DNA from: Candidatus Omnitrophota bacterium
GTDB taxonomy: Bacteria > Omnitrophota > Gorgyraeia > 2-01-FULL-45-10 > JAHFGN01
NCBI GenBank assembly: GCA_023247415.1
Contig: JAHFGN010000001.1
Coordinates: 10,062-74,061 of the forward strand
Reading direction: 5' to 3'
Length of the DNA stretch: 64,000 nucleotides
The notes under the pieces were generated by a model. The model had not been told where the DNA came from. It worked only from the letters and a program-made list of their open reading frames with translations, and ran no database searches. This document shows, piece after piece, positions 1 through 64,000 of the stretch. Every line of letters begins with the position of its first letter. Position 1 is the first letter of the stretch. Both the position numbers and the translations under genes were made by a program.

Positions 1-2
1 TG

Positions 3-3000
3 GACGTCGTAAACGGCGTTCCTCTTTCTCCAATCGGCGCCGGCCGCGCAACCTCAAGCGAAACGCGGGATTCTACGACGGGAACGGAAAAGAAAGCCCC
101 AATCGCAACACATAAACGCGTTGAAAGGATCCGAGCGGCATTAAAGGAGTTCGGCGGCAGCGTGGGGTCCGCACAAGCAAAGGGCATTTTTAAAAAACAT
201 GGTCTATCGTGGGATGTGGAGAGAAAATTTGTTAAAGCGTTGCTCGCCGCGCAAGATAGATACAGGCCTCTTGGCGCGAGGCTCAAGCTGTCCGCACTGC
301 CATCAGAGCTCGCGGCAGGAGAGTGGCTTAAATCACTAAGCGGGCTTGAAACTAAGGATGCCCAATTGCGTAAAAAGGCTTCCAAAAAGTCGATTACGCC
401 ATCCAAGGAAGCGAAGGCGAAAGAGAAAGCGCTCGAAATCCTCGAGGCCCTAACCGTAAACAATGTCAACTCGATTATAGGCGAAATGCAAGAAGTGGAG
501 AAAATCGCAAATATAGGTCTGTCAGGGCTCCTATCCGAATATTTAGGTAAAGAGCTCAAACATATTTCCGAAAATGGACCATACGACCCGTATATAGATG
601 TCATGATACAGATTAAGGCCGGGTCATTCAATCCTTTTAACGAAAGAGATGTTGCGGCCCTGCTTGACCTTGTGAGGGGATTAGAATATTCAAAAGAATG
701 GCTCGATTCAACAACGAAAAAGGTAGCAGAGCTTAAGAAAGAGGTAAAAGATATTCGGAAAGCCCTGAAGGCGCCTGCGCTGTCAGTTGATGGCTATGTC
801 AGGCAAGAGGTAGAAAGGGACGATCTCAAAAAGAGAATTAACTTTTTGGAGACTTATCTGGAAACGCTTAAAAAAGGACCCGCATCCAAAGATGCCAGCC
901 GCGACAGCGCAAGCGGGGCGCGGGATTCTACGGCGGGGGGATTGGCCGAACAGCAGGAAGGAAATCGCGCGGACCTGGCGGCGCTGATAGGGGATTATTT
1001 TGAAGAAACGGGCACTACAGAATCAAGGTATATGGATGCGCTTATAGAAATAGCTTCTTCTATGTCTGGAAAACATCTAAATAATATCATTCGGTGCTTA
1101 GCAGACGAGAAACCGCGTGACTTAAATCAGCTTAGGCTGGAGAAAGTCTTGAGCAGCCCAACGCCTTTAGATAGCGCCATATTTAATACAGCTATCACTA
1201 TAATAAAACAAGCGATGTCTACGGCTGAGGATATCTCTGCTGAAATACGCAGACTCAGCAACGGAGATCAAGTTAGAATAAATAAATCGCAGGAATTAAG
1301 CAATAGAATTTTGAAATTGGCCTATGGAAGCAATCCGCAAAAGTTTATGTTATCAGAAGAATTTAAGGGTCTGGTAGACAAGCGCATTTCCGAGAAGAAG
1401 CAAGCGCACGGCAAAGAACGACTCGTGCATGAGCGCGGCACCACGAGCGGCACGGCGGATATATTGGATAAGGCCAAGGCGAATTTGAACGGCCCAAATA
1501 GCGGAATAGTGAATATATATCCGAATAGGGCTAAATTGGGCAAGGCCGAGGCGGAGGATGTCGCCTCTGAGCTGAGGCGGCTCATTAAGGAAAAAGGCAA
1601 AGCCGTTCTGGTCTTCGCCGCAGCGCCGTCGCAGAATGAATTTTTAGACGCGCTGGCGCAAGAGAAAGATATAGGCTGGTCCAAGGTGGTCGCGTTTCAT
1701 CTGGATGAGTATTTCGAACTTCAGCGCGGCCATAAGAATACATTCGAGGTATATCTCAATGACCGCCTCTTCAATAGACTGGCTGCAAAGCCCAAGGTCT
1801 ACTTTATAAAAGATTTGAGCGGCACGCCTGAAGAGATCTGCGCTAAATACGGTGAGCTCATTATGGAAGAAGGCGGGATAGATATAGCCTGCATCGGCGA
1901 AGGCGAGAACGCGCATATAGCGTTCAACGATCCAGGGGCGCTATTTTTTGATGACAAGTTGGTCAGGGTAGTTGCGATGGATGAGATGTGCAGACGCCAG
2001 CAATTCAGGGATTATGCGAACGACCCTGATCCTGAGAAACGTTATAAGACGCTGGAAGATGTGCCGCGCCGGGCCATCACATTGACCATTCCAGCAATCC
2101 TCTCTGCCGGCAGGATATTCTGCTCTGTGCCGGCAATCTCGAAGCAATATGCTGTTAGAAGCTCGATATTGGGGCCGGTTACTCACGCATATCCAGCCAG
2201 CCTATTGAAGAGGCATGAATATGTAAGGTACTATTTTGACAGGGACTCAAGCCTCCTGCTTGGCATGGATTTTGAGCAGGACAAGACCCTCAGCTTTACA
2301 ATCCCGCAGAAGACCAGGGTAGACCATAAGGTTATCGAGCGGTCTGTAAGGTTTGAAAATCTGCCCAGCGCGAAGAGAGTAGCAGTGATAGATTATGATG
2401 GTGAAGCCGCAGGCGGATGTTATGGTCTGATCAGGCGATTGCAATCGATGGGTAACGATGTTGTAATCTATGCGACAAATGGCCTCCCGGATCATATAAG
2501 AACTCTGCAGAACTCTCTTATATACTACAACCCGGAAGTCATCCTCTTTCCCGATAGAACGGACAAGCGGCCTGGGGTTAAGGCGATCGCCACTTTGGTA
2601 GATACTATAATGATAAGTAAGATTTGGGGAGGGAAGAAGGATCTGACACTTATCGAATATGAGACGAGCGGCGCGGCGCTTGGTAATAATCTGTTCCATA
2701 TACTCACAGAAGCCGCTTATACGATGAAGTCGTTTGCGATAAATGCCTATCAATCCCAGCTTAGAAGGCTGAGGTTTGACCTTGTTGCTGACGCGGCCAT
2801 GGCAGTCAATATGGCTAAATTGAGATCGCTGGGCGCAATTCCATATGACGCGGAGGGAGACTATGCGGAGGTCTTTGACCTCGTATATTTTAATAATGGG
2901 CAGCGCTCAAGACCCGACGGCGTAAAGGGATTGAGCAAATTAAATATGAAAAATGGCCATGCCGTCTCTTTATTGCCGCACTATGACGATGAGCTCTCCA

Positions 3001-6000
3001 TCGCCGGGTTAGTGAACGAATTTCTTAATAATGGATTTGACATCACGCCTCTGTATATGACGACAGGCCACCGCGCCGCTATTGTGGATAAGGATGGAAG
3101 GCCGGTTAGCGATAAAGAAGAAAGGGTTAGGATTAGAGAAGCTGAGGCGCTCGAGGCTAACAAGAGGCTCGGGATTAAGACATTGCCGCAATTCCTGCGA
3201 TTTGGTTTTTATGACAGACCACCAGATGCGGACGGAAATCGCGTGGTTAGCGATGAAGAGAAAAAAAGGGTATATGGATTGATCAAATCTGAGTACGCGG
3301 AATTCAAAAAAAGCGGCAAGAAAGAGTCCTTTGTAATATTCGCGCCTCAGGCCAACGATGCCCATCCTGACCATAGGGCGACGCACGATATCGGGACTCA
3401 GGCAGCGGAGAGGCTGTCGAAGGAAGAAAGCGCCAAGATAGCAGTAATATACTATAAAGGAGCGTGGGCTGAAAATTTCAATGCCTACAGCTATATGGAT
3501 GACAAGATTGTTGATGGGAAATTGGGCCAGCCGGTCATGCCAAGCAAAATGCGCGCAAGCCTATTTTCAGGGCTTTTAAACGCGCTCGTTGCGCCGGAAC
3601 TCGTTTCGCTAAAAGGCCACGGTTCAATGCCGCTTAAGCCGGAGCAGTTAGGCGGAGGTTCCGCGGAGAGGTTTAAAGTCACGTATGTAGAACCCAAAGG
3701 AAAAGTTGTTACGCCGAAGGAGGCGTTTATCTTCGTCGACCCCAGCCCGCGCGCGAACGCGAGCGGCACGGCGCCGAAAGGAAAAGAAGAATATTTCTCG
3801 GCAAGGTGTCTGAAGATGGGAGTCAACCCAGCGATTGCAAGCGAGCTCGTCGGATTTATTGAGCCGGAAGGACGTGTCATACTCTCTGATATGATCGCGG
3901 ATCTGAGAAGAAGACGTATAATAGCAGCTGACAGAGCGAATAACAATGACGGTGAGATTATAAAGACGGTGACAGGAAGCAGGACGTTCGGATTTGAAAC
4001 GGTTAAGGCCATCGTGTTCCTTTTGAATGAGAAAGGCCTTTTGACGCCGGTAATCCAAAAAGGCGATAAGAGAAAGTTGGAACTTATATCCACCCACTTT
4101 ATAATCAGCGACAGGCTGCGCAGGGACATGAAACCGCAAGAGAGATTTGACAGCGCGTATCGTATATTGCAGGTGCACAACCCTAAGCTGGCAGTAAAAT
4201 TGAATAGTCTGCGCGGTTTAATTGGCAAGTCCAGAGATTCGAAGATATTCGCGTCTTTGGACAGTTTAGGTCTAACACAGGATGAAAAGATGGTCCTGCT
4301 CCCGGCATTCAGCAATTTTTCCGGCGCGCGTAGCAGCGCGAACGGTGCGCTGATTGGAAGGGCGAGCCCCTATTTTATAGGTATGAGCATGGGCGGGACC
4401 AAGCTGACCGTGATGTTATATAGAATGATAGACGGAAAACCCGAGGCGCTTTACAGCAATAGCTTTATATGGAAGGACTTGCTGAAGCTGGATGACGAAA
4501 GGGATATAGCCGGTCCTAATAAAGATTTGGCAGACACCATCGTCTCAAGGATCGCTGAAATAGTGCGGGATATTCTCAAGACATATGAGCTGGGGATAAA
4601 TAATCTGAACAATATCGGCTGTACCTCGCCTGGGCCGCTCGATGCCGAAACAGGGGTTATCGGGACCGAGTGCAGGACATTCAATATGCCCTTCGATAAG
4701 TATCCGTTTGTGGCGCAGCTGAAAGAGGCGCTTGGGACAGAATTTGTCGATATAAGACATGATTCCCACGCGAGCCTCGAAGCGGAGACAGCATTTGGCG
4801 CGCTCTCTCGAGTCGCTAACGGCTATTACGTAATCCAGGGGACAGGCCTCGGCGGATCGCCGTCTGTGAATGAGAGATATTATACGGAGGTGCCGGAGCT
4901 GACAGAGCCCGGGCATCATATTGTAGGCGCGCCCGATCCATTAAGTCGAAATAAGAGGGGGTACCATTTCAGATTTATACAAAAATATGGCAAAGGCCAT
5001 CCTTATGAGGTGGTTGCAGAGCCGGATCCAAATAAGGAGTATCAGATTAAAGAAAAGGAGGCAGAAGAATTAATAGCATCCGGTAAATACCGAAAAGAAG
5101 ATTTCATCTGGACAATAGAGGGCGAAAAAGACTTCGAAGACATAGTTGCCGGCGTGGGCCTTATTCCCATGCTGAAAGATAAGAATAGGCTCGCTTCAAT
5201 GTTTGGCGGAAAAACAGCCGATTATTCAGGCATAAACGAGCCAAAAGACCTCTCGGAATTGGCTATAAATGGTTCTGAAAATGAAAAATATATAGCTCAG
5301 ATGATGATTATGTATATTGCAGAGCAGGTAGGCAGGGGTTTAGCGTCTCTCATAGCCGCTTCAAATAGGAAGGAATGGCAGCTGCGGAAGATTGTCATGG
5401 GCTCTACCATAGGTGAGAGATTGGGAATCGATTCCAAGGGCAAGATACTCTTGACGCGAGAAGGGAAGGACTTCTACTATTACCGGATCAATGAATGCGC
5501 GAAATTTGAACTTACCAGCGAATTTGGCTGGTCTGACGAGTCCGCGAATTTAATATCTATAGTGCGCTCGAACCTTACGCAGGCCGAGAGGGAGACAGCC
5601 GGATTCAACCGGCAGGAAGCGGAGACAGGCCGGGCAACTCCTAAAGAGCGAACTTCAACCTCAGGATTGAAACCGTCATATCAGGATGTCAAATCTATCG
5701 TTAAAAAAGGCAATAAGGAAGAAATAGCGGCTGTGTTGAAGCGCATCTTGACAGGTGGGGCATCCAGTGTAGACATTGAAGGCCTCTTTAAAGAGTTGAC
5801 GCCAGGCGAGGCCGGATTCCTCTTAAATATAATCATGACTACAACGGAGCTCACACCTCTAATCCCAGCGCGTATCCAACGGTCAGAGCGGATTCGAAAA
5901 GGGTTGGCAGCAATCAACGAAGTAGTTAAGAGTCCGGGGATGATAGCGCCTGCGCAGATAGCGGATTTAGTTAATCTATATCGAGATACCGGCGGCAAGA

Positions 6001-9000
6001 TACGCGTTTCAGGGGTTGAGGCCCAGCACCTCGTCCACTTCTATTCCACCTGTCCGACAGATGTGAAGAACGGACTGCTTAAAGACGCCCTCTTTAGAGA
6101 GTTATTCGCTATGGCCAACCTCGAATGGTTCTTCCTGAAATCCCCAAATCTGGACAGGCGCCATTACGAGGCTACAATAACTTTGGATGAGAATAATCCA
6201 TTAAAACCCGTAAAGGTAGAATACTGGCAGACGCAGGCGCAGGGGACGATGCAGGCGCCAGCGGCAAGATCAAAGGCTAATATCAACTATGGAAAAGGTG
6301 CTCATAACTACAAGGAGAATGGCGGAAAGACACCCTCACCTCAAGATATCAGCGAAAACGATCAGGTTAGCCGCCTTATAGCGTTCATAAATAACGCCGT
6401 GAGTACAGGAGAGGATCTGGGTCAGATATTGGATCACCCTGTCGCGACAGTGCGCGCTATGGGCCGAGGAGCATTTGGATACCACGAGGCTAAGACAGAG
6501 GCAGACAGTGCTGAAAAAATGGCAGATCAAGAATTATATGGATATCTTGCGAAGGTAGACAATCCCGCTGTGATAGGATCAGTACTCAAAAAAATAAGGA
6601 TGCCCATGATATCCGCGCAGAGAGACGTGTCTGAAGGCGGCTCCACATCGCCTGCGATGCGGGTTGCATACAGTAATGCTTATCTCGCCTTAGTCAAAAG
6701 GCGTGAAGAACTTCTTGGCAGACCTGGCTTGGAGTTAAATATAGCATGGAGCTTATATCTTTATAAGTTTAGCGTAAATAGTTACTGTAACAGATATACA
6801 GACGAGCAAAAGCAAGAGAGGATGAAAGAGGAAAAGGGACGCGCCGCAGTCAAGGATGATACGGTGGCAGTGTTCGGGGAGAATTATACACAAGAAGAGG
6901 CGCATAAACAAATAGATGCTGCAGAAGCGCTTGGATACCATGCTCTGATAATCTTTGATCCCAGGAATGGCCGCATAGTAGACTTCGGCCCAACTCAAAA
7001 AGAGATTATGCAGGTAAGTGGGTTGAAGATGCAGGCGCAAAGCGCTTTTTCTTCAACCGAGGAGCGAGACGAGATGATTGCCCTCATAGCCTTCTTAATA
7101 GACCCGACGAAACGCCTTGGTCTCGATAGCTACTCTTTGAAACCAGAATCGCCTGGCGCCATAGCTAATATAAGAGAATCCCTCAAAGCTCTTCTATCAA
7201 ATGACATAGATGCAGCGATTACAAGTTTAGGCAAGGGGATCGAGGCGTTGGAAGCGTGGATAAAGAATACTGCGGTTAACAAGCGGGGCAAAGAGGGAGA
7301 CGAGTTTATGCTTCCAATCGCAAAGCGTAGAAAACTGCAGCTTGAGAACTTCCTGCTGCTTAAGTCGACGCTTTCAACACACCCTGTGATCGGCATATTA
7401 AGCCGTGTCGCAGGTCTAAAAACCGAAGAGATTTTGAAATTTTGTATAAAGAGCGAAATCACATTAGATGATTTAAAACCAAACGGTATCCGGCTTGCCG
7501 CATTCTTAAAAGTGATCGCAGAGAACATGCACCATTTCTCCGGACTTAAAACGAGAGTTCGTTATTCACTCTGTCTTCCGCCAAACGGCAAAACCATATC
7601 CTTCTTAGAACTTCTATTCGGCGAATCGGATGAACGAAGCAGCTTAAAAGGGTTACGCGTTGAACGCGGAGATTCAGCTTGTAAGTATTTTATGGGTAGC
7701 GAGCCATTCCCAGGCAACGAGGCCAAATCCTTCTTGGGCGAAGAGCTGTATGAGGTGGGGGGGCTGGGCAACGCTATGGAAAGATTAAAGGCTATGCCGG
7801 ATGTCAATGACCCGTGGCTTTATATGAGAGCACCAGAAGAATGGAAGTCAGGCGACGTCGGCGCGCAGACTCATGCGGCAGGAATCAAAGGCCTCGATCG
7901 GCATGCAGCGCCGAATTTCGAAGAGGCGTTCGAGGCTCAGATTGAGGCGTTGAGCGGCTTATTGTCAGAATTTGATAGATCGGATTTTTTGCAAAGCCAT
8001 GATTGGGCAGTGCCAGCGGTAATCGCCATCCAAAGCGCATTATTGACCGCTGGATATAATACGAAAGAGCAGATCGATAGATTGGACGAATTACTACAGG
8101 ATGTATATAAGTTAAAGGGCCTACGATACAACTTATTATACAAATATATAATTATCGAGGCCCATGAAGCACTGTTAGGGGCAGGGCACAATCGCCAGGC
8201 ACAAATAGAGAAGTTTGAAAGCGTGCTGAAGGAAGTTACAGCTGACTACTCTGATACCATGATAGTGACCAGAATTCTAAGCGCGTTGATAAGGGGCCGT
8301 CACAATGTAGATGAGAACCACCGCAGGTTGATTGAGGTTGTGTCAGAAAAAGATAAGCCAGGCCCCAAATTTTTAGAGCTCATCTATGAAAGAATAACTA
8401 TGCGCGGCGCGCTGTTAGACGCTGGTTACAAACCAGAAGAGCAGATAAAGATTCTCCTCGAAGAGTTGTCGAAGGTCGACCAGCCAGCCTGGACGGATTT
8501 TAAAAGTGGAGAGATAATAAAAGCGAGAAATGCATTGTTGATGGCTGGTTATAAACCGGAAGAGCAGATCGCCAGATTGAGTGAGATATTGTCGCTGGTA
8601 AACGAGCCAAATCGGCGAAATGATTATATATTCGATATAATCGCCGTCCGCGGCGCTTTATTGCTCTATGCGGCCAAGGCGAAAGGCCGGCTTACCGAGC
8701 GCTTTAGTGCCAGCGGAGAGAACGGAGCGATTGCAGAAATTGCCGCGGTCGTGAAAGAGGCAGGTCTGGAAATTCCTACGCATCCGGGCGAGCGATATAC
8801 CCTGCTTCTGCCGTTTGAGTTTTTCGCCAACGGAGAGTTTGAGGCGCAAAAAGCTAATTATGGAGACAGGTTCAATATCAACAGGGCAAACGGCGCTGAT
8901 AACATCTTGGCGAAGGCAAGAGGCCTTGAGAATAGAACTATAGCCCTTGTGCCGAATGATATGCCCGAGGAAGGGCTCAAGAGGCTGGCAGATGCTGGTC

Positions 9001-9332
9001 TAAGATTTATAAGAACGGATATCGGGAAATTACAGGAGGCGAGAGCGGCCGGGGATAAAGATAGAAAGGCCTTCCAATTGAATACATATGTGATGATGCT
9101 CCTCGCAAGACATATCAAGGACGCCAATAGCGATTCGTCGATATACAAGGTATTGAGCTTTTATCTGAAGTCGCACTTCGAATTGGACAATATAGCGGTT
9201 GCCGATTATATTGAGGCCATAGTAAGCGGCGATATCGCGAGGTTGATCAAGGGTTACCTCTCATATAAACCTGCCGAACAATACCGCGTACCGGAATACG
9301 ACAAGGTCGCGGCAACATTGGTCGCGGCGTAA
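3..9332 (+). CDS. Giant multidomain protein, 5'-partial (frame open to window edge; at least 3100 aa). Domains: NagB/6-phosphogluconolactonase-fold, LmbE/PIG-L-type deacetylase, ROK-family sugar kinase, tandem 'LLxAGYKPEEQI' repeats, family C-terminal module.
   Basis: ORF 162..9332 has no in-frame stop back to nt 3. Motifs seen: 'VVAFHLDEYF...GEGENAHIAFNDPG' (NagB fold), 'LLPHYDDELS...DAHPDHRATHD' (LmbE/PIG-L), 'GMSMGGTKL...GTGLGGS' (ROK). The C-terminus 'TIALVPNDMPEE...' aligns with the C-module of the other giant paralogs. A hairpin terminator follows. Confidence 0.8.
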   Translation, partial: DVVNGVPLSPIGAGRATSSETRDSTTGTEKKAPIATHKRVERIRAALKEFGGSVGSAQAKGIFKKHGLSWDVERKFVKALLAAQDRYRPLGARLKLSALPSELAAGEWLKSLSGLETKDAQLRKKASKKSITPSKEAKAKEKALEILEALTVNNVNSIIGEMQEVEKIANIGLSGLLSEYLGKELKHISENGPYDPYIDVMIQIKAGSFNPFNERDVAALLDLVRGLEYSKEWLDSTTKKVAELKKEVKDIRKALKAPALSVDGYVRQEVERDDLKKRINFLETYLETLKKGPASKDASRDSASGARDSTAGGLAEQQEGNRADLAALIGDYFEETGTTESRYMDALIEIASSMSGKHLNNIIRCLADEKPRDLNQLRLEKVLSSPTPLDSAIFNTAITIIKQAMSTAEDISAEIRRLSNGDQVRINKSQELSNRILKLAYGSNPQKFMLSEEFKGLVDKRISEKKQAHGKERLVHERGTTSGTADILDKAKANLNGPNSGIVNIYPNRAKLGKAEAEDVASELRRLIKEKGKAVLVFAAAPSQNEFLDALAQEKDIGWSKVVAFHLDEYFELQRGHKNTFEVYLNDRLFNRLAAKPKVYFIKDLSGTPEEICAKYGELIMEEGGIDIACIGEGENAHIAFNDPGALFFDDKLVRVVAMDEMCRRQQFRDYANDPDPEKRYKTLEDVPRRAITLTIPAILSAGRIFCSVPAISKQYAVRSSILGPVTHAYPASLLKRHEYVRYYFDRDSSLLLGMDFEQDKTLSFTIPQKTRVDHKVIERSVRFENLPSAKRVAVIDYDGEAAGGCYGLIRRLQSMGNDVVIYATNGLPDHIRTLQNSLIYYNPEVILFPDRTDKRPGVKAIATLVDTIMISKIWGGKKDLTLIEYETSGAALGNNLFHILTEAAYTMKSFAINAYQSQLRRLRFDLVADAAMAVNMAKLRSLGAIPYDAEGDYAEVFDLVYFNNGQRSRPDGVKGLSKLNMKNGHAVSLLPHYDDELSIAGLVNEFLNNGFDITPLYMTTGHRAAIVDKDGRPVSDKEERVRIREAEALEANKRLGIKTLPQFLRFGFYDRPPDADGNRVVSDEEKKRVYGLIKSEYAEFKKSGKKESFVIFAPQANDAHPDHRATHDIGTQAAERLSKEESAKIAVIYYKGAWAENFNAYSYMDDKIVDGKLGQPVMPSKMRASLFSGLLNALVAPELVSLKGHGSMPLKPEQLGGGSAERFKVTYVEPKGKVVTPKEAFIFVDPSPRANASGTAPKGKEEYFSARCLKMGVNPAIASELVGFIEPEGRVILSDMIADLRRRRIIAADRANNNDGEIIKTVTGSRTFGFETVKAIVFLLNEKGLLTPVIQKGDKRKLELISTHFIISDRLRRDMKPQERFDSAYRILQVHNPKLAVKLNSLRGLIGKSRDSKIFASLDSLGLTQDEKMVLLPAFSNFSGARSSANGALIGRASPYFIGMSMGGTKLTVMLYRMIDGKPEALYSNSFIWKDLLKLDDERDIAGPNKDLADTIVSRIAEIVRDILKTYELGINNLNNIGCTSPGPLDAETGVIGTECRTFNMPFDKYPFVAQLKEALGTEFVDIRHDSHASLEAETAFGALSRVANGYYVIQGTGLGGSPSVNERYYTEVPELTEPGHHIVGAPDPLSRNKRGYHFRFIQKYGKGHPYEVVAEPDPNKEYQIKEKEAEELIASGKYRKEDFIWTIEGEKDFEDIVAGVGLIPMLKDKNRLASMFGGKTADYSGINEPKDLSELAINGSENEKYIAQMMIMYIAEQVGRGLASLIAASNRKEWQLRKIVMGSTIGERLGIDSKGKILLTREGKDFYYYRINECAKFELTSEFGWSDESANLISIVRSNLTQAERETAGFNRQEAETGRATPKERTSTSGLKPSYQDVKSIVKKGNKEEIAAVLKRILTGGASSVDIEGLFKELTPGEAGFLLNIIMTTTELTPLIPARIQRSERIRKGLAAINEVVKSPGMIAPAQIADLVNLYRDTGGKIRVSGVEAQHLVHFYSTCPTDVKNGLLKDALFRELFAMANLEWFFLKSPNLDRRHYEATITLDENNPLKPVKVEYWQTQAQGTMQAPAARSKANINYGKGAHNYKENGGKTPSPQDISENDQVSRLIAFINNAVSTGEDLGQILDHPVATVRAMGRGAFGYHEAKTEADSAEKMADQELYGYLAKVDNPAVIGSVLKKIRMPMISAQRDVSEGGSTSPAMRVAYSNAYLALVKRREELLGRPGLELNIAWSLYLYKFSVNSYCNRYTDEQKQERMKEEKGRAAVKDDTVAVFGENYTQEEAHKQIDAAEALGYHALIIFDPRNGRIVDFGPTQKEIMQVSGLKMQAQSAFSSTEERDEMIALIAFLIDPTKRLGLDSYSLKPESPGAIANIRESLKALLSNDIDAAITSLGKGIEALEAWIKNTAVNKRGKEGDEFMLPIAKRRKLQLENFLLLKSTLSTHPVIGILSRVAGLKTEEILKFCIKSEITLDDLKPNGIRLAAFLKVIAENMHHFSGLKTRVRYSLCLPPNGKTISFLELLFGESDERSSLKGLRVERGDSACKYFMGSEPFPGNEAKSFLGEELYEVGGLGNAMERLKAMPDVNDPWLYMRAPEEWKSGDVGAQTHAAGIKGLDRHAAPNFEEAFEAQIEALSGLLSEFDRSDFLQSHDWAVPAVIAIQSALLTAGYNTKEQIDRLDELLQDVYKLKGLRYNLLYKYIIIEAHEALLGAGHNRQAQIEKFESVLKEVTADYSDTMIVTRILSALIRGRHNVDENHRRLIEVVSEKDKPGPKFLELIYERITMRGALLDAGYKPEEQIKILLEELSKVDQPAWTDFKSGEIIKARNALLMAGYKPEEQIARLSEILSLVNEPNRRNDYIFDIIAVRGALLLYAAKAKGRLTERFSASGENGAIAEIAAVVKEAGLEIPTHPGERYTLLLPFEFFANGEFEAQKANYGDRFNINRANGADNILAKARGLENRTIALVPNDMPEEGLKRLADAGLRFIRTDIGKLQEARAAGDKDRKAFQLNTYVMMLLARHIKDANSDSSIYKVLSFYLKSHFELDNIAVADYIEAIVSGDIARLIKGYLSYKPAEQYRVPEYDKVAATLVAA

Positions 9333-9342
9333 TATATAAAAA

Positions 9343-9403
9343 GGGGATAGGCTACTTTTTCTGGCTATACAGTATCTGGAAAAAGTAGCCTATCCCCTTT
9401 TTC
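9343..9403 (+). terminator. Rho-independent terminator (19-bp perfect stem 'ggggataggctactttttc' / 'gaaaaagtagcctatcccc' plus T-tract), A-tract upstream suggests bidirectional action
   Basis: A perfect inverted repeat is followed by 'tttttcgc'. It lies directly after the first giant gene. Confidence 0.7.
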
Positions 9404-9468
9404 GCTTGACAATGGCGGGGTTATAGTGTAAACTTCTATTTCAGAAAGTCATAAATAATTATAATAAA

Positions 9469-10089
9469 ATGAAATACATTGAGTTGTATAAGAGGCTGGA
9501 GGATAGCAGGCTTTATATATTTTCGACTAAGGACTTATTCTGCCTTTTTCCGAAAGAAAAGGAAGGGACCCTGAAGCAGCAAATCCATTATTGGAAGAAG
9601 CGCAATTGGATCAGGGTTATGAAGAATGGACTTTATGAGATAATCTATCCGCAGGAGAGGAATATCCCGGATCTATTTTTGGCAAATAAACTATACAGCC
9701 CATCCTATGTTTCGTTAGAGACAGCGCTTTCTATTTACAATATAATCCCGGAAGTCGCTATGGGGGTCAGCTCTATTACCACTAAACCGACGAGGGAATT
9801 TAAAAATTACCATGGCCTTTTCAGATACAGAAGCGTGAGGACAAAGGCCTTTCTTGGATACAGGATTATAGAAGAAAATAGATTCAAAATTAAAATCGCG
9901 GATCCAGAGAAGGCGTTGGTAGATTACATCTATTTTAAACTCTACGACAGCGATAAAATCGATGTGGAAGAAGAACGCTTCGATCTGCCGGCGATTAGGA
10001 GGTTAAAAAAAGCGAGGCTCTATGATTACGCCTCATATTTTAACAAGTCAACGTATAGGACGGTGAGAAATATTTATGCTCACCTTTGA
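9469..10089 (+). CDS. AbiEi-like antitoxin / COG5340-type transcriptional regulator (type IV TA)
   Basis: About 200 aa, immediately upstream of and overlapping an AbiEii-type nucleotidyltransferase gene. The size and context are typical of AbiEi. Confidence 0.45.
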   Translation: MKYIELYKRLEDSRLYIFSTKDLFCLFPKEKEGTLKQQIHYWKKRNWIRVMKNGLYEIIYPQERNIPDLFLANKLYSPSYVSLETALSIYNIIPEVAMGVSSITTKPTREFKNYHGLFRYRSVRTKAFLGYRIIEENRFKIKIADPEKALVDYIYFKLYDSDKIDVEEERFDLPAIRRLKKARLYDYASYFNKSTYRTVRNIYAHL

Positions 10090-10861
10090 AGCATTGTTAG
10101 AACAAGCCAAAGCAAATCAGATGCCCATCGGCAAGATGCGCGGCATAATGAGAGAATATATCCAGACCCTCATGTTAAAATATCTTTATGCGAGCGTTTG
10201 GGCAGACAGATTCTATTTTCTGGGAGGGACATCTCTAAGGCTGGCCCATGGATTTAAAAGATTCTCCGAGGATTTGGATTTCAACATCGCCAAAGTTGAT
10301 CAACAGGAGTTTGAGAAAGTATCAGAATTCGTGAAAGAGGAATTAAAAAGGGAGAATATCTATTCTGAAGTTTCGTTTGAACATAGAGGAAAACTTTCAT
10401 CGACCACTTTCGTTTTCAAAAATGTTCTGGAATATTACAGAATAATAGATAAGAGGGGAAGCCTCGCGGTTAAATTCGAAGCGAATAGGCCCATCTTTAA
10501 ATTGGAGACAGAATCTGTTACTCTCAGCAGTTTCGGAGAGATTTTTCCAGTCACGATGATGTCCAGGGGCTCTCTATTTGCTGAAAAGATAGACGCCTTG
10601 AGGCATATTAAAAAAGGAAGGCATATCTACGATATTATCATTATGCTTTCTAAAAGATTTCCGATCAGTGAGGACGTATTGAAAGCCAACGGCATTACCG
10701 AAGAGCCCAAAAAAATTATCCTCGAAACCATCGGTGAATTCAGCGCCTCAGAGTTAGAAAGGCTGGCTATCGGGTTGAGGCCCTTTCTTTTTAATGAAGA
10801 GGAATTTAATCTTGTAGTTAACGCTAAAAGGATAGTTAAAGACCTGTTAGACAAATATTAG
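10076..10861 (+). CDS. AbiEii/AbiGii-family nucleotidyltransferase toxin (DUF1814)
   Basis: Motif 'FLGGTSLRLAHGFKRFSEDLDFN' matches the GGT(A/S)L...RxSxDxDF signature of AbiEii. There is a 14-nt overlap with the upstream partner gene. Confidence 0.6.
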   Translation: MLTFEALLEQAKANQMPIGKMRGIMREYIQTLMLKYLYASVWADRFYFLGGTSLRLAHGFKRFSEDLDFNIAKVDQQEFEKVSEFVKEELKRENIYSEVSFEHRGKLSSTTFVFKNVLEYYRIIDKRGSLAVKFEANRPIFKLETESVTLSSFGEIFPVTMMSRGSLFAEKIDALRHIKKGRHIYDIIIMLSKRFPISEDVLKANGITEEPKKIILETIGEFSASELERLAIGLRPFLFNEEEFNLVVNAKRIVKDLLDKY

Positions 10862-10863
10862 AC

Positions 10864-12237
10864 ATGCTGATCGATACGCACTGCCACCTCGACTTCGAGG
10901 ACTTCGATCCTGACAGAGGCGAGGTCATAGCCAGGGCCGAAAAGGCCGGCATAGGATATATAATCAATGTAGGCAGCTCTATTGAGGGAACCACAAGGTC
11001 TTTGGAGCTGGCCAAAGAATACGATATTATATATTCCTCCGTCGGTATCCATCCGCATGACGCCAAGACCGCAACAGACCAAGTAATCTCCTCTTTCGAA
11101 AAACTCGCCGATAATAAGAAGGTTGTTGCTGTCGGCGAGGTAGGGTTGGATTATTATAGAAACCTATCGCCGAAAAATGAGCAGATCAACACATTCAAAA
11201 AATTTATAGTCCTCGCCAAGAAGCTTGGCCTGCCTCTTATTGTACATTCAAGAGATGCCGGGAGCGAAACACTTGACATACTGAAATCTGAATCAGGCGG
11301 CGGTGCCAAAGGCGCCATGCACTGTTTCTCCGGAAATTATACGCTGCTGAAAAGATGCCTCGAGTTAGGATTGTTTATTTCCTTTACCTGCAACCTGACA
11401 TTCAAAAACGCGAAGCCGCTGCAGGCCCTCGCCAAAGAGGTTCCCGTGGAGCGGCTTCTCCTGGAGACTGACGCGCCGTTCCTGGCGCCGGAGGGATTTA
11501 GGGGGAAACGCAACGAACCCGCGCATATAACTTATCTCGTCGAGGAATTGGCGAGGCTCAAGTCGCTGTCAGCCGAAGACATCGGCCGCATCACAACACG
11601 CAATGCCGCAGCCTTGTTCGGCCTGCCGGTCGCGGATGAGGGCAAGGGCAAGGCGGCATATCCGATAAGGGACTCGCTCTACCTCAATATAACAAACAGG
11701 TGCACTGATAATTGCGAGTTCTGTGTGAGGAACTTCACGGATTTCGTCAAAGGTCACAATTTGAGGCTGGCCGGAGAGCCTGCTGTCGAAGACATTTTGA
11801 GAGAGCTAAAGGCAGCCGATAAATATAAAGAGGTCGTATTCTGCGGTTATGGAGAGCCGACTCTGCGGCTCGATGTGATCAAGGCGGTCGCTGGAGAGTT
11901 GAAGAAGAGGGCTATTCCGACGCGGCTTGTCACAAACGGCCACGGCGATCTCATAAACGGCCGTCCTATCGCAGGCGAGCTGAAAGGTCTCGTCGATAAG
12001 GTCTCGGTAAGCCTTCATGTTGATTCAAAGGAGAAGTATAATAAGATATGCCGCCCCAGCTTCGGACCGGATACTTACGATGCTGTCCTGAAATTCGCCA
12101 AGGATTGCGCGGCCAACGGCATCGCGACAGAAGCGACATGCCTCGATCTGCCGGAGACAGACATTGAAAAATGTCGAGCGATCGCCAGGGATATTGGCGC
12201 GACTTTCAGAGAACGGAAATATGGCGCAGCTGGGTGA
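10864..12237 (+). CDS. TatD-family hydrolase fused to a TatD-associated radical SAM domain
   Basis: N-terminus 'LIDTHCHLDFEDF...LLETDAPFLAP' is TatD. The C-terminal half carries 'CTDNCEFC' (CxxxCxxC) and 'GYGEPTL', which is a radical SAM core. Confidence 0.75.
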   Translation: MLIDTHCHLDFEDFDPDRGEVIARAEKAGIGYIINVGSSIEGTTRSLELAKEYDIIYSSVGIHPHDAKTATDQVISSFEKLADNKKVVAVGEVGLDYYRNLSPKNEQINTFKKFIVLAKKLGLPLIVHSRDAGSETLDILKSESGGGAKGAMHCFSGNYTLLKRCLELGLFISFTCNLTFKNAKPLQALAKEVPVERLLLETDAPFLAPEGFRGKRNEPAHITYLVEELARLKSLSAEDIGRITTRNAAALFGLPVADEGKGKAAYPIRDSLYLNITNRCTDNCEFCVRNFTDFVKGHNLRLAGEPAVEDILRELKAADKYKEVVFCGYGEPTLRLDVIKAVAGELKKRAIPTRLVTNGHGDLINGRPIAGELKGLVDKVSVSLHVDSKEKYNKICRPSFGPDTYDAVLKFAKDCAANGIATEATCLDLPETDIEKCRAIARDIGATFRERKYGAAG

Positions 12238-12242
12238 GATTG

Positions 12243-12343
12243 CCCCTCACCCTTTTTCCCTCTCCCCGAAAGGCGAGAGAGGGTAGCCGTAGGGCAGACT
12301 TAAGTCTGCCCTACGGTCATGGGGAGAGGGTAGGGTGAGGGGG
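12243..12343. repeat. Palindromic repeat family 'PAL' copy 1 (ccctcaccc...ctctcccc / ccgtagggcagacttaagtctgccctacgg / ggggagagggtagggtgaggg)
   Basis: It has a perfect 30-bp core palindrome flanked by inverted C-rich and G-rich arms. It lies downstream of the TatD-rSAM gene. Confidence 0.7.
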
Positions 12344-12360
12344 CAAGAGTGCGGGACTAA

Positions 12361-13443
12361 ATGGGTAAGCGATTAGAAAAAATCAGGGAGCTCGCGAAGA
12401 AAGACAGTATATACATACTGCTCCTTGCGTTCATAATAGTTTTCAACGTCCTCGCCGCGGTTTCGAGCATGCCGGCGGATAAGGCGAAGGCAAGAAAAGA
12501 CTCGCAGGCGCTTTTGGCGAAGCGCGAGGCGATCGATAAGACGGATGAGCTCATGCTGCGCCGTGAAGAAGTTGAAAAGGCGTTCGCGAAGAAGCCGCTT
12601 CTTTCTTTGGCGCTGAATCTAACAAGCCTGGCGTTCCTTCTCATTGTTGCTCTGGGATTTTTGTTAGACGGCGCGCTTCTTGCTTTTAGATTTAAAGGAA
12701 GGACATTCGACATAAGCACGTATAGGCACGGCCGCGTTGGATGGTCTATCGCGGACGTGGCGAGGGTGGCCATATTATTCTTATTCTTCGCGTATCTTAT
12801 GGTTATAATAGATGCCTTCCTTTATCGGATATTGCCCGTCTTAAAGAATGACAATTTCAGGATGATGTTCAACTCCTCGATATCAGATTGTATCGCCGCG
12901 ATGTTTGTGGTATACTTCGCTGTTTACAAAAATCGCGCGGGCTTGATTGAGCTTGGACTCACCTTAAAGAATCTCTTCCGGAATATATTTTATGGGATCG
13001 CCGGTTATATCGCGGCTGTGCCCGTTTTTTTAATCGCGGCATTTTTGGTCCTTATCGCGGTTAAGCTCGTTGGGTACGCGCCGCGGAAACAGCCGGTTGT
13101 CGAACTATTCATGAGGGAGGGGAATCCCGCGTTCCTGGTATTTTCGAGCCTGTTCACGTCGATATTCGGGCCCGTGATAGAGGAGTTGTTTTTCAGGGGA
13201 TTTATGTATAACGCGGTGAAGAAGCTGACGGGCATATTCTGGGCAACGATGCTGACAGCGGCGGTTTTCGCCGCGCTCCATACGAATGTAGTCGGATTCC
13301 TTCCGATAATGGTCCTCGGCGTATTATTGGCGCATATGTATGAGAAGACCGGCAGCTTAGTTTCATCCATAACGATTCACATCATCCATAACCTCGCGAT
13401 GGTATATGTCGTATTTTTGGTAAAAGGGATAAAGGCCATATGA
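12361..13443 (+). CDS. CPBP-family (CAAX/Abi) intramembrane metalloprotease
   Basis: It is a multi-TM hydrophobic protein with 'EELFFRGFM', 'FAALH' and 'HIIHN' (CPBP motifs 1-3). The annotated start lies at the edge of a palindromic repeat and the true start may be downstream. Confidence 0.65.
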   Translation: MGKRLEKIRELAKKDSIYILLLAFIIVFNVLAAVSSMPADKAKARKDSQALLAKREAIDKTDELMLRREEVEKAFAKKPLLSLALNLTSLAFLLIVALGFLLDGALLAFRFKGRTFDISTYRHGRVGWSIADVARVAILFLFFAYLMVIIDAFLYRILPVLKNDNFRMMFNSSISDCIAAMFVVYFAVYKNRAGLIELGLTLKNLFRNIFYGIAGYIAAVPVFLIAAFLVLIAVKLVGYAPRKQPVVELFMREGNPAFLVFSSLFTSIFGPVIEELFFRGFMYNAVKKLTGIFWATMLTAAVFAALHTNVVGFLPIMVLGVLLAHMYEKTGSLVSSITIHIIHNLAMVYVVFLVKGIKAI

Positions 13444-14552
13444 GCGCCAAGGTCGCGTTGGTCCGGTGCGAAGATTACGATAGCGCAAAGGTTGAGTCGT
13501 CTGTGAGGCGCGCGGTAGAGCTTTTAGGAGGGCTTGGCGGCCTCATCAAGCCGGGCTCCCGGGTTCTGTTGAAACCGAATCTCCTATCGGCCCGTCTGCC
13601 TGAGGAAGGTGTGGATACGCATCCCGAGGTAGTGAAGGCTGCCGCGCGGCTTGCGAAGGAAGCCGGCGGGCTTATCTGGGTCGGGGATTCGCCCGGAGGT
13701 TACGGGAAGAATATGGATGAGATATTCGAGAAGTCCGGCATGCGAAAAGCGGCCTCTGAAGAAGGCGTGGAACTTGTGAAGTTCAATTCCTCGCGGAGCG
13801 TGAACGGCCTGCCTGTGAGCCGCTATCTCCTGGACGCCGACGCGGTTATATCCATTCCAAAATTCAAGACCCACGGTATCACCACCATAACAGCGGGCGT
13901 AAAGAACATGTTCGGCGCGATCACGGGGATGTTCAAGGCCGGCTGCCATTCTAGAGCCCCGAAAGAAGGGGATTTTGTAAAGATCCTGGCTGAAGTCTAT
14001 TCCGTCGCGAAGCCCGGCCTCACGATTCTGGACGCGGTTGTTTCTATGGAGGGAGACGGCCCCGCGAGCGGGACTTTGAGGAATACGGGATTTATATTGG
14101 CGTCTCTTGACGCGGTCGCCCTTGACGCGGTCGCGGCAAAGATGATAGGATTGGATCCGCTGGCTGTAGCCTCGACAAGGAGCTGTTACGAACGCGGACT
14201 TGGCGAGGCGGACTTGGCGAAGATCGAAATCGTCGGAGACGATATTGGCTCCTTTTCGCTCTCTGACTTCAAACTCCCGCAGACCAAGGCCAAGGTGTTG
14301 AAGATAATTCCGAAGGCTGTCGCGAACAGCGTCGCCTCGCTTGTGAAATTTAGGCCCGTCATAGACGAAGAGGCGTGCAAGAGGTGCAACCTTTGCAAGC
14401 TCTCTTGTCCGGTTGACTGCATTACTATAGAGCGCGACAGGTGCGAGATCGATTACAAGAAGTGCATCAACTGCCTGTGCTGTCACGAGGTCTGTCCTTA
14501 TAGGGCGGTGTATATAAAGCGGAGTATGTTGGCGAAAGTAGTTTGGGGTTAA
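13440..14552 (+). CDS. DUF362-domain protein with C-terminal 2x[4Fe-4S] ferredoxin domain
   Basis: Two CxxCxxCxxxCP clusters near the C-terminus: 'CKRCNLCKLSCP' and 'CINCLCCHEVCP'. Confidence 0.6.
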   Translation: MSAKVALVRCEDYDSAKVESSVRRAVELLGGLGGLIKPGSRVLLKPNLLSARLPEEGVDTHPEVVKAAARLAKEAGGLIWVGDSPGGYGKNMDEIFEKSGMRKAASEEGVELVKFNSSRSVNGLPVSRYLLDADAVISIPKFKTHGITTITAGVKNMFGAITGMFKAGCHSRAPKEGDFVKILAEVYSVAKPGLTILDAVVSMEGDGPASGTLRNTGFILASLDAVALDAVAAKMIGLDPLAVASTRSCYERGLGEADLAKIEIVGDDIGSFSLSDFKLPQTKAKVLKIIPKAVANSVASLVKFRPVIDEEACKRCNLCKLSCPVDCITIERDRCEIDYKKCINCLCCHEVCPYRAVYIKRSMLAKVVWG

Positions 14553-14556
14553 CGTA

Positions 14557-14609
14557 TCCCCTCACCCTTTATCCCTCTCCCCTTTAGGGGAGAGGGTAGG
14601 GTGAGGGGG
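14557..14609. repeat. PAL-family copy 2 (arms only, no 30-bp core)
   Basis: 'cccctcaccctttatccctctcccctttaggggagagggtagggtgaggggg'. Confidence 0.65.
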
Positions 14610-14622
14610 AAGAGAGACGAAT

Positions 14623-15657
14623 ATGCCGGTTGAGACGATTAAGTGGGAAGATGGCAGGGTTAAATTGATAGATCAGACGCTCCTGCCGCATAGATTCAAG
14701 TATTTGGTCTGCCGCGATGTAAAGACGCTCTGGAATGCGATAAAGAAACTGCAGGTGCGCGGCGCGCCGGCAATCGGCATAGCCGGGGCGCTCGGCGTGG
14801 TCCTGGGCGTCAAAGATTCTAAGGCGAAGAATCGCGGGGAGTTTATTAGAAAGGTGCGGAAGGCCGCGAAGTATCTTGCCTCATCGCGCCCGACGGCCGT
14901 GAATCTATTCTGGGCGCTCGCGAGGATGGAGCGTGTTGCTGAGAATTGTCAGACTGAGGATGTAAATGTTATAAAGAAGGCCCTCCTGCGCGAGGCGCTT
15001 TTGATGATAGAAGAGGACAAGAAGATATGCCGCTCGATGGCGAAATTCGGCGCGGCGCTGGTTAAAAACGGCGACAGGATACTTACCCACTGCAATGCAG
15101 GAGGGCTTGCCACAGCGGATTACGGGACAGCGCTCGGGGTATTGTTTGAGGCGAAGGCTAAAGGAAAAAAGATCAGGGTATATGTCGACGAGACCCGTCC
15201 GCTCCTTCAAGGCGCGCGGCTTACGACATGGGAACTGATGAGAGAGGGTATCGATGCCACGCTTATTTGCGACAATATGGCAGCGAGCCTGATGGAAAAG
15301 GGCAGGATTGATAAGATATTCGTGGGCGCTGACAGGGTTGTGTCCAATGGGGACTTCGCGAACAAGATAGGGACTTATGGCCTGGCCGTCCTGGCCAGGT
15401 ACCACAAGGTTCCATTCTACGTTGTCGCGCCGATCTCGACATTCGATTTGTTTCTCGCGCGCGGCAGCCAGATACCGGTTGAAGAACGCGGGGCCAACGA
15501 AGTTAGGAAGGTTCTGGGAACGCCTATCGCGCCGAAAGACGTTAAGGTATATAATCCAGCTTTCGATGTGACGCCGGCTAATCTTGTTACGGCGTTTGTA
15601 ACTGAAGTAGGAATATTCCGCAAACCATATGACTTCAAAAATAAAAAATTTAGGTGA
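14623..15657 (+). CDS. mtnA: S-methyl-5-thioribose-1-phosphate isomerase / eIF-2B-family protein
   Basis: 'KWEDGRVKLIDQTLLPHRFKYL...GAPAIGIAGALG' is typical of the MtnA/e2B2 family. Confidence 0.7.
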   Translation: MPVETIKWEDGRVKLIDQTLLPHRFKYLVCRDVKTLWNAIKKLQVRGAPAIGIAGALGVVLGVKDSKAKNRGEFIRKVRKAAKYLASSRPTAVNLFWALARMERVAENCQTEDVNVIKKALLREALLMIEEDKKICRSMAKFGAALVKNGDRILTHCNAGGLATADYGTALGVLFEAKAKGKKIRVYVDETRPLLQGARLTTWELMREGIDATLICDNMAASLMEKGRIDKIFVGADRVVSNGDFANKIGTYGLAVLARYHKVPFYVVAPISTFDLFLARGSQIPVEERGANEVRKVLGTPIAPKDVKVYNPAFDVTPANLVTAFVTEVGIFRKPYDFKNKKFR

Positions 15658-16549
15658 GATAGGTTTAATCGAGCGCCTGACGAAAAGGATTAAACTCGAT
15701 AAGTCGGTCGTCCTGGGCGCTGGCGATGACGCCGCTGTAATCAGGTGGACGAGGGACAGGTATCTTCTATACACATGCGACATGATTATAGAGGATGTCC
15801 ATTTTAGATTAAAGGACGCAGCGCCGTTTCAGATAGGTCGGAAGGCGCTCGCTGTCAACATAAGCGATATCGCGGCCATGGGAGGCGTTCCAAGATACGC
15901 GGTTATCTCCATTGGGATAAATCCGGCCACGCCGGTTTCATTTGTAGATCGCCTGTATAGAGGTATAGAGGCGCTCGCGAAGCGTTTCAAGATAAATATC
16001 GTCGGCGGAGACACGAACTCTTCCCGAAAGCTGGTCATAGATATCTCGCTCCTTGGCGAGGTGGAGAAGGAAAATCTGGTTACCCGTTCCGGCGCGAAGA
16101 GAGGAGATCTCATCCTCATAACAGGGGCGATCGGAGGCTCTATAAAGGGGAGGCATTTAAATTTTATGCCGCGATTGGCAGAATCAAGAAGACTGGTAAA
16201 GAATTTTAAGATAAATTCAATGATCGATGTGTCTGATGGGTTGATCCTGGATCTGGGCCGGATCCTGAAGGCGTCCTCCTGCGGCGCTGTAATCTATGAA
16301 ATGGCTGTCCCTCTTTCGAAAGATGCCAGTTCCTTTGCCAGCGCGATAAAAAACGGCGAGGATTTCGAGCTCCTCTTCACGATGGGCCAGAAAGAGGCGG
16401 CGAGATTCTTCAAGACCGAACTGGCGCGATTCGGGACAGATGTAAGCATGATCGGAGAGGTGGTCGAAAAGCGAAACGGGATCAAGCTGGTAGATGGAAC
16501 CGGCCGGATACGAAATATCAAAGCGAAAGGCTACACGCACTTTGATTAA
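15629..16549 (+). CDS. thiL: Thiamine-monophosphate kinase
   Basis: 'LGEIGLIERL...GDDAAV...CDMIIEDVHF' is the AIR-synthase-related ThiL N-terminus. Confidence 0.75.
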   Translation: MTSKIKNLGEIGLIERLTKRIKLDKSVVLGAGDDAAVIRWTRDRYLLYTCDMIIEDVHFRLKDAAPFQIGRKALAVNISDIAAMGGVPRYAVISIGINPATPVSFVDRLYRGIEALAKRFKINIVGGDTNSSRKLVIDISLLGEVEKENLVTRSGAKRGDLILITGAIGGSIKGRHLNFMPRLAESRRLVKNFKINSMIDVSDGLILDLGRILKASSCGAVIYEMAVPLSKDASSFASAIKNGEDFELLFTMGQKEAARFFKTELARFGTDVSMIGEVVEKRNGIKLVDGTGRIRNIKAKGYTHFD

Positions 16550-16964
16550 GGCTATATCCAGGACTCGAGATGAGACGATCGCGCTTGGGGAGAAGTTGGC
16601 GCGGCGGATGAAAAAAGGGGTTGTCGTCGCGCTGATAGGCGACCTGGGCGCGGGCAAGACCGTGTTGGTTAAGGGCATCGCGAAAGGTTTAGGCGTAACC
16701 GACACAAGATATGTCAACAGCCCATCGTTTGTCATTGTCAAAGAACACAGGGGCAGGATCCCGCTCTATCATTTCGATATATACAGGCTTGAGGGGCCGG
16801 CATCGCTTGAGACTATCGGTTACGACGAATATTTTTACGGAAACGGCGTAACGATCATCGAATGGGCCGATAAGATTAAGGGGCTTCTGCCGAAACGCCA
16901 TATAGAGGTAAGGTTTTCCATCAGGGATGATGGGTCGAGGGAGATTAAAATAAAAGGCCTATGA
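16542..16964 (+). CDS. tsaE: tRNA t6A biosynthesis ATPase TsaE (YjeE)
   Basis: 'GDLGAGKTVLVKGIAKGLG...SPSFVIV...YHFDIYRL'. The likely TTG start overlaps the thiL stop; the ORF track opens further upstream at 16494. Confidence 0.7.
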   Translation: MIKAISRTRDETIALGEKLARRMKKGVVVALIGDLGAGKTVLVKGIAKGLGVTDTRYVNSPSFVIVKEHRGRIPLYHFDIYRLEGPASLETIGYDEYFYGNGVTIIEWADKIKGLLPKRHIEVRFSIRDDGSREIKIKGL

Positions 16965-17599
16965 TAATTTTAGCGATAGATACATCGACAAAATTTTTAA
17001 GTGTGGCGATCACCGATGGTGAAAAGGTCCTATCTTCATATCATCGCCAGGCCCACATGAACCATTCATCGCGGCTCGTGCCGACTATAGGCGCGTGTTT
17101 AAAAAAGGCGCGGTTAAAATTAAAAGACATAGACGGTTTCGCGATAAGCATCGGGCCGGGCTCGTTCACGGGCCTGCGGATCGGCGTAACGACCGTTAAA
17201 ACCTTAGCGTTTATCCTGAAGAAGCCTGTAGTCGCGGTCCCGACTCTCGACGCCATAGCCGAAGGCGCGAAAAGGTTCAAGGGCATAATATGCCCGATCC
17301 TCGACGCCAAGAAAAATAAAGTCTACGCGTGTTTTTATGAATCTGACGGGAAGAAGGTGAAGAGGAGCTCGAAGTATCTGTTGATCGAACCGGACAGACT
17401 TGCGAAAAAGATGAAAAAGTACGATAATATCTTGCGCTTGGGAGATGGGGTGGAGAAAGACTCGAATAATTGGCAGCCGCGGGCGGGTATTGTGGCGGCC
17501 CTTGCCCGCGAGAAGTTCAAGAGGAGGCGATTTTCCAATGTCTTCGATCTCGTCCCCATGTATCTCTATTCGCGGGAATGCGATATAAAAGGACGGTAG
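16961..17599 (+). CDS. tsaB: tRNA t6A biosynthesis protein TsaB (YeaZ)
   Basis: 'ILAIDTST...GPGSFTGLRIGV'. Confidence 0.75.
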   Translation: MIILAIDTSTKFLSVAITDGEKVLSSYHRQAHMNHSSRLVPTIGACLKKARLKLKDIDGFAISIGPGSFTGLRIGVTTVKTLAFILKKPVVAVPTLDAIAEGAKRFKGIICPILDAKKNKVYACFYESDGKKVKRSSKYLLIEPDRLAKKMKKYDNILRLGDGVEKDSNNWQPRAGIVAALAREKFKRRRFSNVFDLVPMYLYSRECDIKGR

Positions 17600-17600
17600 C

Positions 17601-18737
17601 ATGATCAGGCTGGGGCCCGGAAAAGTGAATTACAGGCCTACATGGGCCGAGGTTGACCTGAAGGCCATAAAGTTCAATCTGCGGCAGATCAGGCGGCTCA
17701 TCGGCAAAGGCATCGCTGTCATGCCTGTCGTGAAGGCGAACGCCTACGGGCACGGCATAGTCGAGGTATCGAGCGCGCTCCGAGATGAGGGTGTGGAATA
17801 TCTCGGCGTAGCGACGATAGACGAAGCGCTTCGCCTCAGGGAGCGGCATATCAATATTCCGATACTTATCCTGGGTTCGGTCCTTGAGGAAGAAGCCGAG
17901 ATTGCTATTAAGAATGACATAACCCTGACGCTGGCTGGCTGCGAACTCTTAAAAACGATTTCGAAGGTATGCGGCGACACAGCCAGGAGGGCAAAGGTCC
18001 ATATAAAAGTCGACACAGGCATGGGCAGGATCGGCATCTGGCACGAGGAGGCGCTCGACTTTATCAAAAAGGCGGTTTGCGAAAAGGATGTCATTATAGA
18101 CGGTATCTACACGCATTTCTCGAGCGCGGCGCGGGACGATTTCTTCACGCAGTACCAGATAGACTCTTTCAAGAATCTATTGGAACGGATAGAGAACAAC
18201 GGGATCGAGATCAAGTACAAACATGCAGCGAACAGCATCGCGACAATCGCCATAAAAGACGCGTATTTAAATCTGGTGCGGCCCGGGATCATCATATACG
18301 GCATGTACCCCAAGAAAGGTTTTGAAAAACTTATAAAGTTGAAACCAGCGCTCTCGCTAAAAACCAGGGTTACTTATCTGAAAGATACGCCGGAAGGCAG
18401 GTCCATAAGTTACGGGAGGACTTATATTACCCAGAAACATACCAGGATAGCTACTCTGCCGATCGGCTATGCCGACGGTTATGGCAGGATTCTATCGAAC
18501 AAGGCCGAGGTCCTTATAAGAGGCAAACGCGCCCCTGTCGTTGGAAAAGTCACCATGGACCAAACCATGGTAGACGTCGGAGAAATCCGCGGTGTCAAAG
18601 TCGGCGACGAAGTTGTCCTGATAGGTAAACAGGGTTTCGAGGAGATTCGCACAGAGAATCTCGCCCGCTTAGCCGGCTCAATAGCCTACGAAGTCGTCTG
18701 CTCCATCTCCAACCGCGTCCCCCGCATTTATAAATAG
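17601..18737 (+). CDS. alr: Alanine racemase
   Basis: PLP-site motif 'VVKANAYGHG' and overall length of about 378 aa. Confidence 0.85.
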   Translation: MIRLGPGKVNYRPTWAEVDLKAIKFNLRQIRRLIGKGIAVMPVVKANAYGHGIVEVSSALRDEGVEYLGVATIDEALRLRERHINIPILILGSVLEEEAEIAIKNDITLTLAGCELLKTISKVCGDTARRAKVHIKVDTGMGRIGIWHEEALDFIKKAVCEKDVIIDGIYTHFSSAARDDFFTQYQIDSFKNLLERIENNGIEIKYKHAANSIATIAIKDAYLNLVRPGIIIYGMYPKKGFEKLIKLKPALSLKTRVTYLKDTPEGRSISYGRTYITQKHTRIATLPIGYADGYGRILSNKAEVLIRGKRAPVVGKVTMDQTMVDVGEIRGVKVGDEVVLIGKQGFEEIRTENLARLAGSIAYEVVCSISNRVPRIYK

Positions 18738-18800
18738 GGACGGTTCTGGTTGTAATCTCAGACCTGTCCCTCGTCCAATCCCAGACCTGTCCCCAACCTA

Positions 18801-18862
18801 AAAAGACACTTTCCAGCTTGAGGGTAAGACACTTTCCCGATGCAATTGGAAAGCGTCTCTAA
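18801..18862 (+). repeat. Conserved ~60-bp intergenic element copy A (aaaagacactttccagcttgagg..agacactttcccgat..ttggaaagcgtctctaa)
   Basis: It is near-identical to the element at 57895-57955. It lies downstream of alr and upstream of the promoter of the 18954 giant gene. Confidence 0.6.
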
Positions 18863-18893
18863 GTTAAGGTTTAAAATAGTTGGATTTTGGCAC

Positions 18894-18947
18894 TTGACTA
18901 CGCAAATATATTGGGTATACTAATGTGGTTTAGGGTTAATAAAAAAC
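18894..18947 (+). promoter_or_regulatory. Sigma70-type promoter (TTGACT-16-TATACT) plus conserved leader 'aATGTGGTTTagGGTTAATAAAA' upstream of the 18954 giant gene
   Basis: -35 at 18894-18899 and -10 at 18916-18921. The leader motif is shared with the 22271 and 32114 promoters. Confidence 0.55.
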
Positions 18948-18953
18948 TTGAAG

Positions 18954-21900
18954 ATGCATATGAAAAAAATTATAATTATTTTAGCTATAGCAGCATTTTT
19001 ATCTTCCAATATAGCGTTGGCTGAGCCGGCCAATACCCTCGCCCCGTCACTGCGATTCCAGAGTTCATTTCCACATGAGCGGCCACAGACGCAAGGCGAC
19101 TCTGTACTCTCCGACGTAAAATTATTCACCGTCCTATTTGCAATAGGTAAACAACTCCTGATCGATAACAGGCCTATCCGCGCCATTCCGCGCGCAATAA
19201 GAAATAAATTCGTATTCGATCCGTCATTTCTCGCGGGCATAGAACCTGATGGTATACGGCGGGATGGCAGTACGATAATCGTACCTTATTCGAAGGGCAC
19301 GAAGGATTATGAAATAAGGATAAGGCCGAAAGAGCTGTTGAAGGGATCGAGCGCCGGATGGAAGATCTCCGACAGATTCGGGGTGCAGGCTGTGGAAATC
19401 AAGAAAGCAGCCGCTGATTCCAGTTTCAGGATGGCGGCCGGGGGCGGCGGCCCATCTGCGCACCAGGATGCTCGAACAGCGATGCTGGCTGATGGCGGCT
19501 GGTCGCCGCTTCTTGAGGAGCTTCGATCCAGCCTGCAGCAGGCAGCGCAAAATCAGGACCAATCCAGGCTTTTCATCTTCCTGGACGCCTGCAATGAGGC
19601 CCAGGCGAGCGACCGAAAAAATCCGATCGAAAACCGATATCCGATACTGCATGCGGTAACCCTGCTTTCGAAAGAGGAGAAGCGTCAACTGATTGATATA
19701 TTACTTCAGCAGAACAATCAGGAGAAGCGTTACCAGTCAGCCGTAACAGATTCTATCCTTTTGATGCTGGCCAAAAACATCCCTCAGGAATGGCTGAACA
19801 GATGGGCCGGTAACATGGAAGGCCGCACCATCTGGGATGTATCCAGCGAGGCCTGGAATGCCGGCGGCGGTCTGGGCCGTGTCATACAGTATCGCGTCCT
19901 CGCCATGCTGAACCTCCTAAAAGGGCACAATACGCGCATTCGCACCGTCGAGCCGCACTATCAGGAAAATAGAGACGGCACAAAACTGTCCTACGAATCC
20001 CTCCCCCTGCCAATCGAGAATAAACAGAAGATAGACGAATTTGAAGTAAAGTTTGGGATGAAGAAGGCAAAGGCGATCTGTTATCGCGGCATAGTCCATT
20101 ATAAAGCGGAGGATAACCAGACATATGAAGTCGAGGCGTATCGGATTGAAGACGAAGGCGGGTACTATACAAAGTGCATGTATAAATACGGCTCGGGAGG
20201 CCATAATGACCCTATAGTCACATGGGAAGACTTCTCCGCGTTCTTCTCCACGGCATCCTTAGAACTGATGAAGCGCGTCGAAGAAAAAGAGATGAGAGAA
20301 AGACAGGGCAGAAAGCCCCCTGTCATCCACTTCAACGATTCCCAGTTAGCGCCCGCAGTGGAATATTACCTGCAGGATTATTACAGGGAACCCTCCTTGA
20401 GAGACGCCCTGGTTGTATTTCAAACGCACACTATACCAAACCGGCAGGACTATATTTGGGAAAGGGGAGTGCAGGCTGTGAAAGATATGGGCATACACGG
20501 CGAGGCCTATGCTAAAATTTGGCTGCACTTCGGGCATCACAGGCCAAAACAGGGAGGCGGTTGGGAGGCCGTTGTAGATTGGGCTTCAGCAGGCATACGC
20601 GACGCCGGTTTAGCGTTAGGCGTAAGCAGACAGCAGTTGAGTGTTATCGGCCCGTTTGATGAATGGAAAGTGGAAGAACAGGGGAAGCCGTATGTTGATC
20701 TTATTGCGGCGACAAACGGAGATCTGCGCGAATTGACAGCGATAGAGTTCAGGCGGATTATGCGGCAGGTATGCGGCAATGATGTCGATGTGGAGGAGCC
20801 GACCGTAGAACAGGTTTTAAAGACCAAACAAGCGGCAAAAAAGGCATTGGGGAGCGAGCTGAAGAGGTTGAAAAATAACACGATGTTAACATTAAACCCT
20901 GACCAGTATGTTGTATCTTATTCAGGAAGGCTTGTCCCTGAGAAGGTCAGCAGAACGCGGGCATTTACAAATGAAAATATCGAAGCGCTCGTAAAAATGG
21001 GTGTTCAAGTAATCATATACGGCAATGTTCAAAATAGCGATCCGAGCCGCGCGATAGAGCGAGAGCTGTTAGGCCTGGAAAGAGATCTTAAGGAAAAGGG
21101 TTATCTCGGGAAATTTATCTTCATCCCAAGTTTCACTCCGGGGGATCAGAGGCTGCTTCTGGCCGCAACAGATATTCAGGCGCAGGTTTCGGATCCAAAT
21201 ACCGAAGCCGCTGGCGCCACAGAATCTGATATTGCCGCCTGCGCCGGGTTAGAGCTCGCGCCGCACTGGCGTGAGGGGATATTGCAGGCCCAGGGCATTC
21301 CAATAAATCTGGATGAGACAGGCGAAGGCAGCATACTCATACCTCGGGAAGACAAGCCGGAATCATACCTGGAAATTTTGACCGGGGTTTTAAGCAAGAA
21401 ACCGCCGGAGCTCGCGGAATACCAGGCGACATCGGTTCGCTTAAGCCGCGTCTTAGAGGCTGTGCTCACATCGGCCGAGAATCTCAGGCAATACGACGCA
21501 GCCTTATCCAGGAGGGATATGAGCAGAAAAACGGCCAGTGGAGTGAGCGGGGTGATGAAAGAAATCCACAGGATCAACCTCGATATAGGCGTCTATCATG
21601 AAGCAGGCAGGACCTTCTGGCACGTGATACCGATAGAGCTTGTCCCGTATCCTATAAGGAATAAGTTTATAGATATTGTTGCCAGGATGAACCGCGATTA
21701 TCCGGACGCGCCTGAAAAGATAAAGATAGTGACTGAACACCAGGACCTGTTTGACATAGCAGGGAGGCTCTCGGCAGATAATGACGTAGACGTTGCCCTA
21801 TCCCGGCGCGGCGATATAGACAAACTGCCGGATGGAGTAAAGGCGCTCGTCTTTGAAGGCGAATTGGGAAACTTCAGACAGCTGGAGGGGGTGCTCGCCT

Positions 21901-22124
21901 GTTTGAGAGCGTTGTCCATAAAGAATAGCGCGGAAAGATCAGATAAGTTGTCAAGGCTTTATAAACTTTTGACCGGCGAAGATCCGAAAAAAATACCGGA
22001 TATATCCGACCCGAAAACATTTGCCCGAAACTTTATATTCATCCTGCCGCCCATTGCAGTCGAGAATTACGAATACCTGCGAAAGTTAAACTCCAACCTT
22101 CTCCACCTCATCGAATCCGCATAG
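18954..22124 (+). CDS. Giant-family protein (about 1056 aa): signal peptide, TLAP N-domain, GT-B glucan phosphorylase/glycogen-synthase-like domain, family C-module
   Basis: 'MKKIIIILAIAAFLSSNIALAEPANTLAPS' (leader). 'VSSEAWNAGGGLGRV' and 'YSGRLVPEKV' are GT5/GT35-like. The C-terminus 'FIFILPPIAVENYEYLRK' matches the family C-module. A sigma70 promoter and shared leader lie upstream. Confidence 0.75.
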   Translation: MHMKKIIIILAIAAFLSSNIALAEPANTLAPSLRFQSSFPHERPQTQGDSVLSDVKLFTVLFAIGKQLLIDNRPIRAIPRAIRNKFVFDPSFLAGIEPDGIRRDGSTIIVPYSKGTKDYEIRIRPKELLKGSSAGWKISDRFGVQAVEIKKAAADSSFRMAAGGGGPSAHQDARTAMLADGGWSPLLEELRSSLQQAAQNQDQSRLFIFLDACNEAQASDRKNPIENRYPILHAVTLLSKEEKRQLIDILLQQNNQEKRYQSAVTDSILLMLAKNIPQEWLNRWAGNMEGRTIWDVSSEAWNAGGGLGRVIQYRVLAMLNLLKGHNTRIRTVEPHYQENRDGTKLSYESLPLPIENKQKIDEFEVKFGMKKAKAICYRGIVHYKAEDNQTYEVEAYRIEDEGGYYTKCMYKYGSGGHNDPIVTWEDFSAFFSTASLELMKRVEEKEMRERQGRKPPVIHFNDSQLAPAVEYYLQDYYREPSLRDALVVFQTHTIPNRQDYIWERGVQAVKDMGIHGEAYAKIWLHFGHHRPKQGGGWEAVVDWASAGIRDAGLALGVSRQQLSVIGPFDEWKVEEQGKPYVDLIAATNGDLRELTAIEFRRIMRQVCGNDVDVEEPTVEQVLKTKQAAKKALGSELKRLKNNTMLTLNPDQYVVSYSGRLVPEKVSRTRAFTNENIEALVKMGVQVIIYGNVQNSDPSRAIERELLGLERDLKEKGYLGKFIFIPSFTPGDQRLLLAATDIQAQVSDPNTEAAGATESDIAACAGLELAPHWREGILQAQGIPINLDETGEGSILIPREDKPESYLEILTGVLSKKPPELAEYQATSVRLSRVLEAVLTSAENLRQYDAALSRRDMSRKTASGVSGVMKEIHRINLDIGVYHEAGRTFWHVIPIELVPYPIRNKFIDIVARMNRDYPDAPEKIKIVTEHQDLFDIAGRLSADNDVDVALSRRGDIDKLPDGVKALVFEGELGNFRQLEGVLACLRALSIKNSAERSDKLSRLYKLLTGEDPKKIPDISDPKTFARNFIFILPPIAVENYEYLRKLNSNLLHLIESA

Positions 22125-22236
22125 CGCATTAGTAACAGATTAGCGTAGAGAAGTATCCCGACGATGTCGTAGGGGACATTTAAATGTCCCCTACGACGGA
22201 AGCACTTCTTTTGGCTAATCTATTACGCGCATTAGC
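22124..22236. repeat. Long imperfect palindrome with perfect 30-bp core 'tcgtaggggacatttaaatgtcccctacga' (PAL-core variant), probable terminator
   Basis: The core at 22167-22196 is related to the PAL core 'cgtagggcagacttaagtctgccctacg'. The outer arms 'gcgcattagtaacagattagc' and 'gctaatctattacgcgcattagc' are partly complementary. Confidence 0.55.
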
Positions 22237-22270
22237 AGAATTAAGATTTAAAAAAGTTATATGTTGGCTA

Positions 22271-22324
22271 TTGACAATGTCTAATTTATCATTATACTTA
22301 TGTGGTTTTAAGTTAATAAAATAG
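22271..22324 (+). promoter_or_regulatory. Sigma70-type promoter (TTGACA-16-TATACT) plus conserved leader 'tATGTGGTTTtaaGTTAATAAAA' upstream of the 22359 giant gene
   Basis: -35 at 22271-22276 and -10 at 22293-22298. Confidence 0.55.
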
Positions 22325-22358
22325 TTTAACAAAGACATATATAAAAAGGAGCCAAAAG

Positions 22359-25300
22359 ATGAGTAAGCGGGCAATAGCCAAAATCGTATCTCTGCTGTTA
22401 ATTCCTTCTTTTTTCGCCTCTGATATCGCCTTTGCGGCGAATATCAGGGACGCGCTTGCGCCATATTCCGGTCTAGAGCTTGCAAATGGTAAGGATGAGG
22501 AAAATCCTGTCCTTGCCGCAAGGCAAAATAAGGTACGGGCCCTGGTGAAAGCGAAGATGGCAGAGTCTCTGGCAAGGGCCATGTATGGAAGGTTGAAGAA
22601 ACATAACGATATATCTGCCGAAGTTATAAGACAGACAGTTGCCGCTGATGTAAAGAACTGGAGCGTTATGCGCCAAGCGGCGAGCGGCAGCAGCATAACC
22701 GTTAAGAGATTTAGGGGCGCAGATAAGGAAATAGATAAAGGCAATACCTTTGTCATCGCAACCGGCGGCGGAGACTGCGCAGGGCTCAATCCAGCGATAG
22801 CGGCATTCATTCGCGAGATGCAGAAAGAGGGAAAAAACGTCCTGGGTGTTAAGGAGGGCTACAAAGGAGTCGCATCGCCGGAATTCTTGAAGAAGTACGC
22901 CGTCTTATTGGAAAATGAGGATGCCGGCCATATCCAAGGCCTGGCCTCTACGGTCCTCGCATCCTCCAGAGAGAATCCTTACGAGATAGATGCCGCCGGC
23001 GAATTAAAAGATCCGAATAGGATCGAAAACTGCCGGAAAAACCTCGATGGGTTCGCTGGATTCGCGATAATAGGCGGTGAGGACAATATGGGTGTCGCAG
23101 GGCAATTCTCTACGGATGAGAAATTGCCCAAGCAGGTAGCGGCCATTCCAAAGAGCATCGACAATGACGTGGATACGCAGATGCTCGGTTTCCATACAGC
23201 TTGGACTGAAGCGAGGGATATATTCTACGCGCCGCGCCTTGAGGGCGCGATGGCGCAAGCCGAGAAAGAATTTGATGAGATTATAGAAAGATTTGTAAGC
23301 ACAGCGGTATCCGCCGATGCCCACAAAAAATATAATGTGACGCTTGCGCAGGGCGACCAGGCCAAAAAAGCCGGCGCCTGGCTGGCCAACTTCATACACA
23401 GCGCGAATCCTAACGCCGACCCCATATTTCAGAGACTGCCTGCGCCGCTTAAGATTCACCTTCTGCATTTAAGGGATTCCATCGTGGTCCTGACCCCAGA
23501 CGAACCCCGCAGCCTAAAGGATATAGTGGCAACCTCATATAATATTTATAAGAAGAAACGGACGGCGAACGTCTTATTAGTCGATGGATTTGTGTTTGGC
23601 AAGGATGAAGATGGCTATACGAAAGAGGCTATAGCTAAGGACCATCTCCTAAAGGCGTTGTACGAAGGACAAGAACCGCCGTATGCCCCTGATTTTATTG
23701 AACACAAGGCGCATCTTGTGAGAAGGGGCATGATATACCACCTCGCAAAACTGCCTCATGCTAATGTGAAGGGCGGTCAAGATGTGCGGTTTTCAATGGT
23801 TGGACGGATGGATGTCAGTAGATCCAAGTATTCTGTGACTGAGATCATGGGCCGTAAGGCAGGATGGCTTGCCCTATATGCGGGATCGAAATATCCAAAG
23901 GACTTTGAGGAGCTGCCGATTGAACTGCAAAAGGCCGTCGAAGAGAAGAGGGCCCATGTGCTTATATTGACGCCGGAAAAGCCCGCGACTCTAAAAGAAA
24001 TTGTTGATGAGGCTGGCCGGATATGGAAGGATACAGGCCGATGCGACATATTAGTGGCAGAAGGGCTCTCTTTTTCTAAAGACGATGAGTATCTCAAAAA
24101 ATTACTTGAAAATAACAAAGTCCTGAATGCCTATTATGATGAGCAGGTGGTCCACCCTGCCTATGACAGCCACGGCCACCCGAAGTTGGAAGGCATAGGC
24201 TGGTTTGTGAGGTGGGCTATATCGCATTTTCTTCATGAAGAGCTGGCGTATATCCCTGAATGGAAGATGAGTTATGAATTAAGGGGGCTTGCGCCGGATG
24301 AGTATGACACGCGTTTAGGCGAGGCATTTGGAAGAAAGGCCGCAGAGCTTCTCTTATCCGGCTCAAGCGGCAAAGCTGTAACACTGCCTGATGGACTGGA
24401 ACCAATATACGAAAACATACAGGTTCGGCCGATAGCGGATGCAGTGCGGCAGAAGAACATAACAACACAGGTTGAACGCGGACTCCTCACCGAGGAAGAG
24501 TTGAGGCGGCAGGGCGTTTTTCAAAATTTACGCCGGGCAGCCAGCGGCAGCGCCAACGTAGAACGTTTCAAACGTGAAAGAGAGATTATTAAAAATATAT
24601 TGAAGGCGCAAAATATCAGCTTGCCAGCCGGCATAAGCGCAGGCGAGGTCCTCTCCATGCTAGAATTCGCTGACGCGAAGGGCCACGTCGCGATCGTCGC
24701 GCTCGACCAGGGAACGCTTATACAATGGGTGGATCCGAAGGCCGATAAAAAAGATCCGTCACAGGAGTCTATAGATAAAGGCACTGTGGTCAGGTTGACG
24801 ATCATGTACTATTTGGCCAATGGGATGCGAGCTAAAAACAGACGCGTCGGTTTTCTGCTGGATAAGCCCGCTTTGCAGGCAATCTCTAACGAAGGATCTG
24901 AAGGGGCTCGCGCCGCTAAACTGATCGCCAGAGGCACTCTGCCTCCGGATTTCATGGATGTTATAAAGGATATGCCGCTTGTGGCGCAGATAGAAGAAGC
25001 AAGAGGAGAGCGCGGAGTGGCAAAAGGCGTTTACTACACTGCCAAAAAGCGGGATGGCAACTTTAGCGTAGAAGAGGCGGTCAAGCTTGGCAGTCGCCTG
25101 ATAAAATCGAATGTCTTCTTCTATTGCGGCGGCGAACTGACAGAGGAAGAAAAGGAGTTTAATAAAAAACAGTGGGAGTTTATAGGAGAAGTCGCGAAGG
25201 AATGCCGGGAATTTGGCATAGGATATGTCAGTGAGCTCTTATATCTGGTGCCGCCGGAGATGTTAACGAGGCATAATACAGACGAGAAGTCATACAGGGC

Positions 25301-28300
25301 TACGCCGGAATTTATGAATGCCCACAAAGCGGCTACAATTATAGCGGCTGAAAGGATGCTCAAGATACCAGGCCTTACGCTTGCCAAATCAGCCCACCCA
25401 TATCCCGGAGAGGCCGGTTGGAAAAGTGTGAGCCCTGCTGAAAGGAAAGAAGCCCTCAAGCAGGTCGCCAATGTTGCTGGCAATAGATGGCTCATCTTAA
25501 GCGCGGATGAGCCTTGGGAGACATTCCGTCTTAAAGTAGAAGAAGCGGCTATATATGGTCAGATGGCAGGCATACTTGTCGGCCGTTCTCCCATTAAGAA
25601 CATCACACAAAAGGTTACAATAGACGGCAAGAATATAGATATGCTTAAGCCGGATGACGCAGTCAAGGATATTCTACAAACCGAAGGCGTGGAGAAACTA
25701 TTGGAGCTTCTCGGCTATATCGATAACGCGCCGGCGAACGTATGGAGAGGCCTCGGCTTCGGCGATAATTTCCATCCGCAAGCGATAAAAGATCAACTCG
25801 ACTATGCCCGCTATTCAGGAAGCGGTTTCACGTATGTCTATACGCCGGAGGACTTAATCGGAGATCCTGATGTTGTGAAAGGGCCTGAACAGGGATATAG
25901 CTGGGCAGGATACGGCATCTCAGCCTTTTTTGGGCTGGCGAAAAGGTTAATAGCGGAGATATGGTACCACTCTGTGCAGAAAGACGGACTTTCCAAGGTT
26001 CCTGGCGCAACACACGACAAGCTTCGTGAAGATATCGAAGGCGAGAAATCCGTATTCGCCAAGATTATGGGAAAAGACGAAACCCAGCCGCAGGTGGTTC
26101 ATATAGGCTTTAATGAGAAGATAGGGCCGGGCGGCGAACAGAAGCAACTATTTGTAGATCTGTGCGTAAGAGAGCGCAGATTGGTGAAAAGGCTAAAGAG
26201 AGAGTTGGAGAAATATATACATACCGAAGCCGAATTCGTTCGGTATCAAAAGGCATACGCGGCGTGGGTCAGCAGGCAGAGCGCTATCGGAGTCAAGTGG
26301 ACAAACCCCGGACTGCCAGAGCTTCCTGAGTTTATGGCGGGATTCGACATGCCAATATTCGAGGCGATACAAAATGTCAGGGCAGAGATAGTGCGCTATT
26401 TTAATGAGATCGAATTAAAGCCCGGACAGTTTATCCGTTCCCCGGTTGGATTTATCCATTCCATAGTTGGCTCTTATCAGGGGCATCCCTTGAGCGGCAA
26501 AAAGGCAAAGAATGAGGCGTGGTATATCTTCTCAATCGGCAAAGACGCCGAAGGACATGACAGGCTGCTGTATTTCGAGCCGCAGCAAACATCGAATACA
26601 ACCTATAGTCCGCTCGATTTTCCTACTCCTATAGTCTGGAAGAATGGAGGGGCGGAGATGAGAAAAGATATAGGCGCGGGGATAGATAAGGATATAGATG
26701 AATTGCTGCAAGACGGAGATAGCACGCCGGCGAATGATGAAGACGCGGTCAAAGTAATCGCCGAGAGGGCATTCTACTATAGGCCGGCAAACCCGGATGA
26801 GTTCGTAGTAAATAGCTTCGAAAATGTCACGAGCGGCGGGTTATACGCGTATCCGAAAAACGCGCGGGCAGAGTCTTTGATAGAAGGGAAAAACGCGTAT
26901 CCGAATTGGCCGGAAGACCTATTTACGCTTCACAGAATTATCTTAGTAGGCGACAGCAAGAAAAAAGAGTATGCCTTAATAACAGTCAGGCCGCCGCCAG
27001 AAGCGTATAGGTTCGACGAATTCTTCGTCATAAAAGGCAAGGTGAAGGCCAGGATAGGCGGGCAATGGTATCCGCAAGTTCTCGCTCCAGGGGCTTCTAT
27101 CTTAGTGACTGATCCGCGCAGCCAAATCGAGATACGGGCCGAAGGCGAGGCCGAGGTCCTAAGGCTGTATCATACAAAGCAAGGGCCATCACCGCGTTTG
27201 GCAAAAGCAGGCGAGGCTGTGGGGACTTCGAAAGCAGCGGAGTGGGTGAAACTTATTAAAGATCCAAATTCTTCTGAAGGCATCCGTCGTAAAGCAGCCG
27301 ATGATTTGGGCCTAATCGAATCTGTCCCGGAAGAGGCTGTCACAAGCCTTATTGAAATGTTAGACAGCGAAGACAAAGGAGTTCTAAAATATGTGGTTAT
27401 GGCATTAGGAAACATCAGGGTAAAGCGCGTTGTCCAAGGGCTTGTAGATATGCTTTCTCAAGAGGATTTTGACATGGAGGTGCGAATAGAACTTATTATC
27501 GCGCTGGGAAAAATCGGCGAACGTATGAGTGATGATTCGCAAATAAGAGCGGCCCTGGAAAATATTCTGAAGAATTTAAGCCAGATAGACCTTAACCATG
27601 CCGCCCGGTACACTCTGACTAATATGGACGCCGCTAAAAAGATGGCCGAACTCCTTAAAGATCGTACCAGCGCAAATGGAACTGATCTTCAACAGGAGAC
27701 GGCTGAAGAAGACGTAGAGACTAAAGTTGCCGGATGGAACAAAATTGATGCAGACTCCTTGCTGGGGACTCTCGCCGCCATCAGGGTAAGAAATGGGCAA
27801 TTGCGAAAGGGCCCTATCCTCATAGCCTATGACACCGGATTAGAGGAATTCCCCACCGGCCATGTAGCTCAGGCAGCGGATGCCAAGATAAATGAATATC
27901 TGGATGGAGGGCTCGTCAGTGTTCGCGGCACAGGGGAGAAGCTGCTTGAGGCCATTAAAGAGGTTGTCGCGGCTAAAGGTTTGAATCCAAAAGATGTGGT
28001 AGTCATAGCCGGAGACAATACCGCGGAGGCAGCGCGTAAATTTGGGACTGTCATCCATGTCAAAAATACAGATGGCCAGTTCCTGCCCATAATAGAATTC
28101 TACAACCTCGCGTTGAAGATACTATACGGCCTCGGCGAAGATGAGATCCTGGAATCCCTCAAGCGTATAGGCGGGGCGGAGTCATTCACAACAGAAGATG
28201 TGCGAAAGCTGTTTAGCGCGGGAATCATCAGGATACTGCCGAAGACGTTCCCGATAAGACATGCGGATGCTGTCGAGGCGTACAGAGCTACTCGCCGCGC

Positions 28301-28316
28301 GTTAGAATCGTTGTAA
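22359..28316 (+). CDS. Giant-family protein (1985 aa): signal peptide, TLAP N-domain, phosphofructokinase-like domain, DeoC/LacD/DhnA-type class I aldolase-like domain, HEAT-like repeats, family C-module
   Basis: 'ATGGGDCAGLNPAIAAF', 'IIGGEDNMG' and 'EIMGRKAGWLALYAG' are PFK GGD/MGR motifs. 'VAIVALDQG' is LacD/DhnA-like. The C-terminus is 'IIRILPKTFPIRHADAVEAYRATRRALESL'. An AAGGAG RBS sits 8 nt upstream. Confidence 0.8.
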   Translation: MSKRAIAKIVSLLLIPSFFASDIAFAANIRDALAPYSGLELANGKDEENPVLAARQNKVRALVKAKMAESLARAMYGRLKKHNDISAEVIRQTVAADVKNWSVMRQAASGSSITVKRFRGADKEIDKGNTFVIATGGGDCAGLNPAIAAFIREMQKEGKNVLGVKEGYKGVASPEFLKKYAVLLENEDAGHIQGLASTVLASSRENPYEIDAAGELKDPNRIENCRKNLDGFAGFAIIGGEDNMGVAGQFSTDEKLPKQVAAIPKSIDNDVDTQMLGFHTAWTEARDIFYAPRLEGAMAQAEKEFDEIIERFVSTAVSADAHKKYNVTLAQGDQAKKAGAWLANFIHSANPNADPIFQRLPAPLKIHLLHLRDSIVVLTPDEPRSLKDIVATSYNIYKKKRTANVLLVDGFVFGKDEDGYTKEAIAKDHLLKALYEGQEPPYAPDFIEHKAHLVRRGMIYHLAKLPHANVKGGQDVRFSMVGRMDVSRSKYSVTEIMGRKAGWLALYAGSKYPKDFEELPIELQKAVEEKRAHVLILTPEKPATLKEIVDEAGRIWKDTGRCDILVAEGLSFSKDDEYLKKLLENNKVLNAYYDEQVVHPAYDSHGHPKLEGIGWFVRWAISHFLHEELAYIPEWKMSYELRGLAPDEYDTRLGEAFGRKAAELLLSGSSGKAVTLPDGLEPIYENIQVRPIADAVRQKNITTQVERGLLTEEELRRQGVFQNLRRAASGSANVERFKREREIIKNILKAQNISLPAGISAGEVLSMLEFADAKGHVAIVALDQGTLIQWVDPKADKKDPSQESIDKGTVVRLTIMYYLANGMRAKNRRVGFLLDKPALQAISNEGSEGARAAKLIARGTLPPDFMDVIKDMPLVAQIEEARGERGVAKGVYYTAKKRDGNFSVEEAVKLGSRLIKSNVFFYCGGELTEEEKEFNKKQWEFIGEVAKECREFGIGYVSELLYLVPPEMLTRHNTDEKSYRATPEFMNAHKAATIIAAERMLKIPGLTLAKSAHPYPGEAGWKSVSPAERKEALKQVANVAGNRWLILSADEPWETFRLKVEEAAIYGQMAGILVGRSPIKNITQKVTIDGKNIDMLKPDDAVKDILQTEGVEKLLELLGYIDNAPANVWRGLGFGDNFHPQAIKDQLDYARYSGSGFTYVYTPEDLIGDPDVVKGPEQGYSWAGYGISAFFGLAKRLIAEIWYHSVQKDGLSKVPGATHDKLREDIEGEKSVFAKIMGKDETQPQVVHIGFNEKIGPGGEQKQLFVDLCVRERRLVKRLKRELEKYIHTEAEFVRYQKAYAAWVSRQSAIGVKWTNPGLPELPEFMAGFDMPIFEAIQNVRAEIVRYFNEIELKPGQFIRSPVGFIHSIVGSYQGHPLSGKKAKNEAWYIFSIGKDAEGHDRLLYFEPQQTSNTTYSPLDFPTPIVWKNGGAEMRKDIGAGIDKDIDELLQDGDSTPANDEDAVKVIAERAFYYRPANPDEFVVNSFENVTSGGLYAYPKNARAESLIEGKNAYPNWPEDLFTLHRIILVGDSKKKEYALITVRPPPEAYRFDEFFVIKGKVKARIGGQWYPQVLAPGASILVTDPRSQIEIRAEGEAEVLRLYHTKQGPSPRLAKAGEAVGTSKAAEWVKLIKDPNSSEGIRRKAADDLGLIESVPEEAVTSLIEMLDSEDKGVLKYVVMALGNIRVKRVVQGLVDMLSQEDFDMEVRIELIIALGKIGERMSDDSQIRAALENILKNLSQIDLNHAARYTLTNMDAAKKMAELLKDRTSANGTDLQQETAEEDVETKVAGWNKIDADSLLGTLAAIRVRNGQLRKGPILIAYDTGLEEFPTGHVAQAADAKINEYLDGGLVSVRGTGEKLLEAIKEVVAAKGLNPKDVVVIAGDNTAEAARKFGTVIHVKNTDGQFLPIIEFYNLALKILYGLGEDEILESLKRIGGAESFTTEDVRKLFSAGIIRILPKTFPIRHADAVEAYRATRRALESL

Positions 28317-28328
28317 AAATGCCTAAAA

Positions 28329-31300
28329 ATGTCGAGAAATTTTAACAAATTTTGTGCTGCAGGGTGCCAACTTGTGGGACGTCCCCTTTTGGTCCTCGTA
28401 TTTCTCCTCAATGATCTGGGATTTGCCAGCGGCCACGATGCGCTGGCGCCTCACTATATCTCCGGGCTCCGCGAAGACGACGATAATGGCGCCGCGGTTC
28501 TTGACGCCCGCGCCAGCAGGGTCAAACAGGAGATGAGGGCGGCCGCATCGGGCGCGCTTGCCGAAAAGATACGCGCCAAATTACATGAGAAAAACATACC
28601 CGTAACCAGCGAAGAACTCGAGGAGATAGTCAGCGACAACGTCCGATCCGGCGGCCTGCGCCAGGCAGGGAGCGGTGAGTATACGCCGTCGCCGCAGGAA
28701 CTCGGGCTCATGGACAGCCTCGGCTTTGAGTTGGCTGATAAACAGGGCAGGGTCCGGTATAAGCGCGATTATAAACCGCCGGAGCTGGGTGTCGATCTCT
28801 GGTATATGACGCATGGCGCAACGGACGGAAATAAAGCGGCACTGCTTCAAGGGAGCCGTTCAGACGGAGAGCAAAGGTTTTATCTGAATGAGGAGGGGCA
28901 TAAACAGGCGAAAGAGGGCGCGGAGAAACTGTGGAATATTTTAGGCGTTCGCCTTATGACTGGCGAGAAGATCGTATTTTTGACAAGTCCGATAAGCCGC
29001 GCCCGCCAGACAGCAGATCATTTCATAAAGTTTGTCGAGATCAAAAGCGAGGGTAAGTTAAATATTGAATTAGTCCCTCTGGAAATACTTAAAGAGGTTG
29101 ACCATGGATTCTGGGATGGCAAGAAGAGAGAAGAGTTGCCGGAAGATGAGAAAATCCTGGCAGGGCAGAATTATGCAAGAAATGTCTTTGTAAAATCTCA
29201 AATTCTTCCGGGAGAAAACTTCCTCGAATTCATAAAACGTGTCCGCACCGCCGTCGAATTCATCAACCGCGAGTATAAAGGTAAGACGGTCATTATATTC
29301 GGACACGGTTTCTATTCAGCCGCAATCAAGATTGTCCTCAAGACCCAAGAGGTGGACCAAATAATCGCTGAAAAAGGATATATCGACTGGTCAAAACCTC
29401 TCCAACCCCATACTCACGAACGCTGCCAGCCGATCCATTTCGCTGCGACAGCAGGCGAGCGCAAGGCGACGAGCGGGGATGAGATTGAGCAATTTAAGCC
29501 AGTGGAATTGAGCCCGCAAAATATAGAGCGAGAAACGCCGCGGCAATTGGATGGCCTGCCAGCCAATACAGCGATGCTTCTTCGGGTCATACCGAAAACG
29601 CCCCAGGAAGCCCAGGAATGTAAAGATCTTGTCGAGCTCAATATCGGGCTAAGGCCCCTTATGACTTATGAAGGACTGTTAAAAATATACACTCAAGAGG
29701 CTCTCGCGCATAGGATCTCGAAGGGCGAAGGATCTCTGACAATATTGCTTCCCTTTAGACTTAAGGTCCCGGGCCTCAAAGGTCTCTCAGAGTTGAAGGC
29801 GGTATTAGGCATTGAAAAAACATGGGGAATGCTTCCAGATGAATTTCAATCGGACTTCAATCTTTTAGGAACAAGGAGAGATACAGTCGAAGTGCGAAGA
29901 AGATTGTTGACAGAGGCATTTAAACTACTTTCTGCCGGGGAGTTGCGCCTCGAAAATATAGCGGGATTTCCTATCGGCCTTCCAGAGAAAGCGGATAAAG
30001 AGTACTTCGCGAACGAGATGAAACTGGACCCGAATAGACTCTTCTCAGAGACTGAAGCGAATGAGATTTCAAGTCGGCTCGCAGCCGCAAAGGCCGAGCA
30101 GGAAGCTGAGAAATTACAAGAAAAACTGCAAAAAGAGCGAGATAGGGATGCCGCCCTGGCCGCTGCCAGGCTCGATCCAATTATTCAAAAGGCGAAGGCG
30201 GATCTAAACAGCATGCTCGATGAACTGGCCTCCTCTTCAGTCCCTCCGGCGCCGGATGAAGTGGAGGCCTTAAGAGGCGACATCGCTAAATTATCGGATG
30301 CCGAGCCGCTAGATAGAGGCAATTTTCAGCAGGCGGGCGCGAGCCTGAAAGGGCGCCCAGATGGTTTGCGTCGGAGGATCAAGAAGCTGGAAGAAAAATA
30401 TAGAGAAGAGCGAGAGATAACAGATTTGCTCTTGCGAATAATCTATTTAATAGACGCGAAAGATTGGCCAAAATTTTTGGCGCAGGATGTGCCGAACGCG
30501 TTCAGCTCTAATATTCTTGGGGAATATCCAAAGCTGAGCGATCGAACAGTCGAGCGCTTAAACCAGATAGTTCACTCTATCCATCAGGCGCTGCATTCTC
30601 AACACTTCGATGACCCAATAATTTATTCTACCTTAAGGACCATCCAGGCCATGATTGTGAACGCCTTAGCAGCCGCTGGAAGGATATCAGAGTCAGCGGC
30701 GCAAGTTTTCTGCGAAGACAACCTCTCAACTCAAGGCGATGTGTGGGTTCGCCAGAGAAATATTTGGTCAGAACGGCTTAAGCGAAGATTGGAAAGGGGT
30801 GGATTAGTCAAGGGCGGCCTTCCGCCTCCTCCTCCGCAGTCTATACTAAAGGCTATGGGGGCTAGAGGCAAGACGGGTGAGATAGCGTCCCGCTGCCTTG
30901 GGGTGTTTGACCTTCTCATTCTCTCAAGCAGGAGAGAGCAGTTCTCTGAGCCTGCGGCCCGGGATATCACTTTAGGGCCATTCACAGCTCTTTACTGCTC
31001 TATGCTCCGTATTGAAAAGGCTGACAATGGCGCGATTGCCGGTGTCTCCGACTATTTAAAATCGTTGTATCTACGCGTTGGCGAGGTGCCGGCAGATATA
31101 AAAAAGGGCGTCCTCTTAGGCAAGGCGGCCTATCTTGTTAATCTCGGGATGGTCGAGGTTTCGCTCGCCAGCATGGCGTCAGACCATTTCGGCGCTAAAG
31201 ACTTTGCGGCTGAATTTATGGATGTCGCCAGAGGGATATCCAAGTGGTTACCCAAAAAATACCCAGAATACAAGCCTTGGTATCCGCCGCTTCTGGCCGC

Positions 31301-32033
31301 GTATCTGAATGAGCCTGGCAGGCCCGCGCCTGAGGCGCAGGCTGGCGGCCAGACCGCGCCAACAACATCTGACCGAAAATCTACGAGCGGGATAAGGCAG
31401 GGCCTCGCCGCCGGTCCGGCAGTTCGCGCTGCAATGAGCGGAAGGGAAAAGAAAGAGGCGCGGGGGGCTAACATTCCCCAATCCCTAAGCGGCAAGATGG
31501 CTTTGCGCAAGACTCTCTTGACTTTGGTCTCTAAAGAATTGCAAAAAGGGCCTGTCGTGATAGCCACTGACACTGAACTTGTGCCAATTGAGATTGCCCA
31601 GATGGCTGAGAAGGTGACGAAGAGGTACTTAGGCGGCAGCGTGATGCATATAAGAGGCGCTGGTGAGAAGCTTCTTGAAGCTATCAGGGCCAAAGGCCTA
31701 AACCCGAAAGATGTTGTGATAATAGCCGGAGACAACACTGCGGGAGAGGCCCGAAAATTAGGGACTGTCATCCATGTCAAAAATCCGGAAGGAGAGTTCT
31801 TACCTATATTAATAGAGCTCTATGACCTCGCCCTGAAGATACTATATGGCCTGGGCGAGGAGAAGATATTGGAGTCTCTTAAGGGTATCAGCGCGGATAG
31901 ATGTGATGAGGCGGATGTGAAGAGGCTGCTCATTGAAGGCATAATCAGGATTCTGCCGAAGACAATTAAGATATCTGGCGCGGAGAAGCTAGAGGCGTAC
32001 AGCGCGACTCAAGCCGCCCTCCAATCGCTGTAA
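28329..32033 (+). CDS. Giant-family protein (about 1234 aa): TLAP N-domain, histidine-phosphatase (phosphoglycerate-mutase-like) domain, coiled coil, family C-module
   Basis: 'LWYMTHGATDGN' and 'VIIFGHGFYSAA' are branch-1 histidine-phosphatase motifs with a THG core. The C-module is about 70% identical to that of the preceding gene. The annotated 5' end is encoded by a REP element, so the true start is uncertain; an in-frame TTG lies before 'VLVFLLNDLGFASG'. Confidence 0.75.
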   Translation: MSRNFNKFCAAGCQLVGRPLLVLVFLLNDLGFASGHDALAPHYISGLREDDDNGAAVLDARASRVKQEMRAAASGALAEKIRAKLHEKNIPVTSEELEEIVSDNVRSGGLRQAGSGEYTPSPQELGLMDSLGFELADKQGRVRYKRDYKPPELGVDLWYMTHGATDGNKAALLQGSRSDGEQRFYLNEEGHKQAKEGAEKLWNILGVRLMTGEKIVFLTSPISRARQTADHFIKFVEIKSEGKLNIELVPLEILKEVDHGFWDGKKREELPEDEKILAGQNYARNVFVKSQILPGENFLEFIKRVRTAVEFINREYKGKTVIIFGHGFYSAAIKIVLKTQEVDQIIAEKGYIDWSKPLQPHTHERCQPIHFAATAGERKATSGDEIEQFKPVELSPQNIERETPRQLDGLPANTAMLLRVIPKTPQEAQECKDLVELNIGLRPLMTYEGLLKIYTQEALAHRISKGEGSLTILLPFRLKVPGLKGLSELKAVLGIEKTWGMLPDEFQSDFNLLGTRRDTVEVRRRLLTEAFKLLSAGELRLENIAGFPIGLPEKADKEYFANEMKLDPNRLFSETEANEISSRLAAAKAEQEAEKLQEKLQKERDRDAALAAARLDPIIQKAKADLNSMLDELASSSVPPAPDEVEALRGDIAKLSDAEPLDRGNFQQAGASLKGRPDGLRRRIKKLEEKYREEREITDLLLRIIYLIDAKDWPKFLAQDVPNAFSSNILGEYPKLSDRTVERLNQIVHSIHQALHSQHFDDPIIYSTLRTIQAMIVNALAAAGRISESAAQVFCEDNLSTQGDVWVRQRNIWSERLKRRLERGGLVKGGLPPPPPQSILKAMGARGKTGEIASRCLGVFDLLILSSRREQFSEPAARDITLGPFTALYCSMLRIEKADNGAIAGVSDYLKSLYLRVGEVPADIKKGVLLGKAAYLVNLGMVEVSLASMASDHFGAKDFAAEFMDVARGISKWLPKKYPEYKPWYPPLLAAYLNEPGRPAPEAQAGGQTAPTTSDRKSTSGIRQGLAAGPAVRAAMSGREKKEARGANIPQSLSGKMALRKTLLTLVSKELQKGPVVIATDTELVPIEIAQMAEKVTKRYLGGSVMHIRGAGEKLLEAIRAKGLNPKDVVIIAGDNTAGEARKLGTVIHVKNPEGEFLPILIELYDLALKILYGLGEEKILESLKGISADRCDEADVKRLLIEGIIRILPKTIKISGAEKLEAYSATQAALQSL
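28353..28390 (+). repeat. REP element copy (tgtgctgcagggtgccaacttgtgggacgtcccctttt)
   Basis: It is the same roughly 38-bp sequence as the two REPs flanking the RAYT gene. It contains the palindromes ctgcag and ggggacgtcccc. Confidence 0.75.
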
Positions 32034-32035
32034 AT

Positions 32036-32090
32036 TTTGTGCGGCAGGCACCCTGCCGCAGAGAGCAGGGTGCCTGCACACGGTTAAGAT
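32036..32090. repeat. Degenerate REP-like palindrome (possible REP pair/terminator)
   Basis: 'ttttgtgcggcaggcaccctgccgcagagagcagggtgcctgcacac' shares 'ttttgtgc.gcaggg.gcc' with the REP and folds as a long hairpin. Confidence 0.45.
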
Positions 32091-32113
32091 TGCAAAAATT
32101 TTGTTTTCGACCC

Positions 32114-32167
32114 TTGACAAGTGAAAGAATATCAGTATACTTATGTGGCTTTAAAATTAAAAAAATG
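32114..32167 (+). promoter_or_regulatory. Sigma70-type promoter (TTGACA-16-TATACT) plus conserved leader 'tATGTGGcTTtaaaaTTAAAAAAA' upstream of the 32216 giant gene
   Basis: -35 at 32114-32119 and -10 at 32136-32141. An AAGGAG RBS lies at about 32203-32208. Confidence 0.55.
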
Positions 32168-32215
32168 TTTACAAAGAATATGAGGAAGAAAAACAGCAAA
32201 CATAAGGAGAAGACC

Positions 32216-35200
32216 ATGGTCTCAGGCCGTAGATTATTTTTGAAGGTCATAGCATTAGCATTGGTTCCTACATTTATATCTTCCAGCATCACATTCGCCC
32301 AACCGATTCCGGATAACCGAAGCACGCTCGCTCCGGCATCGAGGACCGACGCCGTTGATGACAGCAACAGGGGTAGGGGGGATGTCCTCACCAATACCGT
32401 CGCGAAAAACTTCACTGATCAATGGTTTGAGGCATACGGCAGTAAGATTGCCAGAAAACTGTTCCTGGCATTGAGCCGGCCCGCAACGCCAGAAGTCGCC
32501 GAGGCTGTAGTCAAACACAATACTATAGGTATGGATGGCAAGACACAGCTTAGGTTCATCAACGCCGTAAAAGCGCGCATTGCGCCAACAACAACAGGCC
32601 TGCGCATGGCAGGGAGCGGAACCAGCCGCACTGCAACAAACGGCGAGACTGTCACGCCTCCGGGGAATATAAAACTGCTTGTTGCTCGAAATAAAGAGGC
32701 GATGGCGCGAGAGATGGCGGAGAGGATCGTGGTTAAAGTTCGTGAGGCAAACAGGGCGGGCCAACGGATGACGCTTGGTCTTGCAACAGGCGGCACGATG
32801 GAGCGCGTATATGAGCTCGTAGTTGAGATAACGAAAAACGAGAGACTCGACTGGTCTGGGGTCGTCACATTTAACCTCGATGAATATAAAGGTCTTTTGT
32901 CTACCCATAAACAGAGCTACAGGGCTTTCATGGATAAGCATCTATTCACCCCCCTCGTTCAATTTGGACTTAAGATTGAGGATACACATGTCTTTGACGG
33001 CACAGCGAGTGTTCCAGATGATGAGCTTCGTAAATTCCTTGGCATGATAAAACGACATGGCGGCGTAGACCTGCAGATCTTAGGCATCGGAAGCGACGGC
33101 CACTATGCATTCCACGAACCAGCAGTGGTAGTGGATGATGCCATGGCGAGCGCTATTTATAACGGTGAGCTCTCTCCAGAACAGACCGAAAAGGTTGGCG
33201 GATTCAACGAATTCATCATAACAGGTAAAGATCTTGCAGCGAAAAGCAATGCGATACAACGTGTAATACATGCCAAGTCAGTTTGGCTGACAGCGCTGGA
33301 GAGTAATGAAAGTATTCTCGCCAAAGTTAAAGAAGCGTGGACAAAGGAGAAAAGAGAGGTAAATGAAGCGGATATAAGAGGACAGCTGCGGCAGTTAGGC
33401 AAAAAACTGCTTCTTGGACAAACTCTTCATTTCTACATCGACGGATTGGATAAGGAAGCAAAGAAAAATCTTCTTTCTCACATAAGCTCGGACGAATTGT
33501 ACCGTATGTCATACGTGGGGAGAGTCGAATTGCATGATGCAAAAGAGTTCTTTGACAGCAAAGCAAAGGTCGTTGACCTTGCCCTCTCCACTATAATAGA
33601 CAATTCGCGGTACTTCCCGAGCCTGCTCGATGTGCCGACCCAGGCCTATACGCTGACAGGCGTTGTAAGAGAGGCAAAAGAGATATTGCTGGCCGCAAGC
33701 GGAGAAAACAAGGCCGAGGCAATAGCCGGCGCGCTCGGCAAGACCATATCACAGGAGGTCACATCGAGCATCCTGCAGACCCACCCAAATACGACCTTTA
33801 TCATCGCTGAAGACGCGCTCACCAAGGTGCCGTCCGAGGTAGTGACGAAAGCCGATAAAAATCGTGTCTTCGCCTCAGCCGCCCGCTCCGCGCTGAGCGG
33901 ATATACGCGAGAGGACGCGAAGCGAGAGGTGCCGGTAGCATTTGCCGAGCATCGCGCTTTTTGTATTGGGGAGCCGATAGTTGAGAATGAGTTGGGGATG
34001 TATATCCCGAGCTTTAATAAATGGACAGAATCTGATGTGAAGGCGTTTGAAGAGACGCTCAAAGATCTGCCCAATCTTGAAGGTATAGGTATAGACGGCG
34101 ATGGGAAGGCTGCTCTTACTATCAAGAAGGAGAAGTTTATATCCGACAGCCAGGTCCTGACCGGATTGATCAAATTTTTGTTTGACTGGGCCCAAAAGAG
34201 GGAAGAACGGGAAAAGAGCGAAGCGGTTTCGAATAACGAGGTGCTCGCGGCGTTTAAAGATCTGGTAAATTCGATCGCGCTTATAAGGACGAGCATCGGC
34301 TCGATGGCAAAGCCCGAGATAGAAGAAGATTCCGCCGCCAAACGATATGTCCTCGTCCTGGACGATACGCAGGCGCCTGCTACTGTGGACCAGCTCAAGA
34401 AAGAGGCCCGCCTGACAGCCATGTTCACAGGCATTGAGCCTCCTATACATTATGAATACGGCAGGGGTACTCCATGGGTAGGATTTACAGGATCGCATGC
34501 GGGCGCGGCGTCAATCTACACCAGCGTCGCGAGAACGAAGCAGTATGTTAAATTGATCGAGGAAGCGGTAAGGGACGGCCACAGCCAATATGCAGAATTG
34601 TTAAAGATGGCCTTTATCCAGTCGCTTAGCGGCAATATGGAAGCGAAAAACAAGATAGTTGAAACTATCATCGTCGCGGAACATGAAAATGATAATAAAA
34701 AAGCGCTTGAGAAGATAAAGGCGGAGGATAAGGACCGCTTCACCGAGACATTCGTATCCGTGGACCTGTCCAGGGCGCTTGGCCAACTCGCGCAGATACC
34801 GGAAGCGATCGCCAAGTCAGCCGAAAATTATCTCCTCACAGCGATTGACAAAGGCGAGATAAATGATTTTGTCGTAAAGAGATTTGGAGAGCTCCTGATA
34901 TTCGACGTGACGCATAACAATCCTATATACGACATCCACCTTCGGGCTCAAGAGATTATAGCCGCATCCATCAGAGAGGCGTTTGCTGAAGTGATAAGGC
35001 TTGGCTATTACAAGATTGAGCAAGAAAAGATAGATTTCACCAAGGCCAGCCTTCAGGAATTGGCGAAGGCGCTTGACTGGAATACGGATGAAATAAGATA
35101 TACGAAAGGACAGAGTAATAAACGAAAGTCCCAGCCCACCATGCGCCAGTTCATATTCGGCGCTGACGAGCGCGCGTTCAACAGTATCCTGTTCAACCTC

Positions 35201-38104
35201 TATGGTTCACCGAATATTACGACTATGCAGGCTATTGAAGGAAGCGCGGGCATCTATTTCAAGAATCAGAAGGTGGCTGACCTGCGCCGGGATTCATTTA
35301 CGCGGCTTGTAAGAGGAGAGGCGCTTGACACTACAGGAAGGAACGAGATCGCCCAGCATCTTCCGCGAGAGCTGTTTAAATTGGTAAACCTCAATAAAGG
35401 TCCGGACCCTGATTTTGGATCGGATTCAGGGTATGCGACCAAGGCCATCTACTCCGGTAAAGAGTCGCGTTTCCCGCAAGATGAGCCGATGGTAGTCGTC
35501 ATGAATCTGGGCAAGGTGCAGGTCGCTGTATACCAATCGCAGGCCGGCGCTGAGGCTGTGGGCGGAATCCTCGGGGTGGGCGTTAAAGAACAGAGCGTTG
35601 ATGGTCTGGGAGGCGACCGGCAGGACTTGCGTCCCGTTACATGGGAAGAGGCCGCTTCTCAAACGTTGGATTCGCTAAAGGGGCGAAAGATCGCGCCCAC
35701 CACATTCACCGCGAGCCAGATGAACCGCGGAAGATTCGGCGAGGTGATCGATCCTGTTAAGGAGAGCCCGGAGTTTCGCGTAAGAAATCTCGCCAGGAAG
35801 GTGAAGGGCGAAATAGATTTTGAGGAAGTTTACAGGGCGCACTGGCCGATCCAGCCGGGCACCAATGCCGTCACAGCGGAGGATATATCGGCAAAGGCGT
35901 GGAATGAACTGAAGGAACAGGGCAGCGCCGAAGAAGATGTTGTTTCAATCATTTACGGCAAGCTCAAGAAAGAAAAGCGCGTCAAGATGATAAGGCGCTG
36001 GAAAGACGCCAGCGAGAACCGCGAGGAATTCACCATGAGCGTGTTCAAGGCCGATATAGGCAGTTCCCTTGGCCATACGATCCCGCCAAAGCTCCTCATG
36101 ACCCTGATAAGGGCGTATCTGGAATACGCGAAGGCCAAGGGCTGGATACAGGATTACCTTGTTCAAAAAGAGCTTCCCATGTTCAGGGTTGGAGACGATA
36201 TAGAGATAGTCATATCGCACAAGAAAGGCATTGAGGACAGCGATATACACAGGCTCGCGGTCCGCGCCTTCTACTTCGCGCTCTACTTCGCCGATGCCGC
36301 GAAACGCGACGAATATTACGGGTTTGGGCAGGACCTGCCGCTCGATGTCGACTACTTCCTGGCCTTTGCCAAGATCTATACGGGCGAGGATCAGCAGAAT
36401 ACGGAAAGTTTCGTAGTAGATAAAAGCATAACATCTTTAATGGAAGACTATGTCAAACCCAGAGTGGAAGCATTGTCGCGGGAAGACAGGTATACTATCA
36501 CACAAGCTGAAATCAGCGCCGTATATAACCATTTCAATAACGCATATATGGAATTAAAAACAGACGTATATCAGTCCAAGAAAGAGACTAAGATCGCGGC
36601 TGGGGCAACCGGCAACGTCAGCGGTTCCGGTATAGGTTTCGCTGAGCTAAGCCGCGCTAAGCTCGCGCCGGGCAGGTCCTACACATTCTTCGCGTTCGAC
36701 AAGGCCAGCCCAGGCGCATTCTCCTTACCTTATTATGAGGCTGCCTTGGTCGCTTTGAGGGCCGGAGATTATGATAACCTCAGCTTTGAGGTGGAAGTTG
36801 TGAAGCCGCTTGATAAGCATGAAATTGGGCAGAAGATTATGCTCATAGATGTCGCGGAACAGCCGGAGCTTCTAAAAAATGTCCTTTCTTCAGTGAACGA
36901 CTTCCAGATAAAGGCTGTATGGACAAAGGACCGGGATGGTTCATTCAGGATGGTAGCCGCGAATTCCACGGAACGGCTATATCAGTCTGAGAAGGCTCAT
37001 GGCGCGTATCTTGGCAAGGACGACCCAGCCGCCATGATGGAACAGGCATTCGCGAACCGCGTCATCGAATGGATGGCCGCGAATCCTTATATAATTCAGG
37101 GTGACGAGCGTGGATCTCATATGGCGTTTGTCCTGCTCACATCAGCAACACAGTCCTCCCCCGGCACATTCAGCATACCTGTGGCTGTGGCTGTCTCCTT
37201 TACGCTGGGGCTGAACGGGGAGCTTAGAGATATAATAGACGTATTCGGAGCCCCCAAGTTTGAATTGCCCATGGCTAAAGCTGTGGCGGCCAATGAGCTT
37301 TATATCGAAAGGCATGGTAATAACGCGAATCGCGGCGAGATAGGGCTAATCGAAGAGTCATATCCCGGCCGCAGGCTGCACAGGAAGATACTCAAAGACG
37401 CTAACCCCGCTCTTTCTATAGGCGAGATCATGGCCGAACGCGGCCGTCAGGCAGCGAGCGGCGGGGCCAACGAAGCCGTCGCCGGCGGCTGGCTGTATGA
37501 TAAGGTTACTGTTCCTGATGCTGAAAATTTAGGTGATACCCTGCGCGTTATCAAGGCCTCCAGCGTGTTGAATAAGGAAACGGACAATCGCGTGCTGATC
37601 CTGGCCCTGCCCAATGAGGTGGTGCCAAGCGATATGGCGGTGAAGTTTGGACAATTGGCGGATCGCTATCTTGGAACAGGCGCGGTCCAGATTATCCGCG
37701 CGAACCAGGATTCGCTCTACGGAAAAGCCGTCTCAATAGCGGGACAGGTAAAGCAAGCCGGGAAAGAGGCCATAGTCGTATCTATGGTAAGCGCCGGAGC
37801 CGGCGAAAGCGTTGTCAATGACCTGGCGAGGTTAGGCAAGGTCATGAAGATAGCGGATGGAAGCTTTGTCTCTCCGGGCTTCGTGGACCTGGCCCTTCGA
37901 ATAGCGTATGGCACGCAGGGAGAGGTCCTCGCTTGCCTGAACAGGATAGCGACTCATGAGAAGGGGTTGGCGTTCAGCGAAGAGGATATCGCGCGTGTCT
38001 TCAAGGGCCTTGTGATCATACTGCCGAGAGCAGGTTCAGTTGACCTCAAGACAGCCCGGGAAGCCTACACCGCGGCGAAAAAGTACATCGATACATCGCT
38101 GTAA
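32216..38104 (+). CDS. Giant-family protein (about 1962 aa): signal peptide, TLAP N-domain, glucosamine-6-phosphate deaminase (NagB)-like domain, family C-module
   Basis: ATG 32216 is preceded by AAGGAG. The leader is 'MVSGRRLFLKVIALALVPTFISSSITFAQP...STLAPASR'. 'LGLATGGT...VVTFNLDEYKGL...ILGIGSDGHYAFHEP' matches NagB catalytic motifs. The ORF-track start at 32039 lies in a palindromic repeat upstream of the promoter. Confidence 0.75.
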   Translation: MVSGRRLFLKVIALALVPTFISSSITFAQPIPDNRSTLAPASRTDAVDDSNRGRGDVLTNTVAKNFTDQWFEAYGSKIARKLFLALSRPATPEVAEAVVKHNTIGMDGKTQLRFINAVKARIAPTTTGLRMAGSGTSRTATNGETVTPPGNIKLLVARNKEAMAREMAERIVVKVREANRAGQRMTLGLATGGTMERVYELVVEITKNERLDWSGVVTFNLDEYKGLLSTHKQSYRAFMDKHLFTPLVQFGLKIEDTHVFDGTASVPDDELRKFLGMIKRHGGVDLQILGIGSDGHYAFHEPAVVVDDAMASAIYNGELSPEQTEKVGGFNEFIITGKDLAAKSNAIQRVIHAKSVWLTALESNESILAKVKEAWTKEKREVNEADIRGQLRQLGKKLLLGQTLHFYIDGLDKEAKKNLLSHISSDELYRMSYVGRVELHDAKEFFDSKAKVVDLALSTIIDNSRYFPSLLDVPTQAYTLTGVVREAKEILLAASGENKAEAIAGALGKTISQEVTSSILQTHPNTTFIIAEDALTKVPSEVVTKADKNRVFASAARSALSGYTREDAKREVPVAFAEHRAFCIGEPIVENELGMYIPSFNKWTESDVKAFEETLKDLPNLEGIGIDGDGKAALTIKKEKFISDSQVLTGLIKFLFDWAQKREEREKSEAVSNNEVLAAFKDLVNSIALIRTSIGSMAKPEIEEDSAAKRYVLVLDDTQAPATVDQLKKEARLTAMFTGIEPPIHYEYGRGTPWVGFTGSHAGAASIYTSVARTKQYVKLIEEAVRDGHSQYAELLKMAFIQSLSGNMEAKNKIVETIIVAEHENDNKKALEKIKAEDKDRFTETFVSVDLSRALGQLAQIPEAIAKSAENYLLTAIDKGEINDFVVKRFGELLIFDVTHNNPIYDIHLRAQEIIAASIREAFAEVIRLGYYKIEQEKIDFTKASLQELAKALDWNTDEIRYTKGQSNKRKSQPTMRQFIFGADERAFNSILFNLYGSPNITTMQAIEGSAGIYFKNQKVADLRRDSFTRLVRGEALDTTGRNEIAQHLPRELFKLVNLNKGPDPDFGSDSGYATKAIYSGKESRFPQDEPMVVVMNLGKVQVAVYQSQAGAEAVGGILGVGVKEQSVDGLGGDRQDLRPVTWEEAASQTLDSLKGRKIAPTTFTASQMNRGRFGEVIDPVKESPEFRVRNLARKVKGEIDFEEVYRAHWPIQPGTNAVTAEDISAKAWNELKEQGSAEEDVVSIIYGKLKKEKRVKMIRRWKDASENREEFTMSVFKADIGSSLGHTIPPKLLMTLIRAYLEYAKAKGWIQDYLVQKELPMFRVGDDIEIVISHKKGIEDSDIHRLAVRAFYFALYFADAAKRDEYYGFGQDLPLDVDYFLAFAKIYTGEDQQNTESFVVDKSITSLMEDYVKPRVEALSREDRYTITQAEISAVYNHFNNAYMELKTDVYQSKKETKIAAGATGNVSGSGIGFAELSRAKLAPGRSYTFFAFDKASPGAFSLPYYEAALVALRAGDYDNLSFEVEVVKPLDKHEIGQKIMLIDVAEQPELLKNVLSSVNDFQIKAVWTKDRDGSFRMVAANSTERLYQSEKAHGAYLGKDDPAAMMEQAFANRVIEWMAANPYIIQGDERGSHMAFVLLTSATQSSPGTFSIPVAVAVSFTLGLNGELRDIIDVFGAPKFELPMAKAVAANELYIERHGNNANRGEIGLIEESYPGRRLHRKILKDANPALSIGEIMAERGRQAASGGANEAVAGGWLYDKVTVPDAENLGDTLRVIKASSVLNKETDNRVLILALPNEVVPSDMAVKFGQLADRYLGTGAVQIIRANQDSLYGKAVSIAGQVKQAGKEAIVVSMVSAGAGESVVNDLARLGKVMKIADGSFVSPGFVDLALRIAYGTQGEVLACLNRIATHEKGLAFSEEDIARVFKGLVIILPRAGSVDLKTAREAYTAAKKYIDTSL

Positions 38105-38159
38105 CGCAAGAGCGAAAAGCGTAGAGCGAAAAGCGTAAAGTTAAAACTTAAAGTTCAAA

Positions 38160-40931
38160 ATGAAAATACAACATCCAAAACATATGCAAAAGACGATATC
38201 GATATTGTTGATACTGACATTCCTTCCCTATAATCTAGCATTTGCGCTCGCGCCGTCTTATGTCTCCAGGCCTTTCGGCAAAGAGGACCCGCGGAGCGCC
38301 AAGCAGGCCGAGATATTAGCGACGGCAAAGAAGGCTCTGGCAGTCAAGATGGAGCGGCGTTTGTACGAGCTGCAGAAAAAGACCGCGCCTCAAGATTATC
38401 TGCCCGCGGGACTTCGTCTGGCCGCAAGCGGCGGCTCGAATGGCGGGAATGTCGCAGGGCCGTTTACGCTGAAGGAAGCGAAAGAAGCAATCAATGTCAT
38501 AAATGTTGTTAAGAGTAGGACTGCAGCCGCGCCCCGCGGCTCGAAGGCAGGCGGCGCTCCAGGTTCTGCTAAGGCTGGCGTTTCGCCTGAAGAGGCATTG
38601 AAGGCGATGGCAGATGAGTATCTGGACCGATTTAGGCAATATATGTTAACTCTCCACCCCGTCACTCGTAACATACTTATAAAAAAGAGAACGGCGATGA
38701 TAAGACAGGCCTTGAAATGCGCAAACGATGATCCAAGGGATGCGCTTACACTACTGCAAAATAGTTTGAGCGAATGTGAAATGTGGGAAAAGCTGCGAGA
38801 GGTTTCGCTGATGCAAACAGAAAGAAAAGAAGTAGAGGCCTCTATCCGGGAGATGGCAGCGCAGAATGAGGCAGCTGGAGACCAGACCGCAGTTACAATC
38901 CTCGGCGAAGACGGCAAGGCCATAACTGGTCAGAACAGGCAGGCCCAGGCCGGCCGCGACGCGAGGGGCGGCGGAACGCCTGAAGCGGCGACTGGGTCTA
39001 ATATCGTGCTCCTACAATACCCGTCCAAGCCGACACTGGATGCATATTTTGATGCCCGTTCTGGAGGCGATGGAGAAACATTGAAAAAGGCGAGGGACAA
39101 GGCGGCAAAACAGGCAGTTGCCGCAACATCTAAATTGGATCCAACAGGCAGGCAAGCTCTGTCATTAGTATTGAATCTTATGGAGCAGAGAGGGTGGGAC
39201 GTCAATCAGGACCGCCGTGAATTCGAAGCGCTAAGCAGTAGAATTGACTATTGGACCAATAAGTTTTCGCCTAAGTCTCAACAAGCAAAAAAGATTGTCC
39301 CCGCTAATAGAAGAGAGCTGATAAAAGCAGCCAAAGATAGCGGGTTTCCTGATAATATCAGGCAGGATTTTGAGCGCAAGCAGCGTGGTATACAGCTTCT
39401 ACAGGTGAGGCAATTGAGGGATGGTGAGGTCGTGTTGATATATTCTACCGGATATCCAGTGATGGAGAATATGGCAAGTGGTAGTTTCACGACTATTTGC
39501 TACACACTGCTTCATTCAGATGGAAAATATCATATGCTTCCGGTCAGCTATCACAATACCAGCAAAGGGCTGGAGGCATCCATAGACTTAGATGATGTGG
39601 TGGAGGGTATTAAATATCGCGATCTCATAATAAGGAGCAGGTTGTTGGCCGGCACAGAAGAGCCGTTATTATGGAAAGCGCTTGGGAGTGCGGCCGATAT
39701 AGTTGATATGGCTGTCAGACAAAATGTTCAATTAGGTGAATCGCCATCCCCTGAAATAGTCCGCGGCTCAAAGGCCGGCATTGCCGCGCTGCCTGCCGCG
39801 CCGGTCGTCTCGCCGGCAGGGAGATTCGCGGATGGATACAAGACCTGGGGGGAGGTGCCGGGGATAAATGTATTTACCTTCTATCCGCGGGAAGGGGAGA
39901 GAGTTTATGTCATGTTCTTGAGCGACGCTGAAAGGAATGACCCTACTCTCCCCTCGCATGGCAGAGCGGATTTCAGTAACGGCCAGTTCGCGGCATATGT
40001 GATGCAAAAAGACATCGTGCATTCGGCTCAAAGAGTACCGATGCCTGAGGTTTGCAATAAAGTTATCGCGTTCCTAAAAAATGCGACAACAGGAAGCAAA
40101 GACTTATATGCGCGCAGGACAGTAGAACATGAATATGTAATAGGTTCAACGAAAATTGGGGAGATCGCGGCCATCTTCGCTGAAAAAGGAAAGATAACCG
40201 TAACCTTCGGCGATAGACAGGAGGAATTCTCCGACACTGCCGCCGCAGCCCAGGTTCGCGAGGCCAATAGCGGAATCGCGGAGCGCAATATCGCTGTGGA
40301 TTGGAGAAGCTATCACGAAGCCCGGGCGGCTGAATTCAGATCCGGGCTTATTCGCACGTTGACTGAACATCCTGATAAAGAATTTGTCCTGGCTGTTGAT
40401 ACTGACATCGGAGGCGCGCATAAGGCTCAAATCATGCCGATATGGAATGCGTTCGATGATATCAGAAAGCTCGCCTACAAAGACGGCAAGCCGCTATTTC
40501 CGAATCTGTCAATAATAAGGGGGGCCGGCCTCACCCTCGCGTCGAAGATAGCTAGAGCCAGAAACGAGAAGAGTGTTGACTTAGGCAGTATCTTCGTCGT
40601 CGCCAAAAAGGCCAATGTTGACAATAGGGCCTTTGAGCCGCTTACAGGGGCGTGGATAGCCGCGATAGACGATTCAGCGGCCGGCGAAGGCGTCTACATG
40701 CCTGTATTTGAGGCCGCGACAATCACGATGATGGCCGCGCTGAATGTCGATTCGGCCGCCATCAAGACGTTCTGCGACTCTATAACCGACAAGCCGATAG
40801 ACCCTAAAGCCATAGACGAATTTAAACGCGGCAGGATCCTGTATCTGATGCCGAGGGCAGCGAGATTCGACACAGAAAAAGCCCTCCGCGACGTCTACGA
40901 ACTCGCGAGGATTACGTATACAGCGGCGTAA
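38160..40931 (+). CDS. Giant-family protein (923 aa) with family leader and C-module but no recognisable enzyme domain
   Basis: The leader is 'MQKTISILLILTFLPYNLAFALAPSYVSRP'. The C-terminus 'RILYLMPRAARFDTEKALRDVYELARITYTAA' matches the family C-module signature. Confidence 0.65.
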   Translation: MKIQHPKHMQKTISILLILTFLPYNLAFALAPSYVSRPFGKEDPRSAKQAEILATAKKALAVKMERRLYELQKKTAPQDYLPAGLRLAASGGSNGGNVAGPFTLKEAKEAINVINVVKSRTAAAPRGSKAGGAPGSAKAGVSPEEALKAMADEYLDRFRQYMLTLHPVTRNILIKKRTAMIRQALKCANDDPRDALTLLQNSLSECEMWEKLREVSLMQTERKEVEASIREMAAQNEAAGDQTAVTILGEDGKAITGQNRQAQAGRDARGGGTPEAATGSNIVLLQYPSKPTLDAYFDARSGGDGETLKKARDKAAKQAVAATSKLDPTGRQALSLVLNLMEQRGWDVNQDRREFEALSSRIDYWTNKFSPKSQQAKKIVPANRRELIKAAKDSGFPDNIRQDFERKQRGIQLLQVRQLRDGEVVLIYSTGYPVMENMASGSFTTICYTLLHSDGKYHMLPVSYHNTSKGLEASIDLDDVVEGIKYRDLIIRSRLLAGTEEPLLWKALGSAADIVDMAVRQNVQLGESPSPEIVRGSKAGIAALPAAPVVSPAGRFADGYKTWGEVPGINVFTFYPREGERVYVMFLSDAERNDPTLPSHGRADFSNGQFAAYVMQKDIVHSAQRVPMPEVCNKVIAFLKNATTGSKDLYARRTVEHEYVIGSTKIGEIAAIFAEKGKITVTFGDRQEEFSDTAAAAQVREANSGIAERNIAVDWRSYHEARAAEFRSGLIRTLTEHPDKEFVLAVDTDIGGAHKAQIMPIWNAFDDIRKLAYKDGKPLFPNLSIIRGAGLTLASKIARARNEKSVDLGSIFVVAKKANVDNRAFEPLTGAWIAAIDDSAAGEGVYMPVFEAATITMMAALNVDSAAIKTFCDSITDKPIDPKAIDEFKRGRILYLMPRAARFDTEKALRDVYELARITYTAA

Positions 40932-40947
40932 AAAAAGTTTAAAAATA

Positions 40948-41022
40948 TCCCCTCACCCTACCCTCTCCCCATGACCGTAGGGCAGACTTAAGTCTGCCCT
41001 ACGGCTCCCTGGGAGAGGGTAG
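40948..41022. repeat. PAL-family copy 3
   Basis: 'cccctcaccctaccctctccccatgaccgtagggcagacttaagtctgccctacggctccctgggagagggtag'. Confidence 0.7.
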
Positions 41023-41037
41023 AAGAAGGATGGAATC

Positions 41038-44000
41038 ATGCGTTCGCATTTCACGCTCAAAATCATCTCGCTCGTATTAATCCCCACTTTCCTCTTCTCA
41101 AACCTGACATTCGCGCAAGGCCCGGACCAGGAGAATAAAAATACCCGGACATTAGCGCCCCATTCCATATTCAAGCTTCGCGACAGCGGCAAGAATGGAA
41201 ACGCGAATCTCGACGAACGCGCGGAGCGTGTCTGGGCCGATATGCGGAAGACAACTGCCAGAAGCCTCGCCGGAAAAATGGCAAGACGCCTCGCCGAGAT
41301 GCGGGAGCGCGGGATCAGCGTCACAGCCCAGGCCGGCCAGGAGATATTAGCCAACCAGATTAATGTTTTGTCCAGAAGGAACGGCGTATTGCCGGACGCA
41401 AAACTGATCAGGGCGGTAGGGGAGCGCCTCGCTGCGAGCGGAACCGAAACAGCAGAGAGGGCTGGATTTATCGCGCAGCGCGTGGCTGTCGTAGGGGATT
41501 CCGAGCGGACGCGCCTTGTGATCCCGGAATTGGTGAAGAACGGGATAGTTGTCGCGGCGTGGGCCGCAGATACGCCGCCGTCTAAGAGGTTGAATTTTAT
41601 GGCGAGGAGCGCGACACACGATGTATACGGCCCAAAATATATCACCATCATCGGCGATATGGCAAGGGAGAATATCGTCTTGAAGATAGGCCAGCAAAGC
41701 ACGCATATACGTCCGCTTGTCTTTAGACCGGGCAGGGGGACTAAATCTTCCAATAAGTTGATAGAAGTCCTGGCTGGCATGCAGGTGGATACAGTAGTTT
41801 TAGACAGCCCGGGATTAGTTGACGAGGAAGAACTTGTTAAGAGGGGAATCCACGTTGTAGTGATGGACAAAGAGGCGGAGCCGGACAGCAAGGTTGTGCC
41901 AATCGCCGCTATCGCGAATCAGGCGGCGTTTCATATTGGTCAAGCCTTCCGGGAATTGGCCCAGAAGCAGAAGAAAGTCGCCGAGGTTCAATTTGCCCAA
42001 TTAAAGGTGATAGAGCCCAATGGCTCATCTTTCCCGGCCACCCACAGCAATCGAAGCGCGGCTGAACCCAATGTGACGCAGACCAAAGATTATCAGAAAG
42101 AGCTGCGTGAAGGATTGGGCATCTCTGGCGAAGACGGCGCCCGCGTTCTGGAGACTATCCGATTTGGCTACCCCATCCCCGAGGGGCTCATCATAAACGC
42201 CACAATAGCGATGAATCGCGATGTCGATGCCAACGAAGTGCGGGCCCATCTCATCGATTTGGCTAAACGCGACGGCTTTTTTAAAATTCTGGAGGATGAT
42301 CCCCTGACCAATACGAGGCGTGTGGTGGCTGATTCAGGCGTCCAGCTTTACAGCGAGCCGCTTGTTCAGACGACTGACGACGGACGAAGCCTGATCCAGG
42401 TGAGCTTTATCGCGGATCCTCTTACCACACAGGTCGAGCAATTAGTTCAGATACTGCAGGGCAAAAACCGCCCGCGTATTTCAGACGCTATTATACAATA
42501 CGAGGAGATACGCGCGGAGATAGAGACGCCGCCTCAAGAAGCTCAACTCGCGGATGCCCTCAAGACAGACCTGGCTAATAATGAGGTAGCGAAACTCGCG
42601 GAGAGGTTCAAAAGAAGATGGGGTGTCACAGAGACCAAGAGGCTGCTTCGCAAAAAGGAGATTGAACCGGAAGATGCTGCCTTCATCCTCTTTGGCAGGA
42701 AAAAGGAGGATTTTACCTCATTCGAATTTTTAGAAGACGCCGCTCATAACCGCATCGGGCTTATGGCCATTTCAGGGAGCGGAGATATCTGGGCCACAAC
42801 GCTCCTTACCCCTGTTGAGCCCGAACAGGTCGCGCCTCTGCAGAAGAATTATTATGACGCCCTCCGTCAGCATGCCATGCGGAAAATATATAGCCGGGTG
42901 CGCGATGTCTATCATCCGGCAGAACGGCTGTCCTGCGTATGGCAGATCGAGTCAGAAAATAGATTCATTCTACGAGAGGTTCTGCAGGTTCAGCCAGATG
43001 GCGCGGATAAGGTCTTATCGCGTCCAATGACGGCATTTAACCCGTTTGCGGCCGACGAGTTAGGCGTCTTCGTGAATGGCGCAGGCGGCCGCATTGGAAG
43101 CGAGGTAGCGCGCATCATAGCCGGAGATGAGATAGATCCGAAGGAAGGCCTTGCGCCGCGGCTCTCCGGGAAACTTGTCCTCATAGGCCTTGGGGTATCT
43201 GATTTTGAAGAAGAGAATGGAAGAGTGTGGGGCGGTGAAGGGTTTGTCAGGCTTATACGACAGGGGGAAGACCTTTCGAGCGGGCCTTTTAGCGGCAAGG
43301 TCAGGCATGGCCATGAAGATGGCAGGGGAGAGGATTGGGTTGAACTGACAGATAAGAGAGGAAAGACAGTCAGGGTCCCTGTATTCAGCGATCTGATATT
43401 CAGAAACCCTGAGAATTATCCGCTCGTCTCATTCCTGTTCGCAGGCGTGCCCATAGCGGCTCTAGATGGGACAGGACTGAAGGAACTTACTGAGCGTTCA
43501 GGTTTAAGCAAGTATTTGTGGGCAGGGGCTGACCGCGTAACACTTCCAAACCCGGGGGCCTCCCAAGAGGACCATTGGAAGACCCATACCTTTATATACG
43601 GCGTCAATGACAAGGAATTTCATGCGACGAAGAAGATGACCTCAACAGCCTCCTGCACTACAGCCGCGGCAGCGACTCTGGCCAAGAAGATCCTGCGCGT
43701 GGCAGCCTGCGTCCTTGCCGGCGCGGAGCTTCCAGACCACCTGAAGGATGAATATATGAATCAGGCAGCAGGCATACTGCTGACAGGCCATCCATACACA
43801 CGCGATGAAGTGCTTGGCGATGAGGGCAATTACGATATGAGTGCGAAGAATCAATCTAGACAGGTCGCAAAAGGCGCCGCATACGGCGGTCCCACTGGCG
43901 CGGCGAAGACAGCGTCTCTGGTGCTTCCGGAGGTGAAGGCAACGGGCGAGGCGATTCGGGGGCCATGGCTTACCGGCTCTGTGTTAAGCTATGTGATGGA

Positions 44001-47000
44001 TGTGCCGGGCCATTTGAAATTAGAAGATTTGCTGCGTCTCCTTAAAGAAGACGAAGCCGTAAAAAGCGGCAGGGGACGCGCCCCTGCGTTCAAGCTCGCC
44101 AAAGGCGTGTCGAGCTCCGCCCATATCCGGCGCGCATCTGGAGAACTTGCCGCCTACAGCGCTGTGCTCGATGAGACCCATATACAGATTGTTCATACAA
44201 AAGACAACTTCGGCAGGCCCAGGTCAATAATATCCACCCTGGCATGGTATGAGAATGAGTGGGGATTTTCTGTTGGGGTCGCGCGGTTCCTCGATGATGT
44301 GGTGCGGCCAGGCTCAGCGCTTGAGGCGCAGCCGGATTTGAGGCTCGATAGATTTCCAGAAAGACTCTCCGCTATTCCAGAGGAGGAGAACGCAAGGGAA
44401 GAGGGCGCGCTCTATTCTGACCGCGTCTATTTGGACCAGATGAGCGAAGTAGAGTTAGAGAGGATTTTTAAAGACAAAACCGTGTTTGTGAAGGCGGATT
44501 ACAATATAGTGCAGCCTGTATCTAAGGATAAAGGCGGCGGCAAATTTGAAGATGAGGCAGAGATAATAGAAGACTTCCGGATTCTCGCGACCCTTTCTGA
44601 TATACAGCGCCTGCGCAAGGCAGGGGCTAAGATAGTCTTGGCTTCGCATAACGGCAGGTTCAGAGACATCGTGAAGAATAGGGCAGGATACACGCTTGAG
44701 CCTGTCGCAAAGCGCCTCTCCGAGCTCTTGGGTATAGAGGTGAAGTTCTCTCCCGAGACTGTAGGCCAGAATGCCATGGACAAGGTTGATTCGCTAAAGG
44801 AGGGGGATGTCCTCCTGCTTGAAAATCTAAGGAATAACCCTGCGGAAGAGGACGGCAGCCCAGGATACGCGGAGGAGATTGCTGAGACGGTGAGGCCGGA
44901 TGCCTACGTGTTCCTCGCCTTCGGAGCAGCCCATCGCGGAAAACACGCCTCCATAAGCCCGCTGATAGATTATCTTCGAGCGAAGCGTCCCGGCATACCT
45001 GTAATCGGAGGAGGGATTATCCGCAAAGAGCTGGAAGGGCTAAAGAAGTTTCTTACCCACAACAAAGAGGAGGAGACATCTGTCGCGATTCTTGGCGGCG
45101 CGAAGATAGAGGATAAGATAGAGGTGATGCGGAAGCTGATATCGAACAGGATGATTGACAAGATCGCTGTTGTCGGCGCGATGTCGTTCTATTTTTACCT
45201 CGCCAAAGGATACAGCGTCGGCAACTCATTCTTAGATGACAATATTCAGGATGCGGTGAGGTCGACTCAGCTGGCATTCGAGATCATGCTCCTGGCAGAA
45301 GAGAACGGTGTGGAGATTGTGCTGCCTAAAGGTTACCGGGGCCTCTTGCATCGTTCCATCGACAAGACAAAACCCGTTCATATAAAAGACGGCGAGCTAA
45401 AGAGGTTTCCGATGGGAAAAGAGGGCCTGCCCCCAGAGTTCTATGCCTACAGCGTGGATCAGGATACGGTTGATGAAATTGTCAAGATGTGCAAACAGGC
45501 GATGTGGATTATTGTCAATGGGACAGCAGGGGTGGTGGAGATCGATGCCTTTCGATATGAGAACGATCTCATCCTGCATGCTGTGCATAATGAGGTGGAT
45601 TTGTTACCTGGGACAAGAGCGGTGATATTGGGAGGGGACGGTGTCGCGGCATTTAGTAGATGGGCGGAGAATAGATGGGGAGAAGAATATCTCGCTAAAG
45701 TCCAGGATACGGGATACACGCTCTCGACAGGCGGCGGCGCCAGCCTGGAGTTCTTATCGCGTCTGGTCTTGAGCGGTCTTGAGCCCTTGGATTTTAAGGT
45801 CCGGAAGCGAGGCGCGAGGGGGAAGACAGGAAAGATCGGCCTTTATGGAAATCTCAAGCGGCGTATCCACACTCAAGAAGGCCTTCGAAACCATCTCAAG
45901 GATATCGTCGCAAGCGCCAGGGCAGTCGAAGGGGTAGACAATATCGAGGTCGTCATATTCGTCCCCTCTGACCTTGCCAATGATAAAGAGCTGGTCGAAA
46001 TCGTAAAGGGCTCGCCTGTTAAACTCGGTGTTCAGAATATAAGGCTTGAAAGCGAAGAAGACAGTCCTGAACTGACTGCTGAAGAGGCGAAGGCCCTCGG
46101 CTTTACGCATGTCATGATAGGCCATTCAGATATGAGAAGCGGCTCGCTCACGTTGGACCGCAGGCCGCAGACGAATCAGGATGTCAATGCGCGGTTGCGC
46201 GCAACCCTCAAAGCCGGGCTCATCCCGCTGTTTCTGTTTGGGGAGACCCTCGATGCGCGTTTGAGGGAGATCGCGGATTCAAACCAGAGATGGAAGTTCA
46301 TCGATAAGCAGCTGCGCGAAGGGATGGAAGGCGTGGCAGGAGAAGAGGCCGGCAATATCCTATTTGGTTTAGAGCCTGTTTGGGCCATAGGAAAACAGGC
46401 TGCCAGCCCATTTTACGCCAATGTCCAGCTTAGGCATGCGCGTAGGGTTCTGGCAGACATCTTTGGGGAAGGGACAGCCAGGCAGCTTGCCCTGGGCTAT
46501 GGCGGCGGCACAAATGAACGGAATATAATCTCCTACATCTCCGGCGAGAGTGATCTGGTGGTCCCTGGCCGGCCTTCTGCTGATGCCAGGTCTTTTTCAG
46601 AGATGATTACGCAGACAGTAAGATTTTCCAAGGAGCATTGCGCGGGCCGTTCGTCCACGAACGGCAGCAGACCAGCGCGCGACTCGACAAACGGGCTGTC
46701 TGCTGAAGCGATAAAGGAGCAATCGACCGTGCCTGATACCGAGGCATTGAAAAAGCTTCTCGTGTCGCTTGGGTTGTATGCGAAGGAGACTGAACGCGGC
46801 GCTGTCATAGTCGCGTTTGATACCGGCATCTTCCCTGTCAATGTCTCATCTGTGCTGAAGGCCGGTAAAGACGGCATAAACCGCTATCTTGAAGGCAAGG
46901 TTATTGATATACGGGCCCAAGGCCCTGATCTTCTCACTAAGATACAAGATGAGATAGGCCGGCTGAAAGGCGCTGGCATACCATTGGCCGGAGTGGTTGC

Positions 47001-47352
47001 AATAGCCGGCGACGCTACGGTTGAGGCTATGCGCAGCCAGCCGTTAGAACTGGAGGCAGGCAAAGTAGCAGTTATAAATGTCCAGAAGCCTGAGAATAGA
47101 TACATACCGGTAATAGGCCTATACGACCTCGCGTTGAGGATAGTATATAATCCTGATGATAAGCCTGCCATTCTCGAGTGCCTGAAGCAAATAGCCTTAA
47201 ATCCGGATAACAAGCCGTTTGGGTTGGATGATGTTGAGGAGTTGTTAAAGAGCCGCATCATCAGGATACTGCCGAAGATAATACCGATGGATATGGACTT
47301 AACAATCCGCGAGGCCTACAGAGCCGCGCAGGCCGCCCTCACCGCGCTGTAA
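41038..47352 (+). CDS. Giant-family protein (2104 aa): signal peptide, TLAP N-domain, contiguous GAPDH-like, phosphoglycerate kinase and triosephosphate isomerase domains, family C-module
   Basis: 'VFVNGAGGRIGSEVARI', 'STASCTT' and 'WYENEWGFSVGVARFLDDV' are GAPDH motifs. 'LASHNGRF', 'AILGGAKIEDKIEVM' and 'TGGGASLEFL' are PGK motifs. 'GNLK', 'VMIGHSDMR', 'FLFGETL', 'EPVWAIGKQ' and 'LGYGGGT' are TIM motifs. The C-terminus is 'RIIRILPKIIPMDMDLTIREAYRAAQAALTAL'. Confidence 0.85.
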   Translation: MRSHFTLKIISLVLIPTFLFSNLTFAQGPDQENKNTRTLAPHSIFKLRDSGKNGNANLDERAERVWADMRKTTARSLAGKMARRLAEMRERGISVTAQAGQEILANQINVLSRRNGVLPDAKLIRAVGERLAASGTETAERAGFIAQRVAVVGDSERTRLVIPELVKNGIVVAAWAADTPPSKRLNFMARSATHDVYGPKYITIIGDMARENIVLKIGQQSTHIRPLVFRPGRGTKSSNKLIEVLAGMQVDTVVLDSPGLVDEEELVKRGIHVVVMDKEAEPDSKVVPIAAIANQAAFHIGQAFRELAQKQKKVAEVQFAQLKVIEPNGSSFPATHSNRSAAEPNVTQTKDYQKELREGLGISGEDGARVLETIRFGYPIPEGLIINATIAMNRDVDANEVRAHLIDLAKRDGFFKILEDDPLTNTRRVVADSGVQLYSEPLVQTTDDGRSLIQVSFIADPLTTQVEQLVQILQGKNRPRISDAIIQYEEIRAEIETPPQEAQLADALKTDLANNEVAKLAERFKRRWGVTETKRLLRKKEIEPEDAAFILFGRKKEDFTSFEFLEDAAHNRIGLMAISGSGDIWATTLLTPVEPEQVAPLQKNYYDALRQHAMRKIYSRVRDVYHPAERLSCVWQIESENRFILREVLQVQPDGADKVLSRPMTAFNPFAADELGVFVNGAGGRIGSEVARIIAGDEIDPKEGLAPRLSGKLVLIGLGVSDFEEENGRVWGGEGFVRLIRQGEDLSSGPFSGKVRHGHEDGRGEDWVELTDKRGKTVRVPVFSDLIFRNPENYPLVSFLFAGVPIAALDGTGLKELTERSGLSKYLWAGADRVTLPNPGASQEDHWKTHTFIYGVNDKEFHATKKMTSTASCTTAAAATLAKKILRVAACVLAGAELPDHLKDEYMNQAAGILLTGHPYTRDEVLGDEGNYDMSAKNQSRQVAKGAAYGGPTGAAKTASLVLPEVKATGEAIRGPWLTGSVLSYVMDVPGHLKLEDLLRLLKEDEAVKSGRGRAPAFKLAKGVSSSAHIRRASGELAAYSAVLDETHIQIVHTKDNFGRPRSIISTLAWYENEWGFSVGVARFLDDVVRPGSALEAQPDLRLDRFPERLSAIPEEENAREEGALYSDRVYLDQMSEVELERIFKDKTVFVKADYNIVQPVSKDKGGGKFEDEAEIIEDFRILATLSDIQRLRKAGAKIVLASHNGRFRDIVKNRAGYTLEPVAKRLSELLGIEVKFSPETVGQNAMDKVDSLKEGDVLLLENLRNNPAEEDGSPGYAEEIAETVRPDAYVFLAFGAAHRGKHASISPLIDYLRAKRPGIPVIGGGIIRKELEGLKKFLTHNKEEETSVAILGGAKIEDKIEVMRKLISNRMIDKIAVVGAMSFYFYLAKGYSVGNSFLDDNIQDAVRSTQLAFEIMLLAEENGVEIVLPKGYRGLLHRSIDKTKPVHIKDGELKRFPMGKEGLPPEFYAYSVDQDTVDEIVKMCKQAMWIIVNGTAGVVEIDAFRYENDLILHAVHNEVDLLPGTRAVILGGDGVAAFSRWAENRWGEEYLAKVQDTGYTLSTGGGASLEFLSRLVLSGLEPLDFKVRKRGARGKTGKIGLYGNLKRRIHTQEGLRNHLKDIVASARAVEGVDNIEVVIFVPSDLANDKELVEIVKGSPVKLGVQNIRLESEEDSPELTAEEAKALGFTHVMIGHSDMRSGSLTLDRRPQTNQDVNARLRATLKAGLIPLFLFGETLDARLREIADSNQRWKFIDKQLREGMEGVAGEEAGNILFGLEPVWAIGKQAASPFYANVQLRHARRVLADIFGEGTARQLALGYGGGTNERNIISYISGESDLVVPGRPSADARSFSEMITQTVRFSKEHCAGRSSTNGSRPARDSTNGLSAEAIKEQSTVPDTEALKKLLVSLGLYAKETERGAVIVAFDTGIFPVNVSSVLKAGKDGINRYLEGKVIDIRAQGPDLLTKIQDEIGRLKGAGIPLAGVVAIAGDATVEAMRSQPLELEAGKVAVINVQKPENRYIPVIGLYDLALRIVYNPDDKPAILECLKQIALNPDNKPFGLDDVEELLKSRIIRILPKIIPMDMDLTIREAYRAAQAALTAL

Positions 47353-47389
47353 AAAGGGGACGTCCCACTACAAGGCACCCTGCAGCACA
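47352..47389 (-). repeat. REP element copy (reverse orientation), 3' flank of RAYT
   Basis: 'aaaaggggacgtcccactacaaggcaccctgcagcaca' is the reverse complement of the REP consensus. Confidence 0.75.
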
Positions 47390-47393
47390 AATC

Positions 47394-48002
47394 TCAATAA
47401 AATTTTGACAGTTTTTTTAGCTCTTTATCCAATATTCTGTCATAGGGCCTATCCGCTAAAACGTACTCTTTGTATAACTTGCGTCGGGCCATAGGCGTTG
47501 AAGCTAAGTCTAGATATGCAGGACTTGGCGTGATAACGCTGTTTGGCGTCCCAAATGCGTAAAACCTATAGCTGCTCCAAGGATAATCGGCAGGATCGCG
47601 GACTATGCCAGCCCTAACCGGGTTCCTTTCTACGTATCTTCCGCATTCCAAAAGGTACGCGTCGTCCTCTATCAGTAAACTTTTATACCTGCCCTGCCAG
47701 AGATATCCGGAATAAATATACTTTTTCCTATAATAGTGAGCGTAAGATTGGTTTATTCCCTGCATTGCCTTAGGGAATTCCGCGGCCACGATGATCTTTA
47801 TAATCATGTGGACGTGTGTTTTCATAAGGGCATAGTGATGAAGCAGCCAACCGAGCTTATTTTGATATTTCCTTATAAGCCTCTCGTAACAGCTGAAATC
47901 ATCAGCATCTTTAAATACTTCTATCCCGTTATTGCCCTTAGTAATGATATGACAAACAGCGCTATCATAGATTCCCCTTTGAAATCTAGACATACACACC
48001 AC
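47394..48002 (-). CDS. REP-associated tyrosine transposase (RAYT; IS200/IS605-like Y1 HUH transposase)
   Basis: It carries the HUH motif 'THVHMII' and the 'YLWQGRY...YVERNPVRAGIV' Tyr/Gln motif. It is 202 aa and is flanked on both sides by inverted copies of the same REP. Confidence 0.8.
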   Translation of the reverse strand: MVCMSRFQRGIYDSAVCHIITKGNNGIEVFKDADDFSCYERLIRKYQNKLGWLLHHYALMKTHVHMIIKIIVAAEFPKAMQGINQSYAHYYRKKYIYSGYLWQGRYKSLLIEDDAYLLECGRYVERNPVRAGIVRDPADYPWSSYRFYAFGTPNSVITPSPAYLDLASTPMARRKLYKEYVLADRPYDRILDKELKKLSKFY

Positions 48003-48063
48003 CTCCCTCTACTATATAAGACGAAAAAAATAGCGAAATTATTGCAAATATTTTTAAATTTTT

Positions 48064-48102
48064 TGTGCTGCAGGGTGCCAACTTGTGGGACGTCCCCTTT
48101 TT
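48064..48102 (+). repeat. REP element copy, 5' flank of RAYT
   Basis: 'tgtgctgcagggtgccaacttgtgggacgtccccttttt'. Confidence 0.75.
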
Positions 48103-48104
48103 AT

Positions 48105-48134
48105 TTGACAAGATTGGACAGGATTTGTTATACT
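48105..48134 (+). promoter_or_regulatory. Candidate sigma70 promoter (TTGACA-18-TATACT) for the ilv-leu operon
   Basis: It sits between the RAYT-flanking REP and the ilvD RBS. Confidence 0.4.
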
Positions 48135-48184
48135 TAATGTTCTGATTATACCATTAAGGTAGAGTCCCTATCATGGGAGGTACT

Positions 48185-49840
48185 ATGCGGAGCGATAAGA
48201 TTAAGAAGGGTGTTGAGAGGGCAGGGGCGAGGTCGCTTTTATACGCGACAGGCCTGTCTAGAGAGGATATGGCGAAGCCTTTCATAGGGATTGCCACGTC
48301 CAGGACAGACCTTATCCCGGGCCATATAGGGATGGAACGGCTGGAGAGGTTCATTGAGCGGGGGGTTGCGGCAGGCGGGGGTGTGCCGCTATTCTTTGGA
48401 ATTCCGGGGATATGCGACGGAATCGCCATGGGCCACACAGGGATGAAATATTCTCTGGCATCGCGCGAGCTGATCGCGGACATGATAGAAACTATAATGA
48501 AGGCCCATTCGTTAGACGGTTTTGTCGCGCTCACGAACTGCGATAAGATTACGCCGGGCATGTTGATGGCGATCGCGCGGCTGAATGTCCCGTCCATCGT
48601 TGTCACGGCAGGGCCGATGTTCTCCGGGAATTTGAAGGGCAGACGCCTGTCGCTGGTTAAAGATACGTTCGAGGCTGTAGGCCGTTTCAAGGCAGGAGAT
48701 ATTTCGCAGGAGGAATTGAATAATCTGGAGATGTGCGCATGCCCTGGCGCAGGCGCATGTCAAGGCTTATATACCGCAAACACGATGGCCTGCGTCACTG
48801 AGGCTATGGGTATGAGCCTGCCCGGATGCGCGACAGCGCTCGCGCTGCAGGCAAAGAAGGACAGGATTGCCTACGCCTCCGGGGAGAAGATTGTCAACTT
48901 AGTTAAGCGTAATGTCCTGCCGCGGACGATTATGCGGCGCGAGGCGTTCGAGAACGCCATCAAGATCGATATGGCGCTCGGAGGCTCGACTAATGCGGTT
49001 ATGCATCTGATCGCGATCGCGAAAGAGGCCGGGATAGACCTGCCGCTAAATCTATTCGATGAGATATCGCGGCAAACACCGCACATAGCCAATATACTGC
49101 CTGGCGGCGAGCATTTCATGGAGGATCTCGAGTGGGCCGGCGGAATCCCGGCTGTCATGAAGAGGATGAGGAATTCGCTCTATGACATTATGACTTCGAG
49201 CGGGAAACTTATAAGCCAGATAGCGAACGACGCCCAGATCTTGAATGAGGATGTGATCAGGGATTCGAAGAACGCCTATCATGCGGAAGGCGGCATAGCC
49301 ATATTGGGAGGTAATCTTGCGCCTGACGGCGCGGTTGTGAAGCAGACAGCGGTCTCGAAAGAGGCGCTGAAATTTAAAGGCAAGGCGCGGGTCTTCGATT
49401 CAGAGGAAACTGCCATGCTGGCTATTATGGCTGGAAAGATAAAGAAGGGTCACGTTGTCGTCATCCGATATGAGGGACCGAAAGGCGGGCCTGGCATGAG
49501 AGAGATGCTGTCTCCAACATCCGCGATCGTGGGAATGGGCCTTGCCGATGACGTCGCGCTTATTACGGACGGAAGGTTCTCCGGCGGGACTCAAGGGCCG
49601 TGCATCGGGCATATCTCGCCTGAGGCGGCTTGCGGAGGGCCGATCGCGATTGTGCAGGATGACGATGAGATAACCATAGATATCCCGGAGAGGAAGCTCA
49701 ACGTGAAGTTGAGCGAGGATGAGATTGCCGGGCGGCTTTCGAGCTGGAAGGCGCCTGATGCGAACATAAAGGAAGGTTATCTGGCGCGTTACGCGAAGAT
49801 GGTATCATCCGCTTCGGAAGGAGCAGTATTGAAAGAATAA
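48185..49840 (+). CDS. ilvD: Dihydroxy-acid dehydratase
   Basis: '[17 protein letters not shown]' and '[19 protein letters not shown]'. The GGGAGG RBS favours ATG 48185; the ORF track starts at 48173. Confidence 0.9.
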
Positions 49841-49847
49841 CCTGAAC

Positions 49848-49893
49848 GGGACACCCTACAGCATCAGTGTAAACGCAGGCTGTAGAGTGTCCC
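49848..49893. repeat. Hairpin repeat 'gggacaccctacagc...gctgtagagtgtccc' (ilvD-ilvB intergenic)
   Basis: It has a 15-bp stem with one mismatch and no T-tract. Confidence 0.6.
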
Positions 49894-49894
49894 G

Positions 49895-51583
49895 ATGCTC
49901 GATATGAAAATGACCGGCGCGCAGATATTGATTGAGGCATTGAAGAAGGAGGATGTCGAGGTGATGTTCGGCTACCCCGGCGGGGTAGTCCTGCCCATCT
50001 TCGACAGGCTCTACGATGCGCCTATTAAGTTCATCCTGACGAGGCATGAACAGGGCGCCGCTCACGCCGCTGACGGTTACGCGAGGGCGACCGGAAAGGT
50101 CGGGGTCTGCCTCGCGACATCCGGGCCAGGCGCGACGAATCTCGTTACAGGGATCGCGAACGCCTACATGGATTCGATCCCAATGGTCGCTGTAACAGGC
50201 CAGGTCAAGACGCGGCTCATCGGCAATGACGCGTTTCAGGAGGCGGATATAACAGGCATAACGAGGCCGATCACGAAGCACAACTATCTGGTGAAGGACG
50301 TCAAAGATCTGGCTGTGACCATAAAAGAGGCGTTTCATATCGCGCGGACCGGCAGGCCAGGGCCTGTCCTGATAGACTTTCCCGTGGATATCCAGCAGGC
50401 AGAGACCGAGTTTCATTATCCGGAGAAGGTTGAGATAAAAGGATATAAACCGACTTACGCCGGCCACCCCGGCCAGATAAAGAGGGCGGCAAAGGCGATC
50501 TCTTCTGCCAAGAGGCCGATACTATACACCGGCGGGGGCGTGATAACATCCAACGCGTCTGGCGAGCTCAGAGAATTCGCGATAAAGAATAAAATCCCCG
50601 TCACTACCACGCTGTTGGGACTCGGCGCGTTTTCGTCCGACAATCCGCTGCATCTTGGAATGCCGGGCATGCACGGGACGGCGTACGCGAACCACGCCAT
50701 AATGGAATCGGATCTGATCATCGCCGTCGGCGCCAGATTCGATGACCGCGTCACCGGCAAGGTTGAGGCATTCGCCCCGCATGCCGATATAATTCATATC
50801 GACATCGACCCGGCGAGCGTCTCGAAGACTGTTGAGGTGGATATTCCGATAGTCGGCGACGCGAAGCATATATTGAAAGGGCTTTTGAAATATACGAAAA
50901 AACCGGACACAGACGCCTGGCTCGCGAAGATAGACGAGATGAAGAAGAAATATCCGCTCAAATATGAGAATAGCGACGGCAAGCTAAGGCCGCAGTATGT
51001 CGTTGAGGAAATCTCGAATATCACGAAGGGCGAGGCCATCATCTGCACAGAGGTCGGCCAGAATCAGATGTGGGCGGCGATGTTCTACAAATTCACAAAG
51101 CCGCGCACGATGATCTCAAGCGGCGGGCTCGGGACCATGGGTTTCGGCTTTCCGGCTGCGATAGGCGCGCAGATGGGAAGACCCGATGCGGTTGTTTTCG
51201 ATATTGCCGGAGACGGCTCCATCCAGATGAATATACAGGAACTCGCGACAGCGGTCTATAATAAACTGCCGGTCAAGGTCGCTATCTTAAACAACTGCTA
51301 CCTCGGAATGGTGAGGCAGTGGCAGGAGCTATTTTATAAAAAGAGATATTCGTATACGTGCCTTGAGGATGGCCAGCCGGATTTTGTGAAGCTCGCGGAA
51401 AGCTACGGCGCGGTTGGGATGAGGGTTGTCAGACCCGAGGACGCGCGGCCCGCTATCGAGCGGTCGCTTGAGATTACAGACAGGCCGACATTCATAGATT
51501 TTCGAGTTGAGAAGGAGGAGAACGTTTTTCCGATGGTTCCGGCAGGCGAAGCGATCAACCGGATGATTGGGGGCATGGCGTAA
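49895..51583 (+). CDS. ilvB: Acetolactate synthase large subunit (biosynthetic type)
   Basis: TPP-enzyme N-terminus '[23 protein letters not shown]' and '[16 protein letters not shown]'. Confidence 0.9.
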
Positions 51584-52100
51584 CGTGAAGCATACCATAT
51601 CAGTTCTAGTTGAGAATAAATTCGGGGTGCTCGCGAGGATCGCGGGGCTGTTCAGCGCGCGGGGGTTCAATATCGAATCGCTCGCTGTCGGCGAGACAGA
51701 GGACGCGGCTGTCTCCCGGATGACTATAGTTACCGACGGTGACGAGAGGACGCTCGATCAGATCAAGAAGCAGTTGAATAAGCTGATAGACGTCATAAAG
51801 GTGAGCGACTTCACGGATAAGAAATATCTGGAGAAGGAGCTCATGCTCATCAAGGTGGCTGTGAACGCCAAGACTAAAAAAGAGGTAACAGAGGCTGTGG
51901 ATTCATGCGGCGCGGAGGTTGTTAACACCGGCGAGAAGTCGCTTGCCATAGAGATGACAGGCGATGCCGGGAAGATAATCTCGCTCCTTGAGCTGTTGAG
52001 GCCTTTCGGCATACTTGAGGTTGTGCGCACAGGCAGGATCGCGATGGGTATCGATGATAAAGAGATGAAGACGCCGGGAAAGCCGGAGGTAAATGAATAG
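51567..52100 (+). CDS. ilvN: Acetolactate synthase small (regulatory) subunit
   Basis: ACT domain '[32 protein letters not shown]'. It overlaps the ilvB end; an alternative GTG start lies at about 51585. Confidence 0.8.
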
Positions 52101-52109
52101 GAGGAGGCA

Positions 52110-53096
52110 ATGGCGAAGATTTATTATGACAAAGACGCGGATTTGAATGTTTTGAAAGGCAGGAAGATAGCGATTATCGGATACGGGATCCAGGGCAGGG
52201 CGCAGGCCCTGAATCTGAAGGATTCAGGAGTGGATGTGATCGTAAGCGAATTGGCCGGCACGCCGAACTATGAGCAGGCGAAGAAGGACGGCTTCAATCC
52301 GGTCTCCGCAAGCGAAGCGGCCCTGGGAGCGGACATAATTCAGATATTGACGCAGGACCATGTCCAGGCAAAGGTCTATAAAGAGTCCGTCAAATCCAAT
52401 CTGAAGAAGGACAAGGCGATCGCCTTCTCCCACGGATTCAATATACATTTCAAGCAGATAAAGCCGCCGAAGAAGGTCGACGTCTTTATGGTAGCGCCGA
52501 AAGGCCCGGGGGCCCTGGTCCGCGCAATGTATGAAAAAGGAGGCGGCGTCCCGTGTCTCGTTGCCGTCTATCAAAACGCAAGCGGCGGCGCGCTGAAAGT
52601 CGCGCTGGCTTACGCGAAAGGGATCGGCGGGACAAGGGCCGGCGTCATAGAGACGACCTTCAAAGAAGAGACGGAGACCGACCTGTTCGGAGAGCAGGCT
52701 GTCCTTTGCGGAGGGGTGACAGAGCTCGTCAAGGCAGGATTCGATACGCTCGTCAGCGCGGGTTATCAGCCTGAGATAGCGTATTTTGAAGTCCTGCATG
52801 AGTTGAAGCTGATCACAGACCTGATCCAGAAATTCGGGATAAACGGGATGAGGTGCAGGGTCTCCAATACAGCCTGTTACGGCGATGTAACAAGGGGAAA
52901 AAAGATTATCAGCGAAAAGACCAGAAAGGTCATGCGGAAGATGCTAAAAGAGATCCAATCCGGAAAATTTGCCAGGGAGTGGATCAGGGAGAATGAGGCC
53001 GGCCGTCCGAATTTCAATTCCATATTGAAGAAGGAGTGCGAGCATCCTATCGAGAAGGTGGGGGAGAATCTGCGCGGCATGATGCCGTGGCTGTAA
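52110..53096 (+). CDS. ilvC: Ketol-acid reductoisomerase
   Basis: '[25 protein letters not shown]'. Confidence 0.9.
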
Positions 53097-53104
53097 CAAG
53101 CATC

Positions 53105-53153
53105 GGGACACCCTACCATGATTAGCAATTGGTCTAAAGACGTAGAGTGTCCC
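53105..53153. repeat. Hairpin repeat 'gggacaccctac...gtagagtgtccc' (ilvC-leuA intergenic)
   Basis: It has the same stem sequence as the 49848 copy. Confidence 0.6.
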
Positions 53154-53170
53154 GCTCACGGGTTGCACTT

Positions 53171-54676
53171 ATGAATAAAATAATTATATTCGACACTACA
53201 CTGCGCGATGGGGAGCAGTCGCCGGGGGCGAGCCTCAATAAGATGGAGAAACTCGAGATAGCGAAGCAGCTCGCTGTCCTCGGCGTAGACGTCATTGAGG
53301 CGGGGTTTCCGATAGCCAGCGCGGGAGACTTTCAGGCCGTTAAGAAAACGGCTGAAGAGGTTAAAGGGCCCATCATATGCGGGCTTGCCAGGGCGCTGAA
53401 AAAGGATATCGACGCCGCGTGCATGGCCGTTAAATATTCCAGGCGGCCGCGCATACATGTATTCCTGGCGACCTCGAAGATACATATGAAATATAAGCTG
53501 AAGAAAGCCGAAGACGAAATACTAAGGACAGCGGTGTGGGCCGTGAAATACGCGAGGGATAAGGTTGGCGATGTGGAATTTTCGCCTGAGGATGCTTCGA
53601 GGACTGAGAAAGATTTCCTGTATAGGGTGGTAGAATCTGTCATAGATGCCGGCGCCAGAACGGTGAATATCCCCGATACTGTCGGCTACGCCGCGCCATT
53701 CGAATTCGGAGAGTTGATAAAAGGGATAAAAGAGTCTGTCCCGAATATCGATAAAGCGGTAATAAGCGTACACTGCCATAATGACCTGGGCCTGGCGGTC
53801 TCAAATTCGCTCGCGGCTGTTTTGAACGGCGCGGGCCAGATTGAATGCACCATGAACGGTCTCGGCGAGCGGGCAGGCAACGCCTCTTTAGAAGAGGTGG
53901 TTATGGCCATCAAGACGCGGCGCGACATATTCTCCGGGATGTCCACTTCTATCAACGCGAAAGAGCTCTACAGGACAAGCCGGCTTGTCTCGAAATTGAC
54001 CGGCATGCCGGTCCAGCCGAATAAGGCGATTGTGGGAATAAACGCCTTTTCGCACGAGTCAGGCATACACCAGGACGGCGTCTTAAAGAAGCGCGTCACC
54101 TACGAAATCATAGACCCGTCCGATGTGGGTTTCGGCGATACCAGGATTGTTCTGGGAAAACACTCCGGAAGGCACGCGTTCAGGGAGCGGCTTAAAAAAC
54201 TTGGATTTGAGTTGAATGACCGCGAGCTGGAGAAGGCCTTTCGGCAGTTCAAGTCCCTGGCAGACAAGAAGAAGGCGATATTCGACGAAGACATCGAGGC
54301 GATAGCCGAAGACCAGATAAGGGCGGTCCCTGAAGTCTATCATCTTCAGCGTTTCTATGTGGCCTCCGGCAGTCAGGTCAAACCGCAGGCGGAAGTCGCG
54401 CTGGGGTTCAGGAAGAAAATTTTGAACGCCTCTTCTGGCGGCGATGGGCCGGTTGACGCGTGTTATAAGGCAATAGACAAGATAACCGGGATGAAAGGCA
54501 GGCTCGTGGATTATCAGCTCCACTCCATAACAGGCGGCAAGGACGCGCTTGGCGAGGTGACAGTCAAGGTTGAATCGGGTGGGAAGGTTGTCAGCGGCCG
54601 CGGTTCTTCTACCGATATAATAGAGGCGAGCGTCAAGGCGTACCTCAACGCCATGAATAAGCTCGCGAAGAGGTAA
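53171..54676 (+). CDS. leuA: 2-isopropylmalate synthase
   Basis: 'IIFDTTLRDGEQSPGASL' and 'HCHNDLGLAV'. The ATG at 53171 is preferred over the ORF-track start at 53147. Confidence 0.9.
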   Translation: MNKIIIFDTTLRDGEQSPGASLNKMEKLEIAKQLAVLGVDVIEAGFPIASAGDFQAVKKTAEEVKGPIICGLARALKKDIDAACMAVKYSRRPRIHVFLATSKIHMKYKLKKAEDEILRTAVWAVKYARDKVGDVEFSPEDASRTEKDFLYRVVESVIDAGARTVNIPDTVGYAAPFEFGELIKGIKESVPNIDKAVISVHCHNDLGLAVSNSLAAVLNGAGQIECTMNGLGERAGNASLEEVVMAIKTRRDIFSGMSTSINAKELYRTSRLVSKLTGMPVQPNKAIVGINAFSHESGIHQDGVLKKRVTYEIIDPSDVGFGDTRIVLGKHSGRHAFRERLKKLGFELNDRELEKAFRQFKSLADKKKAIFDEDIEAIAEDQIRAVPEVYHLQRFYVASGSQVKPQAEVALGFRKKILNASSGGDGPVDACYKAIDKITGMKGRLVDYQLHSITGGKDALGEVTVKVESGGKVVSGRGSSTDIIEASVKAYLNAMNKLAKR

Positions 54677-54691
54677 AATTGGGAAAATGGG

Positions 54692-54751
54692 GACAGGCTA
54701 CTTTTTCCATATACCATAATATCCAGAAAAAGTAGCCTGTTTCTATTTTTT
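54692..54751 (+). terminator. Rho-independent terminator after leuA sharing stem 'aggctactttttc' with the 9343 terminator
   Basis: 'gacaggctactttttc...gaaaaagtagcctgt' is followed by 'ttctatttttt'. Confidence 0.65.
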
Positions 54752-54754
54752 ATT

Positions 54755-55597
54755 ATGAAAAAGATATACGGCATAATCGGCCATCCTATTGGCCACACCC
54801 TGTCGCCCGCGATGCACAATGCGGCGTTCGCGCATCTTAAGATAAACGCCGAATACAGGATATTCGATGTTGAGCCGAAAGGCCTGGTAGAATTTTTGTC
54901 TACGCTGGCGGCAGGGGGCATCTCCGGCATAAACGTTACAATACCTCATAAGATCGAGGCGTGGCGTTACATCGAGAAGAACGGCTCTCTTGACAAAGAG
55001 GCGGCGAAGCTTGGCGCGGTCAACACAATCAACGTAGAGGGCGGCCGGCTCAAAGGTTATAATACCGACGGCGCGGGATTCTACCGGTCGCTGGTAACAG
55101 ACCTGAAGCTTGAGCCCGAAGGAAAGACCGTCTTTGTCTTGGGCGCGGGCGGGGCCGCCACGGCGATTGTGATGTATCTTGGCGTGGGACCTGGGAGGAT
55201 ATTTGTTATGGACGAAGATGTCTCGAAGGCCGGGGAGTTGGCAGACCGTTACAAGAAATATTTTAACAGCGATAAGCTGCGCGTATGCGAAAAAAAGACT
55301 TCGGCGGCCGTCTTGAACGAGTCAGACTTATTCATAAACGCCACTCCTATTGGCATGAAAGACGGTGATCCTTCTCCTGTGGATGTCAAGGCGCTGCGGC
55401 CCGGATTGTATGTGTATGATTTAGTCTACAACAGATCTAAGACAGCGCTTGTGAAGGAGGCGAACGCCAAAAAACTTCACGCTGTGACGGGCATGGGTAT
55501 GTTGCTGTGTCAGGGCGCTATCGCTTTTGAGATATGGACGGGTGGGAAGGCGCCAATTCAAGTTATGAAGAAAGCGCTTCTGGACAATTTACGATGA
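54755..55597 (+). CDS. aroE: Shikimate dehydrogenase
   Basis: 'IYGIIGHPIGHTLSPAMHNAAF'. Confidence 0.85.
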   Translation: MKKIYGIIGHPIGHTLSPAMHNAAFAHLKINAEYRIFDVEPKGLVEFLSTLAAGGISGINVTIPHKIEAWRYIEKNGSLDKEAAKLGAVNTINVEGGRLKGYNTDGAGFYRSLVTDLKLEPEGKTVFVLGAGGAATAIVMYLGVGPGRIFVMDEDVSKAGELADRYKKYFNSDKLRVCEKKTSAAVLNESDLFINATPIGMKDGDPSPVDVKALRPGLYVYDLVYNRSKTALVKEANAKKLHAVTGMGMLLCQGAIAFEIWTGGKAPIQVMKKALLDNLR

Positions 55598-56343
55598 CAA
55601 AATTCATAGTATTTATTGCAGGCTCCATCGTAGGAAGTTTCCTGAATGTATGCATCCATCGGCTGCCAAGGGGCGAATCCATAATAAGGCCGTCGTCGCG
55701 CTGTCCTGGTTGCGGCAAGGCCATACCCTGGTATGACAATATACCTATTTTTAGTTTTTTGCTGCTCGGCGCCAGGTGCAGGTTCTGCAAGACGAGAATC
55801 CGCATCAGGTATTTTATAGTTGAGGTCCTGACAGCGGCTCTTTTTCTGATTTTGTATCTGTATTTTGGACTTTCAGCGAAGTTTTTTGCTAATCTCGTCT
55901 TTGCGTCGCTCTTAATAATCGCGACGTTTGCGGACTTTGAACATCAGGAGATACCCGATCAGGTCTCTATCGGCGGGATTTGCGCCGGCGTTATGTCAAG
56001 CCTTTTCACAGGCCTGACATTTTTAGGTTCATTGATCGGGGCGCTCACCGGAGGAGCCATCATATATCTGGCCGGAGTTTTAGGCAAGGCGGCCTTCAAG
56101 AAAGAGGCGATGGGCGGCGGCGATGTGAAGCTCATGGCGATGATAGGCGCGTTTTTAGGATGGAAGCTCGTCATCTTGACATTTTTCATCGCCCCTTTCT
56201 TCGGCGCGATAGTCGGGATAACATTGAAGATCAGGACAGGCCAAGAGGTGATTCCGTACGGTCCGTATCTTTCGCTTGGCGCGTTAATAGCGCTCTTCTT
56301 CGGAGACGCGGTATTGCGATTGTTATTTTCAGGATTGTTATAA
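55594..56343 (+). CDS. pilD: Prepilin (type IV pilin leader) peptidase, A24 family
   Basis: Zn-finger 'CPGCGKAIPWYDNIPIFSFLLLGARCRFCKTRI' and 'GGGDVKLMAMIGAFLGW'. The ATG overlaps the aroE stop (ATGA). Confidence 0.8.
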   Translation: MTKFIVFIAGSIVGSFLNVCIHRLPRGESIIRPSSRCPGCGKAIPWYDNIPIFSFLLLGARCRFCKTRIRIRYFIVEVLTAALFLILYLYFGLSAKFFANLVFASLLIIATFADFEHQEIPDQVSIGGICAGVMSSLFTGLTFLGSLIGALTGGAIIYLAGVLGKAAFKKEAMGGGDVKLMAMIGAFLGWKLVILTFFIAPFFGAIVGITLKIRTGQEVIPYGPYLSLGALIALFFGDAVLRLLFSGLL

Positions 56344-56358
56344 ACATGGGAGGCTGCA

Positions 56359-57405
56359 ATGCTGAGATATATGACAGGCGGTGAATCGCATGGAAAGTGT
56401 CTGGTCGCCATACTGGATGGCATGCCCGCTGGTTTGAAATTGGAGAAGCGGGCTATAGATAAGGAGTTGGCCAGGCGCAAGATAGGTTTTGGAAGAGGCA
56501 GGAGGATGGCGATAGAGAAGGACTCTGTCGAGATTCTCTCAGGCGCCAGGCATTCCTATACTATTGGGAGCCCGATAACACTGTTGATAAAGAATGTAGA
56601 CTGTTCTGGCGACAGGCTCGGCGTCATTCTGGAACCGAGACCGGCCCATGCGGATCTATCAGGCGCCCTGAAGTACGACCATCACGACATCAGGAATGTG
56701 CTTGAGCGCGCGAGCGCCCGCGACACAGCCTCAAGGGTTGCTGTCGGCGCAATCGCGAAGACCCTGCTCGGGGAATTTGGGATTGGAGTAACAAGCCGCG
56801 TTATTATGATCGGCGGCATCAAGGCGAAGGCGCTTATGGAGCGCGAGATAGCGGATGCCGCCAGGTCAGGCGACACGCTCGGAGGAATATTCGAGGTTGT
56901 CGCAAAAGGCGTTCCCGCGGGACTTGGAAGCTACTCCCAGTGGGACAGGCGGCTGGACGGCATTCTGGCGAAGGCCGTTATGTCCATTCAGGCTGTTAAG
57001 GGTGTGAGCTTTGGGATCGGGTTTCTCTATGCCTCCAAGAGAGGATCAGCTGTCCATGATGAGATATTCTACGACAGAAAGAAAGGTTTCTACAGAAAGA
57101 CGAATTCAGCCGGAGGCATAGAAGGCGGCATGTCAAATGGCGAAGAAATTGTAATACGCGCTGTGATGAAGCCTATCGCGACGCTTAAGAAGCCGCTTGC
57201 GAGCGTCAACATAAATACCAAAAAGGCCGTGAAGGCGGCTGTTGAGCGGTCCGATACTTGCGCTGTCCCGGCCTGCGGCATTGTGGCTGAAGGCGTGGTC
57301 GCGCTTGAGCTGGCCAGCGCGTTTCTTGAGAAATTCGGCGGCGATTCTATCCGCGAGGTCAGGCGAAATTACGACGGATATATAAAGCAGGTCAAGGCTT
57401 TCTAA
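56359..57405 (+). CDS. aroC: Chorismate synthase
   Basis: 'MLRYMTGGESHGKCLVAILDGMPAGL'. Confidence 0.9.
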   Translation: MLRYMTGGESHGKCLVAILDGMPAGLKLEKRAIDKELARRKIGFGRGRRMAIEKDSVEILSGARHSYTIGSPITLLIKNVDCSGDRLGVILEPRPAHADLSGALKYDHHDIRNVLERASARDTASRVAVGAIAKTLLGEFGIGVTSRVIMIGGIKAKALMEREIADAARSGDTLGGIFEVVAKGVPAGLGSYSQWDRRLDGILAKAVMSIQAVKGVSFGIGFLYASKRGSAVHDEIFYDRKKGFYRKTNSAGGIEGGMSNGEEIVIRAVMKPIATLKKPLASVNINTKKAVKAAVERSDTCAVPACGIVAEGVVALELASAFLEKFGGDSIREVRRNYDGYIKQVKAF

Positions 57406-57915
57406 ATGAAAAACATCGTCCTCGTCGGATTTATGGGGACAGGCAAGACGGCTGTCGCGAAGGCGCTTTCGAAGGCCCTCAAGTTTAAATATGTCTCTAC
57501 CGATGAGCTTATTGAAGCGCGGGAGGGCATGCCGATAAGCGACATATTCGCGAAGAAAGGCGAGCCGTATTTTAGGGATATTGAAACGCAGGTTGCGAAA
57601 GAAGCCTCTGCCATGTCCGACGTTGTCATCGATGCAGGCGGCGGGATAGTTATAAGAGACGAGAATGTCGCGGCGCTTAAGAAAAACGGGATACTCGTCT
57701 GTCTTACGGCGAGCCCGGACAGTATATTGGCGAGGACAAGGCGGCTGAAGACCAGGCCTCTCCTGAATGTGAAAGATCCAAAGGCGAAAATAGAGGAACT
57801 GCTGAAGGCGCGCGCATCGTTTTACGCAAAAGCGGATTATCAGATTGACACAAGCAAACTGTCAGTTTCTGACGTTGCGGCTGAGATTATTAGGAAAAGA
57901 CACTGTCCAGCTTGA
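57406..57915 (+). CDS. aroK: Shikimate kinase
   Basis: P-loop 'LVGFMGTGKTAVAKAL'. The last few codons are encoded by a repeated 60-bp intergenic element. Confidence 0.85.
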   Translation: MKNIVLVGFMGTGKTAVAKALSKALKFKYVSTDELIEAREGMPISDIFAKKGEPYFRDIETQVAKEASAMSDVVIDAGGGIVIRDENVAALKKNGILVCLTASPDSILARTRRLKTRPLLNVKDPKAKIEELLKARASFYAKADYQIDTSKLSVSDVAAEIIRKRHCPA

Positions 57916-57955
57916 GGTGGAGACACTGTCCCGATTGGATTGGAAAGCGTCTCTA
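57895..57955 (+). repeat. Conserved ~60-bp intergenic element copy B
   Basis: 'aaaagacactgtccagcttgaggtggagacactgtcccgattggattggaaagcgtctctaa' lies between aroK and dprA. Confidence 0.6.
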
Positions 57956-57959
57956 ATAC

Positions 57960-58877
57960 ATGATGATTCGAAAAGTTACTGTAAATGACAGAGAATACCC
58001 GGAGAATTTGAAGAATATATACGATCCGCCGAAGGCCTTATATGTGAACGGCGCGCTGGAGGCTGATGATAAGATGGCAGTGGCGCTTGTGGGCTCGAGG
58101 CGGGCATCGATATACGGGTTGGAGGCATGCGAGGACCTGGCGTATGAGCTTGCCTGCCGAGGCGTAACTGTAGTGAGCGGAATGGCGAGGGGCATAGATT
58201 CAGCCGCGCACAGAGGGGCGCTTAAGGCCAACGGCAGGACCATTGCTGTGATGGGCAGCGGGCATAATGAGATATACCCGCCTGAAAATAAAAGATTATA
58301 CGAAGATATCGCAAAGGCCGGCGCTGTTGTGACTGAATTCGAGGATGACGCGCCGCCGCTTCCTGCCAATTTTCCCCGGCGCAACCGCATAATAAGCGGG
58401 CTGGCTTTGGGTGTTGTCGTAGTTGAGGCGGCAAAAAATTCCGGGGCGCTCATAACGGCGAATTTCGCTCTTGAACAGGGCAGGGAGGTATTCGCCGTCC
58501 CCGGGAAGATATCGTCGCATACGAGCGCCGGGGCGAACGAACTTATAAAAGACGGCGCGAGGCTGGTTCAGTCTGTTGACGACATACTCGAGGAGCTGCA
58601 TATGGCTGAAATCAGGCCAGTATCAGGCGAGAATAAAGAAAAGTTGGACGATTCAATCGCGAAGAAGACGAGAGCCTATATCTATAATTCGCTCACCGAA
58701 AAAGAGAGGAAGGTCTACAAGGCGATGTCGGATGATTCGATCACGATAGATGAAGTTTTAGAAAAGACCAGCCTATCGCCTCAAGAGGCCAGGGACGTTT
58801 TGTTAAAACTGGAACTTAAGAAGTTGATCAGGCGTCTACCAGGGGAAAACTACGTTTTGAAAGGAGATTTGAGTTAA
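57960..58877 (+). CDS. dprA: DNA-processing protein DprA (Smf)
   Basis: 'ALVGSRRASIYGLEACEDLAYELACRGVTVVSGMARGIDSAAHRGAL'. Confidence 0.85.
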   Translation: MMIRKVTVNDREYPENLKNIYDPPKALYVNGALEADDKMAVALVGSRRASIYGLEACEDLAYELACRGVTVVSGMARGIDSAAHRGALKANGRTIAVMGSGHNEIYPPENKRLYEDIAKAGAVVTEFEDDAPPLPANFPRRNRIISGLALGVVVVEAAKNSGALITANFALEQGREVFAVPGKISSHTSAGANELIKDGARLVQSVDDILEELHMAEIRPVSGENKEKLDDSIAKKTRAYIYNSLTEKERKVYKAMSDDSITIDEVLEKTSLSPQEARDVLLKLELKKLIRRLPGENYVLKGDLS

Positions 58878-60883
58878 TGGCGAAGAATCTGGTTATAGTT
58901 GAGTCGCCGGCAAAGGCGAAGACGATAAATAAATTTCTCGGGAAGAACTATGAGGTGGTATCGAGCATGGGCCATATCATAGACCTGCCGAAAAATAGGA
59001 TGGGCATAGATGTTGAACATAATTTTAAAGCCGAATATATAGTTATAACCGACAGAAAGAAATATCTCGATGTCCTGAAGAAGGCCTCCAAAGACAAGGC
59101 CGCCATATATCTAGCCCCTGACCCGGACAGGGAGGGAGAGGCGATAGCATGGCACATCAGAGATGCCCTGAAGGACAAGAAGAAGAAATTTTTCAGGGTG
59201 ACATTCGACGAGATAACCCAGGCCGCTGTCCTCGAGGCGTTCAAGCACCCACGCGACATAGATATGAAATTAGTCAACGCCCAGCAGGCAAGGCGCATCT
59301 TAGACAGAATAGTGGGATACAGCTTAAGCCCGCTCCTCTGGAGGAAGGTCAGTCGGGGCTTGAGCGCAGGCAGGGTCCAGTCTGTGGCCGTGCGGCTTGT
59401 GGTAGACCGGGAACGCGAAATACAAAAATTCATCCCGAAAGAGTATTGGGAGGTAATCGCTGACCTGAAACGTCCCCCAGATTCCGCCATCGACAGCTTC
59501 AAGGCCAAGCTTGATAAGTTCGAGGATAAGAAGGCGGAGATAAATACCAAAGAAGAAGTCGACACGATTGTAGAGGAGCTGAAGCGGCAGGACTTCATAG
59601 TAAGTGATATCAAGGAGTTTAAGAAGAAGAAAAACCCGTTTCCGCCGTTTACCACAAGCAAGATGCAGCAGGAGGCGTTCAACAGGCTGCGTTTTCCCGT
59701 CAATAAGACGATGCATGTCGCGCAGACGCTCTACGAAGGGGTTGAACTCGGTAAAGAAGGCGCAGTCGGCCTTATTACCTATATGCGGACAGACTCTGTC
59801 AGGATATCAAAGGACGCCCAGACCGCGGCGAGGACATATATATTGGATAGATACGGCAAAAAATATTACCCCGAAACCCCGAATTTCTATAAATCGAAAA
59901 AGGGGGCTCAGGACGCCCATGAGGCGATCAGGCCGGCCCTGCCGCTCAGGCCGCCTGAAAAGGTCAAGTCCTTCCTGACGCCGGACCAGCTAAAACTCTA
60001 CGAACTCATATGGAACAGGTTCCTCTCCAGCCAGATGGCGCAGGCCCTCTACGCGGTTACAAGCGTGGACATAAAGGCCGGCCGGTTTATCTTCAAGACC
60101 TCGGACACAAAGGTAATCTTTGACGGCTTCATGGCGGTCTATGGGGAAGTGGAACTCGAGGAGGGCGAAAAATCAAAAAACAAAATGCCCGTGTTGAAGG
60201 TTGGCGAGAAACTGAATCTCTTAAGCCTTATCCCGAGCCAGCACTTCACAAAACCGCCTCCGAGATACTCTGACGCGTCGCTGGTAAAGGCATTGGAAGA
60301 GAAAGGGATAGGCCGGCCTTCTACATACGCGCCCATCATACACACGATAATCGCCAGAGATTATTGCATGAGAGAGTCCGGGTATCTGAAACCCACAGAG
60401 CTTGGATTCATAGTGACAGACCTCCTGGTGAAGCATTTCGATAAGGTCATAGACGAAAAGTTCACAGCGAAGATGGAAGATGAGCTCGACGGTATAGAGG
60501 AGGGCGAGATAGATTACCTGGTTGCCTTAAAGAGCTTCTACAGCCCGTTCATGCATCTCGTGGAAAAGGCGAAGACCGAGATGAAGAATGTGAAGCGCGA
60601 GGCCGTGGCGACAAATGAATCCTGCGAGTCCTGCGGCAAGCCTATGGTGATAAAGTGGGGCAGACGCGGAAAATTTTTGAGCTGTTCGGATTACCCAAGA
60701 TGCAAAAACGCCAAATCCATAACGACCGGAGTGAAGTGCCCGAATCCAGGATGCGCAGGCGAGCTCATCGCGCGCAGGTCCAGACGCGGTTCGTTCTACG
60801 GTTGTTCCAAATACCCGAACTGCACGTATATAACGAAGAAACTGCCGGAGGATACAACCCCTCACCCTACCCTCTCCCCATGA
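58877..60883 (+). CDS. topA: DNA topoisomerase I with C-terminal zinc ribbons
   Basis: 'MAKNLVIVESPAKAKTINKFLG' (Toprim) and C-terminal 'CESCGKPMVIKW...CSDYPRCKN'. The final 8 codons and the stop lie inside a palindromic repeat. Confidence 0.9.
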   Translation: MAKNLVIVESPAKAKTINKFLGKNYEVVSSMGHIIDLPKNRMGIDVEHNFKAEYIVITDRKKYLDVLKKASKDKAAIYLAPDPDREGEAIAWHIRDALKDKKKKFFRVTFDEITQAAVLEAFKHPRDIDMKLVNAQQARRILDRIVGYSLSPLLWRKVSRGLSAGRVQSVAVRLVVDREREIQKFIPKEYWEVIADLKRPPDSAIDSFKAKLDKFEDKKAEINTKEEVDTIVEELKRQDFIVSDIKEFKKKKNPFPPFTTSKMQQEAFNRLRFPVNKTMHVAQTLYEGVELGKEGAVGLITYMRTDSVRISKDAQTAARTYILDRYGKKYYPETPNFYKSKKGAQDAHEAIRPALPLRPPEKVKSFLTPDQLKLYELIWNRFLSSQMAQALYAVTSVDIKAGRFIFKTSDTKVIFDGFMAVYGEVELEEGEKSKNKMPVLKVGEKLNLLSLIPSQHFTKPPPRYSDASLVKALEEKGIGRPSTYAPIIHTIIARDYCMRESGYLKPTELGFIVTDLLVKHFDKVIDEKFTAKMEDELDGIEEGEIDYLVALKSFYSPFMHLVEKAKTEMKNVKREAVATNESCESCGKPMVIKWGRRGKFLSCSDYPRCKNAKSITTGVKCPNPGCAGELIARRSRRGSFYGCSKYPNCTYITKKLPEDTTPHPTLSP

Positions 60884-60944
60884 CCGTAGGGCAGACTTAA
60901 GTCTGCCCTACGGCTCCCCAAAGGGGAGAGGGAAGGGTGAGGGG
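60857..60944. repeat. PAL-family copy 4 (encodes topA C-terminus, abuts xerC start)
   Basis: 'cccctcaccctaccctctccccatgaccgtagggcagacttaagtctgccctacggctccccaaaggggagagggaagggtgagggg'. Confidence 0.7.
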
Positions 60945-60951
60945 AATAGCT

Positions 60952-61815
60952 ATGCAGCGCTACATTGATAAATTCATAAACTATCTGAAGATCGAGAAGA
61001 ACGCCGCGGACCATACTATTACCAGCTATTCGCGCGATCTGCGGGACTTCCGCTCTTTTTTAGGCGAAGGAGACATAGCCAAGGTTGACCATCTGGCCAT
61101 AAGAAGGTTTCTCGCCCAGGCCCGTTCAAGAAATTTATCCAAGCGCACAATGGCCAGACAACTCTCCGCGTTAAGGACTTTCTTCAGGTTTCTTACAAGA
61201 GAAGGCTATCTGAAGGCCAATCCCATAGCGGCTGTCTCGACGCCGAAGCTCGATAAATACCTGCCGGTATTTCTGGATGTCAATAAAATCCTTAGGCTTC
61301 TCGGCTCGCCCGCGGCTGACAGCGAGGAAGGCTTAAGGGACAGGGCGATATTGGAGACATTGTATTCCACCGGGATAAGGGTGAGCGAGCTTGTGGGGTT
61401 GGATTACGGCAGTGTGGATTTTATAAGCGGCGTTGTGAAGGTGCGCGGCAAGGGTAGAAAGGAGAGGATGGTGCCCATAGGCGACTCCGCCATCTCCGCT
61501 ATACGACAATATCTCGACGCCAGAATAAAAAAAGACGAGGACGCGGTCTTCCTGAACAGATTCGGCTCGAGGCTTACCGACAGAGGCATAAGGCGCCTGC
61601 TGGACAAATATATCAAAAAATGCAGTATAGACCAGAAGGTATCGCCGCATTCTCTAAGGCACTCCTTCGCGACCCATCTATTGGATCGGGGGGCGGATTT
61701 GAGGAGCGTCCAGGAACTCCTCGGCCACGTCAACCTTTCCACGACCCAGATCTACACGCACGTCACCGCGGACCGGCTTAAATCGGTTTACGACAAGGCG
61801 CATCCACGGGCGTAA
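60952..61815 (+). CDS. xerC: Tyrosine site-specific recombinase, XerC/XerD type
   Basis: 'HSLRHSFATHLLDRGADLRSVQELLGHVNLSTTQIYTHV'. The ORF-track start at 60937 lies inside the repeat, so ATG 60952 is preferred. Confidence 0.8.
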   Translation: MQRYIDKFINYLKIEKNAADHTITSYSRDLRDFRSFLGEGDIAKVDHLAIRRFLAQARSRNLSKRTMARQLSALRTFFRFLTREGYLKANPIAAVSTPKLDKYLPVFLDVNKILRLLGSPAADSEEGLRDRAILETLYSTGIRVSELVGLDYGSVDFISGVVKVRGKGRKERMVPIGDSAISAIRQYLDARIKKDEDAVFLNRFGSRLTDRGIRRLLDKYIKKCSIDQKVSPHSLRHSFATHLLDRGADLRSVQELLGHVNLSTTQIYTHVTADRLKSVYDKAHPRA

Positions 61816-61821
61816 CTCAAA

Positions 61822-63096
61822 ATGAAAATTTTTTACAACATAATATTTTCCATCTACGCGATCTTTTACCTTCCGGCGCTTCTATTCAGAGGGCGGCTCC
61901 ATAGATATTTTTTAGAGCGCTTCGGGATATTCTCATGCGAAAGGCTTGAGGGCTTCAGCGTATATCAAAGGACTATATGGGTCCACGCGGTCAGTGTCGG
62001 CGAGGTTTCCGCCGCGAAGCCGGTTATCGATGGATTCAGGAAGGAATTTCATTCCTATAACATGGTAATCTCCACGACAACAAGGGCGGGCCATCACCTC
62101 GCCAAGTACCTGTTTTCCAATATCGCGACCATCATCTATTCGCCGCTCGACTTTAGTTTGATAACAAGCCGGGTTGCGCGCCTCGTCAAGCCCAACATAT
62201 TCTGCATGATGGAGACAGAGCTCTGGCCAAACCTCATATTATCTCTTTCGAAAGCGAATGCGCCCATTATCCTTTTAAACGGCAGGATTTCCGACAGGTC
62301 TCTTGGGGCCTACATGGCCGCATCGCCCTTCATGAGGCCGATATTGGCGCGGATAAGCGCGTTCTGCATGCAGTCTGAAACCGACGCCAGGAGGATCGAG
62401 GCGATTGGCGCGAACCCCGGGAAGATTACAGTGACAGGGAATCTGAAGTTTGATATCCCGATGAACAAAGTCGACGTGGACAGGAAGGATTTGGGGATAG
62501 GGCCGGACGAAGACCTGATAATAGCCGGAAGCACGCATCACGGCGAGGAGGCCGCGATATTGAAGGTATATAAGGCCTTATCGCGTAAGCGTAAAAACCT
62601 GCGGCTGTTGATAGCGCCCAGGCATGTCGAGCGCGCAAGGTCAGCGGAGATAGCGGCCCATAAATACGGCTTCAAGACCATGAGGGTCTCCCGGCTCGCG
62701 AGGATGCCAGCCGGAGCGGAAGGCAATGCGGTCCTGATTCTGGACACTGTAGGCCGGTTGAAGGACATATACGCCGCCGCGGCCATTGTATTTGTAGGAG
62801 GCAGTCTTATCAAAAAAGGCGGCCACAACCTCGTCGAGCCAGCCATGCACGCGAGGCCCATAGTATTCGGACCTCATATGTTCAACTTCAGGGACATGTC
62901 CGAGGCGTTTCTAAAAAATAACGCGGCGGCGCAGGTAAAGAACCCCCAGGAGCTGTTAGAGGTCTTTGAAAGACTTTTGACGAACCTAAAGGAGCGCGAG
63001 GCTCTCGGTAATAACGCGAAGAGGCTCATCGAGGCGAATTCCGGCGCGACAAAAAAGACCTTAGCCGTGATTCGCAATATAGCAGCTCAAAAATAA
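61822..63096 (+). CDS. waaA: 3-deoxy-D-manno-octulosonic-acid (Kdo) transferase
   Basis: GT30 family, about 424 aa, with N-terminal membrane anchor 'IFYNIIFSIYAIFYLPALLFRGRL'. It sits immediately upstream of lpxK. Confidence 0.75.
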   Translation: MKIFYNIIFSIYAIFYLPALLFRGRLHRYFLERFGIFSCERLEGFSVYQRTIWVHAVSVGEVSAAKPVIDGFRKEFHSYNMVISTTTRAGHHLAKYLFSNIATIIYSPLDFSLITSRVARLVKPNIFCMMETELWPNLILSLSKANAPIILLNGRISDRSLGAYMAASPFMRPILARISAFCMQSETDARRIEAIGANPGKITVTGNLKFDIPMNKVDVDRKDLGIGPDEDLIIAGSTHHGEEAAILKVYKALSRKRKNLRLLIAPRHVERARSAEIAAHKYGFKTMRVSRLARMPAGAEGNAVLILDTVGRLKDIYAAAAIVFVGGSLIKKGGHNLVEPAMHARPIVFGPHMFNFRDMSEAFLKNNAAAQVKNPQELLEVFERLLTNLKEREALGNNAKRLIEANSGATKKTLAVIRNIAAQK

Positions 63097-63142
63097 AAAT
63101 CGATAAAATCGATAAAAAAACCATGAAAATTTTCATAGAATC

Positions 63143-63180
63143 TGTGCTGCAGGGTGCCCTCTTGTGGGACGTCCCCTTTT
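63143..63180 (+). repeat. REP element copy between waaA and lpxK
   Basis: 'tgtgctgcagggtgccctcttgtgggacgtcccctttt'. Confidence 0.7.
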
Positions 63181-63222
63181 ACCCTTTTACTTTTACACAT
63201 GCGGGAATATATACATTCGATA

Positions 63223-64000
63223 ATGCTGGATAAAAACAGGTCTTTGATCGCGAAGGCGGCCGCGGCCGTTTTATGGCTTGCGTCGATTATCTATGCGTTT
63301 ATCATATTTAAGCAAAAGGCGCTGTACCGCTCGAACATATTCAAAACGCACAGTGTTGGCGCGAAGGTGATAAGCGTCGGAAACCTCACATTGGGCGGAA
63401 CCGGCAAGACGCCGTTTACTATCATGCTGGCGAAGCTCCTGAAGAACGCGATGAACAGAAATCCGGCTGTATTGATCCGGGGCTATGGCCTTGACGAACA
63501 GGCGATGCTGCTGGACGCGCTTCGGCCGGACAACATACCTCTATTCGTGGGCAGGAACAGGTTGAAAAGCGCGCATATGGCAATAGCCTCTAAAAAAGCG
63601 GATACGATCCTTTTGGATGACGGATTCCAGCGATGGAGCCTGTCAAGAGATCTGGACATAGTCCTCATAGATACGAGAAATCCGTTCGGCGGCAATCAAC
63701 TCTTTCCCCGCGGGATATTGAGAGAGCCTGTCTCCAGCATAGAGAGGGCCGATGTGGTGGTCCTGACCAAGACAGATAAGAGCCTGGTCGATAGGGCTGA
63801 AGTTATGAGCCGGATAAGGGCGTTTAAAGAGGATATCGTCTTCGTTGAGGCCGAACACAGGCCGTCCGGCCTATGGGAGATCAGGACCGGAATACACCTC
63901 AATCTGGAGATGCTGAAAGGCCGCGGCGTCCATCTCGCCTCGAGTATCGGCGATCCTGACTACTTCGAAGAGACTGTGAAGGGTTTGGGGGCCAGGGTGC
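63223..64000 (+). CDS. lpxK: Tetraacyldisaccharide 4'-kinase, 3'-partial (runs off window)
   Basis: Translation gives 'MLDKNRSLIAKAAAAVLWLAS...VISVGNLTLGGTGKTPFTIMLAKLL', which includes the LpxK P-loop. An alternative in-frame ATG lies at 63199. Confidence 0.75.
   Translation, partial: MLDKNRSLIAKAAAAVLWLASIIYAFIIFKQKALYRSNIFKTHSVGAKVISVGNLTLGGTGKTPFTIMLAKLLKNAMNRNPAVLIRGYGLDEQAMLLDALRPDNIPLFVGRNRLKSAHMAIASKKADTILLDDGFQRWSLSRDLDIVLIDTRNPFGGNQLFPRGILREPVSSIERADVVVLTKTDKSLVDRAEVMSRIRAFKEDIVFVEAEHRPSGLWEIRTGIHLNLEMLKGRGVHLASSIGDPDYFEETVKGLGARV

Follow-up and report, generated by a model that had tools for sequence, protein, structure and literature searches.

Single polypeptides that combine successive glycolytic or gluconeogenic steps are known, such as PGK-TIM of Thermotoga, TPI-GAPDH of stramenopiles and the FBP aldolase/phosphatase, while to our knowledge no natural fusion of a phosphofructokinase (PFK) with an aldolase has been characterised. 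The only fusions mentioned in a review of PFKs are PFK-PFK tandems and a glyoxalase-like N-domain (PMC12203962). Multi-enzyme giant proteins have previously been described in the Omnitrophota: the accessible portions of two preprints, on 'multi-enzyme metabolic cluster' giants (bioRxiv 10.64898/2026.06.07.730766) and on 'Archaeovorins' (bioRxiv 10.1101/2023.11.21.568195), present proteins of at least 10,000 aa in which a single chain strings together sugar-metabolism Pfam domains (starch synthase, ROK, HAD), along with HEAT scaffolding and either a signal peptide or a TM segment, and in which TIM, PGI, FBPase, PGM/PMM and FBA domains are found. Among the domains given in those portions there is no PFK and no PFK-aldolase pair, one of the two surveys having only a genome-level pfkA call at a relaxed threshold.

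The locus analyzed here belongs to the same phylum and resembles these giants in its tiled sugar enzymes, HEAT repeats and leader, whereas its giant proteins measure 0.9-3 kaa and form a gene cluster with defined shared leader and tail modules. Within the window (the whole 64-kb stretch of DNA that was analyzed), the ORF at 22359..28316 (+) encodes 1,985 aa from an ATG start, with AAAGGAG 8-14 nt 5' of it. The chain carries a PFK-family kinase with a pyrophosphate-type signature, a divergent LacD/YihT-type class I aldolase, a bicupin resembling type I phosphomannose isomerases (PMIs) and HEAT repeats, between a shared leader and tail. With a kinase, a Schiff-base aldolase and a sugar-phosphate isomerase-like domain on one Omnitrophota chain, several upper-glycolysis steps appear, from sequence, to be brought together, as consecutive steps are in the known fusions, and the protein adds a PFK-aldolase variant to a known kind of giant. 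The probability that it functions as a single-chain upper-glycolysis module can be put at roughly three in four.

22359..22439, + strand: N-terminal leader (aa 1-27) with basic N-terminus, hydrophobic stretch and AFA/A, then ALAP at aa 32-35
22440..22733, + strand: helical region conserved among N-termini (aa 28-125), with the junction motif R-Q-A-A-S-G at its end (aa 105-110)
22734..23264, + strand: PFK first half (aa 126-302), with GGGD 136-139, R204 (=R72), GGEDN 239-243 and PKSIDND 264-270
23265..23789, + strand: PFK insertion (aa 303-477, 175 aa), including a degenerate second copy (aa ~320-438) of the PFK stretch at aa 487-596
23790..24458, + strand: PFK second half (aa 478-700), with K490 (=position 162), MGR 497-499, AEG with E568 (=E222) and YELRG with R642 (=R252)
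24528..24548, + strand: second junction motif R-R-A-A-S-G-S (aa 724-730), between PFK and aldolase
24558..25769, + strand: LacD/YihT-type class I aldolase TIM barrel (aa 734-1137), candidate catalytic set D783, K916, E959, K1010 (Schiff base), S1048 and G1075-R1076
25776..27194, + strand: type I phosphomannose-isomerase-like (mannose-6-phosphate-isomerase-like) bicupin (aa 1140-1612), from AF2, Foldseek and homologues
27216..27593, + strand: HEAT repeats (aa ~1620-1745), with this segment matching Pfam HEAT_2 (E 8e-16) and HEAT_PBS, and alphaRep matches in the PDB
27747..28316, + strand: C-terminal shared module (aa 1797-1985 and stop codon), ending ...IIRILPK...EAY.A...AL.SL.

An earlier sequence-only reading had placed a PFK-like and an aldolase-like domain at 22700-25600, which was nearly right, the PFK starting near 22734 and the barrel ending near 25769; the ORF and all quoted strings are present. 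The insertion that splits the PFK, the bicupin, the HEAT repeats, the signal-like leader and the shared C-terminal module are features beyond that reading.

A PFK domain with a pyrophosphate-type donor signature

The kinase domain (aa ~126-700) matches Pfam PF00365 over aa 132-287 (profile 3-147) with E 5.7e-31 and 108 bits, well above the gathering score of 30.9, and the NCBIfam PPi-PFK model PRK14072 matches aa 489-683 in the second half, which also aligns to PDB PFKs and to relatives. The best PDB sequence match is 44XA/9CIR, and scores are far under the NCBIfam equivalog cut-offs. In a residue-by-residue alignment to PDB 3PFK (Geobacillus PFK) / 1MTO, from which the numbering is taken, GGD, R72, D127, D129, MGR, E222 and R252 are kept, while D103 (the Mg-binding Asp of GGDGS) is replaced by E, H249 by Y and R162 by K. 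The three motifs singled out earlier, in TFVIATGGGDCAG (GGGD, aa 136-139), GGEDNMG (aa 239-245) and MGRKAG (aa 497-502), align to GGD, GGDGS and MGR as proposed. However, GGEDN, which had been regarded as an altered GGDGS, is not simply a degraded form of it, because D104, with K124 and a non-glycine at 108 (V108), constitutes a pyrophosphate-PFK signature; those described are GGDD, PKTIDXD and non-Gly108 (PMC12203962). The comparison of ATP- and PPi-PFK residues suggested by the earlier reading thus indicates the pyrophosphate type, and the same donor-site residues are kept in three relatives (P0003, L005 and L006).

The domain shares with PPi-PFKs (PFP, EC 2.7.1.90; Borrelia BbuPFK, Trichomonas 9DQM) the PF00365 fold, the kept motif residues GGD, D127/D129, MGR, E222 and R252, and the donor site. 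It differs from them in Glu at 103 (Asn in relatives), in being embedded in a 1,985-aa chain with an aldolase next, and in its insertion, a degenerate duplicate of its own second half (34% identity over 118 aa, BLASTP E 2e-16) that is devoid of MGR and E222 and missing from L005, L006 and P0003.

The LacD/YihT-type aldolase domain

That an aldolase-like domain follows the kinase is borne out by several comparisons. MGR and ALDQG lie 284 aa apart, and not about 250 as estimated. The region matches the NCBIfam LacD model NF009498 (E 1.5e-9), with a score of 37 bits that is far under the cut-off of 184, and PDB 8TNF (phmmer E 3.7e-4; family profile E 1.6e-9), whereas Pfam PF01791, the profile suggested beforehand, matches 4/7 family members and not the query itself. 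The AF2 model (pLDDT 67, pTM 0.73) has eight beta/alpha units and, from a four-sequence alignment, is of moderate quality, with low-confidence stretches at residues 53-72 and 148-167. In a Foldseek search of the PDB its top 36 matches are all 8TNF, LacD or YihT chains, followed by DhnA-type enzymes; matches to 8TNF, LacD (3MYP, 3MHF, 5F2G with FBP) and YihT have E 7e-13 to 1e-9 and TM 0.62-0.73. The similarity of the PFK and aldolase regions to their families is not due to chance, and profiles and a predicted fold identify the latter as the TIM barrel of a class I aldolase, a divergent member of the LacD/YihT type.

The candidate catalytic residues lie on strands 1, 4, 5, 6, 7 and 8 of the model. 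A Schiff-base lysine, sought in this segment following the earlier reading, is found as K1010 in 'TLAKS' on strand 6, opposite the K of 8TNF 'DLYKLE', and is kept in six relatives; in the profile alignment E959 falls on 8TNF 'LELL', and 'LSAD' and 'VGRS' on 'LSGG' and 'AGRT'. The spacing K1010-S1048-R1076 (38/66) resembles that of YihT K193-S226/227-R253 (33/60; PMC8006165). With tagatose-1,6-bisphosphate aldolase LacD (3MHF, 5F2G), sulfofructose-phosphate aldolase YihT (7AG1) and sulfohexulose-1-phosphate aldolase (8TNF, 'DUF2090') the domain shares the TIM barrel, 'ALDQ' after strand 1 (in KGHVAIVALDQG, with D783 and Q784), Glu on strand 5, the Schiff-base Lys on strand 6, and, on strands 7 and 8, a phosphate site made of Ser and Gly-Arg. 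In contrast with them it has only 15-18% identity, ~80 extra loop residues and 'ALDQG' for 'ALDQR', and it was never free-standing in our searches, where 8/8 relatives' copies were in multi-domain chains or fragments thereof.

Two other giant proteins from metagenomes, L005 and L006, likewise have a PFK followed by the aldolase, and query aa 478-1137 (PFK C-half, linker and aldolase) align contiguously to them at 45% identity. In the orthologous protein L006 two aldolase copies both match (NCBIfam LacD E 2.8e-20).

One or both enzyme-like domains might instead be catalytically dead scaffolds for sugar-phosphate binding or assembly, as could be argued from D103 to E, the loss of MGR and E222 in the internal PFK duplicate, a Met at the Schiff-base position in the distant relative P0066 and the scores under curated family cut-offs. 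However, every other catalytic residue in the two domains is kept across relatives at only 45-57% identity, which argues for purifying selection on the active sites. In the accessible part of the 2026 preprint, moreover, PFK is detected in 176/176 complete Omnitrophota genomes only at relaxed thresholds, suggesting that such divergent copies are working enzymes. Loss of catalysis is therefore considered very improbable.

Isomerase-like bicupin, HEAT repeats and terminal modules

The bicupin, to which 63 cluster representatives among 1.84 billion proteins are related (E <= 0.001), some of them embedded and some stand-alone, yields a model of pLDDT 85.5 and pTM 0.87 whose top 12 Foldseek matches are PMIs, at a modest TM of 0.4-0.56. 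Pfam PMI does not match the query itself, and homologues give weak MPI_cupin/Cupin_2 matches; the PMI motifs YxWGG, AExW, FxKxL and PGxxxxxPxGxxH are recognisable. By its predicted fold the domain is type-I-PMI-like, sharing a bicupin with helical insert with Salmonella ManA (3H1Y), B. subtilis 1QWR and Candida 1PMI; unlike in these, the invariant QxHP...KxE block comes after, not before, PxGxxH. Isomerase and aldolase are also combined in L006 and P0006, where the chain continues beyond the aldolase with a SIS-type PGI.

The leader is the sole hydrophobic segment of the protein (Kyte-Doolittle scan) and is signal-like, resembling an export leader; together with the (T/A)LAP motif it is also found in five neighbouring giant ORFs. 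The adjoining region (aa 28-125) resembles the N-terminal parts of ORFs 28329 and 41038 (BLASTP, 31-33% identity; alignment). At the other end, the C-terminal module has 50% and 33% identity to the C-termini of these same two ORFs, respectively, is present in ORFs 32039 and 38160 too, and forms the very end of 9 other proteins from metagenomes, with no PDB or Pfam match for aa 1797-1985. These shared ends suggest joint assembly or placement of the whole set of giant sugar-metabolism proteins, with the cytoplasmic membrane as the probable site.

The junction motif R-x-A-(A/G)-S-G occurs 8 times in seven giant ORFs, against 0.07 expected and a maximum of 2 in 500 shuffles, between leader region and first enzyme domain in five of the seven and also at two internal domain borders, that between PFK and aldolase among them. 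The protein could thus be a polyprotein precursor, exported or membrane-inserted via its leader and cut at this motif into PFK, aldolase-isomerase and other pieces, in which case the fusion would mean co-expression and co-delivery, not one-chain channelling. Post-translational cleavage of Omnitrophota giant proteins has been proposed by West-Roberts et al., and a gene for an Rce1-like intramembrane protease lies at 12361-13443. Nevertheless, domain searches found no protease domain in the protein itself, the motif is at background in relatives from other metagenomes (1 in 111 kaa, 0.4 expected), and it could be a flexible linker inherited by paralogy, so that processing of this kind is judged unlikely.

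Proposed upper-glycolysis module and its genomic context

As a single-chain module, the protein would use its bicupin to convert mannose 6-phosphate or another hexose phosphate to fructose 6-phosphate, which the PFK domain would phosphorylate in a step made reversible by its probable donor, PPi. The aldolase would form a Schiff base via K1010 and cleave fructose 1,6-bisphosphate into DHAP and glyceraldehyde 3-phosphate, and both trioses would go to the GAPDH-PGK-TIM protein, which the earlier reading had mentioned and whose gene does lie 13 kb downstream (41038-47352). Fusion would keep the enzymes at 1:1 stoichiometry and near each other. A glycolytic role is hard to reconcile with a cleavable-looking signal peptide, since enzymes dependent on PPi/ATP would then end up outside the cytoplasm. 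The changes at D103, H249 and R162, the PFK insertion, the missing PF01791 match of the query, the sub-cut-off aldolase score, the moderate aldolase model and the modest PMI TM also weigh against the upper-glycolysis reading, as does the presence of the aldolase domain elsewhere without PFK.

FBP is assigned as aldolase substrate only from the fusion partner, because LacD-family enzymes take several ketose phosphates. Kinase and aldolase might hence act on another ketose phosphate—tagatose 6-P to tagatose 1,6-bisP, sedoheptulose 7-P to SBP, or a sulfo- or amino-sugar derivative from prey cell walls—in a salvage module and not in core glycolysis. Consistent with this, the nearest structures are tagatose-bisphosphate, sulfofructose-phosphate and sulfohexulose-phosphate aldolases and not canonical FBP aldolases, PPi-PFKs are known to accept sedoheptulose 7-P as a substrate (PMC12203962), the aldolase domain follows a ROK kinase or P-loop domain, without PFK, or HAD and GlcN6P-deaminase-like domains in other proteins, and neighbouring ORF 162-9332 carries GlcN6P isomerase, PIG-L deacetylase and ROK domains. 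Against it, FBP is a plausible substrate for the LacD family since the LacD structure 5F2G has it bound, the kinase fused to the aldolase is of the PFK family and largely keeps its F6P-site residues, no further FBP aldolase is seen within the window, and FBP and trioses are needed by the GAPDH-PGK-TIM and FBPase class V that the window also encodes; a different ketose is accordingly judged distinctly unlikely. In addition to GAPDH-PGK-TIM and FBPase class V, neighbouring ORFs carry starch synthase and phosphoglycerate-mutase-type phosphatase domains.

Phosphofructokinase and aldolase domains in one chain

The ORF at 22359-28316 (+ strand) runs unbroken for 1,985 codons from an ATG preceded by AAAGGAG 8-14 nt 5' of the start, and it contains every string on which the sequence-only reading had built a phosphofructokinase (PFK) followed by a DeoC/LacD/DhnA-type aldolase: GGGD at aa 136-139, GGEDN at 239-243, MGR at 497-499 and ALDQG at 781-785. 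The finding is real and its reading as a PFK followed by an aldolase is correct; both the fold and the catalytic pattern were found. An assembly chimera can be ruled out as the origin of the fusion: an identical copy of the protein is present in an ENA assembly (194,841-bp contig) and in the Logan assembly of one sequencing run, making an artefact of a single assembler unlikely, and the PFK-linker-aldolase stretch is contiguous with that of independent relatives.

Features of the ORF at 22359-28316
Window 22671-22688 and 24528-24545, +: R-x-A-(A/G)-S-G junction motifs
aa 132-287 and about 489-683, +: the two PFK match stretches
aa 303-477 (window 23265-23789), +: insertion parting the two PFK halves
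aa 1140-1612 (window 25776-27194), +: bicupin resembling phosphomannose isomerase (PMI), from a fold model
aa about 1620-1745, +: HEAT repeats, from Pfam

The profile PF00365 matches this ORF at 108.3 bits (gathering threshold 30.9; E 5.7e-31), in agreement with the proposed PFK domain. Alignment to the Geobacillus structure 3PFK shows that GGD, R72 (SSRENP), D127 and D129 (PKSIDND), MGR 169-171, E222 (VAEG) and R252 (YELRG) are retained, with D103E, R162K and H249Y altered. The PFKs of relatives share this pattern but have N at position 103; they carry GGNDH and PKS(I/V)DND, i.e., D104 and K124 are conserved in the clade and position 103 is not Asp. Known marks of PPi-dependent PFKs are GGDD, PKTIDXD and a non-Gly residue at the position of BbuPFK Asn181, the Lys at 124 not being diagnostic by itself (PMC12203962, a 2025 review of the PFK superfamily). 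The donor site of the target, with Asp 104, Val 108 and Lys 124 (GGEDNMGV, PKSIDND), agrees with the PPi type at all three positions. The GGDGS motif is thus altered to GGEDN, as had been noticed, but the change is informative and not degenerate, and the residues suggest a PPi-dependent, reversible kinase.

The insertion between the PFK halves, which the sequence-only reading had not picked up, holds at aa ~320-438 a degenerate copy of aa 487-596 of the same protein (34% identity over 118 aa, pairwise E 2e-16), in which MGR is replaced (…AQGDQAKKAGAWLANF…) and E222 has become Asp. This duplicate emerged from a targeted comparison of segments and was missed by a self-BLAST of the whole protein. 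Alignment to the target revealed no such insertion in the relatives L005, L006 and P0003; the last has a comparable additional PFK copy, positioned after its PFK.

The evidence for the aldolase comes from profiles and fold. PF01791, proposed earlier as a check, gives no match to the target even at E ≤ 10, and matches four of seven family members (best E 3.6e-7). Pfam searches of four sub-segments of the target at E ≤ 10 likewise returned no aldolase family and no PMI family. The NCBIfam LacD profile NF009498 aligns its positions 111-328 to aa 901-1133 at E 1.5e-9 and 37.3 bits (cut-off 184), and matches both aldolase copies of the orthologous protein L006 (E 2.8e-20). A phmmer search of PDB with the aldolase region found a single structure, the sulfohexulose-1-phosphate aldolase 8TNF (E 3.7e-4), which a four-sequence family profile reached at E 1.6e-9. 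An AlphaFold2 model of aa 734-1145 from a four-sequence alignment, of moderate confidence (pLDDT 67, pTM 0.73), displays eight strand-helix units, and its best 36 Foldseek matches in PDB are all chains of 8TNF, LacD or YihT (E 7e-13 to 4e-9, target TM 0.60-0.73), including the tagatose-bisphosphate aldolases 3MYP, 3MHF and 5F2G (FBP bound) and the YihT sulfofructose-phosphate aldolases. The DhnA/archaeal type was rejected as closest kin, the M. jannaschii DhnA-type structure ranking after all LacD and YihT matches; the proposed DeoC/LacD/DhnA assignment can therefore be narrowed to a LacD/YihT-type class I aldolase. Taken together, the PF01791 test fails for the target sequence itself, but the aldolase fold and catalytic pattern are there, and on this fold and profile evidence the domain is assigned to the aldolase superfamily.

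Candidate catalytic residues, from alignment to 8TNF
D783: target VALDQ, 8TNF VALDQ
E959: target VSELL, 8TNF VLELL
K1010: target TLAKS, the Lys of 8TNF DLYKLE
S1048: target LILSAD, 8TNF LLSGG
G1075-R1076: target LVGRS, 8TNF LAGRT

In the model, D783, K916, E959, K1010, S1048 and G1075-R1076 fall on predicted strands 1, 4, 5, 6, 7 and 8, giving the candidate layout of a class I aldolase, with the general acid/base Glu on strand 5, the Schiff-base Lys on strand 6, and a phosphate site made of Ser on strand 7 and Gly-Arg on strand 8. The lysine that the first reading left to be located would accordingly be K1010 by both alignment and predicted strand. In YihT the Schiff base is formed by Lys193 and the phosphate is bound by Ser226/227 and Arg253 (PMC8006165), a spacing comparable to that of the aligned target residues. 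Because a larger family profile (A2) searched against PDB sequences reached 8TNF and none of the LacD structures, the LacD numbering rests on the fold search and on 8TNF/YihT. K1010 is kept in six relatives at 53-57% identity, and a distant relative, P0066, has Met at this position.

Relatives of the fusion and its isomerase-like partner

The aldolase subfamily of the target recurs, again within giant ORFs, at loci of public genome and metagenome contigs. With the whole target as query, a word-indexed homologue search recovered nothing but the target and two matches limited to the PFK, and with the aldolase segment no match at all, self included. The second-best match to the target, an MMETSP eukaryotic transcript of 3,095 aa (P0002), has six tandem PFK-family matches and is unrelated to the Omnitrophota architecture.

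Domain order in relatives of the fusion
L005, 1,807 aa, both ends open: PFK – aldolase
L006, 3,030 aa: guanylate-kinase-like – aldolase – PFK – aldolase – PGI
L008 / P0010, at least 4,959 aa: HAD – ROK kinase – aldolase – GlcN6P-deaminase-like – … – PGI
L009, 6,036 aa: GHMP-kinase-like – … – aldolase – … – PGI
P0006, 1,672-aa fragment, N-terminus open: weak P-loop matches – aldolase – PGI

L005 and L006 are 45% identical to aa 478-1137 of the target, i.e., the second half of the PFK, the linker and the aldolase, with no break in the alignment, and the PFK-aldolase pair can therefore be regarded as an inherited unit in three lineages. L006 (91-9183) has two LacD-like aldolase copies, one following the guanylate-kinase-like domain (aa 727-1161) and one following the PFK (aa 1833-2240), and then PGI. 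In relatives the aldolase also lies 3' of other sugar kinases, and an F6P-forming isomerase recurs on the same chain, a SIS-type PGI in the relatives and the PMI-like bicupin in the target. This company of sugar kinases and isomerases supports a role of the aldolase in hexose-phosphate breakdown, a domain pattern compatible with more than one substrate. The contigs of L005, L006 and L007 are short and filed under 'Clostridia' or 'Actinomycetota' MAGs, and look like mis-binned Omnitrophota DNA.

The bicupin is a conserved domain of ~450 aa: a search of 1.84 billion proteins gave 63 cluster representatives related to it (E ≤ 0.001), many embedded in proteins of 1-5 kaa and some free-standing at 440-490 aa (P0015, P0016, P0019). 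Its model from a 20-sequence alignment (pLDDT 85.5, pTM 0.87) resembles PMIs, the best 12 PDB fold matches all being phosphomannose isomerases of type I, with modest TM values (0.4-0.56). Sequence matches are faint: Pfam detects Cupin_2 alone in the target (E 0.098), homologues show weak MPI_cupin (E 5e-7 to 7e-3) and weak Cupin_2 matches, and a PDB sequence search with aa 1150-1620 found none. H1367, Q1374, H1376, K1384 and E1386 are invariant, with no confident mapping to the PMI Zn ligands (Gln, His, Glu, His). They belong to a block, PxGxxH-x6-QxHP-x6/7-KxE, in which QxH/KxE come after PxGxxH, the opposite of the order in canonical PMIs. The sequence order could mean that the metal site has been rearranged or that the active site is another one.

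End modules shared across the giant-protein locus

Every 2-kb bin of the window has a positive GC skew and essentially all long ORFs lie on the + strand, so that the whole 64 kb is co-oriented. Seven large ORFs encode proteins of 0.9-3 kaa, six of them with sugar-metabolism domains; in each of the six neighbours of the target, no domain is detectable over long stretches.

Large ORFs with their leaders and ~190-aa C-terminal modules
162-9332, +: GlcN6P isomerase/6PGL, PIG-L, ROK
18948-22124, +: starch synthase; leader 18948-19060
22359-28316, +: PFK, aldolase, bicupin; leader 22359-22470; C-terminal module 27747-28313
28329-32033, +: histidine phosphatase (PGM-like); leader 28329-28480; C-terminal module 31446-32030
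32039-38104, +: 6PGL/GlcN-isomerase-like, class V FBPase; leader 32213-32340; C-terminal module 37541-38101
38160-40931, +: no Pfam match; leader 38181-38260; C-terminal module 40377-40928
41038-47352, +: GAPDH-C, PGK, TIM; leader 41038-41180; C-terminal module 46720-47349

The sole hydrophobic segment of the target is its N-terminus, which is shaped like a signal peptide. The target and five neighbouring giant ORFs have this leader in common, a K/R-rich stretch followed by ...LLLIP(S/T)F..S(N/D)(I/L)(A/T)FA and, 2-15 residues on, a (T/A)LAP motif; the true start of ORF 32039 is probably an internal Met near aa 59. Similar leaders occur in giants of other metagenomes (P0003, P0008, P0040). Four of the five neighbours also share with the target a helical region of ~60 aa and the junction motif R-x-A-(A/G)-S-G. 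The seven giant ORFs together contain this motif eight times, where 0.07 would be expected (maximum 2 in 500 shuffles), mostly where the leader region borders on the first enzyme domain or between domains, with no enrichment in relatives from other samples; its pattern may mark a lineage-specific linker or processing site. The distant relative P0066 has 'AGLEE' repeated four times in its place.

At the other end, aa 1797-1985 of the target match the C-termini of ORF 28329 (50% identity) and ORF 41038 (33%), and the same module closes ORFs 32039 and 38160, ending in …IIRILPK…EAY.A…AL.SL-stop. Nine giant proteins or fragments from other metagenomes also have it as their very last C-terminal part. 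The module has no Pfam match and no significant match in a PDB profile search; it looks alpha/beta, and may serve in assembly or sorting.

Described giant proteins, possible roles and genomic surroundings

Giant proteins of Omnitrophota with TIM, PGI, FBPase, PGM/PMM and FBP-aldolase domains have been noted, and were predicted to be extracellular, with that localisation queried (West-Roberts et al., bioRxiv 10.1101/2023.11.21.568195). A 'multi-enzyme metabolic cluster' class of proteins of at least 10 kaa combines a sugar-metabolism module (starch synthase, PGM/PMM, ROK) with HEAT scaffolding and a signal-peptide or TM content of 94%; in the same survey pfkA was detected at relaxed thresholds only, and 67 of 176 genomes had PGI (Nielsen and Lui, bioRxiv 10.64898/2026.06.07.730766). 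The general phenomenon is therefore already known from both surveys, and the target is a fresh variant of a recently described kind of protein: it shares with the multi-enzyme giants its Omnitrophota origin, its multi-enzyme chain and its leader, but at 1,985 aa is shorter than those of the ≥ 10 kaa catalogue. The available portions of the two surveys contain no description of a PFK domain in giant proteins or a PFK-aldolase pair, of a LacD-type aldolase, of a PMI-like domain, or of mid-sized proteins that are encoded at one locus and have the leader and tail modules in common. The only PFK fusions mentioned in PMC12203962 are PFK-PFK tandems and a glyoxalase-like N-terminal domain, and a search for literature on 8TNF, or on Velamenicoccus with glycolytic/phosphofructokinase, found nothing relevant.

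In the working scheme, the bicupin would supply F6P, PPi would be the phosphoryl donor of the PFK, FBP would be the aldolase substrate, and the trioses would be handed over to the GAPDH-PGK-TIM chain; channelling between domains, and where the chain is localised, are likewise what we infer. The main unexplained point is a cleavable-looking leader on PPi/ATP-using enzymes. It may be a membrane anchor with the bulk of the chain in the cytoplasm, it may direct true export, or the chain may be cleaved at the junction motifs. A bolder reading, to which we give about one chance in five, is that the leader ((T/A)LAP, R-x-A-A-S-G) and the ~190-aa tail are address and assembly tags of an undescribed, organised glycolytic assembly in Omnitrophota, in which multi-enzyme chains leading from hexose phosphate to 3-phosphoglycerate are jointly delivered to the membrane or past it, the PFK-aldolase-isomerase chain being the upper-glycolysis unit. 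The common export-like leader, joined in most of the giants by the tail, sharpens the question of where these episymbiotic bacteria run central metabolism and how enzymes of several thousand residues come to be positioned and assembled.

There is also a practical consequence for the annotation of Omnitrophota metabolism. Having no Pfam match and lying far under the NCBIfam cut-off, the target aldolase is missed by standard annotation, which also detects the PFK weakly, and false gaps in upper glycolysis can therefore appear in pathway reconstructions of Omnitrophota. As a natural PFK-aldolase-isomerase-like fusion with ~45% identity across lineages, the protein is a ready case for tests of substrate channelling and a template for engineered fusions.

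Genes of ordinary length nearby include ilvD, ilvC, leuA, aroC, topA, dprA and waaA. The taxon is borne out by topoisomerase I (TopA), 68-73% identical to proteins that, wherever named, are all from Candidatus Omnitrophota/Omnitrophica. The stretch 10076-12237 holds an AbiEii-type toxin gene and, after it, a TatD DNase-radical SAM fusion of 457 aa. At 12361-13443, a few kb 5' of the cluster of giant proteins, there is a gene for an Rce1-like (CPBP) intramembrane protease.

Follow-up and report, generated by a model that had tools for sequence, protein, structure and literature searches.

Organization of the locus

Within the 64,000-nt stretch of DNA analysed here (the window), five consecutive giant genes, A to E, all end in the same ~190-aa domain, hereafter the C-module (Table 1); giant-gene lengths in the window range from 923 to 3056 aa. 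Gene A codes, in order, for a signal-peptide-like N-terminus, a ~100-aa leader, a divergent PFK, a tagatose-bisphosphate-aldolase-like region, HEAT repeats, and the C-module, and gene B for a signal-peptide-like N-terminus, a leader, a histidine-phosphatase (PGAM-like) region, ~700 aa without assigned function, and the C-module. A single hydrophobic segment, preceded by K/R and with an A-x-A-like end, lies at the N-terminus of each product of genes A to E and Y, the signal peptides being assessed by eye and hydropathy only; the C-module family HMM has no match in Y or Z. The TIM region of gene E retains its catalytic His and Glu motifs.

A leader of ~42 nt is conserved upstream of Y, A, and C, forming direct-repeat family D4 (18910-18951, 22287-22328, and 32130-32171), and the promoter-like site upstream of A is part of it. 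The ENA start of gene C (TTG 32114) is itself the −35 hexamer of the corresponding site. A stable hairpin directly follows the B stop, with no T-run adjoining it, and probably marks the end of the A-B transcription unit as a predicted terminator.

Genes A and B were described in the first-pass annotation as lying in the same reading frame, separated only by a TAA stop and 12 nt, and this holds [(28329 − 22359)/3 = 1990] given ATG 28329 as the start of B. The ENA call begins 60 nt later, at TTG 28389, and codes for 1214 aa with a truncated signal peptide; we accept ATG 28329 because it restores the complete signal peptide. There is no exact record of the 1234-aa product, because the public call starts later.

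Two minus-strand ORFs, opposite the 3′ parts of genes A and B, are almost certainly non-coding. The earlier description of them as artefacts stands, although its attribution of them to a duplication does not, as 112 antisense stretches of 70 or more codons without a stop occur along the seven giant genes. Both ORFs lie in the same relative frame, and they have LTWMTVPN..AVLSPA..TTSFGF in common only because both reverse-complement homologous coding sequence.

Table 1. Positions of the genes, C-modules, and other features in the window
Feature	Position	Strand	Basis or remark
Promoter-like site TTGACA-16-TATACT upstream of A	22271..22298	+	11/12 consensus match, intergenic; predicted function
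Gene A, 1985 aa	22359..28316	+	ORF; Pfam PFK and HEAT; NCBIfam
C-module of A, aa 1795-1985, to last residue	27741..28313	+	Family HMM, E = 5e-51
Antisense ORF, 73 aa	27869..28090	−	Non-coding by-product of sense frame (almost certainly)
24-nt run, copy 1	28044..28067	+	Encodes GTVIHVKN, strand beta4 of the C-module; identical to 31761-31784
TAA of A and 12-nt spacer (AAATGCCTAAAA)	28314..28328	+	Precedes in-frame ATG of B
Gene B, 1234 aa	28329..32033	+	ORF; Pfam His_Phos_1
Antisense ORF, 216 aa	31130..31780	−	Non-coding by-product of sense frame (almost certainly)
C-module of B, aa 1057-1234	31497..32030	+	HMM, E = 2e-44; sister to A module, bootstrap 99/100
24-nt run, copy 2	31761..31784	+	Second identical 24-mer
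Stable hairpin directly after B stop	32039..32081	+	MFE −38.6 kcal/mol for 32030-32112, z = −4.9
Gene C	32039-38104		NagB-like and FBP aldolase/phosphatase; Pfam, NCBIfam
Promoter-like site TTGACA-16-TATACT of C	32114..32141	+	D4 repeat
C-module of C	37508..38101	+	HMM, E = 8e-31
Gene D	38160-40931		Payload without assigned function
C-module of D, divergent "D-type"	40314..40928	+	HMM, E = 5e-56
Gene E, 2104 aa	41038-47352		GAPDH-PGK-TIM
C-module of E	46726..47349	+	HMM, E = 8e-57

Extent of the likeness between the A and B modules

The 3′ ends of genes A and B can be aligned, as had been noted, but they are not near-identical at the DNA level, with 64% identity over 172 aligned codons. Over the last ~175 codons the protein identity is 60%, and the ~70% over ~160 aa given earlier becomes 60% over 172 aa, or 50% over 239 by BLASTP. 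Protein identity of 78-82% is confined to a core of ~60-80 aa, and a 58-codon core (A 27954-28142, B 31683-31862) has 78% protein and 75% DNA identity; the best ungapped DNA stretches, of 135 and 87 nt, are 76-77% identical. An identical 24-nt stretch, GGGACTGTCATCCATGTCAAAAAT, was correctly reported; it occurs exactly twice in the window with none expected, and is the longest exact word common to the two modules. Both of the 32-mers quoted with it exist too, but they lie ~40 nt further on (repeat family D2) rather than directly after the 24-mer. DNA identity between A and B is 0.578, against 0.546 ± 0.011 predicted from the protein alignment and codon usage, some 3 points above the prediction (P = 0.004).

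Synonymous divergence and selection

Synonymous divergence between the A and B modules is high, with dS estimates of 2.13 (NG86), 1.73 (LWL85), and 1.86 (ML), at a dN of ~0.30 and dN/dS of ~0.07-0.16. Core and flanks differ in dN (0.12 and 0.50, respectively) and in dN/dS (~0.07 and ~0.25), whereas their dS values overlap (1.3-1.8 and 1.8-2.3), and codon identity is alike (25/45 and 29/57). Because dN differs and dS does not, we interpret the core/flank mosaic as the result of selection and not of a young conversion tract; a tract limited to the core, which the mosaic amino acid identity had raised, was rejected since neither dS nor codon identity differs between the two.

These values point to an ancient separation of the A and B copies, with no sign of ongoing homogenisation, and their synonymous sites are estimated to have turned over about twice (dS ~2). 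Purifying selection accounts for the 64-75% DNA identity and the 24-nt run, together with codon usage common to both genes and a slight trace of their ancestry. We thus consider it likely that the DNA likeness is best explained as the trace left by one protein domain, common to both genes and under strong constraint, and not as a sign of recent copying, and the evolutionary part of this account, an old domain held under constraint, is very likely. As a case of gene conversion the pair is unimportant, being an old paralogous domain under purifying selection.

The likeness could instead have arisen by lineage-specific co-evolution or convergence, for example on the same partner surface, without a younger shared ancestor. 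Consistent with this, the extra similarity lies in the central ~60-75 residues (76-79% between A and B, compared with 36-60% to outgroups), the A and B flanks resemble one another no more than they do outgroups, and dS does not differ from core to flank. However, rate heterogeneity with a single divergence time gives the same pattern, and it is implausible that convergence would reach 78% identity over 58 residues. There is also a small, weak residual synonymous signal between A and B: at four-fold sites, third positions are identical at 18/39 for A-B, compared with 7/24 for A-E and 7/23 for B-E, and ML dS is 1.9 for A-B but >12 for A-E and B-E. We therefore regard co-evolution or convergence as unlikely.

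Recent tandem duplication or ongoing gene conversion, the explanation put forward in the first-pass annotation, is excluded by the near-saturation of the A-B synonymous sites (module-wide dS of 1.7-2.1, with no synonymous dip at the protein-identity peak), the very finding that the annotation had said would refute it; we judge it highly improbable. Several features would suit such an origin: the two genes are neighbours that share strand and frame, their modules are mutual nearest relatives, and besides the 24-nt run they have more identical codons than a codon-usage null predicts (P ~0.002-0.003), with 54 counted where 35.9 are expected. But codon excess and long exact runs are found equally in ancient pairs, with 26 identical codons against 14.7 expected for D-E and 28 against 18.6 for C-E (an excess ratio comparable to that of A-B), and a 22-nt exact run in A-E (seven identical codons in a row, P = 0.003); the eight in a row between A and B have P = 0.035 given their overall codon identity. 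Nor are the modules of neighbouring genes homogenised at the other loci of the C-module family, where same-locus modules are dissimilar.

Of the duplication claim, a lineage-specific event at the level of the module, whether duplication or replacement, survives. The A and B modules are mutual closest relatives among 127 family members (57% identity, compared with at most 48% to others; NJ bootstrap 99/100), which implies an event within the lineage and says nothing of its recency. The nearest relatives of the D and E modules are in other genomes (P0022 at 61% and P0007 at 55%, respectively). Identities between the N-terminal leaders are 31% for A-B, 37.5% for B-E, and 33% for A-E, so that the B leader is closest to E and the B C-module closest to A, which argues for a modular history and against whole-gene duplication. 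One old module-level duplication or replacement would account for the A-B sister relationship, and an old conversion event and a duplication at the birth of the gene would leave the same sequence pattern. We found no close relative of the source genome in sequence collections, and all five proteins form singleton 90% clusters.

A functional element acting at the nucleotide level within both coding regions, such as an RNA structure or regulatory site, has very little probability. The double occurrence of a 24-mer expected not to occur could point to one, as could the fall of exact runs on the most conserved peptide motifs in three genes (D5, D6); however, the runs are in frame over the most conserved residues (GTVIHVKN, IIRILPK), there is no Rfam match in the window, and synonymous sites elsewhere in the module are saturated. 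The in-frame arrangement only 12 nt apart might also suggest one gene read through its TAA, or an assembly collapse or chimera, but this can hardly be entertained: B has its own signal-peptide-like start as do other family members, the C-module lies no more than two residues from the protein end in 149 of 150 database relatives and in all of genes A to E, 17 of the 30 genes in the window stop with TAA (more than with any other codon, and conserved housekeeping genes among them), copies with no common exact word longer than 24 nt cannot collapse, and an independent Logan contig is 100% identical across 22199-28379, an interval that takes in the whole of A with its stop, the spacer, and B as far as its 51st nt.

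The C-module family

The C-module has no match in Pfam, NCBIfam, or PDB sequences. The AlphaFold model of the A module has a pLDDT of 91.8 and a pTM of 0.89 (the C-module structure models have pLDDT of 81 and 92), and predicts a Rossmann-like alpha/beta fold with four beta-alpha units, three helices, a fifth strand, and a terminal helix. With a word-indexed search, the A C-module gave no usable homologues, full-length B retrieved only itself, and a 30-sequence profile yielded one fragment; a GTDB scan with B gave no match. An exhaustive HMM search of 1.84 billion representative proteins identified at least 254 clusters, 164 of them at E < 1e-10, and a nine-sequence alignment used as query found two loci in GTDB and two in JGI metagenomes. 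Giant genes stand in tandem at these four related loci too, of which two belong to "Candidatus Omnitrophota" MAGs and two to metagenome contigs.

A signal-peptide-like N-terminus is present in 75 of 98 long family hits, and the payloads, which are of cytoplasmic type, vary widely (PFK, PGAM, FBP aldolase/phosphatase, GAPDH-PGK-TIM). The C-module thus marks an unusual family of signal-peptide-bearing giant enzymes of sugar metabolism, apparently from Omnitrophota, and its definition by a profile, a confident fold, and conserved residues provides a searchable marker for this class of protein. Much of glycolysis/gluconeogenesis is encoded in this region as proteins of 1-3 kAA, each opening with a Sec-type signal and closing with the uncatalogued C-module; in relatives, two named Omnitrophota genomes among them, dozens of further enzymes that are normally cytoplasmic are flanked by this pair of ends.

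A possible assembly or targeting role

Because a fixed architecture frames such varying payloads, we tentatively propose that the C-module serves as a shared handle for assembly or targeting, by which many different enzymes would acquire the same partner or destination; in each protein, enzyme payloads of cytoplasmic type would be set between a Sec-type signal peptide with its ~100-aa leader and the C-module. The C-terminal edge of the sheet, where this fold usually binds its ligand, carries conserved D-T, R-G-x-G, and G-D-x-T residues, so the C-module could recognise a phosphorylated ligand or partner. Its definition also offers a concrete starting point for asking where these enzymes act and how they assemble.

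A more specific reading, which we think rather doubtful, is that signal peptide, leader, and C-module serve to export and dock the members of a multi-enzyme assembly located outside the cytoplasm. The cell, an ultra-small and possibly predatory member of the Omnitrophota, would then deploy a near-complete glycolytic/sugar-phosphate set (PFK, aldolase, TIM, GAPDH, PGK, PGAM, FBPase, and glycogen synthase) in its periplasm, on its surface, or against prey. The C-module would join different enzymes in a dockerin-like manner, or the export machinery would recognise it, and the recurrent R-x-A-A-S-G linker motif would represent processing sites. Kizina et al. 2022 reportedly discusses glycolysis in V. 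archaeovorus.

Comparison with known systems

The proposed handle resembles several known C-terminal modules in its arrangement. Cellulosomal enzymes are analogous: in one organism, many different catalytic payloads likewise carry a secretion signal and end in one shared module, but the dockerin is a ~70-aa Ca-binding duplicated loop-helix module (PF00404), whereas the C-module is a ~190-aa alpha/beta domain without a Pfam match, and a cohesin-like partner is so far absent from the picture. The T9SS CTD and the autotransporter beta-domain are also strictly C-terminal, with an N-terminal Sec signal and a variable passenger; they are a beta-sandwich and a beta-barrel, respectively, unlike the alpha/beta C-module, and T9SS is a Bacteroidota system. 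By fold or profile all three are ruled out by the alpha/beta model and the lack of Pfam matches, although the C-module may have a role similar to theirs. The HAD-superfamily phosphatase core and CheY-like receivers are Rossmannoid folds that use phospho-aspartate, but only half of the C-module aligns with them; neither assignment was retained, as 0/30 members match a HAD or Response_reg HMM even at E ≤ 5, and the A and B modules are without the second Asp of HAD motif I [DxDx(T/V)].

Long and giant Omnitrophota proteins with sugar-metabolism enzyme domains have been described [West-Roberts et al. 2023 (10.1101/2023.11.21.568195); Nielsen & Lui 2026 (10.64898/2026.06.07.730766)]. The phylum is apparently the same, the relatives of the window genes being Omnitrophota MAGs, and the two sets have in common oversized genes, highly divergent glycolytic/sugar-phosphate domains (TIM, FBPase, PGM/PMM, aldolase, and starch synthase), and signal peptides, a combination of sugar enzymes and signals that predicts enzymes outside the cytoplasm. 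The proteins treated in those studies are at least 10,000-30,000 aa long, have many TM helices, and carry SecA-like domains, whereas those of the window measure 0.9-3 kAA, possess a single N-terminal hydrophobic stretch, and have no profile match to a SecA domain. The window proteins have none of the features given for "Archaeovorins" (West-Roberts et al. 2023: at least 30,000 aa, many TM helices, SecA_DEAD-like), and the accessible text of the two reports describes no common C-terminal domain.

For pathway calling in Omnitrophota the locus offers a caution, with enzyme domains far below curated family cut-offs and gene starts miscalled. Gene E codes for PGK and then TIM, the same order as in the bifunctional PGK-TIM fusion NF010569 of NCBIfam, as in Thermotoga, but scores 336 bits against a cut-off of 883, and the pair is embedded in a 2104-aa protein with GAPDH, a signal peptide, and the C-module.

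The 3′ ends of genes A and B are alike but not near-identical

Genes A and B, the first of five consecutive giant genes (A–E) that each close with a ~190-aa domain (the C-module), were described in a first-pass annotation as nearly identical in DNA at their 3′ ends, reflecting recent duplication or ongoing gene conversion. The ends do align as homologs, but DNA identity over the last 172 aligned codons is 64%, short of near-identity, and protein identity over these codons is 60%, not the ~70% over ~160 aa initially estimated; BLASTP gives 50% protein identity over 239 aa. A 58-codon core reaches 78% protein and 75% DNA identity, and the best gap-free DNA segments have 76% identity over 135 nt and 77% over 87 nt. 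The reported identical string, the 24-mer GGGACTGTCATCCATGTCAAAAAT, is present in exactly two copies in the window (28044 and 31761; 0 expected); the other quoted strings are also there, although ~40 nt downstream of the 24-mer rather than directly after it. The A–B junction is as described, with a TAA stop, 12 nt, and then an ATG in the same frame.

We considered whether this arrangement reflects an assembly artefact or TAA read-through, and reject both. The longest word common to the two copies is 24 nt, which makes collapse by an assembler impossible. An independent Logan contig matches window positions 22199–28379 at 100% identity, a span that takes in the whole of A, its stop, the spacer, and the beginning of B. 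TAA is the commonest stop (17 of the 30 window genes) and also ends conserved housekeeping genes, and B has a signal-peptide-like segment of its own at the N-terminus. Two antisense ORFs had been attributed to the duplication; both are ordinary examples of their kind, of which the seven giant genes hold 112 (antisense, free of stops, and at least 70 codons long; ~3 per kb). Their mutual resemblance is confined to segments that are antisense, in the same relative frame, to homologous coding sequence.

The A and B modules are old, selectively maintained paralogs

Synonymous sites between the two modules are saturated, with dS of 2.13 (NG86), 1.73 (LWL85), or 1.86 (ML) and dN of ~0.30. The first-pass annotation had itself named such saturation as what would overturn its reading, and recent duplication or ongoing conversion is refuted. 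Although dN is unequal in the core and flanks (0.12 and 0.50), codon identity is similar (25/45 and 29/57, with dS of 1.3–1.8 and 1.8–2.3, respectively), and the amino acid mosaic is thus one of constraint, not of age. Four-fold sites are identical at 18 of 39 positions for A–B versus ~30% for A–E and B–E, a faint synonymous signal that fits an old split, younger than those of the other paralogs.

We compared the A/B identity with a null in which synonymous codons were resampled from giant-gene codon usage. DNA identity (0.578 observed versus 0.546 ± 0.011 expected, P = 0.004), identical codons at identical residues (56 versus 40.8, P = 0.002), and the longest exact run (24 nt versus 11.7 nt, P = 0.003) all exceed it. 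The same relative codon excess is seen in C-module pairs that diverged far earlier (D–E, 26 observed versus 14.7 expected; C–E, 28 versus 18.6; A–E, 29 versus 21.1), and the small A–B excess is therefore not specific to A and B; A and E also have in common a 22-nt exact run, ATCATCAGGATACTGCCGAAGA, encoding IIRILPK. The resampling takes no account of site-specific codon preference where residues are conserved, and this preference is probably behind much of the excess.

A neighbor-joining tree built from 127 modules pairs A with B as sisters (99/100 support), and the nearest relatives of the D (61%) and E (55%) modules are in other genomes, not this one. The B leader (the ~100-aa N-terminal region behind the signal-peptide-like segment) is closest by BLASTP to that of E (37.5% identity, versus 31% to A), so the A–B relationship is modular and not a whole-gene duplication. 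At two loci outside the window, the modules of neighboring genes are 36% identical (L004) or without detectable similarity (L007), and each has much closer relatives elsewhere than in the neighboring gene; homogenization of neighbors is not a property of the family. The proposed module duplication thus stands in an ancient form but not in a recent or ongoing one, and the best reading is that the module was duplicated or replaced once, long ago, in the window's lineage and has been under purifying selection since. The likeness of A and B is ordinary for a paralogous domain that is old and maintained by selection.

The C-module defines an uncatalogued domain family

All-against-all BLASTP showed that A–E have in common both the C-module and the ~100-aa N-terminal region. 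A five-copy C-module profile searched against 1.84 billion representative proteins matched 254 clusters, of which 164 had E < 1e-10, and in 149 of the 150 matches listed the module ends no more than 2 residues from the protein end. Among 98 matches of at least 600 aa, 75 have an N-terminus in which basic residues precede a hydrophobic segment with an A-x-A-like end, assigned by eye as a Sec-type signal peptide, with conserved N-terminal modules next. The N-terminal signal-like segment is the sole hydrophobic segment of each window protein. In a collection of 15 billion proteins, each of the window's five C-module proteins forms a cluster by itself, and we found no family for the C-module in Pfam, NCBIfam, or PDB sequences. 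This uncatalogued, well-defined C-terminal domain family is a marker of signal-peptide-bearing giant metabolic enzymes.

The AlphaFold model of the C-module, a confident one (pLDDT 91.8, pTM 0.89), has a helix, four beta-alpha units, three helices, a fifth strand, and a terminal helix; Foldseek with this model returned no match at E < 1e-3. Conserved residues (numbered along the 195-aa A module) are D35-T36, R66-G-x-G69, G95-D96-x-T98, P171, and Y185, mostly after strands 1–3 of the model, where they would form a putative ligand site, as is usual for such folds.

Database relatives outside the window (P0009–P0070 and P0054–P0150) carry long conserved N-terminal modules of two types behind the signal peptide: one of ~650 aa containing ..ITTDPEKIVIPRDYGLVK..IHIQDAHCNYEAQ.., and another of ~240 aa containing NLAPSLVSD.DINP.RS..EPGAIGNG.PL...HECVPE.

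One pair of termini accompanies many unrelated enzymes

Related loci were recovered from two 'Candidatus Omnitrophota' MAGs, the only named genomes, and two JGI metagenome contigs, and large tandem genes are present at all four. The window itself is probably of Omnitrophota origin. In the window, multi-enzyme proteins of 0.9–3 kAA (162–9332, 18948–22124, and 22359–47352) cover much of glycolysis, gluconeogenesis, and glycogen and amino-sugar metabolism. The payload enzyme domains all score far under NCBIfam cut-offs (bits/cut-off: PFK 116/431, GAPDH 84/367, FBP aldolase/phosphatase 153/520); the GAPDH Cys and the TIM His and Glu motifs are retained in E, and THG replaces RHG in B.

Features of the window and of related loci (positions in the window unless a locus is named)
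Feature	Position	Strand	Length	Content
AbiEii-type toxin gene and overlapping partner ORF	9469–10861			Partner upstream, unannotated
TatD-family hydrolase/radical-SAM domain fusion	10864–12237		457 aa	Adjoins toxin gene
Promoter and leader, Y	18894–18951			Intergenic
Gene Y	18948–22124			Glycogen synthase; C-end unlike A–E
Promoter and leader, A	22271–22328			Intergenic
Gene A	22359–28316	+	1985 aa	Long ORF; PFK, tagatose-bisphosphate-aldolase-like region, HEAT repeats
Core of A module	27954–28142			
Gene B	28329–32033	+	1234 aa	Long ORF; histidine phosphatase/PGAM-like
Core of B module	31683–31862			
Hairpin after B	32039–32081			z = -4.9
Promoter and leader, C	32114–32171			Intergenic
Gene C		+		NagB-like, FBP aldolase/phosphatase
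Gene D		+		No assigned payload
Hairpin after D	40948–41033			z = -8.8
Gene E		+		GAPDH, PGK, TIM
IS200-type Y1 transposase gene	47394–48002	-		PF01797 in public call
L004 genes	10608–17135 (L004)		2175 aa	PFK
			≥1141 aa	ROK
			868 aa	
L007 genes				Two adjacent giant genes

Elsewhere, the same termini flank PGM/PMM, inositol-phosphatase-type FBPases, UDP-glucose pyrophosphorylase, PGI, PGK, and PFK, and the D-type modules (a divergent branch named after gene D) add methyltransferases, mannitol and glutamate dehydrogenases, epimerases, and Macro, RTC, and HAD domains. D-type modules have D-T-D and D-D residues. Since one pair of termini is found on so many unrelated enzymes, we favor a generic role for them in targeting or assembly over one in a particular reaction.

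Gene Y has a signal-like N-terminus, and its C-terminal region (aa 870–1058) differs from the C-module. It matches the C-end of the PFK-bearing gene of L004, in an Omnitrophota MAG, at 33% identity, and the two may represent a second family of terminal modules.

Comparison with known systems

The available text of two preprints describes very long Omnitrophota proteins with divergent sugar-metabolism enzyme domains and signal peptides, and discusses their predicted extracytoplasmic location as puzzling (10.1101/2023.11.21.568195; 10.64898/2026.06.07.730766). The C-module giants are part of this Omnitrophota phenomenon, although the window genes are far shorter than the giants in that text and lack multiple TM helices or SecA-like domains. 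What defines them is a shared C-terminal domain, which the same text of neither preprint describes. The closest architectural analogy is with secreted enzymes that end in a docking or sorting module, such as a dockerin or T9SS CTD, but membership in either is excluded by fold and profiles. The folds nearest to the C-module are those of HAD and receiver domains, but by profiles and motifs it belongs to neither family.

Transcription units, gene starts, and neighboring genes

Near-consensus promoters (TTGACA/TTGACT-16-TATACT) lie upstream of Y, A, and C, each beside a conserved ~30-nt leader, TATGTGGyTTTAr..TTAATAAAA; this common arrangement suggests that Y, A–B, and C–D are co-regulated transcription units. 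Very stable hairpins lie directly 3′ of the B and D stops, the latter with a perfect 15-bp inner stem nested within a longer stem, and these hairpins are candidates for terminators, RNA-processing sites, or REP-like elements. In the public call, B starts at TTG 28389, which cuts into the signal peptide, and ATG 28329 is better; the start called for C, TTG 32114, is actually the -35 hexamer of the gene's promoter, and an ATG at ~32165–32216 is better. The toxin gene and the adjoining TatD fusion lie upstream of Y, and the Y1 transposase gene is directly downstream of E, with the giant-gene block on one side and an ilv/leu operon on the other.

Follow-up and report, generated by a model that had tools for sequence, protein, structure and literature searches.

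NagB-type enzymes catalyse the reaction GlcN6P + H2O <-> fructose-6-P + NH4+, which joins glucosamine-6-phosphate (GlcN6P) to fructose-6-phosphate (F6P). The free enzyme (PF01182; TIGR00502; 1dea from E. coli, 1ne7 from human and 2bkv from B. subtilis) is ~240-270 aa long, and NagB-like domains fused to LmbE/PIG-L form a separate group (NF002557, 'glucosamine-6-phosphate deaminase-like protein'). Class V fructose-1,6-bisphosphate (FBP) aldolase/phosphatases are described by PF01950 and NF041126 and by the structures 3t2b from Thermoproteus neutrophilus and 3r1m/1umg from Sulfolobus tokodaii. Two earlier preprints describe enzyme domains in long proteins of Omnitrophota, as 'Archaeovorins' (West-Roberts et al. 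2023, 10.1101/2023.11.21.568195) and as 'multi-enzyme metabolic clusters' (2026, 10.64898/2026.06.07.730766). Both raise the question of why cytosolic-type sugar-phosphate enzymes sit in exported-looking long proteins.

The 1962-aa protein analysed here, protein E, belongs to a family that shares this puzzle of cytosolic-type enzymes predicted outside the cell. As in the two preprints, TIM, PGI, FBPase, PGM/PMM, starch-synthase, ROK and HEAT domains occur in long signal-peptide proteins, apparently of the same phylum. The preprint proteins have 10,000 to 147,000 aa or more and many TM helices, whereas members of the E family have 1-4 kaa and a single N-terminal hydrophobic segment. E itself, with its one hydrophobic segment, differs in both respects from the Archaeovorin type, which is defined by tens of thousands of aa and many TM helices. 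Term searches of both preprint texts returned no shared C-terminal module, no NagB with an insertion and no inter-domain motif, and a literature search on Omnitrophota polyproteins and V. archaeovorus gave nothing specific to the family described below.

Gene and domain order of protein E

In the window, which is the whole 64,000-nt stretch of DNA analysed, the following features mark the gene and its 5' end:

32114..32141, + strand: sigma-70-like promoter candidate TTGACA-16-TATACT, 11/12 matches (consensus match only)
32204..32209, + strand: Shine-Dalgarno sequence AAGGAG, 6 nt upstream of ATG 32216 (read from the sequence)
32216..38104, + strand: coding sequence of the multi-enzyme protein E, stop codon included (ORF and family matches)
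32216..32305, + strand: signal-peptide-like leader, with a basic n-region and a ~15-aa hydrophobic stretch, then TFA/Q

The AAGGAG at 32204-32209 favours ATG 32216 as the start over TTG 32114, the start of the database protein P0001, with which E is identical and which was found on three independent assemblies. Translation from ATG 32216 gives 1962 aa, in agreement with the ~1960 aa proposed by an earlier sequence-only reading, and ORF 32039..38104 on the + strand, when translated, contains all three peptide strings quoted there. The leader is the sole strongly hydrophobic segment of E and fits the conserved signal-peptide-like leader of its family, which carries a T/A-L-A-P motif; it would most likely serve Sec/SRP targeting to the membrane. 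A Tat signal (GRRLFLK in the E leader) was rejected as a family feature, since no paralogue has a twin arginine. The order of parts in E appears to be the leader, an insertion-split NagB domain, ~270 aa with no assignment, a probable degenerate copy of a class V FBPase, an intact class V FBPase and a C-terminal module (C-module).

The insertion-split NagB domain

The NagB domain, as delimited by family models, PDB sequence matches, alignment and predicted fold, is divided as follows:

32654-33835, + strand, aa 147-540: whole NagB domain
32654..33127, + strand, aa 147-304: N-terminal half, with TGGT at aa 191, DEY at aa 222-224 and SDGHYAFHEP at aa 293-302
33128..33550, + strand, aa 305-445: ~140-aa insertion, a predicted folded alpha/beta subdomain
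33551..33835, + strand, aa 446-540: C-terminal half, with NSR at aa 463-465 and GENK at aa 499

We conclude that window positions 32654-33835 probably encode a catalytically competent NagB-type GlcN6P deaminase/isomerase domain, the first cargo unit of a modular Omnitrophota protein, as judged from the sequence and from a structure prediction. PF01182 (Glucosamine_iso), the search that the sequence-only reading had suggested for its well-conserved NagB domain, matched with E=3.2e-16 and 60.3 bits, above the Pfam gathering cut-off of 27. Because of the insertion, the model was matched at positions 2-143 of 225 only. In a phmmer search of the PDB, NagB from human, Borrelia and E. coli aligned with E=1e-25 to 1e-31 over two stretches in collinear order (aa 147-304, then aa 446-540), and the N-terminal half is 34% identical to E. 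coli NagB. The reading's range of 32650-33450 does hold NagB sequence; it missed the insertion, which splits and extends the domain, and so lacked the C-terminal third with the equivalents of Arg172 and Lys208.

The alignment places the Asp of DEY at E. coli Asp72, the equivalents of Asp141, His143 and Glu148 in SDGHYAFHEP, the Arg of NSR at Arg172 and the Lys of GENK at Lys208. Alignment A2, with E. coli NagB among its sequences, has invariant columns at T52/G53/G54, D83/E84/Y85, D155, H157, E162/P163, N324/S325/R326 and K360. This bears out the two catalytic residues pointed out previously, the Asp of DEY and the His of DGH. The TGG, DEY, D-x-H, EP, NSR and K columns are common to E. coli NagB and all six insertion-bearing sequences. 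The alignment of human NagB from the PDB independently gives the same motifs. The form GVGVDGH quoted earlier for E. coli needs correction to GVGNDGH.

The predicted structure agrees with these assignments. The AF2 model of the NagB domain (pTM 0.74, pLDDT 76) had only NagB structures among its top 20 Foldseek matches in the PDB, led by 3hn6, 1ne7, 7lqm, 2bkv and 1dea with E values of ~1e-12 to 1e-14 and target-normalised TM scores of 0.71-0.78 (~0.75). Confidence in the model is low at the catalytic loop (GSDGH) and at the last NagB strand/helix. The fold and the catalytic and phosphate-binding residues are thus like those of free NagB, whereas the E domain is part of a 1962-aa protein and carries the insertion. 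In addition, the region of the allosteric GlcNAc6P site and the C-terminal extension of the hexameric E. coli-type enzyme do not appear alignable to E, the domain of which ends before the extension.

The insertion is modelled with a pLDDT of 82-95 and is kept in the five relatives found. It directly follows the DGHxAFxEP motif and, in the alignment, takes the place of the stretch at E. coli residues ~151-158; the segment immediately after it forms the lid over the active site of the E. coli enzyme. No sequence match to the insertion was found in Pfam or the PDB, where its profile gave noise only, and metagenome contigs searched with the insertion alignment yielded no relative. A scan of genome contigs with the NagB alignment gave, among the matches listed, only ordinary ~240-aa NagB genes from many phyla (best identity 48%) and none from Omnitrophota or from the source genome.

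The class V FBPase and the middle region

The rest of E was considered to hold ~1500 aa or so with no recognisable function. This description holds for ~270 aa (aa 563-835), and the remainder contains a class V FBPase, its probable degenerate copy and the C-module:

33902..34720, + strand, aa 563-835: segment with no assigned domain, ~270 aa; from ~aa 656 on homologous only to P0038
34721..35914, + strand, aa 836-1233: tentative degenerate copy of the class V FBPase fold (blastp, phmmer, hhalign)
36029..36346, + strand, aa 1272-1377: N-terminal part of the FBP aldolase/phosphatase (class V FBPase), with KADIG, GH, VGDDI and GQDL
36347..36604, + strand, aa 1378-1463: 86-aa insertion inside the FBPase domain (PDB alignments)
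36605..37318, + strand, aa 1464-1701: C-terminal part of the FBP aldolase/phosphatase, with FDKASPGAF, Y-L-G-K-D-D-P and RGSH
37493..38101, + strand, aa 1760-1962: family C-module, a predicted five-stranded parallel alpha/beta/alpha domain of ~200 aa

By its sequence, aa 1272-1701 is an intact class V fructose-1,6-bisphosphate aldolase/phosphatase, with the predicted Schiff-base Lys and metal ligands present. PF01950 matched with E=3.5e-46 and 158.5 bits (cut-off 25), and KADIG, GH, VGDDI, GQDL, FDK, Y-L-G-K-D-D-P and RGSH are all kept in the alignment to 3t2b. Y-L-G-K-D-D-P holds the equivalents of the Schiff-base residues Tyr229/Lys232 of the 2011 structures. E thus resembles the known class V enzymes in its Schiff-base Lys, its Tyr and its metal/phosphate motifs, whereas it differs from them in the insertion, in the probable degenerate duplicate upstream, in the fusion to NagB, leader and C-module and in a score far below the equivalog cut-off (NF041126, 153 against 520). 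The large insertions in both NagB and FBPase and the scores below their equivalog cut-offs make an altered specificity or regulation possible.

The sequence comparisons tentatively suggest that aa 836-1233 is a degenerate duplicate of the class V FBPase fold that has lost the catalytic residues. The blastp match has E=0.016, a phmmer stretch to the counterpart in P0038 has i-E=0.0026, and hhalign gave a collinear match with E=4.7e-4 but a probability of only 33%. P0038 was the sole homologue of the middle region, found in a local search of fetched family members. For aa 555-1271 a homologue search of protein databases, which missed the protein itself too, gave no match, and nothing was found in the PDB (phmmer), Pfam or NCBIfam.

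A family defined by a leader and a C-module

Protein E lies in a cluster of paralogues with these features:

3..9332, + strand: paralogue A, >3056 aa, running off the window start, with a NagB-like domain (nt ~1524-2213), PIG-L, ROK and a related C-terminal module
18948..22124, + strand: paralogue B, 1058 aa, with leader, starch-synthase-like Glyco_transf_5 and C-terminal module
22359..28316, + strand: paralogue C, 1985 aa, with leader, PFK, HEAT repeats and C-module
28329..32033, + strand: paralogue D, 1234 aa, with leader, His_Phos_1 (phosphoglycerate-mutase-like) and C-module
38160..40931, + strand: paralogue F, 923 aa, with leader, C-module and cargo with no recognisable domain
41038..47352, + strand: paralogue G, 2104 aa, with leader, GAPDH-like, PGK and TIM domains and C-module

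Comparison of the paralogues confirmed the leader and C-module that E had been said to share with its neighbours, and these are all that the paralogues have in common. The NagB domain of E had also been called the second in the window, and the first is indeed the NagB-like domain of the 3056+ aa paralogue A at ~1524-2213. This domain is more divergent, has NF002557 as its best NCBIfam match and is followed by PIG-L inside the same motif-bounded unit, as in the NagB-like + LmbE/PIG-L fusions, whereas the NagB of E has canonical motifs and no adjacent deacetylase.

The C-module belongs to no curated family, and the PDB offered no specific relative. In an exhaustive profile search it matched at least 257 protein clusters, with 213.5 bits on P0001 (aa 1794-1996), while a word-indexed protein search found 3 fragments only. 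In every one of 150 listed matches, the match stops at the C-terminus or within ~20 residues of it, and most full-length members carry the same signal-peptide-like leader. The named members are Candidatus Omnitrophota, and such homologues, rather than a marker gene in the window, are what makes E probably a protein of this phylum. The C-module most likely acts in family-wide docking, oligomerisation or sorting. By analogy only, type IX secretion CTD cargo likewise combines a common leader and a terminal module with highly variable cargo between them; the type IX CTD is a beta-sandwich, whereas the E-family module is a ~200-aa alpha/beta/alpha sandwich on cytosolic-type metabolic enzymes. No secretion machinery was linked to the C-module within the window.

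To judge from sequence, the family cargo consists mainly of sugar-phosphate enzymes: PGM/PMM was found in 9 of 23 members tallied, which also carry GPI, FBPase_3, TIM, GAPDH, PFK, ROK, GlpX and UDPGP. Similar tandem clusters are present in relatives. As a separate observation, the signal-peptide-like leader fits poorly with the needs of these enzymes, which depend on phosphosugars and, among the paralogues, on ATP and NAD as well.

Motifs between the units

The units of E are punctuated by short motifs of the form R-x-A-A-S-G:

32603..32644, + strand: RMAGSG (aa 130-135) and RTATNG (aa 138-143), closing the leader module
33884..33901, + strand: RSALSG (aa 557-562), directly 3' of the NagB unit
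37445..37462, + strand: RQAASG (aa 1744-1749), just upstream of the C-module

These motifs would mark unit boundaries and are perhaps processing sites. In the latter case, E would be a precursor polyprotein in which a lineage-specific protease cuts the linkers and frees NagB, the FBPase unit and the C-module, the giant protein being merely a vehicle for translation and targeting. We consider this possible but somewhat doubtful; it bears on how E acts and can stand beside the NagB assignment. The window encodes a CPBP protease at 12361-13443. In the seven long proteins 24 copies of the motif were counted, where shuffled sequences would lead one to expect ~1; the window's ordinary proteins, 7016 residues in all, have none. 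The count is to be read with the caution that the pattern was defined after inspection of the very proteins counted. Every Pfam-recognised unit of P0003, P0002 and P0004 is flanked by the motif, the form of which varies by lineage (RxSASG, RASSSG, AASLG, KSAAPGM), and motifs delimit the FBPase unit of P0038 as well as that of E. The pLDDT of the NagB model is low just past the upstream motifs and around RSALSG, as for exposed linkers. Against processing, more distantly related proteins with the C-module lack the motif, and conserved linkers can serve otherwise, in flexibility or modification.

A more far-reaching scheme, which we regard as unlikely, is that one Omnitrophota lineage makes punctuated metabolic polyproteins, in which cassettes of NagB, FBPase, PFK, GAPDH/PGK/TIM, PGM, PGI and other enzymes lie between a targeting leader and a docking/sorting C-module. 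A co-evolving protease would cut the R-x-S/A-A-S-G sites to give a glycolytic/gluconeogenic assembly, either exported or tethered to the membrane, that might be delivered to a host or prey cell. The motifs are candidates for the cleavage points that West-Roberts et al. stated to be unknown (10.1101/2023.11.21.568195), and this can be checked in existing metaproteomes.

Activity of the NagB domain

A member of the NagB/Pgl superfamily could have another activity, such as that of a 6-phosphogluconolactonase, a galactosamine-6-P isomerase or another amino-sugar-phosphate deaminase, with the insertion reshaping the lid and pocket. The NagB domain misses the equivalog cut-off of TIGR00502 nagB (177.9 bits against 236.9), its insertion adjoins the lid segment of the E. 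coli enzyme, and the NagB-like domain that comes first in the window, that of paralogue A, clearly falls in the divergent 'deaminase-like' class. However, TIGR00502 is the top NCBIfam model (E=2.2e-52), and nagB models outscore pgl (46 bits) 3-4 times and agaI (87 bits) about twice. The equivalents of Asp72, Asp141, His143 and Glu148 are all kept, together with TGGT, Arg172 and Lys208, and D-G-H-x-A-F-x-E-P is NagB-like and presumably unlike the lactonase motif. Another activity is, in our judgement, improbable.

We find it still harder to credit that the enzyme-like domains are non-catalytic and instead provide a secreted surface protein with sugar-phosphate-binding or structural/adhesive modules, as in the cell-surface reading of Omnitrophota giants. 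The signal-peptide-like leader would suit such a role, published topology predictions put most long Omnitrophota proteins outside the cell or in the membrane (10.64898/2026.06.07.730766), and the degenerate FBPase-like copy in E shows that such domains can decay. That copy also shows how loss looks, and the intact NagB and FBPase do not resemble it. Full catalytic sets are retained across six NagB sequences of 34-57% identity and in the class V FBPase, which points to selection for catalytic function. The intact ORF, the identical protein in three assemblies and the strong family E-values led us to reject both chance similarity and a pseudogene.

A possible role at fructose-6-phosphate

With a catalytically competent NagB as the preferred reading, two domains of E have full catalytic residue sets by sequence, and F6P is the product of both enzyme types. 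We suggest that E could act as a module at the F6P node, with amino-sugar carbon entering via NagB and triose-phosphate carbon via FBPase; the reaction direction and this node logic are read from domain co-occurrence in six proteins only. The near-universal glmS of the phylum, found in 174/176 Omnitrophota genomes (10.64898/2026.06.07.730766), suggests that NagB would run catabolically. The same count disfavours an anabolic role, in which NagB would form GlcN6P from F6P and replace GlmS. E would act beside paralogues with PFK, GAPDH/PGK/TIM, mutase-like phosphatase, ROK kinase/deacetylase and glycogen-synthase-like domains. As to location, cytoplasm-facing and exported enzymes seem to us about equally probable.

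The NagB assignment itself is routine annotation, and what sets it apart is its fusion partner, the class V FBPase, together with the conserved folded insertion by the active-site lid. Its context carries more weight: the family is compact and tractable (1-4 kaa, with clear unit boundaries) for the question raised by the two preprints, and it offers handles in the conserved leader, in the lineage-specific motif between units and in the uncurated C-module of at least 257 clusters. The joining of NagB to FBPase was seen in three relatives, across two non-homologous FBPase classes: P0002 has NagB and then a GlpX FBPase, and P0003 has a GlpX FBPase and NagB. NagB also recurs beside alanine dehydrogenase, and these combinations lead to testable hypotheses of F6P/ammonium coupling.

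A NagB domain interrupted by a conserved insertion

The three peptide strings quoted in the sequence-only reading all lie in one forward-strand open reading frame (32039..38104). Its gene, here called E, most likely starts at ATG 32216 and encodes a protein of 1962 aa, as the earlier estimate of ~1960 aa had it; aa positions in E are counted from this Met. The features at this locus are:

32114-32141, promoter-like site TTGACA-16-TATACT upstream of gene E
32204-32209, AAGGAG upstream of the ATG (direct sequence reading)
32216..38104, forward strand, CDS of E

The database copy of E, P0001, is 100% identical to it and was found on three independent assemblies, one of them a 194-kb contig. It is called as 1996 aa from a TTG at 32114, which falls within the promoter-like site. 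Between this site and the stop of the long gene D (32033) sits a perfect 13-bp GC-rich inverted repeat at 32044-32077 (GCAGGCACCCTGC / GCAGGGTGCCTGC, 8-nt loop); sequence reading found no T-run after it.

The PF01182 HMM matched E at aa 159-298 (E=3.2e-16, 60.3 bits vs a gathering score of 27), and this significant Glucosamine_iso match therefore upholds the observation of a NagB domain and its core interpretation. A phmmer search of all PDB sequences returned the human, Borrelia, Pasteurella, Vibrio, B. subtilis and E. coli NagB enzymes (E=1e-25 to 1e-31), every match being split into a pair of collinear stretches (aa 147-304 and aa 446-540). In a BLASTP comparison with E. coli NagB, identity was 34% over the N-terminal half, and the C-terminal part gave a separate HSP. 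The top NCBIfam model is TIGR00502 nagB at 177.9 bits (E=2e-52), below its equivalog cut-off of 236.9, while the rival models score only 87 bits (galactosamine-6-P isomerase) and 46 bits (6-phosphogluconolactonase). When we searched an AlphaFold2 model of aa 140-565 (7-sequence alignment, pLDDT 76, pTM 0.74) with Foldseek, the top 20 matches were solved NagB structures with TM-scores of 0.71-0.78 normalised to the target.

In the alignment of E, five relatives and E. coli NagB, the phosphate-loop TGG, D-E-Y (Asp72), D-x-H (Asp141/His143), E-P (Glu148), N-S-R (Arg172) and the Lys208 equivalent are invariant, and these include the catalytic Asp of DEY and His of DGH that had been pointed out in E. 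The description of this NagB as the second, well-conserved one is accurate, since the first, in the long protein A, is more divergent: it lies at nt ~1524-2213, carries GEGENAH, lacks TGGT, and has as its top match NF002557, a "deaminase-like" NagB-LmbE fusion family.

The NagB domain is interrupted after DGHYAFHEP by a ~140-aa insertion (aa 305-445, window 33128-33550). Since NagB resumes after it, the true domain is 32654-33835; the range first proposed, 32650-33450, does hold NagB but ends too early. AlphaFold2 predicts that the insertion forms a well-folded alpha/beta subdomain (pLDDT 82-95); the insertion has no sequence relatives in Pfam or the PDB and is kept in 5/5 homologues found (34-57% identity). 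Its position corresponds to the E. coli NagB segment leading into the active-site lid and the allosteric site; by this analogy, altered regulation or oligomerisation is plausible. Insertion-bearing NagB appears rare, with five relatives in a word-indexed protein search and none in a scan of JGI metagenomes.

A class V FBPase in the remainder of E

The remaining 1500 aa or so had been described as without recognisable function, which does not hold throughout: Pfam finds FBPase_3 (PF01950; E=3.5e-46), the class V fructose-1,6-bisphosphate aldolase/phosphatase. In PDB alignments this domain falls into two parts, aa 1272-1377 and aa 1464-1701, which are separated by an insertion of 86 aa, and the motifs KADIG, GH, VGDDI, GQDL, FDK, Y-L-G-K-D-D-P and RGSH are kept. 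Y-L-G-K-D-D-P is the Tyr229/Lys232 Schiff-base motif, and the Y229F variant 3t2g aligns exactly at its Tyr.

Directly upstream of the intact FBPase is a segment with weak but collinear resemblance to it:

34721-35914, forward strand, aa ~836-1233 of E, FBPase V-like segment

It matches class V FBPase at the N-terminal motif (blastp E=0.016), and a stretch of this region matches its counterpart in the database relative P0038 (phmmer i-E=0.0026). The hhalign alignment extends over 353 columns at E=4.7e-4, with a probability of only 33%. Because its catalytic residues are replaced, we tentatively read the segment as a second, degenerate copy of the class V FBPase fold. P0038 has the same order, a probable degenerate FBPase-like copy followed by an intact class V FBPase. 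Pfam, NCBIfam and PDB sequence searches assigned no domain to aa 563-835, and the last ~200 aa are the C-terminal module of the family described below.

A family with a common leader and C-terminal module

As had been noticed, E shares a leader and a C-terminal module (C-module) with its neighbours. Seven long forward-strand genes of the window have only these two modules in common, ~100 aa at the N-terminus and ~200 aa at the C-terminus; A and B have more divergent versions of the latter, which stands out most clearly in C, D, E, F and G. The domains between the modules (cargo) are as follows:

A, 3-9332: NagB-like, PIG-L, ROK
B: Glyco_transf_5
C: PFK, HEAT
D: His_Phos_1
E: NagB, FBPase V
F, 38160-40931, 923-aa paralogue with leader and C-module: no recognisable domain
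G, 41038-47352, 2104 aa: GAPDH-like, PGK, TIM in one motif-bounded block
Leaders: 32216-32335 (E) and the N-termini of the genes at 18954, 22359, 28329, 38160 and 41038
C-modules: 27705-28313, 31422-32030, 37493-38101, 40320-40928, 46741-47349

The window start truncates A, which has no in-frame stop upstream, and its cargo would form a complete-looking amino-sugar entry set of kinase (ROK), deacetylase (PIG-L) and deaminase (NagB-like). G joins three consecutive glycolytic steps in one protein, with strong PGK (E=7e-69) and TIM (E=1.5e-21) matches and a weak GAPDH-like match to the C-terminal domain only.

The C-module has no model in Pfam or NCBIfam. An exhaustive search of its profile against 1.84 billion representative proteins gave 257 clusters at E<=1e-3, and in all 150 listed of these the match runs to the C-terminus, in proteins of up to 3815 aa. 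Most full-length members open with the same kind of leader. Where a member's organism is named, it is Candidatus Omnitrophota/Omnitrophica. In 23 long members tallied with Pfam, the cargo is mainly sugar-phosphate enzymes, with PGM/PMM in 9 of them, and further GPI, FBPase_3, TIM, GAPDH, PFK, IMPase, ROK, GlpX, UDPGP, PIG-L and CofD. For the C-module, AlphaFold2 (34 sequences, pLDDT 86.6) predicts a parallel alpha/beta/alpha sandwich of five strands, for which no specific PDB relative was found.

The leader, the only strongly hydrophobic segment in the long window proteins, has a basic n-region, a ~13-15-residue hydrophobic stretch containing Pro, and a c-region of small residues (TFA|Q, AFA|A, ALA|E), after which comes a T/A-L-A-P motif. 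It looks like a cleavable Sec signal, and its h-region sequence (…LIPTF..SN..FA) varies unusually little between family members; a Tat-like G-R-R-L-F-L-K occurs in E and not in the paralogues. In published DeepTMHMM surveys, most long proteins of Omnitrophota are predicted to lie within the membrane or beyond it (10.64898/2026.06.07.730766). The counterpoint to export is that the family cargo needs phosphosugars, ATP and NAD.

A motif between the units

A short motif, typically R-x-A-A-S-G, flanks the enzyme units. The seven long proteins contain 24 copies of it vs ~1 expected from shuffles, and the window's ordinary proteins (7016 residues) contain none. The pattern, [RK]-x-[AST]-[AGSTLMN]-[SN]-G, was defined after inspecting the same seven proteins, and the statistic is therefore indicative only. 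Besides 20 sites in the other six proteins, E contains:

32603-32644, forward strand, motifs at aa 130 and 138
33884-33901, forward strand, motif at aa 557
37445-37462, forward strand, motif at aa 1744

These partition E into the leader, the NagB unit, a unit of the unassigned region, degenerate FBPase and FBPase V, and the C-module; the FBPase unit is motif-bounded in P0038 as well. The motif is supported by independent database relatives: P0003 has R-x-S-A-S-G downstream of its leader and again between GlpX, FTHFS, NagB, AlaDH and the C-module, and P0002 has R-A-S-[AS]-S-G at corresponding positions, among them both flanks of NagB. With A-[AS]-S-L-G in P0004 and K-S-A-A-P-G-M in P0005, the variants (RxSASG, RASSSG, AASLG, KSAAPGM) are lineage-specific at equivalent domain boundaries, and the motif is absent from more distant C-module proteins. 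Cleavage points in giant Omnitrophota proteins were stated as unknown (West-Roberts et al. 2023, 10.1101/2023.11.21.568195), and the motifs are candidates for such points, or may be conserved linkers.

Possible function of E

Judged by their conserved residues, the catalytic centres of NagB and the class V FBPase are both intact, and both enzymes would yield fructose-6-phosphate, NagB from GlcN6P with release of NH4+ and the class V enzyme from triose phosphates or FBP. E may thus act as a module at the fructose-6-phosphate node. NagB is joined to an FBPase in 3 of the 6 insertion-bearing proteins, class V in E and the non-homologous GlpX in P0002 and P0003. Joining to alanine dehydrogenase, also in 3 of 6 (P0003, P0005 and P0006), suggests an ammonium hand-over that would couple NH4+ release to capture. 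The catabolic direction of NagB is favoured because glmS is reported in 174/176 Omnitrophota genomes (10.64898/2026.06.07.730766).

Enzyme domains in long Omnitrophota proteins are described in two preprints, and the general phenomenon is therefore known. TIM, PGI, FBPase, PGM and aldolase domains were seen in the "Archaeovorin" giants, for which the localisation puzzle was also raised (West-Roberts et al. 2023, 10.1101/2023.11.21.568195), and "multi-enzyme metabolic clusters" and a sugar-metabolism Pfam module with starch synthase, PGM and ROK were described in 2026 (10.64898/2026.06.07.730766). We did not find the 1-4 kaa leader/C-module family as such, the NagB with the conserved insertion, the NagB-FBPase pairing or the inter-unit motif in either preprint or the other literature searched. 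The interest of the NagB finding comes chiefly from its protein-family context.

Genomic setting

The genes around the cluster are chromosomal housekeeping genes (ilvD/B/C, leuA, aroE, aroC, topA, dprA, xerC-like, waaA, alr), and the cluster is not a mobile island. P0002 and P0003 also lie within tandem clusters of leader/C-module genes. Four other genes were observed in the window, two of them membrane peptidases that might be considered for processing of the leader or linkers:

10076-10861, AbiEii-type nucleotidyltransferase toxin (type IV toxin-antitoxin / abortive infection), directly after A
10864-12237, one ORF with a complete TatD-type hydrolase domain fused to a radical SAM domain
12361-13443, Rce1-like CPBP intramembrane protease, between A and B
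55534-56343, type IV prepilin (A24) peptidase, near the long-gene cluster
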